Source: Gemmatimonadota bacterium (GTDB lineage Bacteria > Gemmatimonadota > Gemmatimonadetes > Palauibacterales > Palauibacteraceae). From it: a stretch of DNA of 64,000 nucleotides. The notes beneath the pieces were generated by a model. It saw only the letters and a list, made by a program, of their open reading frames with translations. It had not been told where the DNA came from and made no database searches. Numbering within the stretch: position 1 is the first letter of the stretch; each line of letters begins with the position of its first letter. Shown here piece after piece: positions 1 through 64,000 of this stretch. The position numbers and the translations under genes were made by a program. The stretch spans positions 7,114 through 71,113 of the forward strand of contig JAWOIN010000069.1 in NCBI GenBank assembly GCA_046484665.1, given 5' to 3'.

Positions 1-128
1 GCGTGTTCGAGGCCCTGCGCGGAGCGGAGGCTCAGGCCCCGTAGCCCCCGCGTGTCCCGCCCGGGCGTCGGGCGCCCTGGAACCCGGACGCACCGGGAGC
101 GCGGAGGCGGCTCCCGAGGGAACGGCAA

Positions 129-926
129 CTACCCGACGAGGGCGCTCCGGAGGGCGCCGACGTGAGCGACGAAGTCCCGTTCGACGTCGCCGCCCGAGTC
201 CACCAGCGCGTCGACGTCCAGCAGCCAGCGGGCTCCTTCGGCGGCGGAGTCGCCGGAGCCGTCCGGACCGGCTCCGACAGGTTCGGAGACGAAGCTGGAT
301 CCGCCCGCGAGCAGCGCCTCCTCCAGCACGCCGTGGTACTCGTCCGCGGCGAGCATGAACGGGAGGGCGCCCTGCGAGGCGACGTACTCGGCGACGGATC
401 CGTCCGTATCCCGCTCCCCGATCGATCCATCCGCCGCCGGAAGCTCCACCCAGCGCTCTCGCCCCCCGCGCACGATCCGACCGAGCGGATACAGGCGGCA
501 GACGAGCGGCCGATCCGCGTGCACCGTGCAGCCCGAATCGCCAAGGAATACGCACGTCCCGACGGCCGAGCGCCGGAGCGCCACGCGGTCCGCATCGACG
601 AAGCGGTCGATGAAGTCCCCGGTGGAGAGGCCGAGGCCGCGCGCCAGCCGGAGGACCTCGTACGGGTTCACCTGGATCACCCGGTCCCGGCAGCAGCGGT
701 TGCAGCGGCCGCATCGGTAGGAGAACGCCGCCCCGGCGGTGCCTGCGTCCGGGAGACCCTCGCCGGCGAGAGGCAGAGTTTGCGGGCCGCCGGGCTCGCG
801 GTCGGCCCGCCGCGCGGTCAGCGGACTCCTCCGTCCAGGGGCGTGAACTCGATCTTCATCTGCCGGCTCTCCGTGAACCCCAGCGTGGAGAGCGGCAACC
901 GCTCGTCTGCGGCCAGGTCGTGCCAC
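129..926 (-). CDS. YkgJ-family cysteine-cluster protein (CxxCxxCC motif); start codon uncertain
   Basis: ORF track; motif CGRCNRCC followed by GTCVFLGDSGC...CRLYPLG typical of UPF0153/YkgJ zinc/iron-chelating domain. Confidence 0.5.
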   Translation of the reverse strand: MARPGRRRAVAALHAGVHGEPADEDRVHAPGRRSPLTARRADREPGGPQTLPLAGEGLPDAGTAGAAFSYRCGRCNRCCRDRVIQVNPYEVLRLARGLGLSTGDFIDRFVDADRVALRRSAVGTCVFLGDSGCTVHADRPLVCRLYPLGRIVRGGRERWVELPAADGSIGERDTDGSVAEYVASQGALPFMLAADEYHGVLEEALLAGGSSFVSEPVGAGPDGSGDSAAEGARWLLDVDALVDSGGDVERDFVAHVGALRSALVG

Positions 927-1411
927 TTCAGCTGCACGGATGTCGGCCTCCCTCCGAGATACCGGGTCGCCGCATCGCCGACCTCGATCGTCTCGAGGTG
1001 CCGGTCTCCCGCCCAGAACTTGAGCTGGAACCGGGAGGCCCCCGCAGTCGGCCGGGCCAGCGCCGCGGCGGGCACCCCCAGCGAAAGGGCGAGCGCGGCG
1101 ACGGCCCCGCGGCGAAGTCCCTCCCTGCGGTCGATCGATTCCGCCATTCTTCCCTCCCGCGTGTTCACTCCGCGTCCGCCCGGTCCGGCGGGCGGGTCCA
1201 GACGGTAGAGCGCATTCGCACCTCGACTCCCGCCACGCCCGGACCCGGCCCGGAGCGCCACCGGTCGCGCCGGCCGCGCGAGCGCGGAGCGCGCGGCGTC
1301 GCCGTCACCGCTTCCCGACTTCACGGCCGAACCCACCCGGGTTACCGTGGACGGGAGGCCGAGGGCCCCTTAAGGGTCGATCTCCAGAAGAACCCGAACC
1401 GGAGTGCCGTG

Positions 1412-3076
1412 ATGAGCATCCGCATCGCCGCCGGCGTCATCGCCGGCATCGTTCTCGCATTCCCCCTCGCCTGCGCCCCCGTCGACGACGCGGGCCCCGG
1501 GTCCCGCGCCGACGCGGGCGGGGCGGGCGCGGCGGGCTACGGCGAGCGCGTGGGCGCCGTGGACCTGCCCGCCGGTTGCGCCGACGAGGCCGTGCCGCAC
1601 CTCGAGCGCGGGCTCGCGCTCCTCCACAGCATGACCTACGAGGGGGCCCGCGAGGCGTTCGCCGCCGGCGCCGAGGCCGACCCCGGCTGCGCCCTCGCGC
1701 CCTGGGGCGAGGCGATGAGCTGGATCCACCCCCTGTGGAACGATCCCCCCTCCGCGGAGGCGTTCGCGGCCGGGGCCGCCGCTGTCGAGCGGGCACGCGC
1801 GGCGCGGGCCGGGAGCGCACGGACGGAAGCCTGGATCGACGCCGTCGCCGGCTACTACGAGCCGGACCGCGGCGAGACCGAGCGCCCGAACCTCGCCGCC
1901 TTCGCCGCCGGCTGGAAATCGGCGCACGAGCGGTTCCCCGACGACCCCGAGGCCGCCCTGTTCCGCTCGCTCACCGGTCTCGCCCTCGCCGACCCGTCCG
2001 ACAAGAGCTACGGGGTGCAACTCGCGTCCGGGGCCGTGGCCGAGAGCGTGCTCGCCGCGCACCCCGACCACCCCGGCGCCCACCACTACGTGATCCACTC
2101 CTACGACTACCCGCCGCTGGCCGACCGTGCGGAGGCGGCGGCGCGCGGCTACGCCGACCTGGCGCCGAAGGTGCCCCACGCCCTCCACATGCCCAGCCAC
2201 ATCTTCACCCGGCTCGGCCTTTGGGAGGAGTCGATCGAGTGGAACACGCGCTCTGCGGACGCCGCGAAGGAGCACCCGGTGGAGGGCGCCGTCGCGATGC
2301 ACTACCTGCACGCGCTCGACTACCTGGCCTACGGCCACCTGCAGCGGGCGGAGGACGCGGAGGCCGAGGAAGTCGCGGCGACGATGGCGGAACTCGAGGG
2401 ACCGTTCCAGGTCACCCTCGCCGGCGCCTACGCCCTCGCCGCCGTTCCCGCACGGCTCGCGCTCGAGCGCGAGGTCTGGGATACCGCCGCGGGGCTCGAC
2501 CCGCGCGCCGCCGACTTCCCGTGGGAACGCTTCCCCGCGATGGAAGCGATCGGCTGGTTCGCGAAGGGGATCGGGGCCGCGCGGAGCGGGGACGCCGCCG
2601 GGGGAAACGCCGCCGCGGTCCGGCTCGCCGACCTGCGCGACGCGATCCCGTCCGGCTCCGCCTATTGGGCGACCCAGGTCGAGATCCAGCGACTCGCCGT
2701 GCTCGCCTGGACCCGGCTCGCGGAGGGCGACCGCGACGCCGCGCTCGCGACGATGCGCGAGTCCGCCGACCTCGAGGCCACGACGGAGAAGCACCCGGTC
2801 ACTCCCGGCGAGATCCTCCCGGCGCGCGAGCTGCTGGGCGACATGCTGCGCGAGGCGGGACGTCCCGCGGAGGCGATCGCCGCGTACGAGGCGGCGCTCG
2901 AGCGGAGCCCGAACCGCTTCCGCAGCCTGTACGGAGCAGGCCGCGCCGCGGAGGAGGTCGGAGACCGAGAGGCGGCGGCGGAGTGGTTCGGAAAGCTGCT
3001 CGAGGTCGTGGCCCCGGGCGCCGACGGCCGGCCGGAGATCGCGCACGCGCGGGAGGTGGTCGGGGCGCGCGCCTGA
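1412..3076 (+). CDS. secreted TPR-like repeat protein (signal peptide MSIRIAAGVIAGIVLAFPLACA)
   Basis: In-frame ATG at 1412 inside ORF 920..3076; N-terminal signal peptide; Ala/Leu-rich helical repeats; high GC3 codon bias. Confidence 0.45.
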   Translation: MSIRIAAGVIAGIVLAFPLACAPVDDAGPGSRADAGGAGAAGYGERVGAVDLPAGCADEAVPHLERGLALLHSMTYEGAREAFAAGAEADPGCALAPWGEAMSWIHPLWNDPPSAEAFAAGAAAVERARAARAGSARTEAWIDAVAGYYEPDRGETERPNLAAFAAGWKSAHERFPDDPEAALFRSLTGLALADPSDKSYGVQLASGAVAESVLAAHPDHPGAHHYVIHSYDYPPLADRAEAAARGYADLAPKVPHALHMPSHIFTRLGLWEESIEWNTRSADAAKEHPVEGAVAMHYLHALDYLAYGHLQRAEDAEAEEVAATMAELEGPFQVTLAGAYALAAVPARLALEREVWDTAAGLDPRAADFPWERFPAMEAIGWFAKGIGAARSGDAAGGNAAAVRLADLRDAIPSGSAYWATQVEIQRLAVLAWTRLAEGDRDAALATMRESADLEATTEKHPVTPGEILPARELLGDMLREAGRPAEAIAAYEAALERSPNRFRSLYGAGRAAEEVGDREAAAEWFGKLLEVVAPGADGRPEIAHAREVVGARA

Positions 3077-3150
3077 GCCCGGGTCCGGCCCGGGCCGGCC
3101 CGGTCCCGGCGCGTTGACCTCGCGATGACGGCCGCGCCCCGCGACGGGGC

Positions 3151-4151
3151 GTGGTTGACCCGAACTCGTTCCGCCGTTCCGCCGCCCCGCGCGACGAAAC
3201 CCGCGCACTCGACGCGATGCGGAGGGAGATCCGCGCCCGGCAGATGAGCCTGCTGACCGAGGAGGCCTACGTCTCCTGGGCGCGGCGCTACCTCCGCTTT
3301 CACGACGGCCGCGATCCGCGCGAACTCGGCGGCGAGGGAATCGCCGCCTTCCTCACCCACCTCGCCGTTCGCCGAAACGTCGCGCCGTCCACCCAGAGCC
3401 ATGCCTCGAGCGCCCTGCTCTTCCTGTATCGCGAGGTGCTCGGGACCGAGGTGAACCCACCGAAGGGCGTGGTGCGCCCGATGGCGCCGCGCCGGCTTCC
3501 CGTCGTGCTCACCCCCTCGGAGGTCCGGGCCGTGCTCGGTCAGATCCGGGGGGCGCACCGGCTCGCCGCGACCCTCCTGCACGGGAGCGGGCTCCGCCTG
3601 CTCGAGTGTCTCCGGCTGCGCGTCAAGGACGTCGACTTCGAGCGCCGCGAGATCCTCGTGCGGGCCGGCAAAGGCGACCGGGACCGCGTCACCATGCTGC
3701 CCGACAGCGCCCGTACCGCGCTGGGTCGGCACCTGCGCCGCGTGCAAGAGCAGCACGAGCGCGATCTCGCCGCCGGCGCCGGATGGGTAGTCCTGCCCCG
3801 CGCGCTCACGCTCAAGTACCCGAACGCCGGCCGCGAGTGGGCCTGGCAGTGGGTGTTTCCCGCCACACGGATCCACGCGGGGTCGGCTACCGGGCGGCGC
3901 TTCCGATACCACCTCCACGAGTCCGCCGTCCAGCGCGCCGTCAAGGAGGCCGTGCAGCGGAGCGCGTCCCGAAGAGGGCCACATGCCACACCTTCCGGCA
4001 CTCCTTCGCCACCCACCTGCTCGAGAGCGGCTACGACATCCGGACCGTCCAGGAGCTGCTCCGGCACCGTAGCGTCCGCACCACGATGGTCTACACCCAC
4101 GTCCTGAACCGCGGCGGCCTCGGTGTCCGCAGTCCCGCCGACGCGTTCTGA
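3151..4151 (+). pseudogene. intI: integron integrase IntI (tyrosine recombinase), interrupted by apparent 1-nt frameshift near 3961-3970
   Basis: Frame 1 ORF 3151..4107 carries [32 protein letters not shown] and the IntI-specific insert [21 protein letters not shown]; frame 0 ORF 3606..4151 carries [36 protein letters not shown]. The junction reads ..AVQRSASRR in one frame and ..[15 protein letters not shown] in the other. Confidence 0.85.
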
Positions 4152-4390
4152 CCGTCGGGCGGGAAGCCGATCCCCGCCCGCCCCCTCTCCCGCGTCCAGC
4201 CTCCTGCGACTTCTCATGCCCCTGCGGCGTCCCGAAGTGGCGCCCTGCGCGAACCGCGCCTAGATTTTTCCACGCGCCCCACATCACCGAATTGCGTGCG
4301 GTTCGGCACATCGCCCGCACCGCTCGCAAGTCAACATCCCGGCCCGGGCTCCGTGCATCAGCCGCGTACCGTGCGGGAGGGGGCTGGGGT

Positions 4391-4416
4391 GTTGGGATGT
4401 CTGCTAGGAGTTAGAT
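4391..4416 (+). other. candidate attI / first cassette junction (GTTAGAT at 4410-4416, GTTGGGA at 4391-4397) in lower-GC spacer downstream of intI
   Basis: GTTRRRY-type box in the only lower-GC stretch between intI stop and first cassette ORF; position inferred, not proven. Confidence 0.3.
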
Positions 4417-4444
4417 GGCTATCAAACTCTGGGGCTAGACGGGA

Positions 4445-4822
4445 ATGAAGCGGAATATGGACTTGATCAGAGAGCTGCTTCTCTACTTCGAGGAGAAACC
4501 AGACGCCGCAGCCGTTGAGCCCTCTGAAATCTCGATTCCTGGTCCCGATTCCGACGATATCGCCTATCACATAGTCCTCTTGTCGGAAGCCGGCCTCCTC
4601 AGTCATGAGCGAGTCGAAAGCACGACGACGCCGAGCCGTCTCATCAAGTCGATACCATTCCGGCTTACTTGGGAAGGGCACGAGTTCCTCGATTCCGCTC
4701 GAAACCAGTCCACCTGGGAGCGTGCGAAGACCACCCTTGCCGCCAAGGGACTTGCCACTAGCTACGAACTCCTTAAGGCCCTCCTACTCAGCTACGGCAA
4801 ACAGCAGCTCGGTCTCAGCTAG
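4445..4822 (+). CDS. DUF2513-like hypothetical protein (cassette 1)
   Basis: ORF track; N-terminal MDLIRELLLYFEE pattern recalled from DUF2513 family; followed directly by attC. Confidence 0.5.
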   Translation: MKRNMDLIRELLLYFEEKPDAAAVEPSEISIPGPDSDDIAYHIVLLSEAGLLSHERVESTTTPSRLIKSIPFRLTWEGHEFLDSARNQSTWERAKTTLAAKGLATSYELLKALLLSYGKQQLGLS

Positions 4823-4833
4823 TGCGACACGCC

Positions 4834-4919
4834 ATCTAACACACGCCTGGAGCTGACGCGGAGGTGACTGTGGGCGGACGAATGATCGTGTCGCGCAGCT
4901 CAGGCGCTCACCGTCAGGT
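4834..4919 (+). repeat. attC site 1 (R'' ATCTAAC 4834-4840 ... R' GTCAGGT 4913-4919)
   Basis: Shares inner core GCCTGGAGCTGACGCG ... CGCGCAGCTCAGGCG with other attCs; imperfect inverted repeat with bulged bases. Confidence 0.7.
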
Positions 4920-4936
4920 CTGCGGGTAGGGGAGGA

Positions 4937-5260
4937 CTACTTGGCCGGGACCTCGCGGGACCGTTTGCGACGAGGCCGTACGACGTCGAGCACCGCATCC
5001 GGGTGTCGCGCTGCTACCCGCAGCAGCACGCGCGCCGGCCCCCGGGGGGTGCGCCGGCCCTGCTCCCAGTTCTGGAGCGTGCGTACGCTGATTCCGAGCA
5101 ACGAGGCGAACTTCTCTTGCGACAGCCCGTACGCCTCCCGAATCGCGGTCACGTCCTTCTCCGGAAGCTCGAAGGTCCGGACTGCCGCCTCCTTCTCTTT
5201 CAGGATCCGGCCGCCCTGGAGCACACTGGCCTCGAGCTCCGCGAACAGGTCCTTCTTCAC
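4937..5260 (-). CDS. higA: HigA-2-like antitoxin, XRE-family HTH (GTG start)
   Basis: ..AIREAYGLSQEKFASLLGISVRTLQNWEQGRRTPRGPARVLL.. HTH; starts 1 nt after overlapping toxin stop; real start GTG at 5260, not the 230-aa track ORF. Confidence 0.8.
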   Translation of the reverse strand: MKKDLFAELEASVLQGGRILKEKEAAVRTFELPEKDVTAIREAYGLSQEKFASLLGISVRTLQNWEQGRRTPRGPARVLLRVAARHPDAVLDVVRPRRKRSREVPAK

Positions 5261-5574
5261 CTGTATTCCTCCTCGACGATCCGGTGCAGGACCTTCTTCT
5301 GCTCCGGGCTCAGATCGCTGCGCTCGTTCTTGACGAAGACCATGAGCATGAGGATCGTCTCGTGAGACCCGGCCCAGTAGTAAATGACGCGTACGCCGCC
5401 GCGCTTGCCCCTGCCCGGGGTACGCCAGCGGATCTTCCGCAGGCCGCCCGCACCCGGAATCAGGCTTCCGGCCTCCGGGTCGGCGGCGAGACGTAGTTGC
5501 AGAAGCCGGTAGCTCTCCGGGTCCAGCAGCTCCTGGACGCGTCGGGAGAAGACCTCCGTCTCCTGAATCAGCAC
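5257..5574 (-). CDS. higB: HigB-2-like toxin (RelE/ParE superfamily, Gp49-like)
   Basis: GAGGLRKIRWRTPGRGKRGGVRVIYYW...ILMLMVFVKNERSDLSPEQKKVL matches HigB-2 signature GTGGLRKIR..GKGKRGG.R.IYY; toxin-first operon order. Confidence 0.85.
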   Translation of the reverse strand: MLIQETEVFSRRVQELLDPESYRLLQLRLAADPEAGSLIPGAGGLRKIRWRTPGRGKRGGVRVIYYWAGSHETILMLMVFVKNERSDLSPEQKKVLHRIVEEEYR

Positions 5575-5582
5575 CCGATAGC

Positions 5583-5599
5583 ATACGCCATTGGCGTAT
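5583..5599. promoter_or_regulatory. perfect 8-1-8 palindrome ATACGCCA-T-TGGCGTAT immediately upstream of higB start; candidate operator
   Basis: Seen directly in sequence; located 9 nt upstream of the GTG start of higB on the minus strand. Confidence 0.4.
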
Positions 5600-5620
5600 T
5601 CCCGACAAGGAGTGTTCGAG

Positions 5621-5709
5621 ACCTAACACTCGCCTGGAGCTGACGCGATGGGTTCAACGTGCAGACAACAGACAATCCAGGCGCGCAGCTCAGGCGTTCA
5701 CCGTTAGGC
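5621..5709 (+). repeat. attC site 2 (R'' ACCTAAC ... inner repeats GCCTGGAGCTGACGCG / CGCGCAGCTCAGGC ... R' GTTAGGC 5703-5709)
   Basis: R''/R' complementary 6/7; inner repeats complementary with two unpaired bases (extrahelical-base pattern). Confidence 0.8.
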
Positions 5710-5739
5710 GGCAACGTGGACGACACACGTGGAGACGCG

Positions 5740-6141
5740 ATGAGAATAGCCCTGGCACTCTTGGCTACGCTGTTGATCATGTACGTGGTCACCTTCGTGA
5801 TCTACGGCGTCGTAGCCGCCGTAACAGGTCTGGAACCGCCGCAGGATGGCTCGCCAGCGCGGTTCCTTCTCGGTGTCCTGATTACCAAGCTCGGCCTGGC
5901 CCTGGGGTTCGTGTTGTTGTTCGCCCTGGCGCGTGAAGTGTGGCAAGCCCGCTGGCCGGTCTATGCTCTCATCTGGTGGGTTCTCTTCGCTGTTTCGGAA
6001 ATCGGGCAGGCCGTCGCGCCGGGGTACTCGTGGCTTGAGGCCGCGGGCGGGATCATGGCCGAGGCGGTCTACTGCCCCCTTTCCGCGTGGGCGACGGCGC
6101 GCCTGCTGGGTGGCCGCGGCGCGGGACGGGTTGCCGCCTAA
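5740..6141 (+). CDS. small polytopic membrane protein, unknown function (cassette 3)
   Basis: ATG 5740 in frame of ORF 5659..6141; three hydrophobic helices; TAA stop lies inside R'' GCCTAAC of next attC. Confidence 0.5.
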   Translation: MRIALALLATLLIMYVVTFVIYGVVAAVTGLEPPQDGSPARFLLGVLITKLGLALGFVLLFALAREVWQARWPVYALIWWVLFAVSEIGQAVAPGYSWLEAAGGIMAEAVYCPLSAWATARLLGGRGAGRVAA

Positions 6142-6249
6142 CTAGCGCATGCAGCCGACATCCGGCTCAGTCACTCGCGCTGCATTCGGCCTGACGGCCG
6201 GCAGCGCTCGCGCCATCGCCGGCTGCGGCTGATGCGCGATTCGTTAGGC
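6136..6249 (+). repeat. attC site 3, different sequence family (R'' GCCTAAC 6136-6142 ... R' GTTAGGC 6243-6249)
   Basis: Perfectly complementary R''/R'; inner repeats GCGCATGCAGCCG / CGGCTGATGCGC complementary with one bulged base. Confidence 0.75.
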
Positions 6250-6306
6250 GGGCCGCGGTGATACTCCGTATACTCTAGGGAGGCATCCATTCATCGGAGA
6301 AACCGC

Positions 6307-6522
6307 GTGAAGAACGAGTTTACGGCGATCATTGAGCAGGACGGAGACTGGTACATCGCCTACTGCCCCGGGATCCCGGGCGCGAATGGGCAGGGACATA
6401 CACGAGATGAGGCGAGGCGAGTCTCGCCGAAGCTATTGCGCTCATTCTCGATGATCGCCGGGAAGACGGCCTGCGAGGGCTTCCTGCGGACGCCGAGCAG
6501 GATACCGTCACGGTCGATTGAA
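6307..6522 (+). pseudogene. hicB: HicB-family antitoxin, frameshifted near 6412-6425
   Basis: MKNEFTAIIEQDGDWYIAYCPGIPGANGQGHTRDEARR in one frame; ESLAEAIALILDDRREDGLRGLPADAEQDTVTVD in another frame ending TGA ~6520-6522. Confidence 0.7.
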
Positions 6523-6709
6523 GCGTAGCGCGCTTCTTCGTCACCGGCGCCGCCATGGCTGCTATCTCAAGCGGGAAGGTAGCTCTCACTCCCTTCGGAT
6601 CAATCCTCAGACGGGCGAAGTGCAGGCGATTCCCAGGCGCGCTGAGATTCCCGATCGCTTGGCACACCGAATCTGCTGCGGCCTCTCAGTACCAGAGCTC
6701 GGCAGGTGA
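6518..6709 (+). CDS. hicA: HicA-family toxin (YcfA-like), TTG start
   Basis: MKRSALLRHRRRHGCYLKREGSSHSLRINPQTGEVQAIPRRAEIPDRLAHRICCGL matches HicA HGC.L.REG.HS..NP.TG...PRH.EIP..LA..IC pattern. Confidence 0.75.
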   Translation: MKRSALLRHRRRHGCYLKREGSSHSLRINPQTGEVQAIPRRAEIPDRLAHRICCGLSVPELGR

Positions 6710-6718
6710 CTCGCAACC

Positions 6719-6807
6719 GCCTGACACGCGCCTGGAGCTGACGCGATGGGTTCAAAGTGCACACGCCAGCCAATCTGGGTGCGCAGCCCAGGCACTGACC
6801 GTTGGGC
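6719..6807 (+). repeat. attC site 4 (R'' variant GCCTGAC ... R' GTTGGGC 6801-6807)
   Basis: Same inner core as attC 1/2; begins 10 nt after hicA stop. Confidence 0.7.
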
Positions 6808-6822
6808 GGACGAAGCTCTGAA

Positions 6823-7569
6823 ATGACCATTCTCCTCCTGTTCACCTTGTATGCGATCGCCCTGTCAGCCGCGCTGGCACTGACAGGACACCGATCGCAG
6901 ACCTCTCCCTCGGGGGCGGCACCTCGCCACCCTCCCAGGCGGCTGCTGGTTGTGGGAGCGACCGGCGGTACTGGTCGTCAGCTTCTCGTGCAAGCGCTGG
7001 AGCGAGGTTACGAGGTCACGGCATTCGTCCGAGATCCTTCACGGCTTTCGATCGCTCATCGTCGACTGACCGTCGTGCGGGGTGATGTGCTCGACTTCGA
7101 TTCCGTAGACACTGCGATGCGCGGACAAGATGCGGTGCTGTCGGCTCTTGGCCACAAGCGGTTCTTCTACCCGACTCGCATCCTCTCGGAGGGCACTCGC
7201 AATATCCTGCGGGCCATGGAGAGCAAAGGCGTCCGGCACCTGGTGTGCGAGACCGCTATGGGAATCGGAGACAGTGCCGGGCGAATGGGCCTGTACTACA
7301 CGCTCTTCGTCATTCCGGTGATTCTGCCGTTCTACTTCTGGGACAAGACCCGGCAGGAACGGGTGATCGCGGGGAGTAATCTGGAATGGGTGATCGTGCG
7401 ACCCGGGATGCTGACCAACGGCGCCAGGCGGAGTTCGTATCGTCATGGTCGTCGCATCGGCAGCTTCCTCCGGACCGTGCGGATCTCCCGTGCCGACGTG
7501 GCGGACTTCATGCTCAACCAGCTGGAGTCCGACACGTACGCCCGTACTGCAGTGGGCGTGTGTTGGTAG
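6823..7569 (+). CDS. NAD(P)H-binding NmrA/SDR-like protein
   Basis: LLVVGATGGTGRQLLVQALERGYEVTAFVRDPSRL Rossmann GxxGxxG motif; ATG 6823 in frame of ORF 6802..7569. Confidence 0.7.
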   Translation: MTILLLFTLYAIALSAALALTGHRSQTSPSGAAPRHPPRRLLVVGATGGTGRQLLVQALERGYEVTAFVRDPSRLSIAHRRLTVVRGDVLDFDSVDTAMRGQDAVLSALGHKRFFYPTRILSEGTRNILRAMESKGVRHLVCETAMGIGDSAGRMGLYYTLFVIPVILPFYFWDKTRQERVIAGSNLEWVIVRPGMLTNGARRSSYRHGRRIGSFLRTVRISRADVADFMLNQLESDTYARTAVGVCW

Positions 7570-7677
7570 AGCAGCCGGTATCTCGCCGCCGCCCGACAAG
7601 CCGCCGCAGCCGCCGAGCGGCGCGGCTTCGCCCGGCTGATTCCAGATGACCGTGAGCGCCGCTCGCGTCCGAGCGGC

Positions 7678-8223
7678 ATGGCGTCAGGCATCGCCGTTCA
7701 TCAGCGGAACTGGCGAAGAATGAGTCTGGAGGCCGACCAGCGCTCGTTGCTCTCCCGGTATCTGCAGGGGCCGGCGTTGCTCGAGCAGGCGGTTGCTGAC
7801 TTGAGCGACGCCGACCTCGATGCTCCTCCATCGGACGGCGGCTGGACCATTCGGCAGATCGTTCACCACGTCGTTGATGGGGATGATCTCTGGATGACGT
7901 GCATCAAGGCTGCACTCGGGAACGAGGAAGACGACTTCACTTTGGAGTGGTACTGGCAGCTACCGCAGGACACTTGGGCCGAGCGCTGGGGCTATGCACA
8001 CAGACCACTCGACGTTTCCCTGGCTCTGTTCGGGGCGATCCGAGCTCACATCGCCCAACTGGTGGAACGAGCACCTGACGGATGGAGTCGATCGATGCGT
8101 GTCCGGACGCCGCAAGGAACCGAGCGCGTGTCGGTCCGCGCTGTGCTCGAGATGCAGGCTGATCACGTATCGCATCACGTCGAGAGGATTGCCGCCATTC
8201 GCGCGGAGCGTGGTGACGCCTGA
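7678..8223 (+). CDS. DinB/YfiT-like (DinB_2) metal-dependent hydrolase-fold protein
   Basis: HHVVDGDDLW ... HxxxH-type motifs; TGA stop overlaps R'' of following attC. Confidence 0.65.
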   Translation: MASGIAVHQRNWRRMSLEADQRSLLSRYLQGPALLEQAVADLSDADLDAPPSDGGWTIRQIVHHVVDGDDLWMTCIKAALGNEEDDFTLEWYWQLPQDTWAERWGYAHRPLDVSLALFGAIRAHIAQLVERAPDGWSRSMRVRTPQGTERVSVRAVLEMQADHVSHHVERIAAIRAERGDA

Positions 8224-8306
8224 CACGCGCCTGGAGTTGACCCGGTAAACATCGCGGCGAGGAAGCGGAACATCTGGTCGCCCAGCTCAGGCGCTCGCCG
8301 TGGACG
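8218..8306 (+). repeat. attC site 5 (R'' GCCTGAC 8218-8224 ... degenerate R' GTGGACG 8300-8306)
   Basis: Core CGCCTGGAGTTGACCCGG ... CCCAGCTCAGGCGCTCGCCG related to other attCs. Confidence 0.6.
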
Positions 8307-8328
8307 TGCAGGCGGTCCCGTGTCTAGT

Positions 8329-8347
8329 GTATATTGGCGTCATATAC
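8329..8347. promoter_or_regulatory. AT-rich inverted repeat GTATAT-N7-ATATAC upstream of brnT; candidate promoter/operator
   Basis: Seen in sequence between attC 5 and brnT ATG (8355). Confidence 0.3.
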
Positions 8348-8354
8348 TCCTGCC

Positions 8355-8660
8355 ATGAACGGGTCCTCGGAGCAGCTGGAGGCGTGTACCGGCTTCGAAT
8401 GGGACGTCGGCAACGTCGACAGGAACCGGGAGAGTCACGGGGTCTCGAATGCCGAGTGCGAGCAGGTCTTCTTCCAGCGCCCGCTCCTCATCGCCCCTGA
8501 TCTCGAGCATTCCCACGAGGAGCCTCGCTTCGCTGCCCTCGGGCGCATGGCCGATGGCCGGCGACTCACGATCGTGTTCACGATCCGCGGCACGTTGATC
8601 CGCGTGATCTCGTCACGGCTGATGAGCCGCCGCGAGCGGAGGGTCTATGAGCAAGCGTAA
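8355..8660 (+). CDS. brnT: BrnT-family toxin (DUF497)
   Basis: FEWDVGNVDRNRESHGVSNAECEQVF...RLTIVFTIRGTLIRVISSR matches BrnT F.WD..N...HGI pattern; overlaps brnA start. Confidence 0.8.
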   Translation: MNGSSEQLEACTGFEWDVGNVDRNRESHGVSNAECEQVFFQRPLLIAPDLEHSHEEPRFAALGRMADGRRLTIVFTIRGTLIRVISSRLMSRRERRVYEQA

Positions 8661-8967
8661 GAAGCAGCCCAGAGTGCGTGAGCCCGTCCCGGAGTTCCGC
8701 TCCGAGGAAGAGGAGCGGGAGTTCTGGGCCGAGCACGACGTGGTCAACTACTTCGACTGGGAGAACTCCGTTCCGGGCTCGTTCCCCGCTCTCAAGCCCT
8801 CGACCCAGACGATCTCGCTCCGGCTGCCCAAGGCGCTCCTGGAGGACCTCAAGGCGCTCGCCAACGAACGCGATGTCCCCTACCAGAGCCTCCTCAAGGT
8901 CTACCTCGCCGAGCGCGTAGCCCGGGAGCGCGACCGCCGACGCCGACGCACCGAGGCTGACGTCTAA
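8647..8967 (+). CDS. brnA: BrnA-family antitoxin (CopG-like)
   Basis: EEEEREFWAEHDVVNYFDWEN...ISLRLPKALLEDLKALANERDVPYQSLLKVYLAERV; TAA stop overlaps R''. Confidence 0.75.
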   Translation: MSKRKKQPRVREPVPEFRSEEEEREFWAEHDVVNYFDWENSVPGSFPALKPSTQTISLRLPKALLEDLKALANERDVPYQSLLKVYLAERVARERDRRRRRTEADV

Positions 8968-9048
8968 TCCGCGCCTGGAGCTGACACGGAGGGTGACGGT
9001 GGACAGACATGCTCGGTCGTCGCGCAGCCCGGGCGCTCACCGTTAGGC
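8962..9048 (+). repeat. attC site 6 (R'' GTCTAAT ... R' GTTAGGC 9042-9048)
   Basis: Core CGCCTGGAGCTGACACGG ... CGCGCAGCCCGGGCGCTCACC. Confidence 0.75.
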
Positions 9049-9088
9049 GGTACTGAAAGGTTCCCGCGGAAACGAGGGGCTAGCAACC

Positions 9089-9436
9089 TTGGCTCGCGAC
9101 CCAGTTGACGTGGCTCAGGCACAGTTGGATGCGTACAACGCAGGCGACCTTGAGGCATTTCTCGAGTGCTACGCCGAGGAAGCGCAGATCGAGGACGGCG
9201 ACGGGAACGTCCTCATGGGTGATCGCGAGGCGATGCGCTTCTTCTATGAGACGCTCTTCAGCCAGAGTCCGGATCTGCACTGTGAACTCCGGTCTCGGAT
9301 CGACGTCGGCCGCTTCGTTGTGGACGAGGAGTACGTGACCGGAGCGCACCTGGAGGGTCTCCCAACCGAGATCCACGCGGCCGTGGTCTATCGCATCGAA
9401 GACGGGTTCATCCGGCACGTCCGCTTCCTAGTGTAG
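9089..9436 (+). CDS. NTF2-like (SnoaL/ketosteroid isomerase-like) small protein, TTG start
   Basis: ORF track; LDAYNAGDLEAFLECYAEEA..VVYRIEDGFIRHVRFLV pattern typical of NTF2-fold family. Confidence 0.55.
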   Translation: MARDPVDVAQAQLDAYNAGDLEAFLECYAEEAQIEDGDGNVLMGDREAMRFFYETLFSQSPDLHCELRSRIDVGRFVVDEEYVTGAHLEGLPTEIHAAVVYRIEDGFIRHVRFLV

Positions 9437-9443
9437 GTGTACC

Positions 9444-9573
9444 GCCTAGCACGCGCCTGGAGCTGACGGCGCGCGTGCCTGGCACGAGAGGGGTTGACTG
9501 ACTTGGTTCAGATCACTGGCGCGGCGCGCTGCCGGGGCGGCGAATGCCGCAGCTCAGGCGCTCGCCGTTATGC
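9444..9573 (+). repeat. attC site 7, long form (R'' GCCTAGC 9444-9450 ... R' GTTATGC 9567-9573)
   Basis: Core ACGCGCCTGGAGCTGACGGCGCGC ... CGCAGCTCAGGCGCTCGCC; ~130 bp. Confidence 0.65.
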
Positions 9574-9878
9574 CGACTCCCCGCATGGATAAGGACGAAG
9601 CCAGGGCAATACTCGCCGAGTGCCTCGCTTCGTACCGGGCTATGACCTATCCAGAGCTCGCGTTGCGAGTCGACACCGTCGAGACCGCTGAGATCCGGGC
9701 TCCGTCCGGAGTGCAGTATCAGCTTGAAGTCCAGTTCTTCTGGGATTCCAAGCCGAATCACGAGGTCAGAGTTATCGGTTCGGTCGACGACGGGGGTTGG
9801 CGGGCTTTTGTTCCCCTGTCCGACGACTTCATCCTGGCGCCGGATGGCACCTTCGTAGGCGAGCAGCCAGCAGATTGA
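9570..9878 (+). CDS. hypothetical protein (cassette 8), ATG created inside R' box GTTATGC
   Basis: ORF track; no recognisable motif; coding GC3 bias. Confidence 0.45.
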   Translation: MPTPRMDKDEARAILAECLASYRAMTYPELALRVDTVETAEIRAPSGVQYQLEVQFFWDSKPNHEVRVIGSVDDGGWRAFVPLSDDFILAPDGTFVGEQPAD

Positions 9879-9879
9879 C

Positions 9880-9967
9880 AAGCGCTGGCAGCTGACGCGG
9901 ACTGCAGTTGTGGCGTCAGACGCGCCGGCGATCGTGGCTGCGCAGCGGAAGCGCAAGACCGTCAGTC
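9880..9967 (+). repeat. attC site 8, degenerate (GCTGGCAGCTGACGCGG ... GCTGCGCAGCGG ... R' GTCAGTC 9961-9967)
   Basis: Retains GCAGCTGACGCGG / CGCAGCGG halves of the family core; R'' not clear. Confidence 0.4.
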
Positions 9968-9980
9968 GGCTTGAGCGGAC

Positions 9981-10769
9981 ATGATGGACGCGGGAACCTG
10001 CGATCGGTGGTATCAGACGCCGCGCGGCCGGTGGATCGGGCAACGCGAGGTAGCGTTGCTCCTTGGAGAGCTGCAACTTCATCCGGGCGAATCGCTGCTC
10101 GATGTAGCGTGTGGCACCGGCTTCTTCACGCGTGCTCTTGCGTCCGCGATGGGAGCGCCGGTCACCGGCGTCGATATCAGCCCAGAATGCGTGGCGTATG
10201 CGCGTCGTCGAGACACGGACAAGGTGTCCTACGAGGTCGCCGACGCACGTGCCCTGCCTTACGGAGCCGCGAGCTTCGACGTCGTCGTGTCGATCGCGGC
10301 ACTGTGCTTAATCGAAGAGGAACGCGCCGCTGTCCGCGAGATGTGTCGCGTCGCGCGCCGCCGGGTAGCCATCGGTCTACTGAATCGCCGGAGCCTCCTT
10401 TGGCTCCGGAAGGGTAGGAACGGTGGCCGCGGAGGCTACCGCGGTGCTCGCTGGCACACGACCGGCGAGGCCGCGGACCTGCTCAAGGGTCTGCCGGTGC
10501 AGCTTTCTCGGGTGCGGACCGCCATACACCTTCCGGGTGACGGGCGAATCGCGCGGGTCATGGAGCGCCTATGGCCGCCGTGGCTCCACACCGGCGCGTT
10601 CATGCTCGTGGTGGCAGACGTTGCTGCGGTTACCGATGCGCCACCTGACAGCAGCGTGCAGCGGACGGCGCTTCGCGCTGTCGCTGATGCTGAGCGTCAG
10701 GCGGCGTACCTTGAAATGGTACGAGTCCGTATTCGAACCGCGACGACGCTGCCACCCGGGTCAGTGTGA
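9981..10769 (+). CDS. class I SAM-dependent methyltransferase
   Basis: [16 protein letters not shown]...VTGVDIS...FDVVVS motifs I-III. Confidence 0.75.
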
Positions 10770-10779
10770 GGAGGCGTCA

Positions 10780-11271
10780 ATGAGTCCGAAGAAGGCCACG
10801 CAGAAATCCGGCGAGAGCACCACCGCGATCAACAGGAAGTCCAAGGGATTCACGGACGAGGAACGAGCTGCAATGAAGGAGCGCGCCCAGGAGCTGAAGG
10901 CGGAAGCAAGCGGCGGCGCGCGCGCGAGCAAGAACAGGGCGGACGGCGAAAGAGACGTGCTCGCGAAGATCGCCGAGATGCGGGAACCGGATCGCGCCAT
11001 GGCCAAGCGGTTTCATGCTGTCATCCTGGCCAGCGCGCCGACGCTCTCGCCGAACACCTGGTACGGGATGCCCGCGTACGCCAAGGGCGGCAAGGTCGTC
11101 TGCTTCTTCCAAAGCGCGCAGAAGTTCAAATCGAGGTATGCGACGTTCGGCTTCAGTGACGAGGCGAATCTCGACGAAGGCGCCATGTGGCCGACCTCTT
11201 TCGCACTGAAGGACTTGACCGCCGCCGAAGAGGCGAGGATCGGCGCTCTCGTGAGGAGAGCGGTGAGCTGA
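10780..11271 (+). CDS. DUF1801 (YdhG-like) domain protein
   Basis: [32 protein letters not shown] typical DUF1801 core; ATG 10780 preceded by GAGGAGG. Confidence 0.7.
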
Positions 11272-11542
11272 GGAGCGATCTCGGCATCGGGCCCCGACCA
11301 GGGGCCTTCGGTAGCTCCGACAGACCCGGCGATATCATTCTCACTGCTGAAAACGAGGATTCGGCATGGGCACGCCAGCCCATGCAATCGGTCGAGTAGC
11401 GTGAGGCAATCGGGAGAGCCGGCGTCACGGCACCGCCCGAAGTGGCGATGGCCGACCAGGTCCATCCGGTTCCGGCCTCACGGGTCCACGCTTTGGTCTG
11501 GCTTTGGCGGGAGCAGCGAGCGCCACCAGGGCAGTGAGCGCC

Positions 11543-11609
11543 GCCTGACCGGCGACTTCACCTGCCGACGGCCGCCCGGCAACCGCAGCTCCTTCGAGCA
11601 CAGGTGAGC
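11543..11609 (+). repeat. degenerate attC remnant (R''-like GCCTGAC ... CAGCTCCTTCGAGCACAGGTGAGCGG)
   Basis: Resembles 5' and 3' halves of array attCs (compare CAGCTCAGGCGCTCACCGTTAGGCGG). Confidence 0.3.
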
Positions 11610-11656
11610 GGCCCCGCTCGAAAGCCCCATTGCATCAGATGGGAGGACGCGCAGCG

Positions 11657-12169
11657 ATGGATTCGTCGGCACTCGAGTTCCTGCTTCGGTTCAATATCTG
11701 GGCGAACCGGCGTTTGTTGGATGCTATCGAGAGCCTGTCGGGAAACGCGGATCTGACTCCGATCCGAGACATGGTCGCGCACATTGTCGCGGCAGAGTGG
11801 ATCTGGATGGAACGGCTGGAGGGCGTCAGCCCGGGCGAAGTTCCGGCCTGGGTCGACGCAGAGGGACTGGAGCCCCTCCGGGAGCGGTTGGCGGTGGTCG
11901 AGACACGCAGAGCTGCCTTTCTGGAGACTCTGGATGAGAGCGGGACAAGGCGTGTGGTGGAGTTTCGGCTCCTCAACGGCAGTAGCGGAACGGCGGAAGT
12001 CTGGCAGCTGATGGTCCACGTCATCAATCACTCCACATATCATCGTGGGCAGCTGGCGAGACTGTTGCGCGAGGCCGGGGTGACCCCACCCACCACAGAC
12101 CTGATCTCCTTCTGTCCGGAGGGAGGCCAGTATCGGAGTCGAGAGTCGCGACGATCGGACTGCGAATGA
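11657..12169 (+). CDS. DinB-family protein (DinB_2)
   Basis: FNIWANRRLLDAIESL ... HVINHSTYHRGQLARLLREAG characteristic DinB C-terminus. Confidence 0.7.
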   Translation: MDSSALEFLLRFNIWANRRLLDAIESLSGNADLTPIRDMVAHIVAAEWIWMERLEGVSPGEVPAWVDAEGLEPLRERLAVVETRRAAFLETLDESGTRRVVEFRLLNGSSGTAEVWQLMVHVINHSTYHRGQLARLLREAGVTPPTTDLISFCPEGGQYRSRESRRSDCE

Positions 12170-12395
12170 TCGTCGTCCTGAATGGACCGCCTCGCATCGG
12201 AGAGGGGACGCTCGCAGAAGCGCTCGCCGAAAACATCGAGAAGTGCGCCACCTGCCGGGGGTCTGCGGCAGCAGAGCAGGAGTCGCGGGTCCGGAGCCGT
12301 TCGCCTTGCAGCCCGCCGCTCCGGGCAGGCATCATGCTCACGCAGCGGAACGGCATAGTCGGCAGATACGCGACAGCAGGGGAGGTCACTGCCGA

Positions 12396-12746
12396 ATGAA
12401 GAGCTACCTCCTTGTGCTGAACGAGGGCCCCTACGGAAACGAGCGTTCGTACAACGCGCTGCGTTTCGCCGCCGCGCTCCGCAAGCAGCCCGACGCGCTC
12501 GTGCGCGTCTTCCTGCTCGGCGAGGCCGCGTTCTGCGCCCTGAAGAACCAGGAAACGCCCCAAGGAATCTACAATATCGGACGGATGCTCCGGATCCTGA
12601 CGACTCACGGCGCCGTGGCCACGTGAGGCTCCTGCGCCAAGGCCCGCGGGATCGGGCCCGAGCAGCTCCTGGAGAAAGTGGAACTCGCGAGCATGGAGCA
12701 GCTGGCCGGCTGGGCTCACGAGAGCGATCAGGTTCTCGTGTTCTGA
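12396..12746 (+). CDS. DsrE/DsrF/YchN-like protein with in-frame TGA (12624-12626); candidate selenoprotein or nonsense pseudogene
   Basis: MKSYLLVLNEGPYGNERSYNALRFAAAL..HGAVAT-TGA-GSCAKARGIGPEQLLEKVELASMEQLAGWAHESDQVLVF; family-conserved C-terminus continues in same frame after TGA; GGAGG 8 nt upstream of ATG. Confidence 0.6.
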
Positions 12747-12756
12747 TTTCACCACG

Positions 12757-13743
12757 ATGTCCGGCACGGGACGCGAGCTGGCGCTCACCGCTTCATGGAG
12801 CCCCGGGCCCTTCGCATCCGATGCCTTCCATCCGCCGTTGCCAGCATGCAGCGGATTCTCCGCGCTCCCGGTGTCCACGGGAGTCGAGATGGAGCTCGAC
12901 ATGACGGAGGATTGCAAGCGAGCATCGGATCTGGCAGGTCGCTCGCGCGGGGGCTGGAAGCTGGCCCTCGGCGAGCTCGCCATCGTATCGCTCGGCGTCC
13001 TGATCGCTCTCTGGGCCGACCAGGCGATCCAGGCCCGCCAGGAGGCCGCCAGGGAGGTCGGTTACCTCGAGCGCCTCCAGACGGATGTGCGCGCGGACAT
13101 CCGCTCCCTGCGATTCAGCGCCGACCAGGCGCGGAACCGGCTCGCGATCACTCGGCAGGTCGATGCCTGGCTCCACGACCCGGACGGAAGGCCCGATCCC
13201 GACTCACTGGTCTTGAGCGCGCACTTCGCAGGCGTCACGTTCCCGCCCACGATCTCGACGTTCACGATCGACGAGCTGAGGTCCACGGGTGACCTCGGCC
13301 TCCTGCGGAATCAGGCGCTCAAGAGACAGATCGCCGACTACTACAACCAGATCGGCCTGCAGATCGACCGGTGGATCGCCTGGGGTGACGAGGGGCTCAC
13401 CGAGACGTACTTCCGCGAGCTGGCGTTCATCGTGGACCCTGAGCTCAGGATTCGGGCGGGCACGTTCGACCCGGCGCTGATGCAGCGCTTCCTGAGCGCC
13501 TCCGGCGGAGACGCGCCGTCCAGATACGCCGAGATCCAGGGAGCCGCACCGGAGATCGGAGCCACGCTCGCCGACGCGGACCGGATCCTCGGTCGGATGC
13601 GGGCGCGTCCGAACTACGAGGGCTATCTCCGCGACAGCATGTACTGGGCGCATCTGTCGGCCCAGCTGCTGGACGGCGTCGTCCTCACCGCCGAGGAGCT
13701 GGAGGCGACGATCGCGGAGGAGCTCGAGGCTCTCGGCCGATAG
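12757..13743 (+). CDS. hypothetical membrane-anchored protein, unknown function (start uncertain, possibly 12888/12900)
   Basis: ORF track; one TM (LALGELAIVSLGVLIALWA) then soluble domain; strong GC3 bias. Confidence 0.45.
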   Translation: MSGTGRELALTASWSPGPFASDAFHPPLPACSGFSALPVSTGVEMELDMTEDCKRASDLAGRSRGGWKLALGELAIVSLGVLIALWADQAIQARQEAAREVGYLERLQTDVRADIRSLRFSADQARNRLAITRQVDAWLHDPDGRPDPDSLVLSAHFAGVTFPPTISTFTIDELRSTGDLGLLRNQALKRQIADYYNQIGLQIDRWIAWGDEGLTETYFRELAFIVDPELRIRAGTFDPALMQRFLSASGGDAPSRYAEIQGAAPEIGATLADADRILGRMRARPNYEGYLRDSMYWAHLSAQLLDGVVLTAEELEATIAEELEALGR

Positions 13744-13790
13744 CGCCGCGAGCTCACCGATCACGGCCCCCTGTTCGCGCGAGCCGACCC

Positions 13791-14552
13791 GTGAGCCGAG
13801 AACGACGCGCCGTCCTCCCGGAGATGCCGCGACGGGCATGCGAGCGGCTTCGAGACGGGCTCGTGGAGATTCTGGGGCCGGACCTCGTCGGGCTCTGGGC
13901 GTACGGCGCCGAGACCCAGCCAGATCGCCCGGCACGCCTCGGGGATCTCGACGTCCACGCGGTCTTCGCGCGCCCGCCCGCGCCCGGCGTCGCCCGCGCG
14001 ATCGCAGCGCTGCAGTCCCGCTCCGCGCGTGAGTTCGGCGTCGAGTGGGACGCCTGGTACATCGCGGAGCACGACGCCCGGAGCGTAACGCCGCCCCGGC
14101 ACGTGCTGCAGCCACACCTCGTCGACGGCGCGTGGGCGCTGCACCGGGCCCACTGGTTGGCAGGGGCTTTCGTTTCCCTCCACGGCGCCGAGCCCCCGGA
14201 GCTCGTGCCGCCGCCTTCCTGGCCCGAGCTGCTGGATGCCCTGTGCCGGGAGCTCGCCTTCATCGCGAGCCTGCTCGGACGCGGGAGGGCTGGGACCGCC
14301 GAGATCGCCTACTGCGTGTGCAACGCGTGCCGGGTCCTCTACAGCGTGAAGCACCGGGACGTGGTCGTCTCGAAGCGGGCCGCCTCGAGCTGGGCTCTCG
14401 GGAGCGCCCCGGCCGCCTGGCGGCAGGCGATCGAAGCCGCGGTGCGGGTCTACGACGACGCGGAGGTCGGCGGTGATGATGCGGTACTCAGGTCGTCCGC
14501 CGCAGAAATCGTCACGGCGGTGGCGGAGCGGCTGTCCCGCGAGACGAGCTGA
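13791..14552 (+). CDS. nucleotidyltransferase-domain + DUF4111 protein (ANT(3'')/ANT(9) aminoglycoside adenylyltransferase-like)
   Basis: LVGLWAYGAETQPDRPARLGDLDVHAVF (NTase GS..D.D) and C-terminal ..VVSKRAASSWAL.. DUF4111-like motif. Confidence 0.6.
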   Translation: MSRERRAVLPEMPRRACERLRDGLVEILGPDLVGLWAYGAETQPDRPARLGDLDVHAVFARPPAPGVARAIAALQSRSAREFGVEWDAWYIAEHDARSVTPPRHVLQPHLVDGAWALHRAHWLAGAFVSLHGAEPPELVPPPSWPELLDALCRELAFIASLLGRGRAGTAEIAYCVCNACRVLYSVKHRDVVVSKRAASSWALGSAPAAWRQAIEAAVRVYDDAEVGGDDAVLRSSAAEIVTAVAERLSRETS

Positions 14553-14556
14553 GGAG

Positions 14557-15030
14557 TCAGCCTCGGCCGCCGAGCCGATTCCGCCTCCCGTCGACATTCG
14601 ACTCGATCCGCGAGCCGTCGGCGACGAGCGACGCCGGTTCCTCGGCCCGTCGCGCCAGCGCCAGCGAGCCCGCCGCGCAGGCCGCGCTCGCCAGCCCGAA
14701 CACGGCTCCGAGCCCGAGCAGGGCCGCGCCCCCGAGGCCCGCGGACAGGACGAAGACCGCCGCGAACAGCACGCCTCCGACCGCTCCCCACGCCGCGAAG
14801 CGCGGAATCGACATCTGCTCGAAGGTTCTCCGGCGCCCGACGAACCCCAGGACCCCGGAGAAGGACACGCCCGCGAGGAAGCCGAGCGCGCCGAATCCGA
14901 GCGGAAACGGGACGTCGGCGGCGTCGGGACCGACCACCAGGAGCAGGGCCATGCCCGCGCCGAACCAGGCCAGCGCCCAGGCCAGGCCTATCCCGAACGC
15001 GCCGCGGATCCGTCGCAGCCACTTCCTCAT
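14557..15030 (-). CDS. hypothetical polytopic membrane protein
   Basis: ORF track; Gly/Ala-rich hydrophobic helices. Confidence 0.4.
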   Translation of the reverse strand: MRKWLRRIRGAFGIGLAWALAWFGAGMALLLVVGPDAADVPFPLGFGALGFLAGVSFSGVLGFVGRRRTFEQMSIPRFAAWGAVGGVLFAAVFVLSAGLGGAALLGLGAVFGLASAACAAGSLALARRAEEPASLVADGSRIESNVDGRRNRLGGRG

Positions 15031-15109
15031 GCCTGCCTCCCCGTACGTTTCGACCTTCGACTCCGGGTGCCGTTGATCCAGTCCGACGGCCGCGGCGCGA
15101 CGTACGTCA

Positions 15110-16483
15110 TTACCGGAACCGGAACACCAGCGGGAAGATCACCACCACGATCCACGCCCACACGGCGTACACCGGAAGGAACGCCGTCTGCCACCGCTCG
15201 AGGGGCGCGAAGCCCGACCGCCTCCGCAGGAACCTCGCGTAGAGCACGGCGGACACACCCAGGTTCGCCACCAGGATCAGGTTCTCTCCCAGGGCCGCAA
15301 CCTTGTTCGGGCTGAAACCGAACGCGGAGATGCGCGCCACGATCGCCCACAGAGCCATCGCGTCCACCAGGAGGGCGGCGATCACGAGCACGAGCTGCAG
15401 GAGATCGAAGAAGCCGGGCTCCGCCCGGGGATCTCTCGCCGAGATGGAGTAGAGGAGCAGGCCCAGAACGAGGACGAGGAGCAGGTCGAAGCCGATGAGG
15501 ACCTCGCGCTCCACGGCGATCCCGGTTCCCGTCCACGCCATGGTGACCAGGAACGCCAGGAGCAGGAGCGTGAACAGGGGCGTGAACAGCAGGGTGAGCA
15601 CGGGCGCCATGTTCTCGATGACGCTCTGCTTGGCCTCCACCAGCCAACCCGCGACGATGACCGCTCCCGCGGCGCCACAGGGCAGGATCCAGGAATCCAG
15701 GAGCCGCTCCGCGTCCACGCCGATGGCGCTGAAGATGAACATGGTGAACATCATCAGGACGCCGCCGCCCAGGGCGATGAGGACGAAGTAGATGAACCAC
15801 TCCCCGGTGAAGCGCACGTAGTTCATGCGCTGCTCGTGGCTCCGCCAGGCTCCGCCGGCGTACCCGATCCCCACGGCCAGCCAGAGGGCGATAGGTAGAT
15901 GCAGGGCCGCGAGCACCTCCGTGCTTCCCCCGCGTGCGAACGGAAGGAGGTTCAGGGCCAGGGCGCCCGCCAGGAAGGGGACCGCCAGCCGCAGCAGGCC
16001 CGCGGAGTCCAGCCCCCGTTTCCACGCGAAGAACCCGGCGAGGAAAGGGAGGACGAGGAGGCCCGCGTTGCGGGCGTAGAAGGACGCCGCGGCCTCCGAG
16101 CCGTCGAGGCGCAGCCCGAACAGCTCGGGCACCTTGACGGCCAGCGCCGCGGCCACGGCCAGGCCCAGGGCCACCAGGGCCTCCCGGCTTCCGCTCGCCC
16201 CGCCCTCCTCGGCATCCGCCACCACCAGACGCTTCCACAGACGCTCCGAGTGCTCCCGCGCGAACTCCCGGGACAGCGTGTCGAGCTCACCGAGGCGCTT
16301 CACGCCGATGAGAAAGGCCTCCTCCTCGTCGAGCCCCGCCTCCTCGAGGTCGGCCACCTGGCTCCGGAGGTGGTCCTCGAGCTCGTCCACGTCCGCCGCG
16401 TCGATGGTCCGCCGTCGGCGCACCCAGGACCGCCATTCATGGATCCGTTCCTCGAGCACCGGCGCGCCTCCTTCGTGCGCCAT
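15110..16483 (-). CDS. polytopic membrane protein co-transcribed with PadR regulator
   Basis: ATG overlaps padR stop (TGATG); ~10 predicted TM helices; real start at internal Met of the 590-aa track ORF. Confidence 0.6.
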   Translation of the reverse strand: MAHEGGAPVLEERIHEWRSWVRRRRTIDAADVDELEDHLRSQVADLEEAGLDEEEAFLIGVKRLGELDTLSREFAREHSERLWKRLVVADAEEGGASGSREALVALGLAVAAALAVKVPELFGLRLDGSEAAASFYARNAGLLVLPFLAGFFAWKRGLDSAGLLRLAVPFLAGALALNLLPFARGGSTEVLAALHLPIALWLAVGIGYAGGAWRSHEQRMNYVRFTGEWFIYFVLIALGGGVLMMFTMFIFSAIGVDAERLLDSWILPCGAAGAVIVAGWLVEAKQSVIENMAPVLTLLFTPLFTLLLLAFLVTMAWTGTGIAVEREVLIGFDLLLVLVLGLLLYSISARDPRAEPGFFDLLQLVLVIAALLVDAMALWAIVARISAFGFSPNKVAALGENLILVANLGVSAVLYARFLRRRSGFAPLERWQTAFLPVYAVWAWIVVVIFPLVFRFR

Positions 16484-16836
16484 CAGGCCCCCTGCGGCGC
16501 TAGCTGGAACGACATGAATGGGGTCGAGCGGAGGGTCTCGCTCACGACCTTCCACTGCCGCTGCTGGTTCGCCAGCTCCTCGGAGCCCCGGTCGGTGATC
16601 CGGTAGTACTTCCGACGCCGGCCCGACTCTGACTTGCCCCAGGTGGCCTCGACCAGGCCGTTGCGCTCGAGGCGATGAAGGACCGGGTAGAGCATGCCGT
16701 CCGTCCACTGCAGTTCCCCGCCGGACAGCTCGTCCACGCGCTTGATGATGGCGTAGCCGTAGCTCTCGCCCTCGCTGAGGATGGCCAGCACGAGGGGCGT
16801 GGCGGACGCGGCGACGAGGTCCTTGCCTATGTCCAT
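16483..16836 (-). CDS. padR: PadR-family transcriptional regulator
   Basis: LAILSEGESYGYAIIKRVDELSGGELQWTDGMLYPVLHRLERNGLVEATWGKSESGRRRKYYRITDRG. Confidence 0.8.
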   Translation of the reverse strand: MDIGKDLVAASATPLVLAILSEGESYGYAIIKRVDELSGGELQWTDGMLYPVLHRLERNGLVEATWGKSESGRRRKYYRITDRGSEELANQQRQWKVVSETLRSTPFMSFQLAPQGA

Positions 16837-16866
16837 GCCCGGCGGCACGTTCGGGAGGGTCTTCGT

Positions 16867-16906
16867 GCATACATAGAATCACTATACATAATAGGTCTAT
16901 GTATGC
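16867..16906. promoter_or_regulatory. 11-bp perfect inverted repeat GCATACATAGA-N18-TCTATGTATGC in AT-rich spacer upstream of padR; candidate PadR operator
   Basis: Seen in sequence; 30 nt upstream of padR start. Confidence 0.45.
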
Positions 16907-17046
16907 GCAAGTGAGCGTCGCGAGGGCGATTCCATCGACAGGCGCATTCGGGTGACGCGAGGCTACATTCGTTTGCGCCGGGAGCGCCGGTCATCGTCGC
17001 GATGTCACGCAAGCGCTGAGCGGCCGGGCGGCCGAGGAACCGAATC

Positions 17047-17796
17047 ATGGACATCTGGAAGTTCTACGACATCACTCACCGGGAGCACGTGGTGTGCAAT
17101 CCCACGAGCGAGGAGAAGCTCGCGCGCCTGGTGGAGCTCGTGCGGCTCCCGACGGACGCGCGCGCGGTCGACATCGCCTGCGGGAAGGGCGAATTCCTGG
17201 TCCGCCTGACCGAAGCCTACGGTTCACGCGGCGTCGGCGTGGACATCTCTCCGTTCTGCATCGCCGACGCGGAACGCAAGATCGCGGCGCGGGTGCCGCG
17301 GGCGGAAATCGTTCTCACCCGAATGGATGGCGCGGATTTCGAGACCGACGAGGCACACGGCTTCGCGCTGGCTTCGTGCATCGGCGCGAGCTGGATCTTC
17401 GGCGGGCTCGCGGGGACCCTGGACGCACTGATCAGTCTGGTCGAGCCCGGTGGCTTGGTGATCGCGGGGGAGCCGTACTGGTCTCAGGAGCCGCCGGAGG
17501 AGTACCTGCGGGCGTGCGGGCTCACGAGAGATGCCTTCGGGAGCCATGCGGAGAACGTCGAAGCGGGGGAGCGACGGGGACTCGAGCTCGTGCACACGCT
17601 CGTGAGCAGCCAGGACGACTGGGACCGGTACGAGGGTCTCCAGTGGTATGCGACCTCCGAGTACGCCCGCGGGCACCCCGACGACCCGGACCTGCCCGAG
17701 ATCGTCGAGCGCGTCGAGCGCGAGAAGTCGGCCTACCTCCGCTGGGGCCGGGACGTGGTGGGCTGGGCGATCTACGTATTCCGGCGCCGGGACTGA
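17047..17796 (+). CDS. class I SAM-dependent methyltransferase
   Basis: VDIACGKGEFLVRL..GVGVDIS methyltransferase motif I/II. Confidence 0.75.
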   Translation: MDIWKFYDITHREHVVCNPTSEEKLARLVELVRLPTDARAVDIACGKGEFLVRLTEAYGSRGVGVDISPFCIADAERKIAARVPRAEIVLTRMDGADFETDEAHGFALASCIGASWIFGGLAGTLDALISLVEPGGLVIAGEPYWSQEPPEEYLRACGLTRDAFGSHAENVEAGERRGLELVHTLVSSQDDWDRYEGLQWYATSEYARGHPDDPDLPEIVERVEREKSAYLRWGRDVVGWAIYVFRRRD

Positions 17797-17986
17797 CGCG
17801 AACCCGACGTGCCGGGGCCGAGTCTGTTTCGCGGACCTCCATGCGAGCTGCGCAGGCGCCCGGCTTCCGCCTCCCGGGTTCTCCGAGTATGCTGGACCGG
17901 CCGCTCGTCTTCGTGCACGGGGCGGCGATCCGCGTCGGTGCGACCAGCCGCCGCGCGGTCATCATCTCGCCCCGAGCGGAGCGGAA

Positions 17987-18571
17987 ATGGGAGCCTTCGA
18001 ATACGTGATGGTGCTCGTGTCCATCGTGATCGGGCTCGCCATCACCCACCTGCTGAACGCGCTCGCGACCGGGGTGCACCGGATCCGCGGCCACGGGGAG
18101 CCGCTGCGCCTCGAGCCCGTCTATCTCCTCTGGATCGGGTTCGTCCTCATCTGGCTGATCTCGTTCTGGTGGTGGGAGTTCAAGTTCCAGGAGATCGCGT
18201 CGGAGTGGACGTTCGCTCTGTACCTGTTCGTGATCTCGTACGCCGTCGCCCTCTTCCTGCTCGCGGCCGTGCTCGTTCCGAGCCGCCTGGTCGGGGTCGT
18301 CGACTCGTACGCCTACTTCATGGACGGGCGGAAGTGGTTCTTCTGGGGCGTGATCCTCGTCGTCGGGCTGGACACCGTCGACAGTTTCCTGAAGGGAACC
18401 GACTGGGGCCTCCGCCCGATCTACCTCGTCCAGTCCGGGGTCACCCTGGCCGCGGCGATCGCGGGGCTGATCTCGACGCGGCGGAGCGTCCAGCTCGCGG
18501 GAGCGGCCACCGCGTTCAGCGTGCAGATGGCATACATGTTCCGCGAAGTGGGTGTCCTGGGCTCGTGGTAG
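17987..18571 (+). CDS. membrane protein, unknown function (intact copy of duplicated gene)
   Basis: MGAFEYVMVLVSIVIGLAITHLL...; ~85-90% nt-identical paralogue at 27474..28058. Confidence 0.6.
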   Translation: MGAFEYVMVLVSIVIGLAITHLLNALATGVHRIRGHGEPLRLEPVYLLWIGFVLIWLISFWWWEFKFQEIASEWTFALYLFVISYAVALFLLAAVLVPSRLVGVVDSYAYFMDGRKWFFWGVILVVGLDTVDSFLKGTDWGLRPIYLVQSGVTLAAAIAGLISTRRSVQLAGAATAFSVQMAYMFREVGVLGSW

Positions 18572-18620
18572 GCGCGGTCCCACAGGGGTTCGCTCCAGAC
18601 GCGCCAGGAGCCGCGTTGCG

Positions 18621-19136
18621 ATGAGATCTAAGAGCAGGGTCCTGCGGGTCGGAGAGCTGGTCGCCACGCTGGCGGTGGTCCTCTCCGTGATCTTCGTCGG
18701 GATCGAGATCCGCCAGAACAGCGAGGCCCAGATCAGGGCCGCCACCCAGGCCGCGGTCAGCGACTACATCGGCTCGCTGGAGCGGATCACGGACAACGGC
18801 GACGTCGCCTGCCTCTACGTGAAGGGTGTCCAGGACTACCACGCGCTGAGCGGCTCGGAGCGTCTGCGCTTCAGCGCCTTCTACATGTCCTTCTACTACC
18901 AGTTGCAGCAGATGCACCGTCTCGCCGAGGAAGGTTCGATCGACGCCGAGACCTGGTCGGGGTTCGAAGGCCTGCTGCGGGAGACGACGCGGTATCCGGG
19001 GGTCCGGCAGTGGTTCGAGGTGCGGCGTTCCTGGTTCGGCCCGGCCTTTCAGGCTTACATAGACGGGTTGATGCGGGAGAGTCCGCCGCTCGAAGACTAC
19101 CTGTTCGCGGACGTCATGGACCCCGCGTGCTCCTGA
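18621..19136 (+). CDS. hypothetical membrane-anchored protein
   Basis: ATG 18621 in frame; N-terminal TM LVATLAVVLSVIFVGI. Confidence 0.45.
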   Translation: MRSKSRVLRVGELVATLAVVLSVIFVGIEIRQNSEAQIRAATQAAVSDYIGSLERITDNGDVACLYVKGVQDYHALSGSERLRFSAFYMSFYYQLQQMHRLAEEGSIDAETWSGFEGLLRETTRYPGVRQWFEVRRSWFGPAFQAYIDGLMRESPPLEDYLFADVMDPACS

Positions 19137-19208
19137 CCGACCGGCTCCCGGGCGATTCGTGGCAGGCGGTCCGGTTCCCTCTCACTTCATCGAGGCGTGG
19201 AGGACGAC

Positions 19209-19511
19209 ATGTCACATCCCGCGCTGATCCTGCTGGTGCGCGTCCGCTCCTCGCTCCCGCGGGAGGAGGTCCTGCGCGTGATGCGAGAGCGGATGCCGGA
19301 GTTCGCGGCGATCGAAGGCCTCCGGCAGAAGTACTACCTGGAGGATCCAGAGTCGGGCGACTTCGCGGGTCTCTACCTGTGGCGATCGCAGGGGGATCTC
19401 GCCGAGTACAGCGCCTCGGAGCTGCGAGAGAGCATCGCGGAGGCGTACGGCGTGGAGGGAGAGCCGCGCATCGAGGTGTTCCGCGTGGTCGAGGCCCTGC
19501 GAGACGCGTAG
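19209..19511 (+). CDS. small hypothetical protein (possible ABM/YdhR-like alpha-beta barrel)
   Basis: ORF track; weak fold guess only. Confidence 0.35.
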   Translation: MSHPALILLVRVRSSLPREEVLRVMRERMPEFAAIEGLRQKYYLEDPESGDFAGLYLWRSQGDLAEYSASELRESIAEAYGVEGEPRIEVFRVVEALRDA

Positions 19512-19620
19512 CGGTCCGGGCCGCGTGACGGTCCGCTTTGCCGTGCTTCCCTGGGTCGCCAGATTGGACGAGTCAGACCGTCGCGGCCCTCCAGCCGCTC
19601 CCCCTGCCCTGGAGACTCCG

Positions 19621-21618
19621 ATGTCGCTCCGCGCCCGCCGGTCCCTGGTCGTGGCCGTCTGCCTGCTCGCCCCCGTCGCCTGCGACCGTGCCGACGCTCC
19701 CCCCGGGACCGAAGCCGGCTCGGCGCCCGAGCGCCTGGCCGCCGACACTCCCATGGAGACCGTCGAGGGCGCGACCTTCCTCGCGCCCGACGACTGGACC
19801 GTGTCGGTGCGCGGCCCCGCCACGATCCTCGAAGCGCCGGAGGGCGACTCGCGGATCGCGCTCGTCGACGTGCGGGCCCCGGAGGCCGACTCGGCCGTGG
19901 CGCTCGCCTGGGCGGCCTACATGCCCGATCGCCCGTGGCCGCTGAAGGTCTCCACGCCCTCGCCCGACCGGGACGGGTGGACCGACGGACGCAGCTACTC
20001 GTACCAGACCTCGCCCGACGAGAAGCGGGGCGTGGCCGCGTTCGCGCAGCGCGCCGGCGACGTGTGGACGGTCGCGATCTACGACATGAGCGACGCGACG
20101 GGCGGCAAGCGGGCCTCCGCGGTGGCCCTCGTCTTCGACCGGCTGTATCCCGAGGGGTACACGCCGGAGTCGTTCGCCGGGAGGGCGGCCGCGTCCCTCG
20201 ACGACGCGCGGCTCGCGGAGCTCTCCGCGTTCACCGAGACGGCGATGAAGGAGCTCGGCGTCCCGGGCGTCGCCGTCGGGATCGTCCAGGACGGGAGGAT
20301 CGCCTTCGCCGACGGGTTCGGCGTCCGCGAGCTCGGCAGGCTGGAGAAGCCGGACGCGAACACCCTGTTCATGGTCGCCTCGAACACGAAGGCGCTCACC
20401 ACGCTGATGCTGGCCAAGCTCGTCGAGGCGGGGAAGTTCGGGTGGGAGACGCCCGTCACCTCGCTCCTGCCGTCCTTCGCGCTCGGCGACCCGGAGATAA
20501 CCCGGCAGGTGCTCGTGAGGCACCTGATCTGCGCCTGCACCGGGCTCCCGCGGCAGGACCTCGAGTGGCTGTTCGAGTTCGAGGACGCCGACGCCGCGAC
20601 CTCGCTCGCGACCCTCGCCACGATGCAACCCACGAGCGAGTTCGGGGAGATGTTCCAGTACTCGAATCCGATGGCCGCGGCGGCCGGGTACGCGGGCGGA
20701 CACGTGGCCTACCCCGATCTGGAGCTGGGCGCCGCGTACGACGAGGCGATGCGGTCGCTCGTGTTCGAGCCGCTCGGGATGACGTCGACGACGTTCGACT
20801 ACGGGAAGGCGCTCTCAGGGAACCACGCCTCCCCGCACGCGCCGGACATAGATGGCACGCCGGCGGTCGCGGCGATGGAGATCAACTACTCCGTGATCCC
20901 CGTTCGCCCGGCCGGCGCGGCGTGGAGCAACGTCCGCGACATACTGAAGTACGTCGCGATGGAGCTCGCCGAGGGCAAGCTCCCGGACGGTACGGAGTAC
21001 ATCGACCGGGAGACGCTCCTGACCCGGCGCGCGCCGCAGGTCCCGATAGGGAAGGACGCCACGTACGGCATGGGCCTCATGGTGGACACGAAGTACGGGA
21101 CGCCCGTCGTGCACCACGGCGGCGACATGATCGGGTTCCACAGCGACATGATGTGGCTGCCGGAACACGGCGTGGGCGCCGTAATCCTCACGAACGGAGA
21201 CCCGGGCTGGACCCTCCGGGATTCCTTTCGGCGGAAGCTCCTCGAGGTCCTGTTCGAAGGTCGGGACGAGGCCGGCGGCGACGTCGCCTCACAGGCCGGG
21301 AGCTTCTACGCCCGGCTCGCGGCCGAGCGGGCGCTCCTCACGGTCCCTGCTGACCCCGACGCGTCGGCGAAGCTCGCGGAGCACTACGAGAACGAAGCCC
21401 TCGGCGAAATCGAGGTGATTCGGGACGGCGGCCGGACCCTGTTCGACTTCGGCGAGTTCTCGAGCGAGGTCGCATCGCGGGTGAATCCGGATGGCTCGGT
21501 CTCGCTCCTCACGATCGACCCCGGCATCGACGGCTTCGAGTTCGTCGTGGGCGACGGTGCGGAGAAGACGCTCACCATCCGCGATGCGCAGCACGAGTAC
21601 GTGTTCAGCGGGTCGTGA
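19621..21618 (+). CDS. serine hydrolase, beta-lactamase/transpeptidase-fold family with C-terminal extension (secreted)
   Basis: Signal peptide; SxxK motif MVASNTKALT; ~660 aa. Confidence 0.75.
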   Translation: MSLRARRSLVVAVCLLAPVACDRADAPPGTEAGSAPERLAADTPMETVEGATFLAPDDWTVSVRGPATILEAPEGDSRIALVDVRAPEADSAVALAWAAYMPDRPWPLKVSTPSPDRDGWTDGRSYSYQTSPDEKRGVAAFAQRAGDVWTVAIYDMSDATGGKRASAVALVFDRLYPEGYTPESFAGRAAASLDDARLAELSAFTETAMKELGVPGVAVGIVQDGRIAFADGFGVRELGRLEKPDANTLFMVASNTKALTTLMLAKLVEAGKFGWETPVTSLLPSFALGDPEITRQVLVRHLICACTGLPRQDLEWLFEFEDADAATSLATLATMQPTSEFGEMFQYSNPMAAAAGYAGGHVAYPDLELGAAYDEAMRSLVFEPLGMTSTTFDYGKALSGNHASPHAPDIDGTPAVAAMEINYSVIPVRPAGAAWSNVRDILKYVAMELAEGKLPDGTEYIDRETLLTRRAPQVPIGKDATYGMGLMVDTKYGTPVVHHGGDMIGFHSDMMWLPEHGVGAVILTNGDPGWTLRDSFRRKLLEVLFEGRDEAGGDVASQAGSFYARLAAERALLTVPADPDASAKLAEHYENEALGEIEVIRDGGRTLFDFGEFSSEVASRVNPDGSVSLLTIDPGIDGFEFVVGDGAEKTLTIRDAQHEYVFSGS

Positions 21619-21817
21619 GACCAGGAGCGGCGGTCCGGGTTCTCCTGCTCGGGCTCGCCACCGTCGGGCTCGTCGCCGGCGCCGGCGTGTTCGATCTCGC
21701 GCACGCCTATATCGACACGCTGCTGCTCGTACAGATGTATCTTGGCCCTGACGCTTCCGGTGGCGGATAGGGCGGCAGCGAGCACGGGCGGTTCACGGGC
21801 TGAGAACGGGGGGATGA

Positions 21818-22396
21818 ATGCCTAGCATCACGACAGTCGCGCCGGAGAAGGCCAGAGGACTGCGAGGGCTCTTCTTTCGCTGGGTGCGTGGCCAGTACGG
21901 CGGCGTGGTTCCGGGCGTGTTTCAGGTTCTGGCGGTCGATCTCCGAGTCGCCGGCCCCGCGGGTTCCCTGTATCGCCACCTCCACCTCCGCAAGTCGTCG
22001 CCCCTCACCCGACTCCAGCGCGAGATGCTGGCGACGATCGTCAATGGCAAGGTGGGTGGGGCACCGTGACTGGGCCTCCACACGGCGGCCGTGCGTCGCC
22101 TGACCGGAGATGAGCACCTGAGTCACGAGTTCGCGACGACGTGGCCCGAGTACGACCTGGATTCCGGGACGAGAGCGCTGCTCCGCTACGCCAGCAAGCT
22201 GACCGAGACGCCGAGTTTCGTTGACGAGGAGGATGTCGGGCTGCTGCGGAGCGCCGGCTGGAGCGAGAAGGCGATCTGGGAGATCACAGCTCTCGTCGCC
22301 TTCTTCAACTTCAGCGGCCGACTCGAGGCCGCCTCGGGTCTGCCTCCGGACCAGATCCCGGAGGGAGCCGCGTTCGCGGAGGCGCGAGGCTCGTGA
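21818..22396 (+). CDS. carboxymuconolactone decarboxylase (AhpD/CMD)-like protein with in-frame TGA (22067-22069); candidate selenoprotein
   Basis: ..LQREMLATIVNGKVGGAP-TGA-LGLHTAAVRRLTGDEHL..; TGA sits 4 residues before His, the Cys position of AhpD CxxCxxxH; downstream frame continues with CMD-like sequence to 22396. Confidence 0.6.
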
Positions 22397-22413
22397 GAAC
22401 CGCTTGAGGTGCG

Positions 22414-23352
22414 ATGAAAGCCCTGTCTGATGTCACCCGGTCGGTGGGTGGAACGCCCCTGGTGGAGTTGACGCGCATCGTCTCCCGGGGGCACGCCCGG
22501 GTTCTCGTGAAGCTCGAGAGCCACAACCCGACGGGCAGCATGAAGGACCGGATGGCCCTGTCCGTCGTCGATCGCGCCACGGCGTCGGGACGGCTGCCCG
22601 TCTCGGGGACGGTGGTGGAGTACACGGGCGGCAGCACGGGGACGTCCCTCGCGTTCGTGTGCGCGGCGCGGGGATTCGGAATCACGCTCGTGACGTCGGA
22701 CGCGTTCAGCCGGGAGAAGCGCGACCACATGCGCGCGCTGGGGGCCGCGGTGATCGAGATCGCGAGCGAGGACGGCCGGACCACGAAGGCGCTGATCCGG
22801 GGCATGATGGCGAAGGCGGCGGAGCTGAGCGACGCCCCCGGCGCCTTCTTCGCCGACCAGTTCAGCAACCCGGACGCGGCGGTCGGATACGCTCCGCTGG
22901 CCGAGGAGGCCTGGGACCAGGCCGGCGGGAGGATCGACGCCTTCGTGCAGTCCGTCGGCACCGCGCAGTGCCTCTCCGGGATCGCCCGGGTACTCCGGTC
23001 CCGGAACCCGGGGATCGAGATCGTCGCGGTCGAGCCCGCCGAGTCGCCGGTCCTCTCGGGTGGCGCCGCCGGCGCCCACGAGATCGAGGGCGTCGGACCC
23101 GGTTTCATCCCCCCCCTCTGGACCCCGGGTCTCGCCGACGCGGTGCTCGCGGTGTCCACGTCCGAGGCGAAGGCGATGTGCCGGCGACTGGCGCGGGAGG
23201 AGGTGCTGTTCGGCGGGACCTCGACCGGAGCCAACGTCGTGGCCGCGCTCCGGGTGGCGGAGCGCCTCGGGCCCGCCCGGACGGTCGTCACCCTGCTCTG
23301 CGACTCGGGCCTCAAGTACCTGTCGACGGATCTCTACTCGAGTACCTCCTGA
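22414..23352 (+). CDS. cysK: cysteine synthase (PLP-dependent, CysK/CysM family)
   Basis: LESHNPTGSMKDRMALSVV (PLP Lys), GGSTGTSLAFV, GTSTGANVVAA. Confidence 0.85.
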   Translation: MKALSDVTRSVGGTPLVELTRIVSRGHARVLVKLESHNPTGSMKDRMALSVVDRATASGRLPVSGTVVEYTGGSTGTSLAFVCAARGFGITLVTSDAFSREKRDHMRALGAAVIEIASEDGRTTKALIRGMMAKAAELSDAPGAFFADQFSNPDAAVGYAPLAEEAWDQAGGRIDAFVQSVGTAQCLSGIARVLRSRNPGIEIVAVEPAESPVLSGGAAGAHEIEGVGPGFIPPLWTPGLADAVLAVSTSEAKAMCRRLAREEVLFGGTSTGANVVAALRVAERLGPARTVVTLLCDSGLKYLSTDLYSSTS

Positions 23353-23540
23353 GTCCGGGGCGCCACGGTCGGACGGTTCGACTTCGCCCTGGCACCGGAT
23401 GGGGCGTTCTCGGGTGAGCAGCCCGACTCGCGGGGGGAGTTGACGCCGGGAACAGCTCGGAGCGAAGAAGGAGCAGATGAGCGCGCGTGTCGCCAGCCGG
23501 CGCACGTGCCCTGCATACCGAGCAGCAGGAGGACCCGACC

Positions 23541-24203
23541 ATGGCCTCACCGAAGACGCACACCCTCAGCGCAGGCGCGGTTCTGATCGCCGTCGTTCTG
23601 GCGGCCGTGCAGGTCTCCGCCGGAAGGGACTCGGTCGTCGCGCCGACGGCAGGAACGGCGTCGGACGAGCCCGATCTCGAGACCGTACGGGCAGCGACCG
23701 AGCGGTTCCGGGACGTGGACGTCGCCCTCGCGGAGGGTTACATCCGGGATCCGGCCGACATCTGCGACGACGCCACCATGCTCGGGAAGCCCGCGGAGCT
23801 CGGCGCCATGGGCATCCACTACTTCCGGCCGGACCTTCTCGGGATCACCGGGCCACCCGACCCGCGGGTGTCGGGGACCGGGACGTATACGGACTTCCGT
23901 GCGCCCGCCATCCTGATCTACGAGCCGCAGGCGGACGGCAGCCTCGATCTCGTCGCCGTGGAAAACCTCGTGTTCGCCGCGGCCTGGAAGGAGGCGGGCC
24001 ACGAGGACCCGCCCTCGTTCCACGGCGTTCCGTACGACTACATGGTGGACGATCCGTCGACGGAGGTGGACGAGGCGCACATGTTCGAGCCCCACTGGGA
24101 TCGCCACGTGTGGATCTTCCGGGAGAACCCGAACGGGGTGTTCGCGCAGTTCAACCCGGACGTGAGCTGCGAACATCACCAGGGGGGCGCGCACGCCCAC
24201 TGA
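23541..24203 (+). CDS. secreted hypothetical protein
   Basis: Signal peptide MASPKTHTLSAGAVLIAVVLAAVQVSA. Confidence 0.45.
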   Translation: MASPKTHTLSAGAVLIAVVLAAVQVSAGRDSVVAPTAGTASDEPDLETVRAATERFRDVDVALAEGYIRDPADICDDATMLGKPAELGAMGIHYFRPDLLGITGPPDPRVSGTGTYTDFRAPAILIYEPQADGSLDLVAVENLVFAAAWKEAGHEDPPSFHGVPYDYMVDDPSTEVDEAHMFEPHWDRHVWIFRENPNGVFAQFNPDVSCEHHQGGAHAH

Positions 24204-24314
24204 CGACGGGTGGCGAACGGGACCCCCCGGAAACGTCGCGTCCCCGACGCAGGCAGCCGGTGCCTCGGACATGGTCCGTGCCCGCGCGACGGGCGGCCGT
24301 GCGCGGAATCGGGC

Positions 24315-25532
24315 CTACCGGAACAGCGGGAACACCCGGTCGAGAAGGTCGTCCCGAAGCGACGCGAGGATCGCGCCCGCGTCCGGCCGGTCCCGGTCCG
24401 TGCCGCGATCCGTGTTGAGGACCGCGATCGCGGCCGCGCCCGTCGCCGGATCGACGTAGAAGAACGACTGGAACGCCCGCTGGTCGCCGCTGTGCCCGAC
24501 CACGCGCACCGGACCGCGCTCGAGCAGGAAGAACACGAGGCCGATCGCCTCGCGGGTCCCGGCTGCCGGCACCGGTGTCGCCGCGTCCGTCGCGGACGGG
24601 ACCTCGAGCTGCTCCCGCCACATCTCCTCGAGCGACTGGCGCCGGAGCACGACCTCGTACTCCTCCCGCACGGCGGGATCGCCCGCGAGGAACGCAAGGT
24701 ACCTCGCCATGTCGGGGATCGGAGCGTTGAGCCCGCTGTTCGACGCCGTGATTCCGGTGTCGAAGTCGAGCCCGTGCGCGATCCGCTCGCCGTCGCGCAC
24801 GGTGTAGCTGTTCGAGCGGTACGGCAGCAGGTGGACCGGCGTCACGTCGAAGTAGCTGCGGTGCATGCCGAGCGGCTTCAGGATGTTCTTGTCGACGTAG
24901 ACCTCGTAGTCGTCGCCGGTGAGCCGCTCGATGATCCGGCCCAGGAAGATGATGCCGGGATTCGAGTAGGCGTGGCGGCTGCCGGGCTCGAACAGGATCT
25001 CGGTATACGGCAGCATCGCCACGATCTGTGACCAGTTCGTGGGCTCGAACGGCTGCCAGGCCTCGCTCCCGCCCCACGGCCACGTGGCCGCGCGGAACCC
25101 TGCCGAGTGCGCCATCAGGTGCCGGATCGTGACCCCGTCCATCGGGCCGTACGGGTTATGCACGACGCGCAGCTCGGGCAGGTACCTCACCACGGGGTCG
25201 TCCAGCGACAGCAGGCCGCGGTCGCGCAGCTGCATGATTGCGATGCCCGTGAACGTCTTCGTGATCGACGCCCAGTGGAAGATCGTGTTCTCTTCCACGC
25301 GCCGGTCCGCCTCGAGATCCGCGAAGCCGTACAGCTCAGTCGCGAGCGTCTCGTCCCGGAGGAAGAACCACAGGGAGCCGCCCGCCACCCCCTGCTCATC
25401 GAGCGTGCGGTGATAGCGATCGGCGACCTCGTGCCAGGCCGCATCGAAGACGCCCGGCTCCTGGGCATCCGCGGCCTTCGGGACACAGAACGCCAGCGCC
25501 GTTGCCATGGTCACCACGATCCGGGATGCGAC
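24315..25532 (-). CDS. serine hydrolase, beta-lactamase family (class C-like); start uncertain
   Basis: SxxK motif HWASITKTF, YSN motif AYSNPG; N-terminal signal-like segment. Confidence 0.7.
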   Translation of the reverse strand, partial: VASRIVVTMATALAFCVPKAADAQEPGVFDAAWHEVADRYHRTLDEQGVAGGSLWFFLRDETLATELYGFADLEADRRVEENTIFHWASITKTFTGIAIMQLRDRGLLSLDDPVVRYLPELRVVHNPYGPMDGVTIRHLMAHSAGFRAATWPWGGSEAWQPFEPTNWSQIVAMLPYTEILFEPGSRHAYSNPGIIFLGRIIERLTGDDYEVYVDKNILKPLGMHRSYFDVTPVHLLPYRSNSYTVRDGERIAHGLDFDTGITASNSGLNAPIPDMARYLAFLAGDPAVREEYEVVLRRQSLEEMWREQLEVPSATDAATPVPAAGTREAIGLVFFLLERGPVRVVGHSGDQRAFQSFFYVDPATGAAAIAVLNTDRGTDRDRPDAGAILASLRDDLLDRVFPLFR

Positions 25533-25882
25533 GGGACGGCGGCGTTCCTGACGGCAGGGGCTCGGGCGGTCGGTCAAGCGATCCTCCCCGGTCGTGTCGC
25601 CTTCCGGGGCGACGCACGGTCTCAGATCACGCGGACAATTCCATGATACCCGCGACATCGGGTGCCGCGCACGTCTGGTCACGGAGATCCTCGTCCCGAG
25701 CCCACCCGTCTGCGTCGAGGTGCGGGTCCCGACGCAGTCGCCGGGGCGAGGGACCCCGCCCGTGCCCCGACCTGTTATCGTGAGAGTCCGGACGAGAACG
25801 GAATCGCGGGCGTCGATCCGACGCACACGGGGGACGGACTGCCGGGCGACTCGACCGGCGGTCCGGAAAGGAGAGGCTGCAC

Positions 25883-26461
25883 ATGAGCGAGCCCACGATG
25901 GCCACCGAAGGTCACGACGGATCGGGGGGCGGGGAGACGGGACACGGAAGCTACCTGAGGTTCTTCGTGATGATCGCGACGGCGATGATCGCGATGTACC
26001 TGCTGACGTACGTCAACTCCTACCGGATTCTCGACCACGCTCGGTTCAGCGAGACGCGCCTGTTCATGACGCTCGTCATGGGCGCTTCGATGATGGCGAT
26101 CATGCTCGTCTTCATGCTCAAGATGTACCGGAACCGCACGCGCAACGCCGCGATCTTCGTCGGCGCGGGCCTCCTGCTGGCGGTCGGGATCTGGCTCGTG
26201 CGCAGCCAGGCCACGGTGGGCGACGTGGACTACATGGAAGGCATGATCCCGCACCACTCGATCGCGATCCTGACCAGCGAGCGTGCCGGAATCGAGGATC
26301 CGCGCGTTCGCGAGCTCGCCGACGAGATCATCGAGGCGCAGCGCAGGGAGATCCGGGAGATGGACTGGCTGATCGCGGACATCCGGGCGAACGGAGTGGC
26401 CGGCAGCCGGGCGGAGGCAGACGCGAGACCGGTGCCGGACTTCTCCGGCGAGCCGGAATAG
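25883..26461 (+). CDS. DUF305 domain protein (metal-binding four-helix bundle family)
   Basis: MEGMIPHHSIAIL and EIIEAQRREIREMDWL motifs; N-terminal TM. Confidence 0.65.
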   Translation: MSEPTMATEGHDGSGGGETGHGSYLRFFVMIATAMIAMYLLTYVNSYRILDHARFSETRLFMTLVMGASMMAIMLVFMLKMYRNRTRNAAIFVGAGLLLAVGIWLVRSQATVGDVDYMEGMIPHHSIAILTSERAGIEDPRVRELADEIIEAQRREIREMDWLIADIRANGVAGSRAEADARPVPDFSGEPE

Positions 26462-26779
26462 CAGCGCGAGAGTGGCGCCGGCGGAGTGGATGGGGGTGCC
26501 GGTCGTTGACACGAAGAACGAGCCGTGGCGACGCAGGAGTCCGGGCGACCCTGCGGCGGCAACCTTTCCCTGAAGTCCGGAGACGCTTGTGGACCTCGAC
26601 TCCCTCGCAAAGCTCGGCGAGTTCGTGGGCGGCTTCTTCGTCCTCGACTCCCTGGTCTACCTCGCACACCAGGTGCGATAGAACACGAAGTCGCTCCGAA
26701 TCGAGAACTACGCCCGCGTCCTGGAGCGGATGTCGACGCTGCAGTCGCGGCTCGCCATCGGCGAGGCAGGACGACAGGA

Positions 26780-27320
26780 GGGATCCGGATCCGGAACGAG
26801 GCGGACCGCGACGCGGCCATCATCGGCGAGGTGACCGCCGCCGCCTTCGCGCCGCTGGAGATGAGCGACCAGACGGAGCCCTACATCATCGAGGCGCTTC
26901 GCTCCGCCGGGGCCCTGGCCGTGTCGCTCGTCGCAGAGTTCGAGGGCCGCGTCGTCGGGCATATCGCCTTCTCTCGTGACGATCTCCGACGGCACACGGG
27001 ATTGGTACGGACTCGGTCCGGTCTCCGTGCTGCCGGCCTGGCAGCGACAGGGCATCGGCAGGGCGTTGATCCGAGAAGAGCTGTCCCGTCTGGAGGGCCT
27101 GGGCGCCCGGGGCTGCTGTCTCGTCGGACACCCGCAATACTATCGGCAGTTCGGGTTCGAGAACGTCCCCGGGCTCGCCGTCCCGGGCGTGCCGGACGAG
27201 GTGTTCTTCGCGCTCTCGTTCGAGGGCCGCCTCCCGCGGGGCGAGGTCGCGTTCCACGAGGGATTCCGGGCGACGGGCCCGCAGGCGCGCGGAAGGCACG
27301 AGCCCGCGCCGCGTTCCTGA
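26780..27320 (+). pseudogene. GNAT N-acetyltransferase (YhbS-like), frameshifted near 26970-26980 in a CT repeat
   Basis: N-terminal half IRIRNEADRDAAIIGEVTAAAFAPLE..VVGHIAFS in one frame, C-terminal half VTISDGTRDWYGLGPVSVLPAWQRQGIGRALIRE in another. Confidence 0.55.
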
Positions 27321-27473
27321 CTCCCCCGGTTCGTATGCCACAGAGCGCCGGCGCGGGCCCGCATCCGGCTTCCTCGTTTCGCGCCCGCGGGCAATGCTGG
27401 ACCGGCTTCCCGTCTCGGCGCGCGAGGGGCCAGTGCGCCAGGCGGCCGGACCACCGCCCTCACCGGAGCGGAC

Positions 27474-28058
27474 ATGGGAGCCTTCGAGTACGTGACGGTG
27501 CTCGTGTCCATCGTGATCGGGCTCGCGATCACGCACCTGCTGAACGCACTCGCCGCCGGAGTGCACCGTCTTCGTGGACACGGAGAGCCCCTGCGCCTCG
27601 AGGCCGTCTATCTCCTCTGGGTCGGGACCCTCCTGACCTGGCTCGTCTCCTTCTGGTGGTGGGAGTTCAAGTTCCAGGAGATCGAGCCGGAGTGGTCGTT
27701 CGGCCTCTACCTGTTCGTGATCTCCTACACGGTGGCCCTCTTCCTGCTCGCGGCCGTGCTGGTGCCGAACCGCCTGGCCGGGGTCGTCGACTCGTAGGCC
27801 TACTTCCTGGACGGCCGGCCGTGGTTCTTCTGGGGGTTTCTGCTCGTCGTCGGCCTGGACACGGTCGACAGCTTTCTCAAGGGAGCCGACTGGGGTCTCC
27901 GCCCGATCTTCCTCGTCCAGTCTGGGGTGTTCGTGGCCGCGGCGCTCGCAGGGAATCTCTCCACCCGGTGGAGCGTCCAGCTCGCGATCGCGATCACCGC
28001 GTTCAGCGTGCAGATGGTGTACATGTTCCGCGAGGTGGGCGTCCTCGGCTCCTGGTAG
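27474..28058 (+). pseudogene. second copy of 17987..18571 membrane protein gene with premature TAG (27795-27797; TAC Tyr in copy 1)
   Basis: Protein collinear with copy 1 through ..AGVVDS-*-AYFLDGRPWFFWG..; reading frame continues to TAG 28056-28058. Confidence 0.6.
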
Positions 28059-28465
28059 ACGCCGGGCCACCCTCCCTTATGCAAACGCGGTCGCCGCGTG
28101 TCACTCCAGGATCTCGGCACGATCGGCGAGCTCACCGCGGCGGTCGCGACGTTGGCGACCCTGGTCGATCCGGCCTGCACATGAAAGGGTACCGCATGAA
28201 TCCCGCACGCCGTCGTCCGGCGATCGGACCATTCGGCGTCGGCCTCGCTCTCCTGGCGGGCCTGCCCCGCACGCTCCCGGCGCAGACCCCGGCCTCCCGG
28301 CACGGCGTCCTGGCCGCGGCCCGGGCGATCATGGAGGCGGCCCGCTTCTGCGCGCTCGTCACGCTCGACGACGCGGGCGCCGATACCTGACCGGCGGTCC
28401 TGCCGCGTCGGACGGATCCGGCTGCTGAGGCTGCCCGCTCGGGTCGCGGGACCCTGAACCCGCGG

Positions 28466-29521
28466 TCACTCCCGGTTCGCCCGCTCCAGCTCGAGAAGAC
28501 GCTGCTTCCGCCACAGGCCGCCTCCGTACCCGACGAGCCTCCCGTCGGCTCCGACCACGCGGTGACAGGGCACGATGATCGCGAGGGCGTTGTCGCCGTT
28601 CGCGGCTCCGACGGCTCTCACCGCTCCGGGTCGGCCGATCGTCTCCGCGATCTGCCCGTAGCTCCTCGTCTCGCCGTACGGGATCGCGCGCAGGGCGTTC
28701 CACACGGTCCGCTGGAAAGGGGTCCCGGCGAAGGCCAGCGGGACATCGAACGCGCGCCGCGCGCCGTCGAAGTAGTCCGCGACCTGCCCGGCGACCCGCT
28801 CCACGAGAGAGTTCGGGCCCGGGACGAAAGCCGCGCCCAGCCGGGACGCGATGCGGCGGACCTGGGTTTCGAGCGCCCTCCGGTCGACGAACTCGAGCAG
28901 GCACAGCGCCTCGTCCGTGGCGCCGATCAGCATCGGGCCGAGCGCGGTCCCGATCCGGTCGACGTGGATCACCTGTTTCCCGGCCGTCGCCGTGGGGCTC
29001 GCCCCGAACCAGCGCCGGAACGCCTCCTGGAATCCGCTGAGCGACCCGTAGCCGCTCTCGTAGGCCGCGCGCGTCACGTCCGATCCCTCCTTTACCGATC
29101 CGAGCGCCGACCCGAGGCGCCGGGCCCGGCTGTACGCATGGAACGTCATCCCGTGGTGCCGCCGGAACCAGCGGCGGACGCGCTCCGGGGTGAGCCCCCG
29201 CGCCCGGAGATCGGCGTCCGTCCAGCGACGGCTCGGATCCTCGTCCACCGCCCGCAGCAGAGGCCGGAGCCACTCGGGGGGCCGGTCCGCCTGTTCCATC
29301 GGTCGGCAGCGCCGGCAGGGGCGGTATCCCGCGACGAGCGCCTCGCGCGGCGACCGGAAGAAGGCGACGTGCTCCCTCCTCGGCTTGCGCGCCGTGCACG
29401 AGGGCCGGCAGAAGATCCCGGTCGTGCGGACCGCGGTGACGAAGATGCCGTCGAACGAGGCGTCCCCATCGAGGAACGCCTCCAGCATCACGGACTCCGG
29501 GGGAAGCGTGTGCGTCTCCAT
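28466..29521 (-). CDS. ada: bifunctional Ada: methylphosphotriester-DNA methyltransferase/AraC-type regulator + O6-methylguanine-DNA methyltransferase
   Basis: N-terminal Zn CRPSC..C..C and AraC HTH; C-terminal IPYGETRSYGQIA...IIVPCHRVV (PCHR active site). Confidence 0.85.
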   Translation of the reverse strand: METHTLPPESVMLEAFLDGDASFDGIFVTAVRTTGIFCRPSCTARKPRREHVAFFRSPREALVAGYRPCRRCRPMEQADRPPEWLRPLLRAVDEDPSRRWTDADLRARGLTPERVRRWFRRHHGMTFHAYSRARRLGSALGSVKEGSDVTRAAYESGYGSLSGFQEAFRRWFGASPTATAGKQVIHVDRIGTALGPMLIGATDEALCLLEFVDRRALETQVRRIASRLGAAFVPGPNSLVERVAGQVADYFDGARRAFDVPLAFAGTPFQRTVWNALRAIPYGETRSYGQIAETIGRPGAVRAVGAANGDNALAIIVPCHRVVGADGRLVGYGGGLWRKQRLLELERANRE

Positions 29522-29805
29522 GCCCTCGAAGATGGACGCCGCGTTCCCGGCCCGCCACCGAAATCCGGACGTCGAATCCGGACGAGGCGCTCCGCCCGGT
29601 CGAGTCTAGCGCACCGCCTCGCCGACTCCGGACCTTGACGGGAGGAGCGGGCGTTGCGAGTTCGGAACTCGAGCGTCCGGAGCGCCCGACGCTCTCGCGA
29701 CGTTACGCATCCTCGATGCGAAGACTTCTTTCGCAGGCCGGCGGACCGAGTCCGGAGCGGATCCGGGGCCACGGGGCCGGCGCACTCGTTCCGAGCGAGG
29801 CGGAC

Positions 29806-30183
29806 ATGCCCGATCCCGATCCGGTCACGGCCGCGACCCTGGCGGCGGTGCGCGACTTCAACGAAGCCTTCGGCCGGCACGACGTCGACGCGGTGATGGC
29901 GGCGATGACGGACGACTGCGTGTTCGACAACACCCGCCCGTCTCCCGACGGCCAGCGATTCGAGGGCCATGCCGCCGTGCGCGCGTTCTGGGAGCAGTTC
30001 TTCCTCCGCTCGCCCGCAGCCCGCTTCGAGACGGAGGAGATGTTCGCGGCGGGGGATCGCTGCGTCGTGCGCTGGGTTTACCACTGGGTGAGAGACGGCG
30101 AGCGCGGTCATGTCCGCGGCGTGGACCTGTTCCGCGTCCGGGACGGCAAGGTCGCCGAGAAACTGTCGTACGTGAAGGGATAA
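29806..30183 (+). CDS. NTF2/SnoaL-like protein (paralogue of 38158..38541)
   Basis: ~78% aa identity to 38158 product; both end SYVKG. Confidence 0.6.
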   Translation: MPDPDPVTAATLAAVRDFNEAFGRHDVDAVMAAMTDDCVFDNTRPSPDGQRFEGHAAVRAFWEQFFLRSPAARFETEEMFAAGDRCVVRWVYHWVRDGERGHVRGVDLFRVRDGKVAEKLSYVKG

Positions 30184-30203
30184 CGCGCTCGTGGAGACGT
30201 CGG

Positions 30204-30590
30204 ATGGCAGTCCGGATCGTAAGGCTGGGAACCGAGCGGCACATCGACGAGGGACTCCGGATCGGGACGGTGAGACGCCCGCCCCGGGGAGTTCCAAGGA
30301 GCGAGTTCGCCTCGGGGAACTGGTACGACGTCTGGCTCCCGAATCTGGCGCCCGGCCCGGAGCTCGTGAAAATGGGGCGGACCGCGGCGAGCGACGGGGA
30401 ATGGAAGGCGTTCCTCAGGAGGTACCGCACGGAGATGGCCGATCCCGAGAAGAGCCGGGTGCTCGACCTCCTCGCCGCCCTGTCGCACGAGGCGAACTTC
30501 TCGGTGAGATGCTACTGCGAAGACGAGGCGCGCTGCCATCGGTCGGCGCTCCGCGAGCTGCTGGCGGAGCGGGGCGCGCGAATCGCGTGA
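30204..30590 (+). CDS. DUF488 (YeaO-like) protein
   Basis: WLPNLAPGPELVK...WKAFLRRYRTEM..CYCEDEARCHRSALRELL typical DUF488. Confidence 0.7.
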   Translation: MAVRIVRLGTERHIDEGLRIGTVRRPPRGVPRSEFASGNWYDVWLPNLAPGPELVKMGRTAASDGEWKAFLRRYRTEMADPEKSRVLDLLAALSHEANFSVRCYCEDEARCHRSALRELLAERGARIA

Positions 30591-30627
30591 ACAGCCGTCT
30601 CGCCGGACCTGCCGGTCGGGGCGACGG

Positions 30628-31281
30628 ATGACGAGGCGAGACGCCCCGCTCCTCATCGCACTCCCGCTGGCCCTCGTCCTCGCCTGCGGAGAGCGTGGCG
30701 AGGGGCCCGCGGAGGAAGTCGACGCCGACGTCCGGGTCGTCCACGTCGGGGCTTCGCCGCGCGAGCGGATCGACGCACGCTGCAGGCTTCCGGTCGCGCC
30801 GGATACGGTCCGCACGGAGGGGGCCGCGGTCCTCCTCGTCTGGGAGCTGCGACTCGAGGACGTGTTCGATCAGCCGTTCCTCCCGGCGGACGAGGGGTTG
30901 CTCGCGTACCGGGCGGCGATCCGGGCGGACGGGGCGGACCTGAGGCGTCCGCTGGCCGACGAGCCGACTCCGGGCACGGAAGAGGAGGCCGCTCTGTGGG
31001 CCGACGAGCGATTCAACCACGAGCTCGCCCAGAGCGGCGAGGCGGGCAGCATCGCGCCGATCACCTGTCTCGATGCGATGCTGTTCGCACACCAGAACGC
31101 CCGGGTGCCCCAGCTCGAGCGTCCCACCGAGTTCCTGGCTTCCGCGCTGACGAGAGTGGTCGACGGCTCCACCGAGCTCGCGATCGTGTTCGGCGCCGGA
31201 GACGAGATGTTTTCGCCGAAATCCGTCTATGGCTTCGACGTCGTGGACGCGTATCGGGCCGACGGATGGCGCTGGGCGTAG
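30628..31281 (+). CDS. lipoprotein, unknown function; in-frame TAG at 31279 followed by 64 more in-frame codons with coding bias (to 31473)
   Basis: Lipobox LVLAC; downstream segment 31282..31473 keeps strong GC3 bias in the same frame. Confidence 0.45.
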   Translation: MTRRDAPLLIALPLALVLACGERGEGPAEEVDADVRVVHVGASPRERIDARCRLPVAPDTVRTEGAAVLLVWELRLEDVFDQPFLPADEGLLAYRAAIRADGADLRRPLADEPTPGTEEEAALWADERFNHELAQSGEAGSIAPITCLDAMLFAHQNARVPQLERPTEFLASALTRVVDGSTELAIVFGAGDEMFSPKSVYGFDVVDAYRADGWRWA

Positions 31282-31548
31282 GCGCTTCACAACCACACCA
31301 CGCAGCGGAACGGGGAGCGCCTCGCGCTCGGAGCTCCGGCGCTCAGCACCTCCGACGTGCAGCTGGCCCGCGGGCTCGCGGCCGGGCGCGGGCTCGAGAG
31401 CGCGCGTGTGACCAACGGCTTCTACACGTTCACGATCCCCGCGGCCGAGCTGGGACTGCTCCGGTCGCGCTGACCGCACGCGCGGACCACGGGCAGGCTT
31501 CCGGGTCACTACCGGTCCCGGCCGTTCCTGATGAGAAGGGACGACAGC

Positions 31549-32046
31549 ATGCCCCGGCTCCAGAAGATCACGACCTGTCTCTGGTTCGACCGGCAGGCCG
31601 AGGAGGCCGCGGAGCACTACGTGTCCATCTTCCCGAACTCCCGGATCCTCGACATCACGCGCTACGGAGAGGCCGGTCACGAGACCCACGGAATGCCGGC
31701 GGGCACCGTGATGACCGTGTCGTTCGAGCTCGACGGCCACGGTTTCACGGCCCTGAACGGCGGGCCCGTATTCCAGTTCAACGAGGCCGTGTCCTTCCAG
31801 GTCAACTGCGACACCCAGGAGGAAGTGGACCGCTACTGGAAGCGGCTCGCGGAGGGCGGTGACCCGAAAGCCCAGCAGTGCGGATGGCTGAAGGACCGGT
31901 TCGGCGTCTCCTGGCAGGTGATCCCGACTCCCATGATCGAGATGATGAACGATCCCGACCCGGAGAGGTCGAGTCGGGTGATGAGCGCGATGATGAAGAT
32001 GAAGAAGCTCGATCTGGACGAGCTGAGGCGCGCTCGCGGCGAGTGA
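31549..32046 (+). CDS. VOC-family protein (PhnB/3-demethylubiquinone-9 methyltransferase-like glyoxalase fold)
   Basis: KITTCLWFDRQAEEAAEHYVSIFPNSRI...VSWQVIP. Confidence 0.7.
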   Translation: MPRLQKITTCLWFDRQAEEAAEHYVSIFPNSRILDITRYGEAGHETHGMPAGTVMTVSFELDGHGFTALNGGPVFQFNEAVSFQVNCDTQEEVDRYWKRLAEGGDPKAQQCGWLKDRFGVSWQVIPTPMIEMMNDPDPERSSRVMSAMMKMKKLDLDELRRARGE

Positions 32047-32069
32047 AACGCACCCCGGAGGATGGCCTC

Positions 32070-32750
32070 GTGCGGAGAATCCTCGTATTCACGGGCGTTC
32101 TGGTCGTCGGCTTCGCGGCGTTCGCGGCACCGGCGATCCTGCTCCAGGTGGGCTTCGCCGGTGGCTACCGCGGTTCGAACCTCGCGGCCCTGGGCGTCGT
32201 GCAGCTGGTCCTGGTCGGAGCCGTCGTCGCCGCCGGACTCCGGATGCTCGGGCTGCGATTCTCCGACATCGGGTTCGCGTCGCGGCGATGGCGCCGGGAC
32301 GCGCTGCTCGGAGCGGCCGTGGCGGCGGCGTGGGCCGCCCTCCAGTTCGGCTGGCTCTTCCCCGCCACCGGCGGAGCGAGCCGGGAGGACATCGCGGGGA
32401 TCCTGGCCCTGGTCGACGGCAGGTGGATCAACGTGCTCTGGTACCTGCCGCTGGGGATCCTGGGAGGCGGCGTCACCGAGGAGCTGTACTTCCGCGGCTT
32501 CCTGATCACGGCGCTCCGGGACATCCTCGCGACGGTCCCGGGAGCCGCGGCGATCGCGGGTACGTGCTCCGTCCTGTTCTTCGCGCTCGGACACCTGCCT
32601 GCGGACTGGGTCGACTGGATGGACATCGTGATACCCGGCGCGGCGTACGTCGCGCTGTTCCTGGGCACGGGCCGGCTCACGGCCCCGATGTTCGCGCACG
32701 GTCTCTGGAACGCGACCGCCGTGGCCGGCATCCACCTGCTGTACGGCTGA
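32070..32750 (+). CDS. CPBP-family intramembrane metalloprotease (CAAX protease-like), GTG start
   Basis: EELYFRG and FALGH / HGLWN motifs. Confidence 0.7.
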   Translation: MRRILVFTGVLVVGFAAFAAPAILLQVGFAGGYRGSNLAALGVVQLVLVGAVVAAGLRMLGLRFSDIGFASRRWRRDALLGAAVAAAWAALQFGWLFPATGGASREDIAGILALVDGRWINVLWYLPLGILGGGVTEELYFRGFLITALRDILATVPGAAAIAGTCSVLFFALGHLPADWVDWMDIVIPGAAYVALFLGTGRLTAPMFAHGLWNATAVAGIHLLYG

Positions 32751-32766
32751 GGGAGGACGGAATCGG

Positions 32767-33030
32767 GTGGGCGACTACGGGAGCGCGCCTGAGTATTGCG
32801 ATCTCCTGTGCCGGGACGTGAAGGACTACGCCGCCGAAGCGCGCCGGATCCGGGCCGTCATCCTCGCCGCTCGCCCCGGCGCCGGTTCTCTCCTCGACGT
32901 GGGCTGCGGGACGGGGGCTCACGCCCGGGCGCTGAACGACACCGGCTTCCGCGTGGACGGCATCGACATCGAGCCGGCGTTCGTCGAGATCGCGCGCCGC
33001 CGTCGCCGCGACTCCTCGGCGGATCGATGA
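32767..33030 (+). CDS. truncated class I methyltransferase fragment (N-terminal ~85 aa only)
   Basis: LLDVGCGTGAHARAL..GFRVDGIDIEP then stop; no recognisable continuation in any frame. Confidence 0.4.
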   Translation: MGDYGSAPEYCDLLCRDVKDYAAEARRIRAVILAARPGAGSLLDVGCGTGAHARALNDTGFRVDGIDIEPAFVEIARRRRRDSSADR

Positions 33031-33414
33031 TGCCTCCAGTCGCCGCCCGACTTCCCGAGTCGACGCGCTCCGAACAAGGACCGACTGCCTGGACTCCGTT
33101 CTCGACGAGTAGAATCGACACCGGACTCGGAGCCCGGAACGGGCGGCGGGATGTCGCTCTCGGAGTGCCCGTCGCGACGGGGTGATCGACCGGATCGACA
33201 TTCTGATTCAGGCGCGGCGCACGTCGGGCATTGACCGTGCTCGAAGCCACTCGTAGCGCCGTTCGTCGCCCACGGTATCTTGAATACCATCGCGCAGGGC
33301 CGACCGCCGATCGCGGGCTTCGATGACCGGATGGAGAACTCGCCGATCGACGGACACGAGCCGGCGACGCGCGACCGATGACAGCCGCGATTCTGGTCTC
33401 GCAGGGAGGGCCGC

Positions 33415-33840
33415 ATGATCGGAGCACTGATGGCGAGGAAGGCGCTGGCGCATGCGTTCGATGCGTTGAACCGGCATGACCTGCCCGGGTTCATGTCGGC
33501 CTGGCGAGACGACGGGGTGTTCGTCTACCCGGGCGAGATACCCGAGAGCGGAAGGTTCGAGGGCAGGAGCGCCGTGGAGGGCTGGTTTCGCCGCTTCTTC
33601 GAACAGTTCCCGGAAATCCGATTCGTGCTCCGGGAGATCTGCGTCCGGAACATCTTCGACCTGGTGGGCACGAACGTCGTCGCCGTGCACTGGGACATCG
33701 AGCTGACGAACCGGGAAGGGCGCGTCGGGAGGAACAGCGGCGTGACCATCGTCAGCATCGAGCGCGGCAAGGTGTTCCTGGCAAAGGACTTCATCTTCGA
33801 CCTCGGCGACGCCTTCAGGCGAAACTGGAGCGCGGCGTAG
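33415..33840 (+). CDS. NTF2-like/SnoaL-like protein
   Basis: ORF track; ALNRHDLPGFMSAWRDDGVFVYPG pattern. Confidence 0.6.
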   Translation: MIGALMARKALAHAFDALNRHDLPGFMSAWRDDGVFVYPGEIPESGRFEGRSAVEGWFRRFFEQFPEIRFVLREICVRNIFDLVGTNVVAVHWDIELTNREGRVGRNSGVTIVSIERGKVFLAKDFIFDLGDAFRRNWSAA

Positions 33841-34307
33841 CGGCCGCGCGCGGGGCGCGGGCCGATCGGGCACAGCCACCGCAGCCGATCATCGCCCGCG
33901 TCGTCCTCGCGTGGGCGGCGGACTTGATTTCGGTGAGCGGTTCGGCCTTCTTCGCAGGAGGGAGGCGGGTGGTGTTCGGGTCGGAGCGGATGGTGTGGCC
34001 CGGGGCGCGCGTCCTCCTCGCGGACCGAGCGGCGATGCCCTCCGAATGCTCACGGCGACCCTGCCCGAGGATCCCGTCATCGCCGCTCCTCGACGGCGCC
34101 GGGCCGGACGGACCCGTCCGCGGCACCGTGAAGGAGCGGTACTTCTTCCGTCGGGGAGCGGGACCCGGCCGGGCTCTCGTCACCGAGGTACTGCGCCGGG
34201 TGGCGAAGAGCGAGGCGCTCCCGGGTGAGAGCGCCGGGCCCGGGCCGGTGTCGTCGACCGCGGCTTCGGCGAGGACGGCCACGCTTCAGGGTGGACGGGT
34301 GCACGCG

Positions 34308-34682
34308 ATGACGAACCGGAAGACGGTCAGCTCCGTCGACGAGTACGTGGCGGGATTTCCTCCCGGGACCCGGAGAGTGCTGGAGGAGCTGCGGGCCCTG
34401 ATCCGGACGGCGGCGCCCGAGGCGACGGAGACGATCAGCTACGCGATCCCCACCTTCGACCTGAACGGGCACCTGGTTCACTTCGCCGGCTACGCGAAGC
34501 ACGTCGGGTTTTATCCGACTGGGAGCGGGATCGCGGCGTTCAGGGAGGAGCTCGCGCCCTACAGGACCGGGAAGGGCTCCGTGCAGTTCCCCCTCGGCGA
34601 GCCTCTGCCCTCGGATCTCATCCGCCGGATCGTCGAGTTCCGGGTGGAGGAGAACGGGGGAGCGACGGGGAAGTGGCCGTGA
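34308..34682 (+). CDS. DUF1801 (YdhG-like) protein
   Basis: ISYAIPTFDLNGHLVHFAGYAKHVGFYP; ATG 34308 inside ORF 33924..34682. Confidence 0.7.
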   Translation: MTNRKTVSSVDEYVAGFPPGTRRVLEELRALIRTAAPEATETISYAIPTFDLNGHLVHFAGYAKHVGFYPTGSGIAAFREELAPYRTGKGSVQFPLGEPLPSDLIRRIVEFRVEENGGATGKWP

Positions 34683-35230
34683 GCACGTGCATCGCGCTGC
34701 TGCGCGGCATCAACGTCGGCGGCCACAACCGGATTCCGATGGCGGAGCTCCGCTCGCTGTGCGTCGAGCTCGGCTGGGAGGACGTCCGGACCTACATCCA
34801 GAGCGGCAACCTCGTGTTCTCGGCGCGCCGACAGCCCGTCGCCCTCGAGGCGGAGCTTCAGGAGGCGATCGAGCGACGCTTCGACCGCTCGATCCCCGTC
34901 GTCGTTCGTGCGGCGGCGGACTGGCGGGCCTGCATGAACGGCAACCCCTTCGAGGCGGCGTCCGAGAAGGAGCCCCATCTCGTCACGCTCGTGCTCTCGA
35001 AGTCTCCTCCGAGACCCGGCGCCCTGACGGAGCTCAGGGAACGCGCGGCCGGAGGGGAGCGCATCGCGCAGTCGGGGGATGCCCTGTGGATTCACTACCC
35101 CGTCGGCCTGGCACGTTCGAAACTGTCGCCGGCGCTGCTCGACCGGGTGATCGGCTCGCCCATGACCGCGCGAAACTGGCGCACGGTCCGTAAACTCGAC
35201 GAGATGGCTGACGCCGGCTCGCAGGAGTGA
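34673..35230 (+). CDS. DUF1697 family protein
   Basis: CIALLRGINVGGHNRIPMAELR signature. Confidence 0.7.
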   Translation: MAVSTCIALLRGINVGGHNRIPMAELRSLCVELGWEDVRTYIQSGNLVFSARRQPVALEAELQEAIERRFDRSIPVVVRAAADWRACMNGNPFEAASEKEPHLVTLVLSKSPPRPGALTELRERAAGGERIAQSGDALWIHYPVGLARSKLSPALLDRVIGSPMTARNWRTVRKLDEMADAGSQE

Positions 35231-36990
35231 CGATGATCCGACCGACCCGCTTCCTGACCCTGTCGGCCGTCCTGGCCGCCGCGTCCTGCTCCCCCGGCGA
35301 ATCCCCGCCGCCGGAGTCGGACCCGATCCGGAACCCACTTCGCGTCGCGCAGGAGTACGTGGACGGGTACTACCACCAGTTCCCCGAGGAGGCCTACGAG
35401 ATCGGCTATCCCGAGACGCCGATGGACCGGCTCGGCGACCGTGGACAAGCCGCGATGGAGGCCTGGCGGGCCCGCGAGGATGGCTGGCTCGCCGAGCTCC
35501 GGGCGATCGATCCGGCGGAGCTCGAGGGCACGGACGCGGTGATCCCGTACGCGTTCACGCTCGATCGGCTCGAGGCGTCGGTGGCGCGCAGGGTCTGCCG
35601 GACGGAGCTCTGGAACGTGAGTCCGACCTGGACCGGCTGGCAGAGCATGCTGGCCTCCACCTTCGCGCAGCAGCCGGTGGGAACGACCGAGGAACGCGCG
35701 GACGCGCTCGCCCGCCTGCGCTCCGTGCCCGCCTACCTGAACACGGAGGTCGAGAACCTCCGCGCCGGCTTGGCCGCCGGCTACCTGGCGCCGGCCTCGA
35801 ACGTGGAGGGCGTGCTGCGGCAGGTGGACGCGCTGTCGGCGGGCGACCCGGAGTCCTCCCCGTTCCACGAGCCCGCGGCGCGCACGGACGACGAGGCGTT
35901 CAGGAGCGACGTGCGGTCGATCGTCGACGACGGGATCCGTCTCGCGCTGGAGCGTTACCGTGCCTTCCTGGCCGACGAATACGAAGGACGGGAGCTCGTG
36001 GGCATCTCCGCGAACCCGGACGGGGAGGCCTGCTACATCGCGTCGATCCGCTTCCACACATCCCTCGATTTCGACCCCCGCGAGATCCACGAGACGGGCC
36101 TGCGCGAGATGGAGCGGATCCAGGCCGAGATGGCCGCGATCGCCCGGGAGAGCTTCGGCACCGACGACGTGAAGGGGCTCCTCGAGCGGCTCCGGACGGA
36201 CCCCGCCTTCACGTTCCGGTCGGAGGAGGAGGTTCTCGCCTTCGCCCGCGCCGCCGTGAAGCGGGCGCAGGCCGCCGTTCCCGACTGGTTCGGCTACGTG
36301 CCGGACGCGGAGATCGTGGTGCGGCCGTTCCCGGCGTACTTGCAGGCGTCGGGCGGCGGCTTCTACTCGGTCGGCTCTGCCGACGGCTCTCGTCCCGGGG
36401 TCTACGAGCTCGGCACGCACGAGCCCGAGTCGATCAGCCGGGTGGGCATGGAGGCGACGGCGTTCCACGAGTCGTATCCCGGCCACCACCTCCAGATGTC
36501 CATCGCGCTGTTCGGGGCGGGCGTGCATCCGGTCCTCCGCTACATCTACGTGCCGTCGGTGACGGAGGGCTGGGGGCTCTACGCGGAGCGCCTGGCCGAC
36601 GAGATGGGCCTCTACGGCTCCGCCGTCGACCGGCTCGGGATGCTCTCGAACGAGGCGTTCCGGGCCGCGCGGCTGGTCGTGGACCCGGGCATGCACGTGC
36701 TCGGCTGGACGCGCGAGGAGGCGATCCGGTTCATGCTCGACCACACGGCGGAGTCCCGCGGGGGAATCGAGTCCGAGGTCGACAGGTACCTCGCGGTGCC
36801 CGGCCAGGCCACGGCCTACATGATCGGCAGACTCGAGATCCAGCGCCTGCGCGCGAAGGCCGAGGAGCGGCTCGGCCCCCGGTTCGACGTCCGGGAGTTC
36901 CACGACGCAGTGCTCGCCGACGGCGCGGTCACGCTGCCCATGCTCCGTGAGGCGGTCGACCGCTGGATGGCGTCGCGGAGCGGGACGTGA
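35227..36990 (+). CDS. DUF885 family lipoprotein (putative Zn-peptidase-like)
   Basis: HESYPGHHLQ motif; lipobox AASC. Confidence 0.7.
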   Translation: MTMIRPTRFLTLSAVLAAASCSPGESPPPESDPIRNPLRVAQEYVDGYYHQFPEEAYEIGYPETPMDRLGDRGQAAMEAWRAREDGWLAELRAIDPAELEGTDAVIPYAFTLDRLEASVARRVCRTELWNVSPTWTGWQSMLASTFAQQPVGTTEERADALARLRSVPAYLNTEVENLRAGLAAGYLAPASNVEGVLRQVDALSAGDPESSPFHEPAARTDDEAFRSDVRSIVDDGIRLALERYRAFLADEYEGRELVGISANPDGEACYIASIRFHTSLDFDPREIHETGLREMERIQAEMAAIARESFGTDDVKGLLERLRTDPAFTFRSEEEVLAFARAAVKRAQAAVPDWFGYVPDAEIVVRPFPAYLQASGGGFYSVGSADGSRPGVYELGTHEPESISRVGMEATAFHESYPGHHLQMSIALFGAGVHPVLRYIYVPSVTEGWGLYAERLADEMGLYGSAVDRLGMLSNEAFRAARLVVDPGMHVLGWTREEAIRFMLDHTAESRGGIESEVDRYLAVPGQATAYMIGRLEIQRLRAKAEERLGPRFDVREFHDAVLADGAVTLPMLREAVDRWMASRSGT

Positions 36991-37031
36991 CGCGAGCGAA
37001 GCGGCGAGCCGTAATGAGAGGAGGGATCCCC

Positions 37032-38108
37032 ATGACGCGGCGGATGATGCCGATCCTCTGCGCGCTCCTGGCGAGTGCCGGCGCTCTCCGTGCGCAGGAG
37101 CAGGAGCCGGAGCCGGTTCCGCGTGAGCGCTCCGAGCTCATTTACGCCGTGGGGGCCGACCTCTCGTTCCTGAAGGCGGCCGAGGACCGCGGCGTTCAGT
37201 TCAAGGACGGAGGCGCCGTGCGTCCCGGCCTGGACATCTTCCGGGACCACGGGTACGACTGGATCCGACTCCGGCTCTTCCACACGCCGACGGAGCTGCC
37301 CAACGACCTCGCCTACACGATCGCGCTGGCGCGGGAGGCGAAGGCGCGCGGGTTCAGGTTCCTGCTCGACTACCACTACGCCGACGGCTGGGCCGACCCG
37401 CAGAAGCAGCCGACGCCCGCCGCGTGGGACGACACCGACATCGACGTCCTGGTCGACTCCGTCTTCGCGTACACGGCCGCCACGATCCGCACGTTCAGGG
37501 AGGCGGGCGTGATTCCGGACATGGTCCAGATCGGGAACGAGGTCCGGAACGGGATGATGTGGCCCCTGGGCCGGCTCCCCGGGAACTGGGACAACTTCGC
37601 CCGGCTGTTCAAGGCGGGACTGGACGGGATCGACGCGGGTCGCGGCCAGGCGCCGCGCCCGCTGATCATGCTCCACTACGACAACGGGGCCGACGCACAG
37701 GGGGCGCAGGCGTTCTTCGAGAGGTTCGGCGAGTACGGAATCCCCTACGACATCATCGGCTACTCGTACTACCCCTGGTGGCACGGGAACCTGCTCGAGC
37801 TCCGGGACAACCTGCTGTCCACGCTTCACGCCTTCCCCGACAAGGACGTGATCCTCGTGGAGGTGGGCTACCGGCCCCGGGTGTACGAGGAGGAGGGACG
37901 GCTGCCTCCCTACGCGGCGGACGCTCCCGGGGGCCCGCGCAAGGCGTTCCTCGAGGCGGTGAACGAGACCCTGCTCGGGATCCCCGACCGGAGGATCAAG
38001 GGGATCTTCTGGTGGGAGCCGGCCAGCGGCTGCGACCGGGACTTCTTCGACGAGAACTGCGAGGCGCGGCCGGTGATCACCGTGTTCGACAGGTACAGGC
38101 GGAGATAG
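37032..38108 (+). CDS. glycoside hydrolase family 53 arabinogalactan endo-beta-1,4-galactanase
   Basis: GADLSFL, DWIRLRLF, VQIGNEV (catalytic Glu), WWEP motifs; signal peptide. Confidence 0.8.
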   Translation: MTRRMMPILCALLASAGALRAQEQEPEPVPRERSELIYAVGADLSFLKAAEDRGVQFKDGGAVRPGLDIFRDHGYDWIRLRLFHTPTELPNDLAYTIALAREAKARGFRFLLDYHYADGWADPQKQPTPAAWDDTDIDVLVDSVFAYTAATIRTFREAGVIPDMVQIGNEVRNGMMWPLGRLPGNWDNFARLFKAGLDGIDAGRGQAPRPLIMLHYDNGADAQGAQAFFERFGEYGIPYDIIGYSYYPWWHGNLLELRDNLLSTLHAFPDKDVILVEVGYRPRVYEEEGRLPPYAADAPGGPRKAFLEAVNETLLGIPDRRIKGIFWWEPASGCDRDFFDENCEARPVITVFDRYRRR

Positions 38109-38157
38109 AGGGAGGGAATGCGATGCACCCGAGGATCGCAGCGGAGGGCCTGCCGCG

Positions 38158-38541
38158 ATGAGCCCGGCAGCGGCGCCGGACCGGCAAGCTACGACCCTTG
38201 AGGTCGTCCGGCGCTTCAACGAGGCCTTCGGCCGCCGCGACATCGACGCGATCATGGCGCTGATGACTGACGACTGCGCGTTCGACAGCACCCGGCCGCC
38301 TCCGGACGGGGAACGCTTCGAGGGGAAGCAGGCGGTGAGGGCGTACCAGGAGGAGTTCTTCCGGCGCTCGCCCCGCGCCCGCTTCGACACGGAGGAAATC
38401 TTCGCGGTGGGTGACCGCTGCGTCGTCCGCTGGGTGTACCACTGGGTCCGGGAGGGGACGCCCGGACACGTCCGCGGCGTGGACATCTTCCGCATCCGGG
38501 ACGGGAACGTGGCCGAGAAGCTGTCCTACGTGAAGGGTTGA
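38158..38541 (+). CDS. NTF2/SnoaL-like protein (paralogue of 29806..30183)
   Basis: ORF track. Confidence 0.6.
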   Translation: MSPAAAPDRQATTLEVVRRFNEAFGRRDIDAIMALMTDDCAFDSTRPPPDGERFEGKQAVRAYQEEFFRRSPRARFDTEEIFAVGDRCVVRWVYHWVREGTPGHVRGVDIFRIRDGNVAEKLSYVKG

Positions 38542-38591
38542 GGAAGACGGGCGCTTGTTCGCGCGCCCGCACGGATCTAGCGTCCGTTCCC

Positions 38592-40289
38592 ATGAAATTC
38601 GTTCCCGCCCTGCTCGCATCGGTCGTCGAGGGAGCGACGGTCCGCCGCAACATCCGGGTGCTGCTCCGCTTCCTGGCGGTGCTGCTCGGTCTCATCACGC
38701 TGTACTCGGTCCTCTTCCACGTGCTGATGGCGCGGGAGGGACAGGACCACTCCTGGGTAACCGGCGTCTACTGGACGCTCACCGTGATGTCGACGCTCGG
38801 CTTTGGAGACATCACTTTCCAGAGCGACCTCGGGCGCGTCTTCTCGATCGTGGTGCTGCTCTCGGGGGTGCTCTTCCTCCTGATCGTTCTCCCCTTCACG
38901 TTCATCCAGTTCTTCTACGCACCTTGGCTCGAGGCGCAGACGAGGCGCCGGGTGCCGCGCGATGTGCGGGGAGACGTGCGGGAGCACGTCATCCTGACGG
39001 CGTTCGACCCCGTGGCCTCTGCCCTCGCCCGTAGACTCACGGAACACAGCCGACCCTGGTTTCTGCTCGAAGGCGACCTCCAGCGGGCGCTCGAACTCGA
39101 GCAGCAGGGCGTCTCCGTGATCCTGGGCGAAATGGACGACCCCGAGACGTACGGGCGGCTCCGGCTCGAGACCGCCGGAATGGTCGTCGCGACGGCCGAT
39201 GACTTCACGAACACGAACATCGTCCTGACGGTGCGCGAGGTCGATGGTCGCGTACCCGTCACCGCGTTCGTGCGGAGCCCTGCTTCCGTCGACGTCCTCC
39301 AGCTCGCGGGCGCGAGCCACGTGCTGCAGCTGACGGAAATGCTCGGGCGCAGCCTCGCCCGTCGGGTGGTGGGAGGCCTGGGGGGTGCGAACGTCCTGGG
39401 CAGCTTCGGGGAGCTGCTGATCGCCGAGGCCCCGGTCACGGGCACGCCAATGATCGGACGTCGTCTCGGCGAGGGATGGCTGCGTCGCGAAACGGGCCTC
39501 ACGGTGGTGGGCGCCTGGGAGCGGGGCCACTTCCGGACACCGGGCCGCGAGACGACGATCCAGCCCTCGACCGTCCTAGTGCTGGCGGGCACGCGCGAGC
39601 AGCTCACCCGCTTCGACGAGTTCACCGCCATCTACACGTCGTCCGCCGCTCCCGTGCCGATTCTCGGAGGCGGGCGAGTGGGGAGGGCGGTCGCCGCGGC
39701 GCTCTCCGAGCGTGAGATCCCGTGCCGAATCGTCGAGAAGAACCCCGACCGCGTTCGCCTTCCCGAGATCACGATCGAGGGCGACGCGGCCGACCTCGAG
39801 GTGCTCGAGAGGGCGGGTATCCGCGAGGCGCCGAGCGCGCTGGTGACCACCGCAGACGACGCGACGAACATCTTCCTCACGAACTATGTCCGCAAGCTGC
39901 GCCCCGACATCCAGCTGATCAGCCGGGCCACCCTGGAGCGGAACGTCACGACCCTGCACCGGGCGGGCGCGGACTTCGTGATGTCGTATGCATCGATGGG
40001 CGCCAACGCGGTGCTCAACCTCCTCGAGGGGGGCGACATCATCATGGTGGCGGAGGGGCTCGACGTCTTCCGGAGCCCGGTGCCGAGGGAGCTGCGCGGA
40101 GTGCCGCTCGCCGAGTCCGGGATTCGCGAGTCCACCGGCTGCAGCGTGGTCGCGTTCGAGGTCGGCGAGGAGGTGCGCGTAAACCCGCCGGCATCGGCTC
40201 CGCTGCCGGCGGCCGACGGCGCCGAGCTGATCCTGATCGCGACGACGGAGAACGAGCGGCGCTTCGCGGAGCACTACGAGTCGGGCTGA
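38592..40289 (+). CDS. potassium channel (2TM pore, TxGFGD filter) with tandem RCK/TrkA domains
   Basis: TVMSTLGFGDIT selectivity filter; two Rossmann-like RCK N domains (ILGGGRVG). Confidence 0.75.
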   Translation: MKFVPALLASVVEGATVRRNIRVLLRFLAVLLGLITLYSVLFHVLMAREGQDHSWVTGVYWTLTVMSTLGFGDITFQSDLGRVFSIVVLLSGVLFLLIVLPFTFIQFFYAPWLEAQTRRRVPRDVRGDVREHVILTAFDPVASALARRLTEHSRPWFLLEGDLQRALELEQQGVSVILGEMDDPETYGRLRLETAGMVVATADDFTNTNIVLTVREVDGRVPVTAFVRSPASVDVLQLAGASHVLQLTEMLGRSLARRVVGGLGGANVLGSFGELLIAEAPVTGTPMIGRRLGEGWLRRETGLTVVGAWERGHFRTPGRETTIQPSTVLVLAGTREQLTRFDEFTAIYTSSAAPVPILGGGRVGRAVAAALSEREIPCRIVEKNPDRVRLPEITIEGDAADLEVLERAGIREAPSALVTTADDATNIFLTNYVRKLRPDIQLISRATLERNVTTLHRAGADFVMSYASMGANAVLNLLEGGDIIMVAEGLDVFRSPVPRELRGVPLAESGIRESTGCSVVAFEVGEEVRVNPPASAPLPAADGAELILIATTENERRFAEHYESG

Positions 40290-40385
40290 CTCCGGCGAAG
40301 CGGACGGAGAGCTCCGACGCGGGACGGGCGAGCCCGTCCGCGGTCGGGAGCGGATCGTGCAACCCCGAACGACAGGGAGGCTCCG

Positions 40386-40574
40386 ATGCGACCTTCCGCA
40401 CTGGTGACGGTTCTCTTCCTCGCGCTGGTGGCTCTCGCTCATCTGGCGCGCCTGGTCCTGCACCTCGAGATCACGGTCGATCAGGTGACCGTGCCCCCCT
40501 GGGTGAGCTGGCTCGCCGTCATCGGGCCGGGCGCCCTGGCGATCTGGCTCTGGCGTGATCGAGGGAGGAGCTGA
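40386..40574 (+). CDS. small membrane protein
   Basis: ORF track; two hydrophobic helices. Confidence 0.35.
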   Translation: MRPSALVTVLFLALVALAHLARLVLHLEITVDQVTVPPWVSWLAVIGPGALAIWLWRDRGRS

Positions 40575-40577
40575 GCC

Positions 40578-41969
40578 GTGCGTTGCGCCGCGCTCCTGCT
40601 CGTGGCTCTCGTCGGCCCGGGGGGCTGCGCCGCTCCCGACGACGCCACCCATTCCTCAGACCCGTACCAGCCGAGGACCTACGTGCAGATCGAGCACCCC
40701 GAGTGGACCCGTTCGGCCACTCTCTATCAGCTGAACACCCGCCAGTTCACAGAGGAGGGCACGCTTCGCGCGGCGATGGAGCAGCTCCCGCGGCTCGAAG
40801 GGTTGGGCGTCGACATCGTGTGGCTGATGCCGATCCACCCGATCGGCGAGGTGAACCGGAAGGGCACGCTCGGCAGCCCGTATTCCGTCAGGGACTACTA
40901 CGCCGTGAACCCCGAGCTCGGAACGCTGGACGACCTGAAGGCGTTCGTGGGCGCGGCGCACGAGCGGGGCATGCACGTCATCCTCGACTGGGTCGCGAAC
41001 CACACGGCGTGGGACAACCCGCTGGTCGAGGAGCACCCCGACTGGTACGAGCGGGACTGGAAGGGAGACTTCCGTCCCACCCCGTGGTGGGACTGGTCCG
41101 ACATCATAGACCTCGACTACTCGCAGCCGGGCGTGCGTCGGTACATGACGGAGGCGATGAAGTTCTGGGTCGCCGAGGCGGACGTGGACGGCTTCCGCTG
41201 CGACGTCGCGGGGTTCGTGCCGATCGACTTCTGGGAGCACGTCCGGGCCGAGCTCGACGCGATCAAGCCCGTGTTCCTGCTCGCCGAATGGGAGTCGCGG
41301 GATCTCCACGCGCGGGCGTTCGATGCCACGTACGCCTGGGGCTGGTACGACGCCGTGCACCGGATCACGATCGGCGACGCGGACGTGAGCGCCCTCTTCG
41401 TCTACTACTCCTGGAACGAGAGCGCCTGGCCGCCGAACAGCATGCGGATGACGTTCGTGAGCAATCACGACAAGAACGCGTGGGAAGGGACGCAGTTCGA
41501 GCAGTTCGGAGACGGGCTCGAGGCGGCGATCGTCCTTTCCGTGGTCGGTGACGGGATTCCCCTGCTCTACAACGGGCAGGAGGCCGGCAACCCGAAACGG
41601 CTCGCCTTCTTCGAGCGGGACCCGATCGCGTGGCGTGAGCACCAGATCGGAGAGCTCTACCGCCGGCTGTTCGCGCTGAAGCACGAGAACACGGCGCTGT
41701 GGAACGCGAAGTGGGGCGCCAGGATGGTGAAGGTGCCGAACGACGCCGAGGCCGCGGTGCTGAGCTTCGTTCGTCGGAACGACCGCGACCGGGTGTTCGC
41801 CGTGTTCAACTTCTCCGACGAGGCACGCACGGTGGAGTTCCGCGGCGGCCTGCACCGCGGCGACTACCTGGACTACTTCGGCGGCGAGCGCTTGACGTTC
41901 GACACGTCGACCACGCTGCGGCTCGGTCCCTGGGCTTACCGGGCCTTCGTTCGCGCGAGCGGCGGGTGA
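40578..41969 (+). CDS. alpha-amylase family glycoside hydrolase (GH13), secreted
   Basis: GVDIVWLMPI, GMHVILDWVANH, GFRCDVAG, FVSNHD conserved regions I-IV. Confidence 0.85.
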   Translation: MRCAALLLVALVGPGGCAAPDDATHSSDPYQPRTYVQIEHPEWTRSATLYQLNTRQFTEEGTLRAAMEQLPRLEGLGVDIVWLMPIHPIGEVNRKGTLGSPYSVRDYYAVNPELGTLDDLKAFVGAAHERGMHVILDWVANHTAWDNPLVEEHPDWYERDWKGDFRPTPWWDWSDIIDLDYSQPGVRRYMTEAMKFWVAEADVDGFRCDVAGFVPIDFWEHVRAELDAIKPVFLLAEWESRDLHARAFDATYAWGWYDAVHRITIGDADVSALFVYYSWNESAWPPNSMRMTFVSNHDKNAWEGTQFEQFGDGLEAAIVLSVVGDGIPLLYNGQEAGNPKRLAFFERDPIAWREHQIGELYRRLFALKHENTALWNAKWGARMVKVPNDAEAAVLSFVRRNDRDRVFAVFNFSDEARTVEFRGGLHRGDYLDYFGGERLTFDTSTTLRLGPWAYRAFVRASGG

Positions 41970-42419
41970 ACCGATGATCGTGCCCCCGAGCGCTGCGACC
42001 GCCGCGTCGCGCTGCCGGAGTCCGAGCTGTCGGCGCGAGGCGTGACTCCTTGACGGCCGCGCCCGGCGTCCCGGGCGGGCCGAGGGGAACGCCCAACCGC
42101 TTCGAGCGCGGACGTGCGGCCTCCGATGTATGGCACAATGAGAGACGCCGGCGTGCGGGCCCGGAAGGTCGCACGCCAGGTCGAGGCCGTGGTCACAGCA
42201 CCTCCGCGGAGCCGGTCCTCCCCGCATCTTCCGGCAGGGCACGACCCTGCGGACCGTTGACATCGGTGGACCCCCCGGGCGAGAGTGGCCGGGACGGGTC
42301 GTGGCATCCCTCTTGCTCGACGAGGCCGCGAGGGTTCGCGCCGTGGCTGACGGGCACGCCGGCGTCCGACGCGTGGTCGGAGCGCGACCCGTCACCTCAC
42401 AATTCGGGGGGGTCTTCCG

Positions 42420-42992
42420 GTGAACGATCGCCCGTTCGTCGACCACTACGAGGTCCTGCAGGTCAGCCAGAGCGCCGAGATCGAGACGATCGAGCGCGTC
42501 TTCCGGCTGCTCGCGAAGCGCTACCACCCGGACAACGGGGATTCAGGCGAGGAGGAGCGGTTCCGAGAGGTGCACGACGCGTACGAGATCCTGATTGACC
42601 CGACGAGGCGCGCCGAGTACGACGTGCAGTACGACAAGAACAAGAGCATCCAGTGGAAGCTGTTCGAGCAGGGCGCGGCGCTGAACACGCGCGAGGACGA
42701 CAGGCGAATCTTCCACGGCATCCTGTCGCTCCTCTACGTGGCGCGGCGCCGGAACCCCGACTCCGGAGGGCTCGGGTCCGTGAAGCTCGAGCAGATGCTG
42801 GGCGTCCCGCGCGAGCACCTCGAGTTCCCGATCTGGTACCTGAAGAAGCGAGGCTGGGTCGAAACGCTCCCGTCGGGCGAGCTGGCGATCACCGTGGACG
42901 GGATCGACAGGATCAGCACGGAGGAGATGTCGTTCCCGGACACCCGCCTGCTGCCGGAGCCCAGGATGGAGGCGGAGGCCCGGGCGGGTTGA
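42420..42992 (+). CDS. J-domain (DnaJ-like) protein
   Basis: DHYEVLQV...LAKRYHPDN (HPD motif). Confidence 0.7.
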   Translation: MNDRPFVDHYEVLQVSQSAEIETIERVFRLLAKRYHPDNGDSGEEERFREVHDAYEILIDPTRRAEYDVQYDKNKSIQWKLFEQGAALNTREDDRRIFHGILSLLYVARRRNPDSGGLGSVKLEQMLGVPREHLEFPIWYLKKRGWVETLPSGELAITVDGIDRISTEEMSFPDTRLLPEPRMEAEARAG

Positions 42993-43936
42993 GCGGGCGG
43001 CGGGGCGGCCGTCTCGCGGTCCCGCTCGCGATCCTCGCGCTCTCCGGGCCGGGGTCGGCGCCGGCTCAGCAGGTCGCGGACTCGGCGTTCAGGCCGGTCG
43101 TCGGAGCCCCGGCTTATCCCGACGGCGGAGGGCCCGTCGTCCTGATCGACGGCGGCCACCACAACTTCCACACCGTCGACGGCCGCTTCCTCCCGTTCGC
43201 CGAGCTGCTCCGTCGCGACGGCTACGCGGTGCGCGGGTCGACGGGCCCGTTCACGGCCGAGCTGCTCGCGGACGCGGACGTGCTCGTCGTGTCGAACGCC
43301 CTCGCCGAGCGCAATCTCGAGGAGTGGACGCTGCCCACGCCGTCCGCGTTCGCGGAGCACGAGATCGACGCCGTGGAGAGGTGGGTCCGGGACGGCGGCG
43401 GGCTCCTGCTGATCGCCGACCACATGCCGTTCCCGGGCGCCGTGGTGGAGCTCGCGGCGCGCTTCGGCGTGTTCGTCGGGAACGGCTTCGCCTTCCCGCC
43501 GGACAGCTCGGGCCTCGTCCGGTTCCGGCGCGCGGCCGGCTCGCTGCGACCGCATCCGATATCGATCGGACGGGCGGCGGACGAGCGCGTCGACGTCGTG
43601 ATCTCGTTCACGGGCCAGGCGTTCCGACTGGCTGCGGAGATCGACGCTTACCCGCTCCTCGTCCTCGAGCCGGGCTCGACCCTCCTGCTTCCGGTCACGG
43701 CCTGGGAGTTCTCCGAGCAGACGCCCCGCATCGGCGCGGAGGGGATGCTCCAGGGCGCGGCGCTTCGCGTCGGGGCGGGACGGGTGGCCGTGTTCGGCGA
43801 GGCGGCGATGTTCACGGCTCAGCTCGGGGGGCCGGAGCGCCGGCCGATGGGGATGAACTTCCCGGAGGCCGCGCGGAACGGCCAGTTCGCGCTGAACGTC
43901 CTGCACTGGCTCACGGGGCTTCTCCCCGCGCGGTGA
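42989..43936 (+). CDS. secreted hypothetical protein (TTG start overlapping upstream stop)
   Basis: Signal peptide; coding bias. Confidence 0.4.
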   Translation: MSGRRGGRLAVPLAILALSGPGSAPAQQVADSAFRPVVGAPAYPDGGGPVVLIDGGHHNFHTVDGRFLPFAELLRRDGYAVRGSTGPFTAELLADADVLVVSNALAERNLEEWTLPTPSAFAEHEIDAVERWVRDGGGLLLIADHMPFPGAVVELAARFGVFVGNGFAFPPDSSGLVRFRRAAGSLRPHPISIGRAADERVDVVISFTGQAFRLAAEIDAYPLLVLEPGSTLLLPVTAWEFSEQTPRIGAEGMLQGAALRVGAGRVAVFGEAAMFTAQLGGPERRPMGMNFPEAARNGQFALNVLHWLTGLLPAR

Positions 43937-44011
43937 CGCCGGGTCGGTCGAAACGCCCGCGACGCCTCCGGACGGCCCCGCGGGAGGCCGTCCGGCGCGC
44001 CGGGAGACGAC

Positions 44012-45082
44012 TCAGTGGTCGGTCTGGCAGGGCACGACAGGAGCGGGCCCTGCGCCAGCGCCTTCGTCCCACCGGCCCGGCGGCGGGCAGTAGCCGAGCA
44101 TGTACCGCCAGGCGGGCCGCAGCACGGGAACGCCGTCCGCGGTGAAGGGAGTGAACGGGTCCACGCCCGTGCTGGCGTGCGGGAACGGAGCGGCGAAGGA
44201 CCCGTTGGACGGCGTGACGTTCGTGATCAGCATCCGGGCGCCGTCGTAGGGAGGAACGCTCGCCTCCGGGACGACGGGCCCGCCGAAGGCGTCCATCCCG
44301 AGCGCCACCCAGTTTGCCAGCACCCCGGGGCGGAACTGGTTGTCCTGCTGGTGCACGAGCCCGTAGAGACGGCCCGGCGGGGTCACCCCGGGAGTCACCC
44401 AGGCGGCGGCCACGCCGCCGATCGCGTCCGTGACCCCCGACAGCATCACGGCCCGGTCGATCCTCCGCATCTTGGCGAGCATCGCCGCGTATCCGGCCCC
44501 CTGCGACACGCCACCCACGGCGATGTGCGCCCACTTCGGCTCGCCGCCCGCGAGGAACTGGCTCCAGCCGTCCCCGGGGCGGTTCGCGGCCAGGTACTCG
44601 AGCAGACGGGTCAGGCGGTTGTCGATGCTGTTGGCTCGGTCGATCGTCACGAAGGACGAGACGTCCTCGCCCGTGATTCCCTCCAGCCTCGTGGTCTCGT
44701 AGCAGGCGTCAGGGTCCGGGGCCGGACCGCAGAACGAGACGAGGCCCGGGTCGTTGGGATACGAGAGGCCGATCACGAGGTACCCCAGGCGCGCGGCCTC
44801 GGCCTGTACGACCTCGCCCGTCCCCGGTCCGACCCGGCTGCCGGGCAGGAACATGAACAGCCGCCCGTTCCTCCCCCGGGCGGGCACCCGGATGATGTAG
44901 TCGTCGAGGCCGACGTCGATACCCGGGTCGGTGAGATCCGGACGGATGGTCCAGCGCTCGATCGGCGGATCGGCATGGGCCTGCGAAGAGAGCGAGGTCG
45001 TTGGCGCCAGCAGCTCCTCCGTGTCCGCGCACGAGGTCGCGAACACGACGAGCGACAGGGCGAGCGTGAGTCTTCGGGTCAT
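44012..45082 (-). CDS. alpha/beta-hydrolase-fold lipoprotein
   Basis: Lipobox ATSC; GVSQGAG nucleophile elbow. Confidence 0.55.
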   Translation of the reverse strand: MTRRLTLALSLVVFATSCADTEELLAPTTSLSSQAHADPPIERWTIRPDLTDPGIDVGLDDYIIRVPARGRNGRLFMFLPGSRVGPGTGEVVQAEAARLGYLVIGLSYPNDPGLVSFCGPAPDPDACYETTRLEGITGEDVSSFVTIDRANSIDNRLTRLLEYLAANRPGDGWSQFLAGGEPKWAHIAVGGVSQGAGYAAMLAKMRRIDRAVMLSGVTDAIGGVAAAWVTPGVTPPGRLYGLVHQQDNQFRPGVLANWVALGMDAFGGPVVPEASVPPYDGARMLITNVTPSNGSFAAPFPHASTGVDPFTPFTADGVPVLRPAWRYMLGYCPPPGRWDEGAGAGPAPVVPCQTDH

Positions 45083-45220
45083 CGTTGTCCTCCTGTGGAC
45101 GCGGGGGCCTCGGTCGCCGGAATGGCTGGCCCGCGGCCGTCCCCCGGCCGTCGCCCGTCCGTCACCCGGGAGGCCGTCGGCCCCTCACACATCACCGATC
45201 CGTCGGCGTATACTCGGGCG

Positions 45221-47557
45221 ATGATCCGACTCTACGGGCTGGGCGCGGTTCGGCTGCGAGCGGCCGACGGGGAGCTGACGCGGGTTCTCGCGCAGCCGAA
45301 GCGGCTCGCCCTGCTCGCGTACCTCGCCCTCCCGCCCGGCGGCTTCCACCGCCGCGACACCCTGGTCGCGCTCCTCTGGCCCGACGCGGACGATGCCCGG
45401 GCGAGGGCGGCCCTCCGCAACAGCCTCTATTTCCTGCGTCGCCACCTCGGCGACGACGTCGTGGTCACGCGGGGCGACGGCGAGGTCGGACTCGATCCGG
45501 CCAGGTTCTGGTTCGATGCCGCCGCGCTCGAGGCGGCCCTCGAGTCGGGCCTGCACGAGCAGGCGCTCGAGCTCTACGGAGGCGACCTCCTGTCGGGCTT
45601 CTTCGTGTCGGACGCGCCGGGATTCGAGGAGTGGCTCGAGGGCCGGCGCGCGTGGCTCCGGCGTGCCACGGCGCGCGCGGCGGCCGCGGTCGCGGACGCG
45701 AGCGCGACCGCCGGGGATCTGTCGATGGCGGTCGAGGGCGCACGGCGGGCCTGCGTCCTCGACCCGTTCGACGAGGCGTCCGTGCGACGGCTGATCGCGC
45801 TGCTGGATGCTCGCGGCGACCGGGCCGGAGCGCTCGAGACGTACGGTCGGTTCCGCGAGCTGCTGGCCCGGGAGTTCGCGACCGCCCCGTCTCCCGAGAC
45901 GGACGAGATCGTGTCGCGGCTCCGACGCCGCGAGGAGACGAACCCGGAGGTGGTGGCCTCCGCGCTGCGGAGGCCGGGGGCGAGCGTTGCGGGTCGCGGC
46001 GCGGAGGCGGCTCCGTCGGAGGCCCTTCCTGCGGAGGTCGCGGCAGGCAGGGCCGCGAAGACGTGGCGCGGGAGCGGGCGTCGCAAGCTGGCGCTCGGCG
46101 GCCTGGCGCTCGGCGGCCTGCTGCTCGCGGCCGCGATCGCCGCCGGGGGGATGCTGCGCCGGTCGAGCGTCGCCTCGTCGGAGACGGCGGTCGTGCTCCT
46201 GCCTCTGGCGAACGCCACCGGCGACGGGAGCTTCGACTACCTGGCGGAAGGCTTCGCGCACTCCACCGCGGAACGCCTCGCCCGCGTGCCCGGACTGAAG
46301 CTCCTGCCCGGAAGGAGTGCGCCCGACAGCATCCGGGACGACCCGCGTCGCGTGGCGCTGTCGCTCGGCGGATCCGCGGCGCTCTCCTGGTCCCTGGTGG
46401 GCACCGACTCGGCCCTCGTCGTCCGGGCCGAGCTGGTTCGCGCGTCCGACGGCGTCCGGCTTTGGGCCTGCGACTGCCCTCTCCGCCTTCCCGAGCTCGC
46501 GCGAACGGAAGACCCGATCGTCCGCGCCATCTCCGAGCGGCTCGTCCCGGTCCGGGCGACGGCGAGCGCGCCACAGCGGGCCCGGCCGTCATCGACGCCG
46601 GAGAGCCGGCTCCTCTACCTGAAGGCCCGGCACTACTGGACCAAGCGGACGGGCGCCGACTACTGGAGGGCGCTCGCGCTGCTGCAGCGCGCGATCGACG
46701 AGGACCCGGCGAACGCCGAGGCGTACGCCTGGCTCAGCGCGACGTTCGGCGCGATGGCCGTGTACGGCTTCCTCCCGCCGCACGAGACGTTCCGTCGGGC
46801 GGAAGCGGCGGCGCTCCGCGCCGTGGAGCTGGACGAGGGCCTGGCCGACGCTCACAGCGCCGTCGGCGCGATCCGTGCCCTCTACGACTGGGACTGGGAC
46901 GCGGCCGAGCGGGAGCTCCGCAGGGCGCTCGAGCTCGATCCCGGTTTCGCGGAGGCCCGCAACGTCCTCGCGCACGCGTACCGCGCGATGGGACGGTACG
47001 ACGAGGCCCTCGTCGAGGCGCACCTGGCGGCCCGGCTGGACCCGCTCGAGCCCTATTACGAGCACCACATCGGCAAGCTGCTGTTCTGCTCCGGGCGGAA
47101 CGGCGAGGCGATCGGACATTTGCGTCGGTCGATGCGCTGGGATGCCGCCCTGCCGATCGCGCGACGGACGCTGATCGCCGCCCTGGCTCGCCAGGGAAGT
47201 CCCGACTCGGCGCTCGTCGCGTGGCACGAGTCGTCCGTTCTCGCGGGAGACACCTCCGAAGCGCGGCTGGTCGCGGCCCACCGGGAGGAGGGCCTCGCGG
47301 CGACCGTGCGCGCGGCGGGGCGCGCGGAGCTGAAGTCGGCGGAGGCGGCGGTGCTCAGGGGCGAGTACGTCGCTCCCATGCGTCTCGCGGGCGCTCACGC
47401 CCGGGCGGGACACCGCGAGGCGGCGATGGAAGCGCTTCAGCGCGCCGTGGCCGACCGCGACCCGCAGGTCCTCTTCTTCCGATGCGACCCGTCGTTCGAC
47501 GGGCTCCGCGACGATCCGCGGTTCGAGGAGGCGGCCCGCCGGATCGGCCTGCCCTGA
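45221..47557 (+). CDS. membrane-anchored SARP/BTAD-type transcriptional regulator with C-terminal TPR domain
   Basis: Winged-helix (LAQPKRLALLAYLAL..HRRDTLVALLWPD), BTAD (ALELYGGDLLSGF), one TM (LALGGLALGGLLLAAAIAAGG), TPR repeats. Confidence 0.75.
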   Translation: MIRLYGLGAVRLRAADGELTRVLAQPKRLALLAYLALPPGGFHRRDTLVALLWPDADDARARAALRNSLYFLRRHLGDDVVVTRGDGEVGLDPARFWFDAAALEAALESGLHEQALELYGGDLLSGFFVSDAPGFEEWLEGRRAWLRRATARAAAAVADASATAGDLSMAVEGARRACVLDPFDEASVRRLIALLDARGDRAGALETYGRFRELLAREFATAPSPETDEIVSRLRRREETNPEVVASALRRPGASVAGRGAEAAPSEALPAEVAAGRAAKTWRGSGRRKLALGGLALGGLLLAAAIAAGGMLRRSSVASSETAVVLLPLANATGDGSFDYLAEGFAHSTAERLARVPGLKLLPGRSAPDSIRDDPRRVALSLGGSAALSWSLVGTDSALVVRAELVRASDGVRLWACDCPLRLPELARTEDPIVRAISERLVPVRATASAPQRARPSSTPESRLLYLKARHYWTKRTGADYWRALALLQRAIDEDPANAEAYAWLSATFGAMAVYGFLPPHETFRRAEAAALRAVELDEGLADAHSAVGAIRALYDWDWDAAERELRRALELDPGFAEARNVLAHAYRAMGRYDEALVEAHLAARLDPLEPYYEHHIGKLLFCSGRNGEAIGHLRRSMRWDAALPIARRTLIAALARQGSPDSALVAWHESSVLAGDTSEARLVAAHREEGLAATVRAAGRAELKSAEAAVLRGEYVAPMRLAGAHARAGHREAAMEALQRAVADRDPQVLFFRCDPSFDGLRDDPRFEEAARRIGLP

Positions 47558-47651
47558 CGGGAACCGGGCAGCGGCCCGCGTTTACCAGCAGAGGTGAGCG
47601 GCGGCGCGGCAGCCGTCGGTCCCTCTCCCCGTTCGTGCGCGAGGTTCCCGC

Positions 47652-48146
47652 ATGTCTCACCTCACCACCCGGCTCGACCGCGCGGACATGGCCGCCACGG
47701 AGTGGATGGCGAAGCACGGAGTGCGACTGCTCCGTCTCAGCCTGGGCGTGGTCTATCTCTGGTTCGGCATCCTCAAGTTCTTCCCCGCCCTGAGCCCGGC
47801 CGAAACGCTGGCGGGAGACACCATAGCGACGCTCTCCGCAGGGCTCGTGAGCCCGGGCGCCGCAGTCGTCGTCCTCGCGGCCTGGGAGTCCCTGATCGGG
47901 CTCGGCCTGCTGACGGGAGCCTTCCTCAGGGGGACCCTGCTCCTTCTGTGGCTCCAGATGCTGGGGACGATCACCCCTCTCTTCCTGTTCCCGGAGCAGT
48001 GCTTCACGCTCGTGCCGTTCGCGCCGACTCTCGAAGGCCAGTACATCGTCAAGAACCTCGTGCTGATCAGCGCCGGGATCGTGATCGGGGCGACGGTCCG
48101 GGGAGGGCGCCTCACCGCGAGCGCCGGGGACGAAGCGCCGGCGTGA
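47652..48146 (+). CDS. DoxX-like/DUF417 (YkgB-like) membrane protein
   Basis: Four hydrophobic helices; LSLGVVYLWFGILKF motif. Confidence 0.5.
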   Translation: MSHLTTRLDRADMAATEWMAKHGVRLLRLSLGVVYLWFGILKFFPALSPAETLAGDTIATLSAGLVSPGAAVVVLAAWESLIGLGLLTGAFLRGTLLLLWLQMLGTITPLFLFPEQCFTLVPFAPTLEGQYIVKNLVLISAGIVIGATVRGGRLTASAGDEAPA

Positions 48147-48215
48147 GGGGGCTTCGCGCCCGGGCGGGCCCCGAGTTTCCGCGCGGGGCCGCCTCGAGCC
48201 CCGGGCGCGCTCCCG

Positions 48216-49202
48216 TCAGCGCCCTTCGACCACCGACGTGGCGAACGCCTCGATGGGAGCCGCCAGCGCCTGCGCGGGGTCGATCTCCCACACGAGGGTG
48301 TCCCCCTTCACGCTCGCCGCGTTCGAGTCGACCACCCGGCCGGGCAGGATGAGCCGGAGCTCGATCCCCACGGTGCCCGCCAGGTCGAGACCCGGCACCT
48401 TCGTCTTCAGGAACGCGCCGAGACGCTCCTCGTCGTCGACCTCGCGCCGCAGGATCGCCGCGAGGTCCTCCGGGCGGACCTCCGGATGGGCCGGCCGGAT
48501 CGCCGCGGCGGCCAGGTCCGCCGTCCGCGAGACGAACCGCTCCAGCAGGACGGTCTCGTCCGCCTCCGACCCCGGACCGAGCAGTCCCGCGTCGATCACC
48601 GACCACAGGCCGGCGCGCGTCAGGCCCTCGAGCTCCCCGCGCTGCGCCGCGGAGATCCGGGCGTAGCTCGCGGCGATCGCGTCCGTCACGCTCGCGGCGA
48701 AGTACTCCACGATCGGGTCCGGCCCGTTCTTCCAGACGAAGGACTCGCGGTACGTCACCGTGTCACCCCCGGAGGAGCGCGTGCGCCCGACCTCCACCCG
48801 GTTCGAGAAGCCGACGTCGCCGAGGGTCACGCGACCTACGCGCTCGGAGGCGTGCGCCGGCGTCGTGCCGTGCAGCCGGACCGAGCCCGTGAGCCCCGCC
48901 CAGCCCTTCGCGTCCCTGATCCGGTGCGTCCGCTCGAACACGTGCTTCGTGTCGTCGTCCGCCTCGGTGCGGTGGCTCCAGCCGCTCTCCTCGCCGAGGT
49001 CCAGGAGGTACACGTAGTCGTCCGCCGCGATCGACTGCTCGTTCTCGCCGGAAGAGACGCGCAAGACCTCACTGCGCCGCCCGCCGCCGTCCCGGTCGAT
49101 CGTGGTGGTGATGTCATAGTCCGTGCAGCCGGCGAAGCCGACCGCCGCGGCCGCCAGCGCCGCCCGCAGCCCGCGCGGGAGCCTGCTCGTTCTCGCGCTC
49201 AT
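48216..49202 (-). CDS. lipoprotein, unknown function (downstream of anti-sigma factor)
   Basis: Internal Met start MSARTSRLP; lipobox FAGC. Confidence 0.5.
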   Translation of the reverse strand: MSARTSRLPRGLRAALAAAAVGFAGCTDYDITTTIDRDGGGRRSEVLRVSSGENEQSIAADDYVYLLDLGEESGWSHRTEADDDTKHVFERTHRIRDAKGWAGLTGSVRLHGTTPAHASERVGRVTLGDVGFSNRVEVGRTRSSGGDTVTYRESFVWKNGPDPIVEYFAASVTDAIAASYARISAAQRGELEGLTRAGLWSVIDAGLLGPGSEADETVLLERFVSRTADLAAAAIRPAHPEVRPEDLAAILRREVDDEERLGAFLKTKVPGLDLAGTVGIELRLILPGRVVDSNAASVKGDTLVWEIDPAQALAAPIEAFATSVVEGR

Positions 49203-49228
49203 CGTGCGTTCCCTTCCCTCGAACATGT

Positions 49229-50020
49229 TCACGACCGGGCGGACCGTTGCGCCGCCCGGTAGATGTCCAGCACCCTCGTCGCAGGAATCCGCGTCGCGTC
49301 CGCCAGGTCCAGCGCCCGGAGCGCCGTCAGCAGCTCGCCCGCCTGGAGCCCGTCCGTCACGTCGATCGCGTCCCCGATCTCCGGCCGTGCCGCCGTCAGC
49401 CGGAGGGGCGACGCCGGCCGCGCCGACGCGACGGCCTCGAGCTCCGACCTGTCGAGCAGCGTCGCCCCGGGCGGCAGAGCCTCGAGCAGCTCGCGGACGC
49501 GGCCGAGGGTGATCGTCTCCTCCGCCGCGAGGGCGCGCTCCCACGCGGGGACCCCGAGGAGCGCGACCGCGCCCGGACCGGCCGCGGCGCCCGACGTCTC
49601 GAGCGCCGCGAGGCGTCGCTCCTGCCCGGCGAGCCGGTCCGAGAGCTCCGCCTGGCGCTCGAGGAGCCGCCCGCGCTCGACCGCGAGCCCTCCGGCCACG
49701 GCCGCGAGGACGACGCTCGCCGCCGCGAGCGTCGGGACCAGCCAGCGGGCGTGCCGGATCCACCGGTGGTCCTGCGGCGGTCGGGGGCGGGCGTCGCGGA
49801 CGGCCGTCCACATCCCCCGGGCGTGAAGGTCGGGCACGGCCGCCTCGAGCTCGTCCGGCGGCGGCAGCTCGAGCAGGTCGTGAACTCGCAGCAGCGACGC
49901 GCACTCCACGCACTCCGCCGCGTGGAGTCGCACCTGCTCACGCACCCCGGACTCCGCCCCGCCGGAGGACAGCGCGTCCAGCAGGTCCTGAACTGCCTCG
50001 CACTCGGGCCGATCGGTCAT
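49229..50020 (-). CDS. putative zinc-finger anti-sigma factor
   Basis: CxxxxxxxxH..C..C N-terminal pattern (CEAVQDLL..HAAECVEC), single TM, directly downstream of ECF sigma. Confidence 0.6.
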   Translation of the reverse strand: MTDRPECEAVQDLLDALSSGGAESGVREQVRLHAAECVECASLLRVHDLLELPPPDELEAAVPDLHARGMWTAVRDARPRPPQDHRWIRHARWLVPTLAAASVVLAAVAGGLAVERGRLLERQAELSDRLAGQERRLAALETSGAAAGPGAVALLGVPAWERALAAEETITLGRVRELLEALPPGATLLDRSELEAVASARPASPLRLTAARPEIGDAIDVTDGLQAGELLTALRALDLADATRIPATRVLDIYRAAQRSARS

Positions 50021-50586
50021 GAAGCCTTCTCCCTCGCTTGCTCCGTCATCGCAGCCGCCATCTGCCGGCGGGCCGCGTGGAGCGTCGCCCTCAGCGTGCC
50101 GTGCTCGATCCTGAGCTCCCCGGCGACCCGCTTCGGCTCGCCGCCTTCCACGTCCACGCGGAGGAAGACGGCACGCTGCCTCGGGCTCAGCCGTTCAGCC
50201 GCCGCAAGCAGCAGCGCGCGGAGCTCGCGGCGCTCGAGCCGCTCGGCCGGATCGTCGCTCGACGCGGCGGCGTGCCGCTGGACCTCTTCGTCGCCGGGAA
50301 GGCTCTCGTACCGGGCACGACCCGTGCGCAGGTGATCCAGGCACCCGTTGCGGTGGATCGCGACGATCCACGACCGGAACGAGCGGCCGGTCTCGTAGCG
50401 GTCGAGACGCGCGAACGCCTTCATCCAGGTTTCCTGCGTGAGGTCCCGCGCCTCGTCCCAGTCGCGGACGTAGCGCCACGCCATCGCGATCAGTTGGCGG
50501 GTCAGCGCCTCCACGAGCTCGCGGGCGCTCCGCTCGTCGCCTTCGCGGCAGGCCTCCGCCAGTGATTCCAGTCGAGCTTCGTTCAC
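50017..50586 (-). CDS. RNA polymerase sigma-70 factor, ECF subfamily
   Basis: Region 2 (DLTQETWMKAF) and region 4 (LSPRQRAVFLRVDVEG) motifs. Confidence 0.85.
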   Translation of the reverse strand: MNEARLESLAEACREGDERSARELVEALTRQLIAMAWRYVRDWDEARDLTQETWMKAFARLDRYETGRSFRSWIVAIHRNGCLDHLRTGRARYESLPGDEEVQRHAAASSDDPAERLERRELRALLLAAAERLSPRQRAVFLRVDVEGGEPKRVAGELRIEHGTLRATLHAARRQMAAAMTEQAREKAS

Positions 50587-51311
50587 GACTCCTCGCGCCT
50601 TGGCGACCGGAGGACGGGAGCGGCCCCCCTTCGACGTGAATACGTACGGCGTCCCCCGGCTGTTTAGCCCGGACGCGCGACGGCCCGGCGGACGGCCCGG
50701 GACGAGCGGTTCCGAATCGTACCCCGGACCGGGTCGACCTCGCAGATGTGCTGGCAGAGCAGGAGCCGCTGGACGAGCAGTGCACGCAGTTCGAGCGCTG
50801 GCTCGCGGCGCCTTCCTCCATGCCCGCGGACTCGTTCGACGCGACGCCCGATGCCGTCGCCTTCTCGAACCGGACCATGTTCCCCCGCAGAACGGCTCGG
50901 GCCACGATGGTGGCGTCCGGGCAGCTGCGCTTTCTCCGCGACCTGTCCCTGCTGACGTGCCTGCCCAACTTCCAAGCGAACGTGAATCCCCGGCTGGGAC
51001 GCGACGGAGAGTTATACGACGCGAACCAGACCGCCGTCATGGGCGGTATCGCACCGATGGCCAGTGACGCTTTCGACCCTGCGTCCAGTGACCGATGACA
51101 AGGCCGCGATCGGGGGACTCCGGAACCGGCCCTGCTACATGCACATCGCGTAGAACGGCTGATACCGAGGGTACCTCGTGGAGTACGGCGAGCAGCTCGA
51201 GGCTCGGATCCGGGGCGTGAGGGCCTGCCTCCAGGCGCACGGGCACGGCAGCTGACGCGCGGCTACGTTGTTCCGGGCGACCGGCTTCGAGCGTTCTCGA
51301 GGAGGTGACCG

Positions 51312-51584
51312 ATGGCGGGAAGGGAGTTCAGCGCCGACGAGGCCAGGCGAATCGGTGACCGCCTGGGCGTGGCCTGGGACCGGGTTCCACTCGAGGAGTT
51401 CCGAATGGGACTCCGCGTCGAGCTCGAGCACGGCGCGCACGACCCGGAGACCGACGTCACGGCGGATGACCTCGACATGACCGGTAAGATCGCGCTCGCG
51501 CACCTCAAGGAGTTCCCCGACTACTACACGCGCCTCGCGAAGATGGAGGGTGAGGCGGACGAGTACTGGTCCACCCGCAGATAG
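51312..51584 (+). CDS. small hypothetical protein (DUF5661-like)
   Basis: ORF track; GLRVELEHG..IALAHLKEFPDYY. Confidence 0.4.
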   Translation: MAGREFSADEARRIGDRLGVAWDRVPLEEFRMGLRVELEHGAHDPETDVTADDLDMTGKIALAHLKEFPDYYTRLAKMEGEADEYWSTRR

Positions 51585-51635
51585 GCGCGCGCGGTCGGCC
51601 TCCCTCGCGGGGAGGCATCGGGCTAATGTAGCCTC

Positions 51636-53300
51636 ATGCCCCACGGACGACGGACCGACACGCCGCGCCTGCGGCCGGACCGGCGCGACGCCGCAGGGCG
51701 GGAGATCGCATCTCTCGCCTCCGTGCAGCTCCCCGCCGACCTCCTCGAGGCTTCGGTCCGTCGTCTCGGAACCGTCGCGCTCATATACGCGTCCGTCTTC
51801 TTCCTCGCCGGTCCCTTCCCGAACTTGGTCTGCCAGGCGCTTACCCTGGTTCTCCCCGGGGCGGTCTGCCACCCGGGATACTTCACGACCCTGCGCATGC
51901 TCGGGCCGCCCGCGCTTTCGATTCTCGGCGGGCTCGCGATCTACGGGATCGTACGGTGGAGCGGACTCGCTGCGGCGTCGAAGCTCCGGACCGGACTCGC
52001 GTTCGAGGTGCTCGGGAGCTTCGGGATCGCCCTGTCGGAGTACCAGGGCGTGATCTCCCCGATCCGGTACGCCGGAATGGAGACGGTCCCCGACGCCGGA
52101 GGGTTCGGGCTGTCGTGGGTGGCGGTGTGGGTGATGCTGTTCGCCGTCGTCGTGCCGACGCCCCCGCGGCGAACGCTGACGGCCGCGGTGCTCTCCGTGA
52201 GTGCCGTGCCGATCGTGTTCTCGGCGTACACGGCGCTCGGGATCAACACCGTGCCGCTCGGTCCGATCGAGTTCTTCTTCGCGCTCGTCTTTCCGTACTT
52301 CCTGATCGCGGGAATGGCATGGCTCGCGTCCCGGATCGTGTACGGGCTCGGCCGCGAGGTACGCCGGGCCCGGGAGCTCGGGAGCTACCGTCTCGTCGAG
52401 CGGCTGGGCACGGGCGGAATGGGGGAGGTGTGGCGCGCCGATCACCGCCTCCTGGTTCGGCCCGCCGCGGTCAAGCTCGTCCGGCCCGAGATGCTCGGGG
52501 CGAACGACCCCGGGCTGCGGAGGACGAGCCTGCAGCGGTTCGAGCGCGAGGCGCAGGCGACGGCCGCGCTCCGTTCGCCCCACACCGTCGAGCTTTACGA
52601 CTTCGGCGTCGCCGACGACGGGACGTTCTACTACGTGATGGAGCTGCTCGAGGGGTTCGACCTCGACACGCTCGTCCGGCGGTTCGGCCCGCTTCCGGCG
52701 GAGCGGGTCGTGCACCTGCTCCGGCAAGCCTGTCACTCACTCGCCGAGGCGCACCAGCTGGGCCTCGTCCACCGCGACGTGAAGCCGCCGAACCTCTACG
52801 CGTGCCGGCTCGGACGCGACGCCGACTTCGTCAAGGTGCTCGACTTCGGGATGGTGAAGCGGCGGGCGGACGGCGAGATCCGCGACGCGCAGCTCACGGG
52901 CGAGCACGCACTCGGCGGGACGCCAGCATGGATGGCGCCCGAGCAGGCGGTGGGCGGGCCGGTGGACGGACGCTCCGACCTCTACGCGCTCGGCTGCGTC
53001 GGGTACTGGCTGCTCACGGGGGAGCCCGTGTTCTCCGGGCGAACGCCGGTGGAAGTTCTCACCGGCCACGTTCGCGAGACGCCCGTGCCTCCGGGAACCC
53101 GGACGGAGCTTCCGATCCCGGCCGCGCTGGAGGCGGCGATTCTCGCCTGCCTCGCGAAGAGCCCGGACGAGCGCCCGGAATCGGCGGACGCGCTGGATGC
53201 GGCGCTCGCCGCGGTGCCGCTGGATCCGCCATGGACCGCGGACCGCGCTCGGGCCTGGTGGGATCTGCACGCGCCGCACGGCGTGCGGGCTCCGGAGTAG
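51636..53300 (+). CDS. serine/threonine protein kinase with N-terminal polytopic membrane domain
   Basis: GTGGMGEVW (P-loop), AVK, HRDVKPPN, DFG, APE motifs after ~250-aa hydrophobic N-terminal domain. Confidence 0.8.
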   Translation: MPHGRRTDTPRLRPDRRDAAGREIASLASVQLPADLLEASVRRLGTVALIYASVFFLAGPFPNLVCQALTLVLPGAVCHPGYFTTLRMLGPPALSILGGLAIYGIVRWSGLAAASKLRTGLAFEVLGSFGIALSEYQGVISPIRYAGMETVPDAGGFGLSWVAVWVMLFAVVVPTPPRRTLTAAVLSVSAVPIVFSAYTALGINTVPLGPIEFFFALVFPYFLIAGMAWLASRIVYGLGREVRRARELGSYRLVERLGTGGMGEVWRADHRLLVRPAAVKLVRPEMLGANDPGLRRTSLQRFEREAQATAALRSPHTVELYDFGVADDGTFYYVMELLEGFDLDTLVRRFGPLPAERVVHLLRQACHSLAEAHQLGLVHRDVKPPNLYACRLGRDADFVKVLDFGMVKRRADGEIRDAQLTGEHALGGTPAWMAPEQAVGGPVDGRSDLYALGCVGYWLLTGEPVFSGRTPVEVLTGHVRETPVPPGTRTELPIPAALEAAILACLAKSPDERPESADALDAALAAVPLDPPWTADRARAWWDLHAPHGVRAPE

Positions 53301-53306
53301 TGCCAC

Positions 53307-53633
53307 TTGGAGACGAAGCGGTACACGTACATCTGGGAGTATGCCGTTCCTCCCGAGTCCGACGGGCGCTTCCGCGCGGTCTACGGACCCGGCGGCGAGT
53401 GGGCCCGCCTGTTCGAGCGCGGCGAGGGGCACGTGGAGACGCGTCTGTATCGGGATCGGTACGATCCGTGCCGATACGTCACGATCGACGTCTGGGAGAC
53501 GGAATCGGCCTTTCGTCGGTTCCGCGAGGAATTCGCGGCCGAGTTCGACGCGCTCGACGCGGCATGCGAGGCGCTGACGCGGTCGGAGCGGTCGATCGGG
53601 GAGCTTCTCCCGATCGACTCCGACGGGTCGTGA
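53307..53633 (+). CDS. hypothetical protein
   Basis: ORF track; coding bias. Confidence 0.4.
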   Translation: METKRYTYIWEYAVPPESDGRFRAVYGPGGEWARLFERGEGHVETRLYRDRYDPCRYVTIDVWETESAFRRFREEFAAEFDALDAACEALTRSERSIGELLPIDSDGS

Positions 53634-53830
53634 CACACGCGTTGCCGGACTTCATCCGGGCGAGGGGCGCTTCCTCATGGTCGCCGACGTGTACAGGCAC
53701 CCCGGGGGCGACCTTTTTCGGTTAGCCACGGCCTCGCCACAGGGCTATTATCAGGGTCCGGGGGCTCGACCGCTCCCCTCCCCGCGCCGATCGGTGCGGG
53801 ATCATGGCACCCGTTATCGGGAGGCAGGAG

Positions 53831-54079
53831 ATGAACTGGCTCGTCACGATCATCATCGGCGGAATCGTCGGCTGGGTGGGCAGCAAGCTCATGCACACCG
53901 ATGCGCAGATGGGGCTTCTCGCCAACGTCGTCGTCGGGATCGTGGGCGCGATGATCGGGTTCTGGATCGCGGGAGCGCTGGGACTGGCCGCCTCGGGACC
54001 GATTCTCAGCTGGGTCGTCGCCATCGTCGGCGCCATGGTGCTGATCTGGATCCTCAAGGTGCTGGGCGTCTTCAAGTAG
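53831..54079 (+). CDS. GlsB/YeaQ/YmgE-family stress membrane protein
   Basis: MNWLVTIIIGGIVGWVGSKLM typical family N-terminus. Confidence 0.7.
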   Translation: MNWLVTIIIGGIVGWVGSKLMHTDAQMGLLANVVVGIVGAMIGFWIAGALGLAASGPILSWVVAIVGAMVLIWILKVLGVFK

Positions 54080-54258
54080 GAGGCGACCTCCGTCCTCCGG
54101 ACTCGCCATCCGCAGGCTTCCCGCCGGACGGGTGTCCGGGCCTGACGCCGCCATCGGTCGGCGCGGGCCCGGACTCTCGTCTCCGGCGGGAGTCTCTTGA
54201 GCAGGAGTGGCGCCGTGAGCGCGTCCCTTCTCGTGGAGGGCGGCGTGGACGGCGCGAT

Positions 54259-55290
54259 TCACCGCGGCTGCCGCCTCCGGGCCTCACCGCCAGGGCGTTC
54301 TTCCAACCCGACTGACCCGGCCTGCGGCTCCGCGGCCGGTACCTCGAACACCTTCAGCATCCCCTTCTCGTCCGGACGCGGGACCTCCGCGATCCAGGCG
54401 TAGCGGCCGGGCTCCAGAGCGACGTGCACGTACGCGGTCGAGCCCGCCGGCATCTCGTTCGTGCCGCCGACGAAGACGACCGGGGCCGGCGTCTCGAGGC
54501 CTCCGGGGCTGGTCGCGTCCATCCAGGCCGCGAGTGCCTCGAGGTCCGTGTCGCCGGCGAGGCGCGCGAGGTTCACGTCGTGCCAGATCATGTTCTCATG
54601 CGGCCCCTGGCTCTCGAAGTGCACGGCGACGACGTGGTCGCCGGCCGTCGGTTCGCCTTGCACTTCGATGCCCCGCTCGGTCGAGATCGTGAGCCGGATG
54701 TCGGCCTCGGGCTCGGGCGCGTCGGTGACGTCGGAGGTGACCGTCAGCTCGTGGACCATCCCGTACGTCGACGGATCCGGGCTGTAGGAGTGGAAGATCC
54801 CGTCCGTCTTCACGTAGCACTCGACCACGTACGTTCCCGGCTCGAGGAAGACCGTCGTCTCGGCCGTGCGCCCCGGCGCCAGGAGTCCCGGACCGCCCGC
54901 GAACACGACCTGCCCGAACCACTCAGGGATCTCTCCGAACGCGGTCATGGCGGCGTCGACGTCGCCGGCGTTCAGGAGGTCCATCCCCTTCTGGAAGGCG
55001 GGCGCCAGCTGCTCCTGATGCTCGTCGATGCCGTAGCCCGGCGGCATCGCGTCGAACAGGGCGAAGTGGGTCATGCCGGACTCGTTCCGGAACCGGACGG
55101 TAGTCCAGCCCGACGAAATCGTGTCCGGAGCCTCGAACTTGAGGCCACGGGCGACGATCTCGACCACCTCGGCGATGGGATTCAGGCTCTCCGCATCGCG
55201 GGCCGCCGTGTCGGGAGCCTGTTCGGGGGCGCAGCCGGTCCACGCGACGGCCAGGAGGATGACGAGCGTCGTGCCGGGGATCCGCCTCAT
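54259..55290 (-). CDS. lipoprotein, unknown function
   Basis: Internal Met MRRIPGTTLVILLAVAWTGC lipobox. Confidence 0.5.
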   Translation of the reverse strand: MRRIPGTTLVILLAVAWTGCAPEQAPDTAARDAESLNPIAEVVEIVARGLKFEAPDTISSGWTTVRFRNESGMTHFALFDAMPPGYGIDEHQEQLAPAFQKGMDLLNAGDVDAAMTAFGEIPEWFGQVVFAGGPGLLAPGRTAETTVFLEPGTYVVECYVKTDGIFHSYSPDPSTYGMVHELTVTSDVTDAPEPEADIRLTISTERGIEVQGEPTAGDHVVAVHFESQGPHENMIWHDVNLARLAGDTDLEALAAWMDATSPGGLETPAPVVFVGGTNEMPAGSTAYVHVALEPGRYAWIAEVPRPDEKGMLKVFEVPAAEPQAGSVGLEERPGGEARRRQPR

Positions 55291-55526
55291 GCTGCCTCCG
55301 TGTTCGGATCGAGTTCGGGTCCGTCGTGGCATCGGAATGGGCATATTCTGAGGGAAGCTCCGCGGAACGGTCAACGGCTCCGTGCGCGGAAGCGGCTCAG
55401 GACCATGGGTCCGTCGGCTTGTAGAGGACGGGCTCAGTGGCGACACTGGGTCGGAGGCGGTCGACCGGCGCCCGGTGCCGGGCCCGGTCGGCCGGGGGAC
55501 GGCGCGACGGGAAAAGGCGGGGAAAC

Positions 55527-56000
55527 GTGAACGAGGAAGCCGGGGGCGGCAGGGTCGACGGTCGGAATCGGGTGTCCGCCGGGCCACTTAGAGAGTCAGC
55601 CGGCGCCGCGTTCCGGGGCCGCCTGCCCGAGCTCCTCATCGGGGCGACGTTCGTCTTCCTGGCCGTCCTCCCGGCGCTCGTCGCGGACGAATGGCGCGAG
55701 CGGCGTGACCGGGAGGAGCTGGCCGAGCGCGCCCTCGTCGGGATCGTGGATGAGATCCGCTCGAACCGGGACCGGCTCCTCGCGGACGCGGAGCGCAACC
55801 GCGCGCCGCTGGCAGGTCTCCGGGAATACCTGCGCGCACGCGAGGAGGGCGAGGAGCCGGAGGAGCTTTCGGCAGACTACAAGGTCGCCCTCACCTCTTC
55901 CGCCGCCCGGGAGGCGGCCCGGATGAGCCAGGCCGTGCAATCCACGGACCTCGAGGTCGTGCGGGAGCTCGCGCGTCTCCCGGAGGGAGGATCCCCGTGA
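55527..56000 (+). CDS. hypothetical membrane-anchored protein
   Basis: ORF track; start uncertain; overlaps next gene by 4 nt. Confidence 0.3.
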   Translation: MNEEAGGGRVDGRNRVSAGPLRESAGAAFRGRLPELLIGATFVFLAVLPALVADEWRERRDREELAERALVGIVDEIRSNRDRLLADAERNRAPLAGLREYLRAREEGEEPEELSADYKVALTSSAAREAARMSQAVQSTDLEVVRELARLPEGGSP

Positions 56001-56290
56001 CGGCGCGCCAGGTGGAGGTCGAGAACGTGAACCACCCCGGGACCCTGCACCGGGTGGACGCCGCGAAGTACGAGGCCATGCGCCAGGCGCTGCTGAAGGC
56101 GCTGCCGGGGGGGTCGCCCGGTCTGACCCAGGCGGAGATGTTCGAGGCCGTCAGGCGCCACCTGCCGGAGGACCTCTTCCCGGGCGGGGCCAAGGCCGGC
56201 TGGTGGGCCAAGACGGTGCAGCTCGACCTCGAGGCGAAGGGGATCCTCGTCCGCGAGCGAGCGCGGCCGCTCCGCTGGCATCTGACCTGA
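55997..56290 (+). CDS. hypothetical protein
   Basis: ORF track. Confidence 0.4.
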   Translation: MTARQVEVENVNHPGTLHRVDAAKYEAMRQALLKALPGGSPGLTQAEMFEAVRRHLPEDLFPGGAKAGWWAKTVQLDLEAKGILVRERARPLRWHLT

Positions 56291-56547
56291 CGGATGCGGG
56301 GGACGCGACGTCGGCGAAGACGACGCGATCCGGTGGTTCTCGGCGCCGCGGAGGGTCTCCGAATGAGGACGGCCCGGGTTCCCGAGGGGGACTCTTGCGC
56401 AGGGAGGCCTGATCGTGTGCCCGAAAGCACTCGCCGGCTTCATCGTCCTGGCGGCCCTCGCCGCTGGCCGGCCCCTGTACGATGTCGTGTCGTGACCGTC
56501 GGACACCGGCGCTCAGGCCGGCGACCGGTCGAAGGAAAGGAGGGGCC

Positions 56548-57066
56548 ATGCGCAGGCTGCGGTACAGCGTGGCGATGAGCCTGGACGGGTACATCGCGGG
56601 ACCGCACGGCGAGTACGACTGGATCCCCTCGGACCCGACAATCGACTTCGCCGCCATGTTCGACGAGTTCGACGCGTTCGTGATGGGACGGCGGACCTTC
56701 GAGACGCTCCGTTCGGGTACTGCGCCGGACCCGACGGCAGGCCGGGATGTGATCGTGTTCTCACGCACCCTTGACCCGGCCGCGCATCCGGACGTGACGA
56801 TCGTGGCGGAAGGAGCGCGGGACGCGATCGAGGCCCTGAAGGCCGGGCCCGGTCGTGACATCTGGCTGTTCGGCGGCGGGAACCTGTTCGGGAGTCTGCT
56901 CGACGCGGGCGTCGTGGACACGGTCGAGGTCGCGGTCGCGCCCGTGCTGCTCGGCGGCGGCATTCCGCTCCTCCCCGCCGGCCACCGGGCGCACGTGCTC
57001 CGGCTGTCGGCGTCACGGATCCTGCCGAGCGGACTCGCCGTGCTGATCTACGAGGTCGAGCGATGA
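56548..57066 (+). CDS. dihydrofolate reductase-family protein (RibD C-terminal-like)
   Basis: RYSVAMSLDGYIAGPHGEYDW..FDAFVMGRRTFE..IWLFGGGNLF. Confidence 0.7.
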   Translation: MRRLRYSVAMSLDGYIAGPHGEYDWIPSDPTIDFAAMFDEFDAFVMGRRTFETLRSGTAPDPTAGRDVIVFSRTLDPAAHPDVTIVAEGARDAIEALKAGPGRDIWLFGGGNLFGSLLDAGVVDTVEVAVAPVLLGGGIPLLPAGHRAHVLRLSASRILPSGLAVLIYEVER

Positions 57067-57464
57067 GAGCGAATCGACGGGCGGCGATTCTGGCAGGCGG
57101 AGCCGTGAGTCTCTTCGCGCTGGGGGGCTGCCGGACGGAGCCACCACCGTGGGTGGTGCTGTCGGCGCGACCCCCGGAGTCCGGGGAGCTCATCCAACTC
57201 GTCGGCACGGTGGAGTGGAACGAGCTCGAGGGCGGCTTCTTCGCGATCCGCGCCCGGGACGGCACGACGTATGAGCCGATGAACCTTCCCGACCGCTTTC
57301 AAGTGGACGGCCTACCCGTCGAAGCGGAGGCGATTCTTCGGGGGGAGATGGCCTCGATCCGCATGGTCGGCCCGATCGTGGAGCTCGTGCGGATCCGGGA
57401 GCGTGAGGCCGCGGCGGCCGGTGACGGAGCGCCTGGCGACGCGCCGGACGGTCGAGCGCCGTGA
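57063..57464 (+). CDS. lipoprotein, unknown function
   Basis: Lipobox LGGC. Confidence 0.4.
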   Translation: MRANRRAAILAGGAVSLFALGGCRTEPPPWVVLSARPPESGELIQLVGTVEWNELEGGFFAIRARDGTTYEPMNLPDRFQVDGLPVEAEAILRGEMASIRMVGPIVELVRIREREAAAAGDGAPGDAPDGRAP

Positions 57465-58006
57465 GCGCGTGGCTCGACGGCCGGATCGAGATCCTGCTCG
57501 GCGACATCACGAAGCTCGACGTGGACGTGATCGTGAACGCCGCGAACACGTCCCTGCTCGGAGGGGGCGGCGTGGACGGCGCGATCCACCGCGCCGCCGG
57601 GCCGGAGCTGCTCGAGGAGTGCCGCGCGCTGGGCGGCGCCCGGACGGGCGAGGTGAGGATGACCCGCGGCTACCGACTCCCGGCCCGGTTCGTGGCCCAC
57701 GCTGTGGGTCCGGTCTGGCACGGCGGAGGCCGGGGGGAGCCGGACCTCCTGGCCTCCTGTTACACGAACGCGCTGCGCCTCGCCGACGAGCGCGGGCTCG
57801 AGACCATCGCCTTCCCCTCGATCTCCACGGGAGTCTACGGGTACCCGGTCGAGGCGGCGGCACGCGTCGCCCAGGCGACCGTGCGGGATCACCTCGTTGG
57901 CGGCTCCGGGCTCCGCCGGGTCGGGTTCTGCTGCTTCTCGGAGGAGGACCGGGAGACGTACGAGAGGGTGGCGGCCGAGCTGCTGACGGAGAAGGGGGAG
58001 GAATGA
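57461..58006 (+). CDS. ymdB: macro-domain protein (O-acetyl-ADP-ribose deacetylase, YmdB-like)
   Basis: VIVNAANTSLLGGGGVDGAIHRAAG...TIAFPSISTGVYGYP. Confidence 0.8.
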   Translation: MSAWLDGRIEILLGDITKLDVDVIVNAANTSLLGGGGVDGAIHRAAGPELLEECRALGGARTGEVRMTRGYRLPARFVAHAVGPVWHGGGRGEPDLLASCYTNALRLADERGLETIAFPSISTGVYGYPVEAAARVAQATVRDHLVGGSGLRRVGFCCFSEEDRETYERVAAELLTEKGEE

Positions 58007-58953
58007 GCGTCACGGGGTGGAGACGGGCGCTGCCGTGTCTGGCGATCCTGGCCGCCGCGCCGTGCGGCAGCTGCGCACGGGAGGATGGCGAGCGGTCAGC
58101 GGAGCCGCCCGTGACCGAGCGTCCCGCGCCGGAGCTCGCCACGCGGGTGACGAACGCGTACCCCGCGTACTCCTCCGACGGCGCGTGGATCGCGTACATG
58201 TCGAACGCCGACGGCGATTTCGACATCTACGTCATGAACCTGTCGGAGGGCGTGCGCCGCAAGCTCACGCACGCGCCCGGAAGGGACGGAACACCCGCCT
58301 GGGCCCCGGACGGGACGAAGATCGCCTTCCAGTCGTACCGGGACGGCCCGTCGCAGGTGTACGTGATGAACGCCGACGGCTCGAACCCGCGGAACCTCTC
58401 GAACGGCCCGTGGAACGACGAGCACCCGACCTGGTCGGCGGACGGGACGCGGATTGTGTTCGCCTCGGACCGGCAGGCGTCGGAGGGGGAGGAGGGGAAC
58501 ATCGACCTCTACGAGATGCGCGCGGACGGGACCGACGTGCGACGGATCACGAACACGCCGGAGGTGGAGACCTACCCCTCCTGGTCGCCCGACGGGACGC
58601 GGATCGCCTGCCGGAAGATCCTCCCGGACGGGAACTGGGAGGTCGTCGTGATGGACGCCGACGGCTCCGACCCGGTCGTGATCGCGCCGCACGCGGCGGC
58701 GGACGGCTGGCCCGCCTGGTCGCCTGACGGAGCACGACTCGCCTTCGCGTCGGAGCGCGCCGGCTCTTCGGACCTGTACGTCATCGAGCTGGGGACGGGT
58801 GAGATCCGGCGGGTGACGTTCGACGAGGAGGCCGACGACCGGCAGGCCTGGTGGTCGCCCGACGGGCGGTACCTCGCGTTCAGCCGCTACGTCTGGTTCC
58901 GCGACCAGCCGTTCTTCGAGGCGTCGGAGATCCTGATCACGAGGGCGCCGTGA
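58003..58953 (+). CDS. PD40/TolB-like beta-propeller repeat lipoprotein
   Basis: Repeated P.WSPDG.R.AF.S.R.G....Y motifs (five blades). Confidence 0.75.
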   Translation: MSVTGWRRALPCLAILAAAPCGSCAREDGERSAEPPVTERPAPELATRVTNAYPAYSSDGAWIAYMSNADGDFDIYVMNLSEGVRRKLTHAPGRDGTPAWAPDGTKIAFQSYRDGPSQVYVMNADGSNPRNLSNGPWNDEHPTWSADGTRIVFASDRQASEGEEGNIDLYEMRADGTDVRRITNTPEVETYPSWSPDGTRIACRKILPDGNWEVVVMDADGSDPVVIAPHAAADGWPAWSPDGARLAFASERAGSSDLYVIELGTGEIRRVTFDEEADDRQAWWSPDGRYLAFSRYVWFRDQPFFEASEILITRAP

Positions 58954-59432
58954 GCGCGGTGCCGACCTGGTCGGACGTCCGGAGGCTCGCGCGGGACGGG
59001 AGCCCGGCACCTCCCCGGCGCGTCGAACGGACGGACGCGGAGTGGCGAACCGTTCTGACGCCGGAGCAGTTCCGGATCGCCCGCGGCAGGGGGACCGAGC
59101 GGCCGTTCAGCTCGGAGATGTGCAGCCGGTTCGAGCCGGGCCCGTACGCCTGCGTCTGCTGCGGAACGGTCCTGTTCGACTCGGGCGAGAAGTTCGAGTC
59201 GGGGACGGGGTGGCCGTCCTTCACGCAGCCGGCGAGCCCGGACGTCGTGGCGTATCACGAGGATCGCTCGCTCGGGATCGTCCGGGTCGAGACGACCTGC
59301 AACGTGTGCGATGCGCACCTCGGCCACGTCTTCCCGGACGGCCCGCCGCCGGGCGGGCTGCGTTACTGCATCAACGCTCTCGCGCTCGAGAAGATCGGCG
59401 CGGGGAGCGGTCAGTCCGACGAGCGGATGTAA
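58950..59432 (+). CDS. msrB: peptide-methionine (R)-S-oxide reductase MsrB
   Basis: CVCCG...GTGWPSF...RVETTCNVCDAHLGHVFPDGPPPGGLRYCINALAL. Confidence 0.85.
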   Translation: MSAVPTWSDVRRLARDGSPAPPRRVERTDAEWRTVLTPEQFRIARGRGTERPFSSEMCSRFEPGPYACVCCGTVLFDSGEKFESGTGWPSFTQPASPDVVAYHEDRSLGIVRVETTCNVCDAHLGHVFPDGPPPGGLRYCINALALEKIGAGSGQSDERM

Positions 59433-59846
59433 ACGGCCTCGAACGCGGACACCCGGGTCGAGCCGTCGAACGAGATCTCCGAGACCGTGCGCATCGTGAC
59501 GTCGGCGTCCATCGACTGCTCGTACTCGCTGACGAGAAGCGTGTCCCCGGCCGCGAGCCGCGCTTCGCCCCGCCCCGACGCTAAGGCCCGTCCGGCATCG
59601 CCGTAGACGCGGACATTCGCTCGTCCCCCTGCCGGGTCCCGGCGCCCTGCCGGAGCCGCCGTCGGACTTCCACGGGAATGGTCGTCATCGGGCCTCCGAC
59701 GTCTCGAGTCGTGGTGGTCTTCCTGCAGGATTGCCCGAGGGTGTCGACCCGCGGAATTCAGGCCCTCCGTGGACAACACCTTCCCCGTGACCTAATTCAG
59801 GACTCGAGAGCCGCGCTCACTCGCCGTCCGACCGCATGGAGACCTG

Positions 59847-61220
59847 ATGCTCCTCGACACTGGCGCCCCCCGGAAGCTCCCGCTGCGGTGGATTGCGCTG
59901 CTCCTCCTCGGACTGAGCGCGGCCATCGAGCCCCTGCCCGCCCGCGCCCAGGCGCCGTCGCTCGACGCCGGCACCAGGGAGCGAATCGAGGCCGTCGAGC
60001 CTAGCGTGATCGCGTGGCGCCGGGACATCCACGAGCACCCCGAGCTCGGAAACCGGGAAGTCCGCACGGCCGGGCTCGTCGCGGACCATCTCCGCTCGCT
60101 CGGACTCGAAGTCCGTACCGGCGTCGCCCGCACCGGCGTGGTCGGAGTCCTCCACGGCTCCCGACCGGGGCCTGTCGTGCTGCTTCGCGCCGACATGGAC
60201 GCGCTCCCGGTGACCGAGCCGACCGGCCTCCCGTTCGCCTCGACCGTGCGCAGCGAGTACGGCGGAGAGGAGGTGGGCGTGATGCACGCGTGCGGTCACG
60301 ACGCCCACACGGCGATCCTGATGGGCGTGGCCGAGGTGCTGGCGGCAATGAGCGACGACCTGCCGGGGACGGTGAAATTCGTGTTCCAGCCTGCCGAGGA
60401 AGGGCCACCGGCGGGTGAGGACGGCGGGGCCGAGCTGATGGTCCGCGAGGGCATCCTGGACGACCCCGCCGTGGACGTCGCCTTCGCCCTGCACATGGAC
60501 TCGCTCGAACCGGCCGGAGACGTTCTCTACCGTCCGGGCGGCACCTACGCGAGCGCCGACGACTTCCGGATCGTCGTGCGGGGACGCCAGACGCACGGAG
60601 CGTTTCCGTGGGACGGCACGGACCCGATCGTCGCCGCGGCCCACGTCGTTACGGCGCTGCAGTCGATCGTGAGTCGCGAGGTGAACCTGACCGAGACGGC
60701 GGTGGTCGTCTCGATCGGGAGGATCCGGGGGGGCGTGCGCTCGAACATCATCCCGGAGGAGGTGGAGCTGGTCGGGACGATCCGGACGCTCGACCCGGAG
60801 GTACGCGAGCGCCTGCACGAGAGGGTCCGGCGGATCGCGACGAGCGTCGCCGAGGGAATGGGCGCCACAGCCGTTGTGCAGATTCCGATGACCCGCGGGT
60901 ACCCGGCCACGGTGAACGACGCGGACCTCACCGCCCGGATGGTCCCGGCCCTCGAGGCGGCGGTCGGGGCGGAGCGGGTGCGCCTCCGTCCGCCGCTGAT
61001 GGCCGGCGAGGACTTCGCGTTCATCGCCGAGCGTGTCCCGTCGGTCTACATCGGGCTCGGAGGTCGGCCGGCCGGCGTCTCGAGGGCGGACGCGGTCCCG
61101 CACCACGCGCCGGGGTTCTTCCTCGACGAGAGCGGGTTCGGGAACGGGGTGCGGGCGCTCGCTGCGATGGCCCTCGAGACGCTGCGATCCGGCCCGCCCG
61201 TCCCGGGGACGCGCGAATGA
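59847..61220 (+). CDS. M20-family amidohydrolase (M20D peptidase/aminoacylase)
   Basis: GVMHACGHDAHT motif; signal peptide. Confidence 0.8.
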   Translation: MLLDTGAPRKLPLRWIALLLLGLSAAIEPLPARAQAPSLDAGTRERIEAVEPSVIAWRRDIHEHPELGNREVRTAGLVADHLRSLGLEVRTGVARTGVVGVLHGSRPGPVVLLRADMDALPVTEPTGLPFASTVRSEYGGEEVGVMHACGHDAHTAILMGVAEVLAAMSDDLPGTVKFVFQPAEEGPPAGEDGGAELMVREGILDDPAVDVAFALHMDSLEPAGDVLYRPGGTYASADDFRIVVRGRQTHGAFPWDGTDPIVAAAHVVTALQSIVSREVNLTETAVVVSIGRIRGGVRSNIIPEEVELVGTIRTLDPEVRERLHERVRRIATSVAEGMGATAVVQIPMTRGYPATVNDADLTARMVPALEAAVGAERVRLRPPLMAGEDFAFIAERVPSVYIGLGGRPAGVSRADAVPHHAPGFFLDESGFGNGVRALAAMALETLRSGPPVPGTRE

Positions 61221-62896
61221 TGCGATCGCGGGGAAGGTGGGCCCGGTCCGTCCTCCTCGCCGGCATCGTCGGCATCGCGACCGCGTGCGCGCGGGAGGCA
61301 GGCCCGCCCCGGACGGCCGAGGCAGGCGCCGTTTGGCCGTCGGAGCGGATCGAGCGCGTCAACCTCTCGGAGATGTTCGTCGGGATCGACGGCGAGGCGA
61401 CGTTCGTCCTTCTCGAGGGAGAGAGCGGCCGGGTCCGGGTCCACGATCCGGAACGGGCGCGCCGGCGCTTCCCGCCGGCGTCCACCTTCAAGATCCCGAA
61501 CTCCCTGATCGCGCTCGAGACGGGCGTCGCAGACGGACCGGAATTCCCCCTCCCGTTCGACTCGGTCGCGACACCCGCACGGAGCTGGTGGCCGCGGAGC
61601 TGGGCCGGCGACCAGACGATGCGGACCGCGTTCCGGGAGTCCGTGGCCTGGTACTACCAGGAGCTCGCACGGCGCATCGGTCCCGAGCGCATGGCGGAGT
61701 GGGTCGAGCGTCTCGACTACGGGAATCTCGACACCTCCCCGGAGGTGGACCGTTTCTGGCTGGAGGGCAGTCTCCGGATCTCGCCGGAGGAGCAGGTGGA
61801 GTTCCTGCGGCGCCTCTGGGCCGGAGAGCTCCCGGTGTCCGGGCGCACGGCCGCCGTCGTGCGGGAGCTGCTGCGGCTCGAGGAGGGCGACGGCTGGCGG
61901 CTCTCGGGGAAGACCGGAACGGCGGAGCTGACGCCGACCCGGGAGCTGGGCTGGCTGGTCGGTGCCGTCGAGCGCACGGCCGGCGAAGCGGAGTCCGGAA
62001 CCGAGTCCGGCGCCGCGTGGTTCTTCGCCCTCGAGATGGAGGGCGAGCGGGTCTGGGAGGAATGGCCGCCCTCCCGCCGTACTCAGCTCGTGAAGCGGAT
62101 CCTCCGTCGGCTGGCGTCGATCCCGCCGGACCCACCCCCCGGGGCCTCGCGCGGGACGGAGTCGCTCGCGCCTGAGCCGCGCGGCGTGGTCGCGCCGCCC
62201 TTCGTCGCGGCGACCGAGGACGCGCCCGTCGCCTTCGAGCCCCCGACCGCCGATCCGGACCGCTGGCTTCTCGCCTTCCTGGACGTCGAGACCACGGGCC
62301 TCGTTCCCGGCTGGCACGAGATGATCGACCTCGGCCTCGTGATGACGGACCTCGAGGGCGTCCCGGTCGACAGCCTCTTCCTCAGGATCCAGCCGGAGCA
62401 CCCGGAGCGGACCTCGGAGGGCGCCCGGCGGGTCAACGCCTTCGATCCGGCCCGGTGGCGGGAGCTCGGCGCGCTGTCTACGGAGGCCTCCGCGGACAGC
62501 CTCGCCCGCTTCCACCGGCGGGTGGCGGGCGACCGTCCGGTCATGCTCGTCGCCTTCAACAGCTGGTTCGACGCCGCCTTCCTCGACTACCTGTTCCGGG
62601 GGAAGGGCGGCAGCTGGCGCGAGCTCTACCACTACTTCGTGCTGGACATCCCCTCGATGGCCTGGTCGGTGGGATACCGGGGCCTGAACGGCACGGAGCT
62701 GTCGCGGGCGCTCGGCATCCCGGACGAGCCGCACGTGGCCGAACAGCACACCGGACTCACCGGGGCCCGGCTGAACGCGCGGCTGTACCGGGCGCTCCGC
62801 GAGAGACGCCCGCAGGAGACGCGAAGGCGGCGGCATCTTCGCTCTGATCGAAGCGTCTCCGGGGCGGGATGTCCGGCAAGAGGGGCAGACCGGTAA
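61217..62896 (+). CDS. fusion protein: N-terminal class D (OXA-like) beta-lactamase/penicillin-binding domain + C-terminal DEDDh-like 3'-5' exonuclease domain
   Basis: Lipoprotein-type signal; PASTFKIPNSLIALE (STFK), DYGNLD (YGN), SGKTGTA (KTG); then LAFLDVETTGL (exo I), VAFNSWFDAAFLD (exo II), HTGLTGARLNARLY (exo III with Gly where Asp expected); start ATG overlaps upstream stop (ATGA). Confidence 0.7.
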   Translation: MMRSRGRWARSVLLAGIVGIATACAREAGPPRTAEAGAVWPSERIERVNLSEMFVGIDGEATFVLLEGESGRVRVHDPERARRRFPPASTFKIPNSLIALETGVADGPEFPLPFDSVATPARSWWPRSWAGDQTMRTAFRESVAWYYQELARRIGPERMAEWVERLDYGNLDTSPEVDRFWLEGSLRISPEEQVEFLRRLWAGELPVSGRTAAVVRELLRLEEGDGWRLSGKTGTAELTPTRELGWLVGAVERTAGEAESGTESGAAWFFALEMEGERVWEEWPPSRRTQLVKRILRRLASIPPDPPPGASRGTESLAPEPRGVVAPPFVAATEDAPVAFEPPTADPDRWLLAFLDVETTGLVPGWHEMIDLGLVMTDLEGVPVDSLFLRIQPEHPERTSEGARRVNAFDPARWRELGALSTEASADSLARFHRRVAGDRPVMLVAFNSWFDAAFLDYLFRGKGGSWRELYHYFVLDIPSMAWSVGYRGLNGTELSRALGIPDEPHVAEQHTGLTGARLNARLYRALRERRPQETRRRRHLRSDRSVSGAGCPARGADR

Positions 62897-62911
62897 CGGG
62901 CGGCAGGGCTC

Positions 62912-64000
62912 TCAGGCGTCCGCCGGCCGACTTGCCTCCTCGATCTCGCCCTCGACCCGCTCCCACTCCGCGAGCCGCTCCTCGAGCTCCGCGGCCAGCG
63001 CTCCCCGTTCCTCCTCGAGGATGCGGATCGCCTCGGGCCCCGCGGACTCGTAGAAGGAAGGGTCCGCGAACACCGCGTCGATCTCAGCGACCCGCGTCTC
63101 GATCCTCGCGATCCTCTCGGTGACGCGGTCCCGTCGTCCGTCCAGCTCGCGCAGCCGCAGCTGGTCGGCTCGGCGGGCGGGGGTCGGTGCCTCGCGCCGC
63201 TCCTCGACTTTCCCGCGCTTCGCTCCGTTCCCCGCTTTCTCCAGGTCAGGTGCGCTGCCCGTGGCCGACGCGCCCCTCTCCCGCCTCGCCCGCAGCACGA
63301 CGGTGTCGATGTCGAGGTGGTCGTCCCCGCAGGCGTGCACGTAGTCCTCGTAGCTCCCCCGGTAGTCGCGGATCCCGTCGGGCCGGATCTCGACGATCCG
63401 GGTCGCGAGCCGGGAAACGAACCAGCGGTCGTGCGACACGAAGAGGAGCGTGCCGTCGAAGTCGGAGAGGCTCTCGACGAGCGCCTCGATCGCCTCGAGG
63501 TCCAGGTGGTTGGTCGGCTCGTCGAGCACGAGCACGTTCGGTTTCTGGATCGCGAGGCGGCAGAACACCAGCCGCGCGGCCTCGCCGCCCGACAGCGCCC
63601 CGAGGCGCTTCTCCGCCTCGTCGCCCGAGAACAGGACGAGTCCGAGCTCGCCCCGCACGAAGCCGGCCGAGGCGCCGGAACAGGAGTCCCAGATCCACTC
63701 GATCGCCGTCCGGTCGGGATCCTCGAACTGCTCGTGGTGGTCCTGCGCGAAGTAGCCGGGGTGCGCTTCGTATCCCCATTTCACGCTCCCCGCATCGGGC
63801 TCGAGGTCGCCGACCGCGATCTTGAGCAGAGTCGACTTCCCGATCCCGTTCGGGCCGAGGATCGCGACCCGGTCGCCCCGGCGGACCTCGAGGTCGACGC
63901 CGTGGAGGACCTCGTTGTCGCCGTACGCCTTCCGGATCCGCGTCAGCGCGAGGACGTCTTTCCCGCTGTGGCGCCGGGGCACGAACCGGAAGGTCGGCCA
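62912..64000 (-). CDS. ABC-F family ATPase (Uup/EttA-like), 5' end beyond window
   Basis: Second ABC domain: GDRVAILGPNGIGKSTLLK (Walker A), LSGGEAARLVFCRLA (signature), VLVLDEPTNHLD (Walker B), C-terminal coiled coil. Confidence 0.8.
   Translation of the reverse strand, partial: WPTFRFVPRRHSGKDVLALTRIRKAYGDNEVLHGVDLEVRRGDRVAILGPNGIGKSTLLKIAVGDLEPDAGSVKWGYEAHPGYFAQDHHEQFEDPDRTAIEWIWDSCSGASAGFVRGELGLVLFSGDEAEKRLGALSGGEAARLVFCRLAIQKPNVLVLDEPTNHLDLEAIEALVESLSDFDGTLLFVSHDRWFVSRLATRIVEIRPDGIRDYRGSYEDYVHACGDDHLDIDTVVLRARRERGASATGSAPDLEKAGNGAKRGKVEERREAPTPARRADQLRLRELDGRRDRVTERIARIETRVAEIDAVFADPSFYESAGPEAIRILEEERGALAAELEERLAEWERVEGEIEEASRPADA

Follow-up and report, generated by a model that had tools for sequence, protein, structure and literature searches.

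Introduction

DsrE-like proteins were reported from the Sargasso Sea as a new selenoprotein family with Pfam02635, a UXXC motif and a predicted SECIS element (Zhang et al. 2005, PMC1088965). A DsrE-like selenoprotein was also found in Desulfovibrio vulgaris (Zhang et al. 2006, PMC1794560), and a 2026 review lists the DsrE-like protein under PF02635 with the UxxC motif and the accession WP_014524487.1, its function being given as uncharacterised (PMC13188914). In this family, homologues have Cys in place of the single selenocysteine (Sec) of UxxC, and directly past the UGA lies a stem-loop whose apical loop contains G. The bacterial Sec pathway of Böck and colleagues is summarised in PMC1088965, where the features of the bacterial SECIS are also described. 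This element, as in E. coli fdhF, lies inside the coding sequence shortly past the UGA and has a short, GC-rich stem with a small, G-containing loop.

Other described systems are related to these proteins. E. coli YchN has a solved structure (PDB 1jx7), which its depositors named 'hypothetical protein YchN', and DsrE/TusD of the DsrEFH and TusBCD systems (2hy5) has the same fold. Moreover, DsrE, rhodanese and TusA homologues are described as sulfane-sulfur carriers of sqr-pdo clusters, with the CstA fusion of S. aureus and YrkE/YrkF/YrkI of B. licheniformis as examples (PMC9918477).

In the present study, a gene at positions 12396-12746 of a 64,000-nucleotide stretch of DNA from a Gemmatimonadota MAG (the whole stretch is referred to as the window) was compared with these systems. 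The preliminary description of this DNA had proposed the gene as a candidate selenoprotein of a family with reported Sec members. The latter point agrees with the three publications on DsrE-like selenoproteins (PMC1088965, PMC1794560, PMC13188914), and the proposal itself was supported by a TGA aligned with Cys, a hairpin specific to TGA-bearing genes, a C-terminus under selection and the published UxxC family. With a probability of roughly 0.92, judged from sequence comparison, 12396-12746 is a genuine selenoprotein gene in which the UGA of codon 77 would be decoded as Sec at the active-site position. Every defining feature of the DsrE-like selenoprotein family that can be tested on sequence was found in it. 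Thus described, the window gene joins a selenoprotein family known since 2005 and is no new kind of system. It differs from the published members in its Gemmatimonadota host; no statement on Sec use in Gemmatimonadota was found in the literature searched. As to the host, a DUF885 protein encoded in the window (35380-36984) was 100% identical to a database protein labelled as Gemmatimonadota, and the named matches ranking next, with 73-77% identity, were Gemmatimonadales/Gemmatimonadota. That it belongs to the same subfamily as the published DsrE-like selenoproteins is inferred from the shared Pfam family, the shared motif and a delta-proteobacterial Sec form that is 59% identical (locus L017).

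Results and discussion

Gene and product

The coding sequence at 12396-12746 (+) consists of 116 codons and a terminal TGA stop (12744-12746), with an internal TGA that would be read through. A Shine-Dalgarno-like GGGAGG, whose function is presumed from its sequence, is located at 12380-12385 (+), 10 nt 5' of the ATG at 12396. The translation runs MKSYLL...HGAVAT, the internal TGA, GSCAKARGIGPEQLL...SDQVLVF and the terminal stop, and the full product would be MKSYLLVLNEGPYGNERSYNALRFAAALRKQPDALVRVFLLGEAAFCALKNQETPQGIYNIGRMLRILTTHGAVAT-U-GSCAKARGIGPEQLLEKVELASMEQLAGWAHESDQVLVF. The only internal TGA is codon 77 (12624-12626, +), the proposed Sec codon and first position of the UxxC motif; the TGC at 12633-12635 (+) encodes Cys80, the second residue of the motif, which reads U-G-S-C in this protein. 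When the product was given Cys at position 77, it matched Pfam DsrE (PF02635) with 87.5 bits against a cut-off of 22.7 (E 9e-25), and the alignment covered residues 2-116 and profile positions 1-116 of 116. Since the profile was matched end to end, the stretch 3' of the TGA is the normal C-terminus of the family. Moreover, the GC3 was 0.87 both 5' and 3' of the internal TGA. These results confirmed what had been described at the outset, namely, a single TGA at 12624-12626 within a DsrE-like ORF, a family-typical C-terminus in frame behind it and a strong GC3 bias beyond it. All other coordinates and features of that description, including the hairpin discussed below, were likewise correct.

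An antisense ORF of 319 aa at 12024-12983 was also considered as the coding sequence of this region. Its GC content was flat over the codon positions (0.69/0.57/0.70), whereas the plus strand showed the Pfam match and the GC3 of 0.87. The antisense ORF is an artefact of the high GC content.

Among solved structures, E. coli YchN (1jx7) was the closest relative (E 6e-20); residues 2-116 of the query aligned with residues 2-117 of the chain. Both proteins have the same length, and they share the full-length alignment, the placement of C-x-x-C...RGI and a C-terminus of the form ...VLxF. In YchN, Cys is present where the window protein has the UGA: the TGA aligns with the first Cys of the C-K-T-C motif ('VKLCKTC'). 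It also aligns with the conserved 'VVC' Cys of the DsrE chain 2hy5_A. DsrE/TusD lacks the second Cys of UxxC/CxxC in the alignment, whereas the window protein has Cys80. Further differences from DsrE/TusD proper were found in the NCBIfam equivalog scores (TIGR03012, NF001237), which were 39.5 against a cut-off of 89.25 bits and 33.3 against 92, and in the gene neighbourhood, as no DsrF/H or TusB/C partner genes were detected near the window gene or in the gene tables of its relatives. The product also scored well under the NCBIfam cut-offs for TusC/DsrF and TusB/DsrH. Accordingly, it was classified as a YchN-type member and not as a sulfur-relay subunit.

Conservation of the internal TGA

Sequencing or assembly errors and pseudogenes, in which a TGC or TGG has turned into TGA, usually show up in a MAG contig as a lone in-frame stop. 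A collection of 5.8 billion proteins was searched for the closest proteins, and the four closest (P0001, P0002, P0006, and P0009) were 75-87% identical and each exactly 76 residues long. As all four have this length, the gene callers must have halted at the same codon. These 76-aa calls could also be taken as fragments of decayed genes, and the 76-aa product of the window gene itself was absent from the protein-collection matches, both of which would agree with an error or a pseudogene. When the contigs of the closest proteins were inspected (L001-L015), however, the codon was TGA every time and the C-terminus was conserved in frame. Beyond the TGA, the relatives read GSCA[KR]ARGIGPE[QE]LL...VLVF (VLAF in L005), followed by a terminal TGA. 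In the public gene calls, the C-terminal 39 codons of P0001, P0002, P0006, and P0009 are unannotated, and the JGI label of P0002 and P0009 is 'uncharacterized protein involved in oxidation of intracellular sulfur'.

One scan each of species-representative genomes and of metagenomes yielded 94 further loci, and the homologous column was placed by local tblastn in 108 loci. The codon was TGA in 66, TGC in 29 and TGT in 13, and no other codon occurred. Together with the Cys of YchN and DsrE, this answers whether the TGA column matches a conserved Cys of the homologues, which the preliminary description had left as a check. Among the best 80 metagenome loci, 44 had TGA, as had 7 of the 13 species-representative genome matches that span the site; in both cases the ranking favours relatives of the Sec-type query. 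The hosts of the TGA forms were MAGs labelled Anaerolineae, Chloroflexi, delta-proteobacterium, Halanaerobiaceae, and Clostridiales. In the scan of species-representative genomes, no near-identical genome was found, and the relatives were 43-57% identical only. One relative, in a Chloroflexota MAG (L029:2428-2600, DSAR01000317.1), matched residues 5-66 only, after which the frame is lost in stops and unrelated sequence, probably through a frameshift or degradation of this copy.

The same TGA was kept in all 54 unique TGA-bearing sequences, which come from many independent assemblies, and C80 was invariant in the protein alignment (A2). Between the window gene and its four closest lineages, codons 1-76 gave dN/dS values (Nei-Gojobori) of 0.10-0.17, and codons 78-116 gave values of 0.08-0.24. 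Therefore, the part beyond the TGA is translated and under selection. No frameshift or further stop followed the TGA, and a hairpin co-occurs with it, as described in the next section. Judged from these comparisons, the conserved TGA and the selected C-terminus exclude that the TGA is a sequencing error or a private nonsense mutation, or that the gene is a decaying pseudogene; error or pseudogene as a whole is very improbable and effectively refuted.

The same values bear on the possibility that the TGA is a true terminator, so that the gene would encode a 76-residue N-terminal fragment and the downstream 39 codons would be untranslated or separately translated. TGA does serve as a stop elsewhere in the genome (12744-12746), and Sec insertion is usually inefficient; some truncated product is thus expected in any case. 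However, purifying selection acts on codons 78-116 in the same frame, and no start codon preceded by a ribosome-binding site was seen from which a C-terminal peptide could be separately translated. Moreover, the fragment would be devoid of the active-site motif and the C-terminal strand of the family, which are included in the full-length PF02635 and YchN matches. Termination at codon 77 as the normal fate of this gene is thus highly unlikely, and read-through of the TGA is the preferred reading.

Hairpin downstream of the TGA

A SECIS-like hairpin was predicted by RNAfold at 12641-12658 (+), within codons 82-88 (KARGIGP). It begins 14 nt past the TGA and has a 6-bp stem and a 6-nt loop, composed of the 5' arm GGCCCG (12641-12646), the loop CGGGAU (12647-12652) and the 3' arm CGGGCC (12653-12658). 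The hairpin GGCCCG-CGGGAU-CGGGCC had been proposed earlier at this distance from the TGA, and its coordinates proved exact. The centroid and MFE folds additionally contained a possible lower stem at 12632-12665 (+), in which CUGC (12632-12635) would pair with GCAG (12662-12665). As relatives showed other registers here, the enclosing lower stem is weakly supported by the folding models. Like the SECIS of E. coli fdhF, the predicted hairpin lies inside the coding sequence shortly past the UGA and combines a short, GC-rich stem with a small loop containing G. It differs from it in having no Rfam SECIS match: no SECIS family was detected in the whole window at the gathering score, and a search of 12300-12850 with E up to 10 returned only chance-level hits to HCV_SLVII, mir-9209, s2m, and sR10. 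Because the element is short and lies inside a DsrE-like coding sequence, this null result was given little weight.

In the case of folding stability, the 67-nt stretch was no better than its dinucleotide shuffles (z +1.5; +1.1 in a second test). Since stability was not significant in this GC-rich sequence, it was dropped as evidence and comparative data were used instead. Of the 54 unique TGA forms, 52 had at least five of the six pairs in register, compared with none of the 41 unique Cys forms. The MFE of nucleotides 13-42 past the codon averaged -12.0 kcal/mol in the TGA forms and -5.4 kcal/mol in the Cys forms (Mann-Whitney p = 5e-15), and the RNAalifold consensus was the same 6-bp helix. 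When a 7-pair version of the helix was evaluated in the 54-sequence alignment, 87% of the cells were paired, compared with 44-51% when the 3' partner was slid by one column. Compensatory changes occurred at three pairs in 15 cells, with C-G replaced by U-A in 12 sequences at the fourth pair, and none of 500 shuffles reached the observed pairing or covariation score. This covariation is modest, as the three pairs and 15 cells possibly represent few independent events. In one subgroup, the stem was extended and a GGUC tetraloop was left.

The coding constraint on this region was also considered. The 5' arm (GCC CGC) and the loop G's (GGG) are codons of an Ala-Arg-Gly motif that is conserved in the Cys forms too, and the loop G's, being also fixed by the Gly codon of this motif, are not independent evidence by their conservation. 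The 3' arm is encoded by [ILV]-[GE]-P in the Sec forms, whereas the Cys forms have other residues (...GD, ...KP, ...KS). Because the conservation of the 5' arm and the loop cannot be separated from that of the ARG codons, the independent signal comes mainly from the 3' arm. On the comparative evidence as a whole, the hairpin goes beyond chance, and the comparative picture was regarded as decisive.

A second hairpin, resembling a terminator, was observed at 12717-12740 (+); it has nine pairs, is followed by TTCTGATTTC and coincides in part with the end of the selenoprotein gene (last codons and stop). In 2.5 kb, one terminator-like site was found, compared with 0.6 expected, and this hairpin may be a chance occurrence.

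Decoding of the TGA

In the proposed mechanism, the hairpin within the coding sequence would be the recoding signal. SelB carrying Sec-tRNA(Sec) would, by analogy with the known pathway, bind the hairpin and deliver Sec when the UGA reaches the A site. Reading of codon 77 as Sec would then produce a U-G-S-C active-site motif in a YchN-type protein of 116 residues.

Genome-wide reassignment of UGA (genetic code 4 or 25) would equally allow translation through codon 77, and nothing beyond the in-frame TGA speaks for it. In the window gene and in all its close relatives, the terminal TGA falls exactly at the C-terminus of the family; thus, the recoding is local and the genetic code is unchanged. 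The window was also scanned for other in-frame TGA codons within coding-like sequence, and only four ordinary same-frame gene boundaries were found besides, with no other convincing case inside a coding region. The probability of a reassigned code is consequently negligible, and this reading is refuted.

A recoding that depends on the hairpin could also insert a residue other than Sec, either Cys through a tRNA-Sec-like tRNA-Cys, as has been proposed for some bacteria, or Trp or Cys through near-cognate read-through. The sequence data are informative on the read-through of the UGA and on the accompanying hairpin, not on the identity of the residue, and the Sec machinery was not seen in the window: the 64 kb contain no tRNA or tmRNA, and no SelA, SelB or SelD domain was detected by Pfam in about 35 ORFs. 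On the other hand, bacterial selenoproteins are defined by exactly this combination, a UGA paired with Cys at a redox Cys position and, next to it, a stem-loop with G in its apical loop, and the DsrE-like family is already catalogued as a selenoprotein family. Moreover, decoding of UGA as Cys would have no obvious gain over TGC, yet the TGA is kept across the whole clade. Insertion of another residue was thus given only a slim chance, and Sec is the preferred assignment for codon 77. The TGA, the hairpin and the selected C-terminus are kept in four diverged lineages of the clade, which would be hard to explain if the hosts had no read-through machinery.

Gene neighbourhood and probable function

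To place the product functionally, the neighbour genes were clustered across 109 loci. An SQR/FCSD-like flavoprotein (pyridine-nucleotide-disulfide oxidoreductase with an FCSD central domain) adjoined 43 loci, of which 23 were Sec-type and 20 Cys-type. Similarly, a fusion of rhodanese and metallo-beta-lactamase domains, the architecture of CstB-type persulfide dioxygenases (PDO), adjoined 41 loci (26 Sec-type, 15 Cys-type). Class V aminotransferases of the cysteine desulfurase type were present at 14 loci, and small 4Fe-4S ferredoxins at 12, of which 11 were Sec-type. Examples of these recurring neighbours are L050:41-1138, L055:1058-2464, L033:12-1754, and L034:2299-2661. Many Sec and Cys members of the family thus resemble the sqr-pdo carriers in adjoining SQR-like and rhodanese-persulfide-dioxygenase-type genes.

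Sec77 aligns with Cys78 of DsrE, which is the persulfide-sulfur acceptor in DsrEFH/TusBCD. Because Sec77 occupies this position, a sulfane-sulfur carrier or reductase is the most likely function. The same proposal, a Sec-based sulfane-sulfur carrier or reductase, follows from the SQR and rhodanese-PDO neighbours when they are considered with the carriers described for sqr-pdo clusters (PMC9918477). Overall, homology and the family-wide neighbourhoods make a carrier or reductase of sulfane sulfur, possibly of selenium, the most likely role. Sec77 would take up sulfur as a selenenyl-sulfide or persulfide species, which Cys80 would resolve; homology and the neighbourhoods are again the basis for this step. 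No paper joining YchN, DsrE and persulfide was found in the literature search.

The window copy and its close relatives, in contrast to the sqr-pdo carriers, are not located beside SQR, PDO or rhodanese genes; their neighbours are DinB-family, methyltransferase and membrane-anchored genes instead. Therefore, the window gene itself is the member with the weakest functional assignment. Its neighbours are a methyltransferase (9981-10769) and a DinB-family protein (11630-12169), and this order (methyltransferase-DinB-DsrE) is in synteny with contig L001. Also located nearby are a weak DUF1801-like match and proteins with no assigned family. On the other side, a gene for a membrane-anchored protein of 328 aa with no Pfam match (12757-13743, +) starts 10 nt past the stop of the selenoprotein gene and is, at this distance, probably co-transcribed with it. 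The protein has one hydrophobic segment at about residues 64-93. It showed a weak similarity to the product of the gene downstream of Sec-DsrE in L006/L010 (26% over 140 aa, E 0.001), with the same N-terminal anchor.

As regards the wider setting, a tyrosine recombinase/integrase is encoded at 3118-4104 and is followed by about 8 kb of lower GC content (0.63-0.65, compared with 0.69-0.75 elsewhere). Within 3118-12200, the low-GC stretch contains a gene for a RelE-like toxin and a BrnT/CopG toxin-antitoxin pair (8334-8964) as well as two DinB-family genes; DUF2513, SnoaL-like and methyltransferase genes are also present. Synteny with L001 extends over part of this stretch, which looks like an accessory or variable region with the selenoprotein gene at its edge. 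Two large proteins of the serine beta-lactamase/transpeptidase family (PF00144) are encoded 7-13 kb downstream of the selenoprotein gene, at 19282-21615 (+) and 24318-26012 (-); L001 likewise has a PF00144 gene downstream of its Sec-DsrE gene.

Evolution of the Sec and Cys forms

A neighbour-joining tree was constructed from 97 unique proteins. As it was based on about 116 residues and included the SECIS-constrained positions, it was regarded as indicative only. In this tree, a large Sec clade of 53 sequences included the window gene and a single nested Cys form (L034), and two separate Sec lineages (L025 and L028) were found among the Cys forms; the minimum number of switches was four. The nested Cys form (L034:2291, TGC) has a partly decayed hairpin, GGCCCG-CGGGAT-CGACCC, with four of six pairs, and from its sequence it looks like a recent reversion from Sec to Cys. 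The two separate lineages are of Firmicutes type (L025:3235-3294, Halanaerobiaceae MAG; L028:3203-3262, Clostridiales MAG). Both carry hairpins, at roughly the same distance past the TGA, in another register and with 3-nt loops. This register and the placement of both lineages in the tree suggest independent origins of Sec in the family.

A broader reading of these data is possible, though we consider it somewhat less probable than its negation. YchN-type DsrE proteins may form one large, old Sec clade over several phyla (Chloroflexota/Anaerolineae, delta-proteobacteria, and Gemmatimonadota) that would be about as common as the Cys form in environmental DNA and almost entirely mis-annotated as 76-aa fragments. 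Its members would act as Sec-based sulfane-sulfur carriers that feed or relieve sulfide detoxification by SQR and persulfide dioxygenase.

Implications

The understanding of how selenoproteins work is unchanged by the window gene. Its consequences for annotation are more direct: when such genes are called as 76-aa proteins, protein catalogues miss the active site and the C-terminus. The present counts, despite the ranking bias toward the Sec-type query, suggest that protein-based surveys undercount the DsrE-like Sec family. The hairpin also illustrates how a selenoprotein may originate cheaply. One arm and the G-rich loop were already available in the conserved Ala-Arg-Gly codons, so that adaptation was needed only in the residues that follow 'ARG'.

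As regards the host, the gene adds a Gemmatimonadota lineage to the likely users of Sec. The SQR and rhodanese-PDO genes that recur beside family members provide a hypothesis of function for the YchN group, which is uncharacterised. If the large multi-phylum Sec clade is true, Gemmatimonadota would be a Sec-decoding phylum, and the YchN family would gain a testable function.

Follow-up and report, generated by a model that had tools for sequence, protein, structure and literature searches.

A candidate AhpD-like (TIGR01926) selenoprotein gene with a lone selenocysteine and a SECIS-like hairpin in a Gemmatimonadota bacterium

Results

The best explanation as a whole for positions 21818-22396 of the window, by which we mean the entire 64-kb stretch of Gemmatimonadota DNA that was analysed, is one 192-residue selenoprotein gene of the AhpD/CMD fold (TIGR01926), in which an in-frame UGA is decoded as selenocysteine (Sec) by means of a hairpin and the product works as a one-Sec enzyme. 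We assign this reading a probability of about 0.9. On the strength of the comparisons described below, the TGA at 22067-22069 very probably encodes Sec. For ALTERNATIVES, the alternatives weighed were codon reassignment, a sequencing error, a true stop or pseudogene, and read-through that does not depend on Sec. The coordinates of the features are collected in Table 1.

Table 1. Features of the predicted AhpD-like selenoprotein gene, its downstream neighbour and the second TGA-containing gene (positions are those of the window).
Feature	Position	Strand	Remarks
AhpD-like (TIGR01926) predicted selenoprotein CDS, complete	21818..22396	+	192 aa, Sec84, true stop TGA 22394-22396
In-frame UGA, very probably Sec84	22067..22069	+	Next base C (UGAC)
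Glu69 codon GAG	22022..22024	+	15 residues before Sec84; counterpart of Glu118 in the M. tuberculosis AhpD proton relay
His88 codon CAC	22079..22081	+	4 residues past Sec84; counterpart of His137 in M. tuberculosis AhpD
Gly81 codon	22058..22060	+	Slot of the first Cys of CxxC in canonical family members
Bacterial SECIS-like hairpin, 17 nt	22084..22100	+	Overlaps codons Thr89-Leu95; 14 nt past the UGA
Cysteine-synthase-family (PALP) gene	22414..23352	+	17 nt downstream of the AhpD-like gene
DsrE-like gene	12396-12746		In-frame TGA 12624-12626, ..AVAT-U-GSC..

Reading frame and protein family

The original prediction took two listed open reading frames, 21818-22069 and 22091-22396, for one gene split by nothing but a TGA, and the coordinates bear this out. 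The two share a frame (22091-21818 = 273 nt = 91 codons), their sole interruption is the TGA at 22067-22069 (..NGKVGGAP-TGA-LGLH..), and past it the frame stays open until the TGA at 22394-22396, giving a run of 192 codons from 21818 to 22396. The GTG at 22091 is simply the first start-like codon past the TGA in the ORF list, and this start is not conserved.

With Cys put for the TGA, the read-through protein scored 95.2 bits with the NCBIfam model TIGR01926 'peroxidase-related enzyme', whose cutoff is 81.8; the match takes in residues 29-178 of 192 and thus runs across the TGA. A Pfam search of the same protein returned no family at E<=0.01, CMD (PF02627) included, and the precomputed Pfam field was blank for all homologs. 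Five solved AhpD-like structures could be aligned over residues 13/28-178 with E-values of about 1e-23 to 4e-11; these are 3c1l (Mlr4105, 9.6e-23), 2pfx (1.9e-21), 6k40 (AhpD, 1.4e-19), 2oyo and 2prr. The TIGR01926 score above cutoff, together with the homology to solved AhpD-like structures, upholds the assignment of the gene as AhpD/CMD-like, and the homology to the five structures settles the fold.

The motif C-x-x-C-x-x-x-H is present in all five structures, with its second Cys opposite the TGA and its first Cys opposite Gly81 (in the alignment of ..ggapC.. with ..hCyyC.., the second Gly of the query GGAP stands opposite the first Cys). A conserved His had been noted four residues past the TGA and is found there as His88. 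Glu69, Sec84 and His88 have the canonical AhpD spacing (Glu +15, then +4; Glu-x14-Sec-x3-His). The (Q/E)REM motif of the Glu69 region is conserved in alignments throughout the family, and His88 is nearly invariant in alignment A1 and invariant in alignment A3, which holds 29 Cys-form homologs. In AhpD of M. tuberculosis a Glu-Cys-Cys-His proton relay has been described (PMC3141380); of the two Cys of this enzyme, Cys133 is exposed and bonds to AhpC in a mixed disulfide, and Cys130 lies in a partly buried place (PMC6626918). The TGA had been placed at the resolving Cys, and this point has to be corrected. The TGA aligns with the second, attacking Cys of CxxC, that is, with the exposed Cys133-type residue that attacks AhpC, and it therefore occupies the attacking-Cys position.

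The first Cys of the pair is missing. The motif G-A-P-U occurs in all 102 sequences that carry the TGA (in one of them P is replaced by S), none has a Cys three residues before Sec, and 44 of 51 Sec forms are without any Cys at all. Among about 88 full-length family representatives, 62 have CxxC, and in the clade studied here the slot of the first Cys is taken by G or A; the clade motifs GGAP-U/C, GAKP-C and GGAS-C separate it from the rest of the representatives. Since the first Cys (Cys130), which has been called invariant and essential in the AhpD-like family (PMC3141380), is absent, the GAPU clade lacks one of the features by which the literature defines the family; it has all the others. 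Outside this clade, two family representatives (P0293 and P0368) with C-x-x-W resemble, at the level of the protein sequence, the classical CxxU form.

Comparative evidence at the TGA codon

The TGA was seen at this codon in 50 loci from genomes and about 50 from metagenomes, which together yield 102 distinct 60-nt segments, far more than chance would give. In the scan of species-representative genomes the gene was present in 53 loci, with TGA in every full-length match. These loci belong mostly to Gemmatimonadota, with amino-acid identities of 74-86% throughout, and they extend over about ten phyla (the other taxa are Acidobacteriota, Desulfobacterota/Myxococcota, Ignavibacteriales, Calditrichaceae, Acidimicrobiia, Binatia, Eiseniibacteriota and Cytophagia). 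The complete MAG chromosomes that carry the gene are OZ245046.1 (Eiseniibacteriota) and CP070650.1 (Myxococcales). A metagenome scan with an alignment as the query gave about 50 further TGA forms and 10 divergent Cys forms, and one with a single Cys-form protein as the query gave no match. The GAPU clade comes mainly from Gemmatimonadota and Acidobacteriota of sediment and soil.

The protein search returned two classes of match, namely full-length proteins of about 200 aa and many pieces of 105-108 aa that cover the C-terminal 55% of the query. At the TGA column, the more distant of the full-length homologs (48-56% identity) carry a Cys; this Cys is invariant in 29 of 29 Cys-form homologs in alignment A3 and is also found in most family representatives. 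The closest full-length homologs show Trp at the column, but the underlying DNA codon is TGA, and the Trp presumably comes from translation under table 4. In the Cys-form sister clade the His is usually followed at once by a second Cys (PCLSAHCE); the Sec forms have Thr in this place. The difference suggests that an internal resolving thiol is required in the Cys forms, and that the Sec forms may manage without one.

Could the TGA be a true stop, so that the locus is a pseudogene or holds two small genes, one for an 83-aa N-terminal peptide and one for a C-terminal protein of about 101-108 aa? GenBank annotates the locus in that sense, with the 101-aa C-terminal ORF alone ('hypothetical protein' R6X22_05280), and the 83-aa N-terminal ORF is absent from the protein collection; dozens of database entries are likewise pieces of 105-108 aa or about 83 aa. 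An exhaustive search of 1.84 billion cluster representatives gave many N-terminal pieces that stop exactly at ..VVNGxxGGAP, and C-terminal pieces that begin just past GGAP at varied sites (MGLH, LH, MH, VRRL). One relative (L033) has an extra TAA and looks like a pseudogene; no other in-frame stop was found among 49 sequences. However, the TGA falls on the catalytic residue, in the column where homologs have Cys, and conservation runs over it unbroken, with an identity to the window protein of 84% on the N-terminal side of the TGA (54 residues) and of 79% on the C-terminal side (100 residues; 49 sequences). Past the TGA there is no conserved start or ribosome-binding site, and the starts of the pieces vary. 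In over 100 independent sequences, purifying selection acts equally on the two halves, and a hairpin with constrained synonymous sites, as described below, would not persist in a pseudogene. A true stop is thus very improbable.

We regard a sequencing or assembly error in the MAG, with TGC or TGT as the real codon, as the least credible of the alternatives, and its chance as close to nil. A genuine TGC is present in one close relative (P0005/L055) and TTA in another, which would be in keeping with such an error. Against this, 102 distinct sequences have the TGA; they stem from independent assemblies and samples, and near-identical JGI contigs of the same organism are among them.

A SECIS-like hairpin downstream of the UGA

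The reading of the TGA as Sec is further supported by a 17-nt hairpin. Its stem is formed by 22084-22089 (GGCGGC) and 22095-22100 (GUCGCC), with 22090-22094 (CGUGC) as the loop. Over the 102 sequences, 99.3% of the 612 stem cells are paired, and shifted registers pair much more poorly. The pair 25-39 is GC in 85 sequences, AU in 7, GU in 6 and UA in 4, with zero mismatch. In the A-U and U-A cases, Thr (ACG) or Ser (UCG) stands in place of Ala, and the Arg codon on the other side of the stem has moved to CGU or CGA. There are 11 cells with a double change against 1.1 expected, and none of 500 shuffles reaches the observed value, although the relatedness of the sequences inflates such shuffle statistics. 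The loop has the form N-G-U-N'-C, in which G-U is invariant and N and N' are always complementary.

Only one of the six pairs is able to covary fully, because the stem overlies the invariant peptide TAAVRRL. For the same reason, we measured the entropy of four-fold synonymous sites over the whole gene. It was 0.56 bit in the hairpin (codons +5 to +10) and 1.52 bit at 66 other sites, and the five lowest values of the whole gene all lie within the hairpin. The TGA forms keep 5.96 of 6 stem pairs and the divergent Cys forms 2.55 of 6. The stem Arg codons of the TGA forms are limited to CGC, CGU or a compensating CGA, whereas the Cys forms freely use CGG, CGA and AGG. Outside the TGA forms, the hairpin is carried only by the TGC form (L055) and the TTA form, and the TGC form is a recent conversion from TGA. 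The pairing and covariation, the synonymous constraint and the contrast with the Cys forms show that the hairpin is under selection.

A fold of the downstream region alone gave z of about 0 against shuffled sequence of 70% GC, hence no extra stability. In Rfam no family reached the gathering threshold and a permissive scan gave one spurious snoRNA match only, which we read as Rfam having no model for this element. The original prediction had made the case for Sec depend on a SECIS, and what was found is a constrained hairpin 14 nt past the UGA, with an invariant loop G-U, that is absent from the divergent Cys forms.

Genetic code, Sec machinery and a second TGA gene

TGA terminates 36 of the 53 predicted genes of the window, the AhpD-like gene among them, and a reassignment of this codon is therefore excluded. 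Searches for selA, selB, selD and tRNA-Sec found none in the 64-kb window or in 1.07 Mb of related loci, which cover only part of the genomes. These searches comprised Pfam scans of 20 larger window ORFs and motif regexes, without a hit to Sec machinery; tblastn against the 1.07 Mb with E. coli SelD and SelA as queries, without a match; and a search for tRNA-Sec in the window and the 53 loci, also negative. A 95-nt 'tRNA-Arg' in one locus (L009) was rejected as a false positive within coding-looking sequence.

The DsrE-like gene of the window offers a second case. Its four closest relatives are 76-aa pieces that stop at AVAT, and all full-length homologs have CGSC or CGTC, that is, an invariant Cys at the TGA column. 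The hairpin of this gene is GGCCCG-CGGGAU-CGGGCC; counted from the U of the UGA it begins at +18, the very offset of the one in the AhpD-like gene. DsrE-like proteins with UxxC are a published selenoprotein family (PMC1088965). The earlier claim that two TGA genes of Sec-prone families lie in one window is thus substantiated, and the Sec/Cys signature and hairpin of the DsrE-like gene speak independently for the decoding of UGA as Sec in this organism. On these grounds we infer that the organism has the capacity for Sec decoding.

The UGA might also be read through without Sec. A near-cognate tRNA might insert Trp or Cys at a leaky UGA-C, perhaps with stimulation by the hairpin, or the genetic code might be a reassigned one (table 4 or 25). 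UGA followed by C is the leakiest termination context, and C is the next base in 96 of the 102 sequences; some pipelines place Trp at the site, and the search for Sec machinery in the window and the 1.07 Mb was negative. Several observations speak against such read-through. TGA is the main stop of the window, as counted above, so the code is not reassigned, and relatives show Cys at this codon and never TGG in the DNA examined. The gene belongs to an established selenoprotein family (PMC13188914), the hairpin agrees in size and in its loop G-U with a SelB-binding minihelix (PMC8659212), and the DsrE-like gene shows a like arrangement. Although it is the least implausible of the rival readings, we consider Sec-free read-through improbable.

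Gene neighbourhood

A cysteine synthase gene had been described immediately downstream. A gene of the PALP/cysteine-synthase family does lie there, 17 nt away (PF00291, 1.6e-65; named 'cysteine synthase family protein' in GenBank), and it scores below the CysK/CysM cutoffs (cysKM 278 bits, cutoff 344 bits). The gene may be co-transcribed with the AhpD-like gene. A promoter and terminator scan found no sigma-70 promoter or intrinsic terminator around the AhpD-like gene, and no terminator-like site between it and the PALP gene. As a conserved partner, cysteine synthase was rejected, for an adjacent PALP gene was found in only one of about 53 other loci (L011). The upstream neighbour is a gene for a beta-lactamase-family hydrolase, and no ahpC is adjacent in the window. 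In other loci, the genes that recur next to it are those for a divergent TetR regulator (13 loci) and for a secreted protein of some 260-330 aa (14 loci); both are missing here. With 74-86% identity over about ten phyla, the gene seems to behave as a stand-alone, widely exchanged stress gene.

Discussion

The original prediction that the UGA of this AhpD-like gene is read as Sec agrees with the family assignment, the pairing of Sec and Cys forms, the hairpin restricted to TGA forms, and the literature. A mechanism can be proposed by analogy with the E. coli fdhF element, and the recoding part of it is well supported. When decoding reaches the UGA at 22067-22069, the hairpin at 22084-22100 would present its invariant loop G-U at the ribosome and would recruit SelB with Sec-tRNA(Sec), so that Sec would be inserted. 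Translation would then proceed as far as the UGA at 22394-22396, an ordinary stop that lacks a hairpin of this kind.

In the resulting protein, Sec84 would take the exposed slot of the attacking second Cys in the AhpD motif E-x11-C-x-x-C-x3-H, and Glu69 and His88 would form the proton relay. The selenolate would probably attack a peroxide or an oxidised partner, for instance a peroxiredoxin, to give a selenenic acid or a mixed Se-S intermediate. Since the first Cys is replaced by Gly81, the intramolecular dithiol exchange of classical AhpD would be impossible. With no vicinal Cys, and with 44 of 51 Sec forms free of Cys, an external thiol or reductase would therefore have to resolve the oxidised selenium; a thiol or a thioredoxin-type reductant could regenerate Sec, as in 1-Cys peroxiredoxin or glutathione peroxidase. 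We infer this enzymology (the substrate, the reductant and the 1-Sec cycle) entirely from the residues at the active site.

As a wider and more tentative proposal, the GAPU sequences may be a distinct, undescribed clade of the AhpD fold, in which a lone Sec works in a one-selenol cycle with an external reductant or with a substrate other than AhpC. The Cys-form sister clade would compensate through CxxxHC, and the gene would have spread horizontally over at least ten soil and sediment phyla. We hold this proposal to be plausible, though somewhat short of an even chance.

The gene is split or truncated in the gene calls of GenBank, JGI, ENA and Logan, and is sometimes given Trp under table 4. 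Therefore, a widespread antioxidant-type selenoprotein would go unseen in Gemmatimonadota, Acidobacteriota and further phyla of soil and sediment, groups that selenoproteome surveys cover thinly. Taken together, the AhpD-like and DsrE-like genes would mark this MAG as that of a selenocysteine user. With its single-Sec site, the protein is a natural example of how selenium may take away the need for a resolving cysteine. In addition, the invariant 17-nt hairpin, as a putative compact SECIS, could be used for finding and expressing such genes.

The family itself is well known in this respect. AhpD-like proteins (COG2128/TIGR01926) have been recognised as selenoproteins since the Sargasso Sea survey, in every listing with the motif CxxU, and they are among the most abundant selenoproteins of ocean metagenomes (PMC1088965, PMC2398784, PMC9312934, PMC13188914). 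The motif CxxU is also the one under which TIGR01926 has been catalogued (PMC13188914). The original prediction had counted AhpD-like proteins among the known selenoprotein families, in accordance with this literature (PMC1088965, PMC2398784, PMC13188914), and to a specialist the present gene would be an AhpD-like selenoprotein of the expected kind. The marine proteins ('AhpD-like 1' of the Sargasso Sea and GOS) share with it the TIGR01926 family, Sec at the second Cys of CxxC, four residues before His, and a bacterial SECIS hairpin just downstream; like it, their genes are routinely cut short in databases. Unlike the marine motif CxxU, that of the present clade is G-A-P-U, with no Cys at all in 44 of 51 sequences, and it comes mainly from sediment and soil rather than from surface-ocean plankton.

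For the hairpin, the closest comparison is the E. coli fdhF SECIS, whose SelB-binding minihelix has 17 nt, a conserved loop G23/U24, a distance of 11 nt from the UGA and a bulged U (PMC8659212). Both are 17-nt stem-loops within the coding sequence, soon after the UGA, with G and U in the loop. The present hairpin differs in its spacing of 14 nt instead of 11, in a perfect 6-bp helix without a bulged U, and in its 5-nt loop.

As for the protein, AhpD of M. tuberculosis (Glu118-Cys130-His132-Cys133-His137) has the same spacing E-x14-[Cys133/Sec84]-x3-His. It differs in that Cys130 corresponds to Gly81, in that no ahpC is adjacent here, and in the chain topology, which here is that of the TIGR01926 group of about 190 aa. 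The solved structures 3c1l, 2pfx, 2oyo, 2prr and 6k40 share the REM..(C)..H core and the C-terminal FN..R motif, but they have CxxCxxxH and no Sec, and their roles are mostly uncharacterised. With glutathione peroxidase and the 1-Cys peroxiredoxins, whose folds are unrelated, the likeness would be a functional analogy, namely a single redox Sec or Cys that is recycled by an external thiol. Overall, we file the gene as a member of a family already known for its selenoproteins, and its G-A-P-U form without a partner Cys as a variant that differs from the published motif CxxU.

Results and Discussion

Some relatives of the AhpD-like gene have another codon in place of the Sec codon (TGA in the Sec form) and still carry the SECIS hairpin downstream. 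The close relative with TGC at this codon (locus L055) retains the complete 6-bp hairpin, and it looks like a recent Sec-to-Cys conversion that carries a relic SECIS. The hairpin is also still intact in the TTA lineage, which was found on several contigs and has an IS-family transposase about 1.5 kb downstream of the gene; perhaps this copy is inactive or has taken on another function. The copy with the additional stop codon at L033 is probably a pseudogene, or the stop is an assembly error in the genome concerned. Some Gemmatimonadota possess two Sec-form copies per genome: at L005 these lie on the same contig at 6895 and 9964, with about 3 kb between them, and L028 and L042 both derive from one MAG, M8-58_Bin_309.

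Features of the DsrE/TusD-like candidate and of AhpD-like relatives with altered codons
Feature	Position	Strand	Details
DsrE/TusD-like gene, 116 aa	window 12396-12746	+	in-frame TGA 12624-12626; hairpin 12641-12658
TTA form, protein P0007	L056 2448 / L057 364		TTA (Leu) at Sec codon
TGC form, protein P0005	L055 3082		TGC (Cys) at Sec codon; close relative, 76% identity
Copy with extra in-frame TAA	L033 10412 (Myxococcales bin861, CP070650.1)		54 codons past Sec codon

Several database proteins have Trp at the Sec column (P0001-P0004, P0006, P0009, P0010, P0013, P0287, and also P0293 and P0368). The DNA was compared for two of these, P0002 and P0013 (loci L054 and L058); in both the codon is TGA and the gene could not be re-translated under table 11, and therefore their Trp is presumably the product of gene calling with table 4 on short contigs. 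P0293 and P0368, with the motifs CEYW and CHYW, look from their protein sequences like classical CxxU AhpD-like selenoproteins that were likewise mis-translated.

The alignment of Cys forms (A3) covers a sister clade at about 50% identity, in which a second Cys directly after the conserved His is usual (PCLSAHCE, e.g. P0036 and P0052); Thr occupies this column in the Sec forms. The Cys after the His is a candidate for a resolving residue that only the Cys forms would have.

The loop of the SECIS has the form N-G-U-N'-C (window 22090-22094; columns 30-34 of alignment A4), and its positions 1 and 4 were complementary in 102/102 sequences (A..U in 40, C..G in 38, G..U in 18 and G..C in 6). Pairing of these two positions would possibly leave G-U as an extruded dinucleotide; the same complementarity could instead reflect the structure of the lineages.

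With regard to gene neighbourhood, a response-regulator/thioredoxin-reductase-like fusion protein and a second CMD-family protein with a single Cys (..NEYCTSLH..) are encoded about 2-4.5 kb from the AhpD-like gene in 4-5 loci (L003, L009, L019, L026, L028), and both are possible redox partners. At L009, ARAGORN also called a 95-nt 'tRNA-Arg(cct)' (18131-18225); its sequence resembles part of a signal-peptide coding region, and the call is therefore probably a false positive rather than a tRNA-Sec. In 13 loci the gene is preceded by a divergently transcribed TetR-family regulator, and in 14 it adjoins the gene of a secreted protein, about 260-330 aa long and without family match (loci with these neighbours include L004, L013, L014, L017, L024, L054 and L056); neither of the two was found in the window.

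GC content is 0.63-0.65 in window 4001-12000 as compared with 0.68-0.75 elsewhere in the window, and this stretch may be an acquired island. The DsrE-like selenoprotein gene is located at its right edge.

The DsrE/TusD-like gene is a candidate second selenoprotein in the window. Its product has the motif VAT-U-GSC at the TGA; the nearest relatives are 76-aa fragments with AVAT as their C-terminal end, and every full-length homolog has CGSC or CGTC at the motif. The geometry of its hairpin is identical to that of the AhpD-like hairpin, both beginning at +18 from the UGA.

Follow-up and report, generated by a model that had tools for sequence, protein, structure and literature searches.

A predicted exported DEDDh-like exonuclease family with glycine at the exo III aspartate position, joined in one Gemmatimonadota clade to an OXA-like beta-lactamase domain

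The stretch of Gemmatimonadota DNA analysed here (64,000 nucleotides, hereafter the window) encodes a predicted exported protein in which a class D (OXA-like) beta-lactamase-like domain precedes a domain with the DEDDh exonuclease fold (Table 1). In the second domain a glycine occupies the position of the exo III aspartate. Alignments indicate that this glycine is not a lesion of the fusion protein, and that nearly all members of a multi-phylum, uncharacterised, exported, exonuclease-like family of about 240 residues carry it as a hallmark. The architecture and the family assignment are, in our judgement, very likely correct. DEDDh exonucleases are known from textbooks as cytoplasmic or nuclear enzymes that serve replication, repair and RNA processing. 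The fusion to the OXA-like domain appears to be a recent, reversible accident and not a new mechanism.

Table 1. Positions of the fusion gene, its upstream neighbour and the features of the encoded protein within the window.
Feature	Position	Strand	Basis
Upstream exported M20 peptidase/amidohydrolase gene	59847..61220	+	Pfam Peptidase_M20 (4.6e-41) and M20_dimer
Fusion gene, 559 aa + stop	61217..62896	+	ORF listing and translation; same as P0121
Leader with lipobox LAGIVGIATAC, Cys24	61217..61288	+	PROSITE-type lipobox pattern; AF2 helix 7-23
Class D (OXA-like) beta-lactamase-like domain, aa ~48-305	61358..62131	+	NCBIfam, PDB matches, pLDDT mostly >90
Motif I S-T-F-K, aa 89-92 (Ser89 nucleophile, Lys92)	61481..61492	+	read from sequence; invariant in 5/5 fused proteins
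Motif III K-T-G, aa 232-234	61910..61918	+	read from sequence and fused-protein alignment
Pro-rich interdomain linker, aa ~301-345	62117..62251	+	pLDDT <50 at 311-323; dN/dS 0.5-0.9
DEDDh-fold exonuclease-like domain, aa ~346-535	62252..62821	+	
Exo I D356-V-E358-T-T-G	62282..62299	+	invariant in family alignment and fused-protein alignment
Exo II N-S-W-F-D452-A-A-F	62558..62581	+	family alignment and fused-protein alignment
D503-E504-P505 in loop before exo III His	62723..62731	+	invariant in 22/22 aligned sequences
Exo III-equivalent H511-T-G-L-T-G516-A, Gly516 for canonical Asp	62747..62767	+	alignment to Cap18 HDALHDA
Arg-rich C-terminal tail, 27 aa, QETRRRRHLRSDRSVSGAGCPARGADR	62813..62893	+	fused-protein alignment; pLDDT <50 at 551-559

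The fusion gene is a single open frame that starts with the ATG at 61217 and ends with the TAA at 62894-62896, as a preliminary description made from the letters of the window had proposed, and it encodes 559 residues plus the stop. The ORF listing and the translation have no internal stop in the linker, where that description had thought one might hide. The TGA of the M20 gene and the ATG of the fusion gene share four bases (ATGA), an overlap that had been noted from the outset and that recurs identically at two related loci (L001 and L003); the two genes are translationally coupled through it. The leader, MMRSRGRWARSVLLAGIVGIATAC, fits a PROSITE-type lipobox pattern with Cys24, in keeping with the lipoprotein-type signal first read there. 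The Cys of the lipobox is missing in the fused orthologs, whose leaders are of the Sec type, and the fusion protein is predicted to be a lipoprotein in the window genome and Sec-secreted in the orthologs. According to the alignment, the Arg-rich C-terminal tail is found in none of the orthologs.

The N-terminal domain matches Pfam Transpeptidase (1.4e-29) and NCBIfam bla_class_D_main (NF012161; E 1.1e-57), the latter with 195.1 bits and thus below the curated cutoff of 250; its top PDB matches are class D beta-lactamases (6nhs, 2.2e-42). With the class D enzymes 6nhs, BAT-2/BSU-2 (YbxI), OXA-2 and OXA-48 it shares fold and family (E values to 2e-42), the SxxK, YGN and KTG motifs, the omega-loop Trp and export by a signal peptide, and it differs from them in having SVA for SxV, a longer loop after GWLVG and the exonuclease-fold domain at the C-terminal end. 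The STFK, YGN (residues 168-170) and KTG motifs first reported are all intact, and the omega-loop Trp is Trp181 of FWLEG. Lys92 of STFK stands at the position of the Lys that is carboxylated in class D enzymes. Motif II, SVA (residues 142-144) in the window protein, is S-V-V in the orthologs; its third residue is non-polar in either case. From these features the module is predicted to be a class D serine beta-lactamase-like hydrolase with a complete set of catalytic motifs, and it may be enzymatically active. Beta-lactamase activity, which depends on bicarbonate in class D enzymes, is not assured, because the score falls short of the curated class D cutoff (195 vs. 250 bits). The NCBI product name is only "penicillin-binding transpeptidase domain-containing protein".

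The C-terminal domain has the RNase H-like DnaQ fold. Pfam returns for the fusion protein only Transpeptidase/Beta-lactamase2 and a weak RNase_T match (PF00929), which at 12.1 bits is below the gathering threshold of 24. The exo I and exo II motifs that had been recognised by eye hold across the family, in which D356, E358 and D452 are invariant, as is H511, from Gemmatimonadota to Bacteroidota. H511 is the general-base His of exo III, and the position five residues on, where H-x4-D calls for Asp, is Gly516. No dedicated curated family for the exo module was found in Pfam, NCBIfam, PHROGs or PADLOC, which gave generic sub-threshold DnaQ, DEDDh and PolC-exo matches. Literature searches on periplasmic DEDDh enzymes, exported DnaQ-like nucleases and class D fusions produced nothing matching.

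About 1000 homologs of the exo module were collected, mostly proteins of 225-265 aa with leaders of their own. Their consensus at exo III is HTG[ILVM]TGA, and the exo III Asp position is Gly in 190 of 201 full-domain homologs. The replacement noticed in the window protein is therefore present, but it is not peculiar to the fusion. The same can be said of its location: the exo module is predicted to be exported, as had been supposed, but the fusion is not the cause, since the stand-alone family has leaders of its own. Among 65 species-level loci a hydrophobic leader was found in 63, a lipobox in 30 and the Gly in 62. One leaderless Gly-type relative is fused to a cytidine deaminase.

Among known systems, Cap18 (PDB 7T2S) is a CBASS-associated DEDDh 3'-5' exonuclease, and related "Exo" enzymes cleave linear dinucleotide intermediates. 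Cap18, the product of a gene in a CBASS operon, is cytoplasmic and leaderless and shows the canonical HDALHDA, whereas the window domain is exported, carries HTGLTGA together with DEP and has no CBASS neighbours. A defence-system reading (CBASS or Cas DEDDh), prompted by the Cap18 and PADLOC matches, was rejected: the protein is exported, and at the window and orthologous loci the neighbours are Macro, MsrB, M20 and ABC-F, with no defence genes and no CD-NTase. The canonical DnaQ-like DEDDh enzymes, including RNase T, Pol III epsilon, oligoribonuclease/REXO2, ERI1 and TREX1, are cytoplasmic or nuclear; the window domain, by contrast, is predicted to be periplasmic or otherwise extracytoplasmic, and its fourth carboxylate is replaced by Gly. 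EndA/Dns/NucM (beta-beta-alpha-Me), Xds/ExeM (EEP) and staphylococcal Nuc resemble it in Sec or lipoprotein export and in a proposed role in acquiring nutrients from extracellular nucleic acids, but their folds are entirely different. To our knowledge, all described bacterial extracellular nucleases use folds other than the DnaQ-like one.

DEDDh enzymes that have been characterised cannot do without the canonical Asp of exo III. By our own count of positions, the "catalytic-dead" Cap18 mutant D165N falls at the equivalent of Gly516, so that the exo domain could be inactive or of different chemistry. In the explanation that we favour, the module would be an active, metal-dependent 3'-5' exonuclease or oligonucleotidase supplying nucleotide and phosphate scavenging, and its fourth metal ligand would come from elsewhere. 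We hold the prediction of an active nuclease to be about evenly balanced. The candidate for the relocated carboxylate is Glu504 of the DEP motif. The (D)EP motif sits 7-8 residues upstream of the exo III His, and EP is present in 179 of 190 Gly-type homologs and in none of the 9 Asp-type; among representatives with at most 50% identity to one another the counts are 48/58 vs. 0/9 (Fisher p = 2e-6). Cap18, which is Asp-type, has a Glu in the equivalent loop (KPE), and for this reason the covariation of Gly and EP is suggestive only.

The preliminary description had suggested, as one example, an altered module that binds nucleic acid and does not cleave it. We consider it unlikely, although not negligibly so, that the module is catalytically dead and that its periplasmic role is to bind nucleic acids or nucleotides, or is purely structural. 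Known dead DEDDh-like domains have lost several catalytic residues, whereas here D356, E358, D452 and H511 are all retained across phyla. The Gly is itself near-invariant in the exo family and covaries with the EP motif; the exo domain has evolved under strong purifying selection, with dN/dS of 0.14-0.18; and nucleotide-catabolic enzymes are encoded next to it in several phyla.

The genes beside the exo gene in other phyla encode exported adenosine deaminase, 5'-nucleotidase, sulfatase-family, HIT and TonB-receptor proteins. A gammaproteobacterial operon has the order TonB-OMP< sulfatase> exported adenosine deaminase> EXO> PhyH>, with a start-stop overlap between the deaminase and exo genes and a 5'-nucleotidase nearby, and Opitutaceae loci read sulfatase< HIT> EXO>. 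A gene of the sulfatase family accompanies exo at 13 of 74 loci, spread over 3 phyla, and neighbourhoods suggesting nucleotide scavenging are a minority of the loci (at most 13/74). There is no neighbourhood common to the whole exo family; only subsets agree, and the Gemmatimonadota context (e.g. L004) is without an obvious theme. In the fusion-bearing Gemmatimonadota clade no nucleotide-scavenging neighbours were found, the genes present being M20, MsrB, two unknown genes and ABC-F.

The fused architecture, which had been put forward as an unfamiliar single polypeptide, is rare but real: 5 clusters, defined at 90% identity, were found among 5.8 billion proteins. One is the identical 559-aa NCBI protein from a Gemmatimonadota MAG (P0121). 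The search for the same fusion elsewhere gave four further clusters of orthologs (P0122-P0125), 67-72% identical, from ENA, JGI and Logan assemblies. In a survey of RefSeq, class D domains were fused only with class C and with crotonase, and a fusion with an exonuclease was not reported (PMC9045261). Among the long exo ORFs of GTDB loci there were no further OXA fusions, and most of these ORFs were over-extensions in high-GC DNA.

Comparison of orthologous loci suggests how the fusion arose. The gene order is M20-[OXA::exo]-250aa-212aa at L001 and M20-[exo]-250aa-212aa at L003 and L087; the window copy is without the two downstream genes. In close relatives at the same locus the same leader is directly joined to the exo domain. 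The stand-alone proteins P0001 and P0002 have the leader common to the fused forms, and P0002 retains "GDEGAIWP". In a neighbour-joining tree of about 180 residues, five fused and three stand-alone forms make up a clade with 95% bootstrap support, within which the fused forms have 0% support for monophyly and stand-alone P0002 groups with fused P0124 (95%). The fusion thus looks like a young, labile and easily lost in-frame cassette. In one narrow clade of Gemmatimonadota, an M20-coupled exo gene that already existed would have received an OXA module of roughly 280 aa, placed in frame after the leader and ahead of the mature exo domain; some close relatives would later have lost the module again. 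The direction of the event depends on the neighbour-joining tree of about 180 residues, and either one gain with subsequent losses or several separate gains may account for it.

Both domains are under purifying selection, with dN/dS of 0.27-0.35 in the OXA domain and the lower values given above in the exo domain, compared with 0.5-1.15 in linker and leader. The linker includes PPFVAAxExAPVA, which is the pre-domain segment of the exo family, and it varies in length among the fused proteins, being shorter by about 30 residues in P0125. It is predicted to be disordered, and in the AF2 model pTM is 0.58 although the pLDDT of the domains exceeds 90. Since, in addition, the OXA and exo domain families both fuse promiscuously with other exported enzymes, the two modules are probably independent. 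They would be autonomous units on a flexible linker, each working alone at a periplasmic or cell-surface location, and all that the fusion brings would be co-export and co-expression.

Functional coupling of the halves, either as a BlaR-like beta-lactam sensor governing the nuclease or through a composite substrate of both, for instance an antibiotic linked to a nucleoside, might be argued from the fact that at least five lineages have kept the fusion, with purifying selection acting on both domains. The sensor domain of BlaR1/MecR1 (1nrf, E 5e-35), moreover, is a class D fold combined with a second module in one polypeptide. We nevertheless find coupling very improbable. A disordered, neutrally evolving linker and a labile in-frame cassette argue against a tight functional link, the OXA module having been lost in frame at the same locus in close relatives that kept the exo domain, and both domains occur with many unrelated partners. 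In BlaR1/MecR1 the class D domain is C-terminal to a four-TM, M56 protease transducer, whereas the window protein has a single leader helix and an N-terminal class D domain, and Pfam detects no M56 or transmembrane transducer domain in it. The non-polar third residue of motif II (SVA/SVV) is beta-lactamase-like and not BlaR-like (PMC9045261). A BlaR-type sensor is ruled out by this motif and by the architecture.

That the long ORF is an artefact, with a frameshift, misassembly or lost stop joining two genes, can be dismissed as practically negligible: the sequence is MAG-derived, ends in an aberrant 27-aa tail and is not followed by the two genes found downstream in its relatives, and another database protein, P0128 (MsrB+exo), does resemble a read-through artefact, but five independent fused clusters (67-100% identity, from separate NCBI, ENA, JGI and Logan assemblies), all with the junction in frame and no room for a second signal peptide, and an unbroken frame through the linker rule it out.

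Taken as a whole, an account with two independent exported modules, an active exonuclease and a cassette origin has, in our estimate, slightly better than an even chance of being right. A broader proposal is more tentative, and we would sooner doubt than accept it at present: the leader-bearing "DED-Gly-h" proteins may be exonucleases/phosphodiesterases of the periplasm or cell surface that form a class not recognised before, with a remodelled DEDDh site in which three canonical carboxylates and the His are joined by a fourth ligand in the (D)EP loop. They would harvest nucleotides from extracellular oligonucleotides in at least six phyla, and in one Gemmatimonadota clade they would have been welded to an OXA-type beta-lactamase as a bifunctional exported protein.

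For resistance surveillance, the fusion indicates that environmental OXA-like modules move as in-frame cassettes into unrelated exported genes, and that annotation based on length and cutoffs conceals them, as the NCBI name of the window protein illustrates. If the broader proposal is true, the rewired site would be an instructive case of the migration of a catalytic residue in a well-studied fold, and an exported, conserved clade present in many environmental phyla would be a new player in the turnover of extracellular DNA and RNA and of phosphorus in sediments and soils.

Translation of the gene bore out the preliminary description of one continuous open reading frame overlapping the M20 gene, and no stop codon was found in the linker region. 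The N-terminus, MMRSRGRWARSVLLAGIVGIATAC, matches a PROSITE-type lipobox with Cys24, in keeping with the proposed lipoprotein-type signal. In the full-length AlphaFold model both domains are mostly above 90 pLDDT, while the linker is disordered (residues 311–323 below 50); with a pTM of only 0.58, fixed interdomain packing is therefore not predicted. Pairwise dN/dS of the window gene against two orthologous loci was 0.14–0.18 for the C-terminal exonuclease-like (exo) domain, 0.27–0.35 for the OXA domain, 0.5–0.9 for the linker and 0.6–1.15 for the leader.

Features of the fusion gene, its product and its neighbours in the window
Feature	Position	Strand	Remarks
PD40/TolB-like beta-propeller ORF	57403-58953		With leader; upstream of MsrB
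Macro-domain ORF	57461-58006		Upstream of MsrB
MsrB	58851-59432		
M20 gene	59847-61220		TGA shares ATGA with the ATG of the fusion gene
Fusion ORF	61217-62896	+	559 codons and TAA stop, uninterrupted (ORF listing, translation)
STFK motif	aa 89-92		Present
SVA motif	aa 142-144		Present
YGN motif	aa 168-170		Present
Trp181			Present
KTG motif	aa 232-234		Present
Arg-rich 27-aa C-terminal tail	62813-62896	+	In no ortholog
ABC-F gene	62912-63982	-	Convergent; 15 bases from the end of the fusion gene

Residues ~48–305 match NCBIfam bla_class_D_main (E 1.1e-57; 195 bits, where the curated cutoff is 250 and is not reached), Pfam Transpeptidase (1.4e-29) and class D enzymes in the PDB (best 2.2e-42), and every motif claimed earlier for an OXA-like domain is in place. 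The BlaR1 sensor in the PDB also matches (5e-35), but the M56/TM transducer is absent and the third residue of motif II is non-polar, unlike that of BlaR (criterion of PMC9045261), which rules out a BlaR-like identity. By its motifs the module is a class D beta-lactamase homolog, with putative enzymatic activity.

Since the Pfam RNase_T match to the C-terminal half was marginal (E 0.29), the exonuclease assignment required independent support. This came from the PADLOC DEDDh model (6.9e-13) and from a phmmer match to PDB 7t2s (2.7e-7) in which exo I, II and III all align. 7T2S is E. coli Cap18, a 3'-5' exonuclease associated with CBASS (PMC12345164); this nearest solved structure differs from the exo module in being cytoplasmic, canonical and CBASS-linked. 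HTGLTGA lies opposite HDALHDA of Cap18, so that Gly516 sits at the exo III Asp position, as first noted. The "catalytic-dead" mutant of Cap18 is D165N (bioRxiv 10.1101/2022.01.04.474952); by residue count on the alignment, D165 is the Asp that Gly516 replaces. The module has the DEDDh fold with three of four carboxylates and the His; because it lacks the defining H-x4-D feature and falls short of the Pfam threshold, we do not count it among the canonical DEDDh proteins but assign it to a sister family, exported and so far uncharacterised.

With this domain as query, 997 proteins were recovered, nearly all of them stand-alone (225–265 aa) and equipped with a hydrophobic leader at the N-terminus, in many cases with a lipobox Cys at its end. 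HMMER, run exhaustively over 1.84 billion representatives, gave 747 relatives at E <= 1e-3, 28 of which reach E <= 1e-30. The motifs D-x-E-T-T-G, N-S-x-F-D, D-E-P and H-T-G-x-T-G-A do not vary among 22 aligned members. The Gly, at first taken for a possible alteration of this one protein, is instead a family hallmark, being found in 190 of 201 homologs with a complete domain; canonical H-x4-D occurs in only nine, none with a leader. Scanning GTDB at one genome per species gave 135 exo loci, all from MAGs, in Gemmatimonadota, Acidobacteriota, Verrucomicrobiota, Bacteroidota, Marinisomatota, Eisenbacteria and several gammaproteobacterial orders (Woeseiaceae, Pseudohongiella, Lysobacterales, Pseudomonadales). 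Among the 65 loci with a parsable ORF, a hydrophobic leader is present in 63, a lipobox in 30 and the Gly in 62. Two of the MAG records are titled "Klebsiella pneumoniae" and "Rhodoferax sp." (L020, L025); as their sequences share 66–67% identity with the Gemmatimonadota protein, mislabelling or contamination of these bins is likely. The consensus of the leader-bearing clade is HTG[ILVM]TGA, and that of leaderless relatives of ~180 aa is HRA[IL]NGA or similar (P0273-P0386; e.g. P0299, P0316, P0324). The latter make up a broader clade and match PHROG 192, "DNA polymerase exonuclease subunit" (E ~1e-28); as they too carry Gly, the substitution is older than export. Pfam, NCBIfam, PHROGs and PADLOC hold no model specific to the exo family, and the searchable literature yielded no account of a DnaQ-like nuclease that is exported.

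The 14 residues preceding the His include an EP dipeptide in 179 of 190 Gly-type but 0 of 9 Asp-type sequences; among representatives of no more than 50% pairwise identity the counts are 48/58 and 0/9 (Fisher p = 2e-6). D503-E504-P505 is modelled in the loop directly preceding the last helix, which bears the His. This placement and the covariation with Gly suggest Glu504 as a candidate supplier of the missing carboxylate; Cap18, although Asp-type, also has a Glu in the corresponding loop, which weighs against a firm reading.

The full-length search for the same fusion elsewhere recovered from NCBI a 559-aa protein of identical sequence, encoded by a Gemmatimonadota MAG ("penicillin-binding transpeptidase domain-containing protein"), and four clusters from ENA, JGI and Logan spanning both halves (P0122-P0125; 498–546 aa, 67–72% identity). 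The fused proteins align end to end with the motifs of both domains all invariant. No further OXA-exo fusion was present among 5.8 billion clustered proteins, and no class D-exonuclease fusion was found described in the searchable literature. The architecture is genuine and rare. Each domain family is nonetheless promiscuous in joining other exported enzymes. The exo-like domain also stands N-terminal in fusions to glyoxalase/VOC, GH43/GH130 glycosidase and HEAT+cyclophilin domains (P0078, P0081, P0082, P0126, P0134, P0136; L015:9908-11998). In the full-length search, metagenome class D-like domains were joined to SnoaL-like, TonB-dependent receptor, metallo-beta-lactamase, M28 peptidase, class A beta-lactamase+DUF6454 and SGNH esterase domains (P0129, P0137, P0140, P0155, P0177, P0213), a diversity far exceeding that in the 2022 RefSeq survey, where class C and crotonase were the only fusion partners reported for class D (PMC9045261).

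Fused and unfused forms occupy the same locus in the four assemblies compared. L001 reads Macro, MsrB, M20, fusion, 250-aa gene, 212-aa gene and reversed ABC-F, and L002 reads Macro, 223-aa gene, MsrB, fusion and the 250- and 212-aa genes. At L003, M20 precedes a stand-alone 240-aa exo gene and the same pair; at L087, an upstream ORF, a stand-alone exo gene and the pair follow one another. In all four, the start codon overlaps the stop of the preceding gene by the same 4 bases. A bootstrapped NJ tree built on the exo domain groups five fused and three stand-alone proteins in one clade (95%), with the window copy basal and the remainder at 98%; fused forms are monophyletic in 0% of replicates, and stand-alone P0002 is sister to fused P0124 (95%). 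The leader AR..LVAAC.A.LAV..GG.AQ is common to the fused proteins and to stand-alone P0001 and P0002. P0002 keeps GDEGAIWP, resembling the GGDGVVWP that opens mature fused proteins, and then runs straight into the exo-proximal linker. Same-locus forms, tree and common leader thus identify the OXA module as a cassette of ~280 aa, present or absent in frame, that separates the leader from the exo domain. The NJ tree is most parsimoniously explained by a single gain and at least two later losses. The whole resembles a cassette fusion, recent and reversible, between modules that are each exported independently, rather than a new integrated mechanism.

The Macro-MsrB-M20 order of the window is kept in L001, and Macro and MsrB likewise precede the fusion in L002. 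The window copy is without the 250- and 212-aa genes; with its novel tail and the adjacent ABC-F gene, this suggests that a local deletion took the native stop codon and both genes. In P0128 (ENA, 374 aa) MsrB is joined to an exo-like domain, but a stretch that seems to be out of frame is followed by a signal peptide inside the protein. This suggests an artefact, by read-through or frameshift, of neighbouring MsrB and exo genes, and indicates that MsrB-exo adjacency exists in relatives.

Neighbours were clustered within 6 kb at 74 species-level loci. A sulfatase-family (alkaline-phosphatase superfamily) gene occurs at 13, in Gammaproteobacteria, Opitutaceae and Bacteroidota; a TonB-type outer-membrane barrel and a 5'-nucleotidase at six each; and, at five each, a leader-bearing adenosine deaminase directly upstream, overlapping the exo start by 10–31 bases, and PhyH directly downstream. 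Five gammaproteobacterial MAGs (L027, L034, L040, L042, L045) have, around position 10001, a conserved operon of sulfatase, exported adenosine deaminase, exo and PhyH dioxygenase beside an oppositely oriented TonB-type OMP gene, with HAD, 5'-nucleotidase, P450 and MFS genes close by. In Opitutaceae a HIT nucleotide hydrolase lies directly upstream; L006 also encodes permeases for nucleosides and for xanthine/uracil as well as a PfkB kinase, and in one relative of the Gly type, itself leaderless, there is a fusion to cytidine deaminase. This neighbourhood speaks for a role in the exported catabolism of nucleotides and oligonucleotides and argues for an active enzyme, disfavouring the binding rather than cleaving module suggested earlier, although such associations are a minority of the 74 loci and do not extend to the fusion-bearing Gemmatimonadota clade, in which an exported M20 amidohydrolase takes the place of the partner. 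The first observation was confirmed; its interpretation found partial support. The more interesting finding lies outside that framing: a family of DEDDh-fold proteins with signal peptides, conserved across several phyla, in which Gly invariably stands for the last catalytic Asp, an EP motif co-varies with this Gly, and nucleotide-scavenging genes are neighbours.
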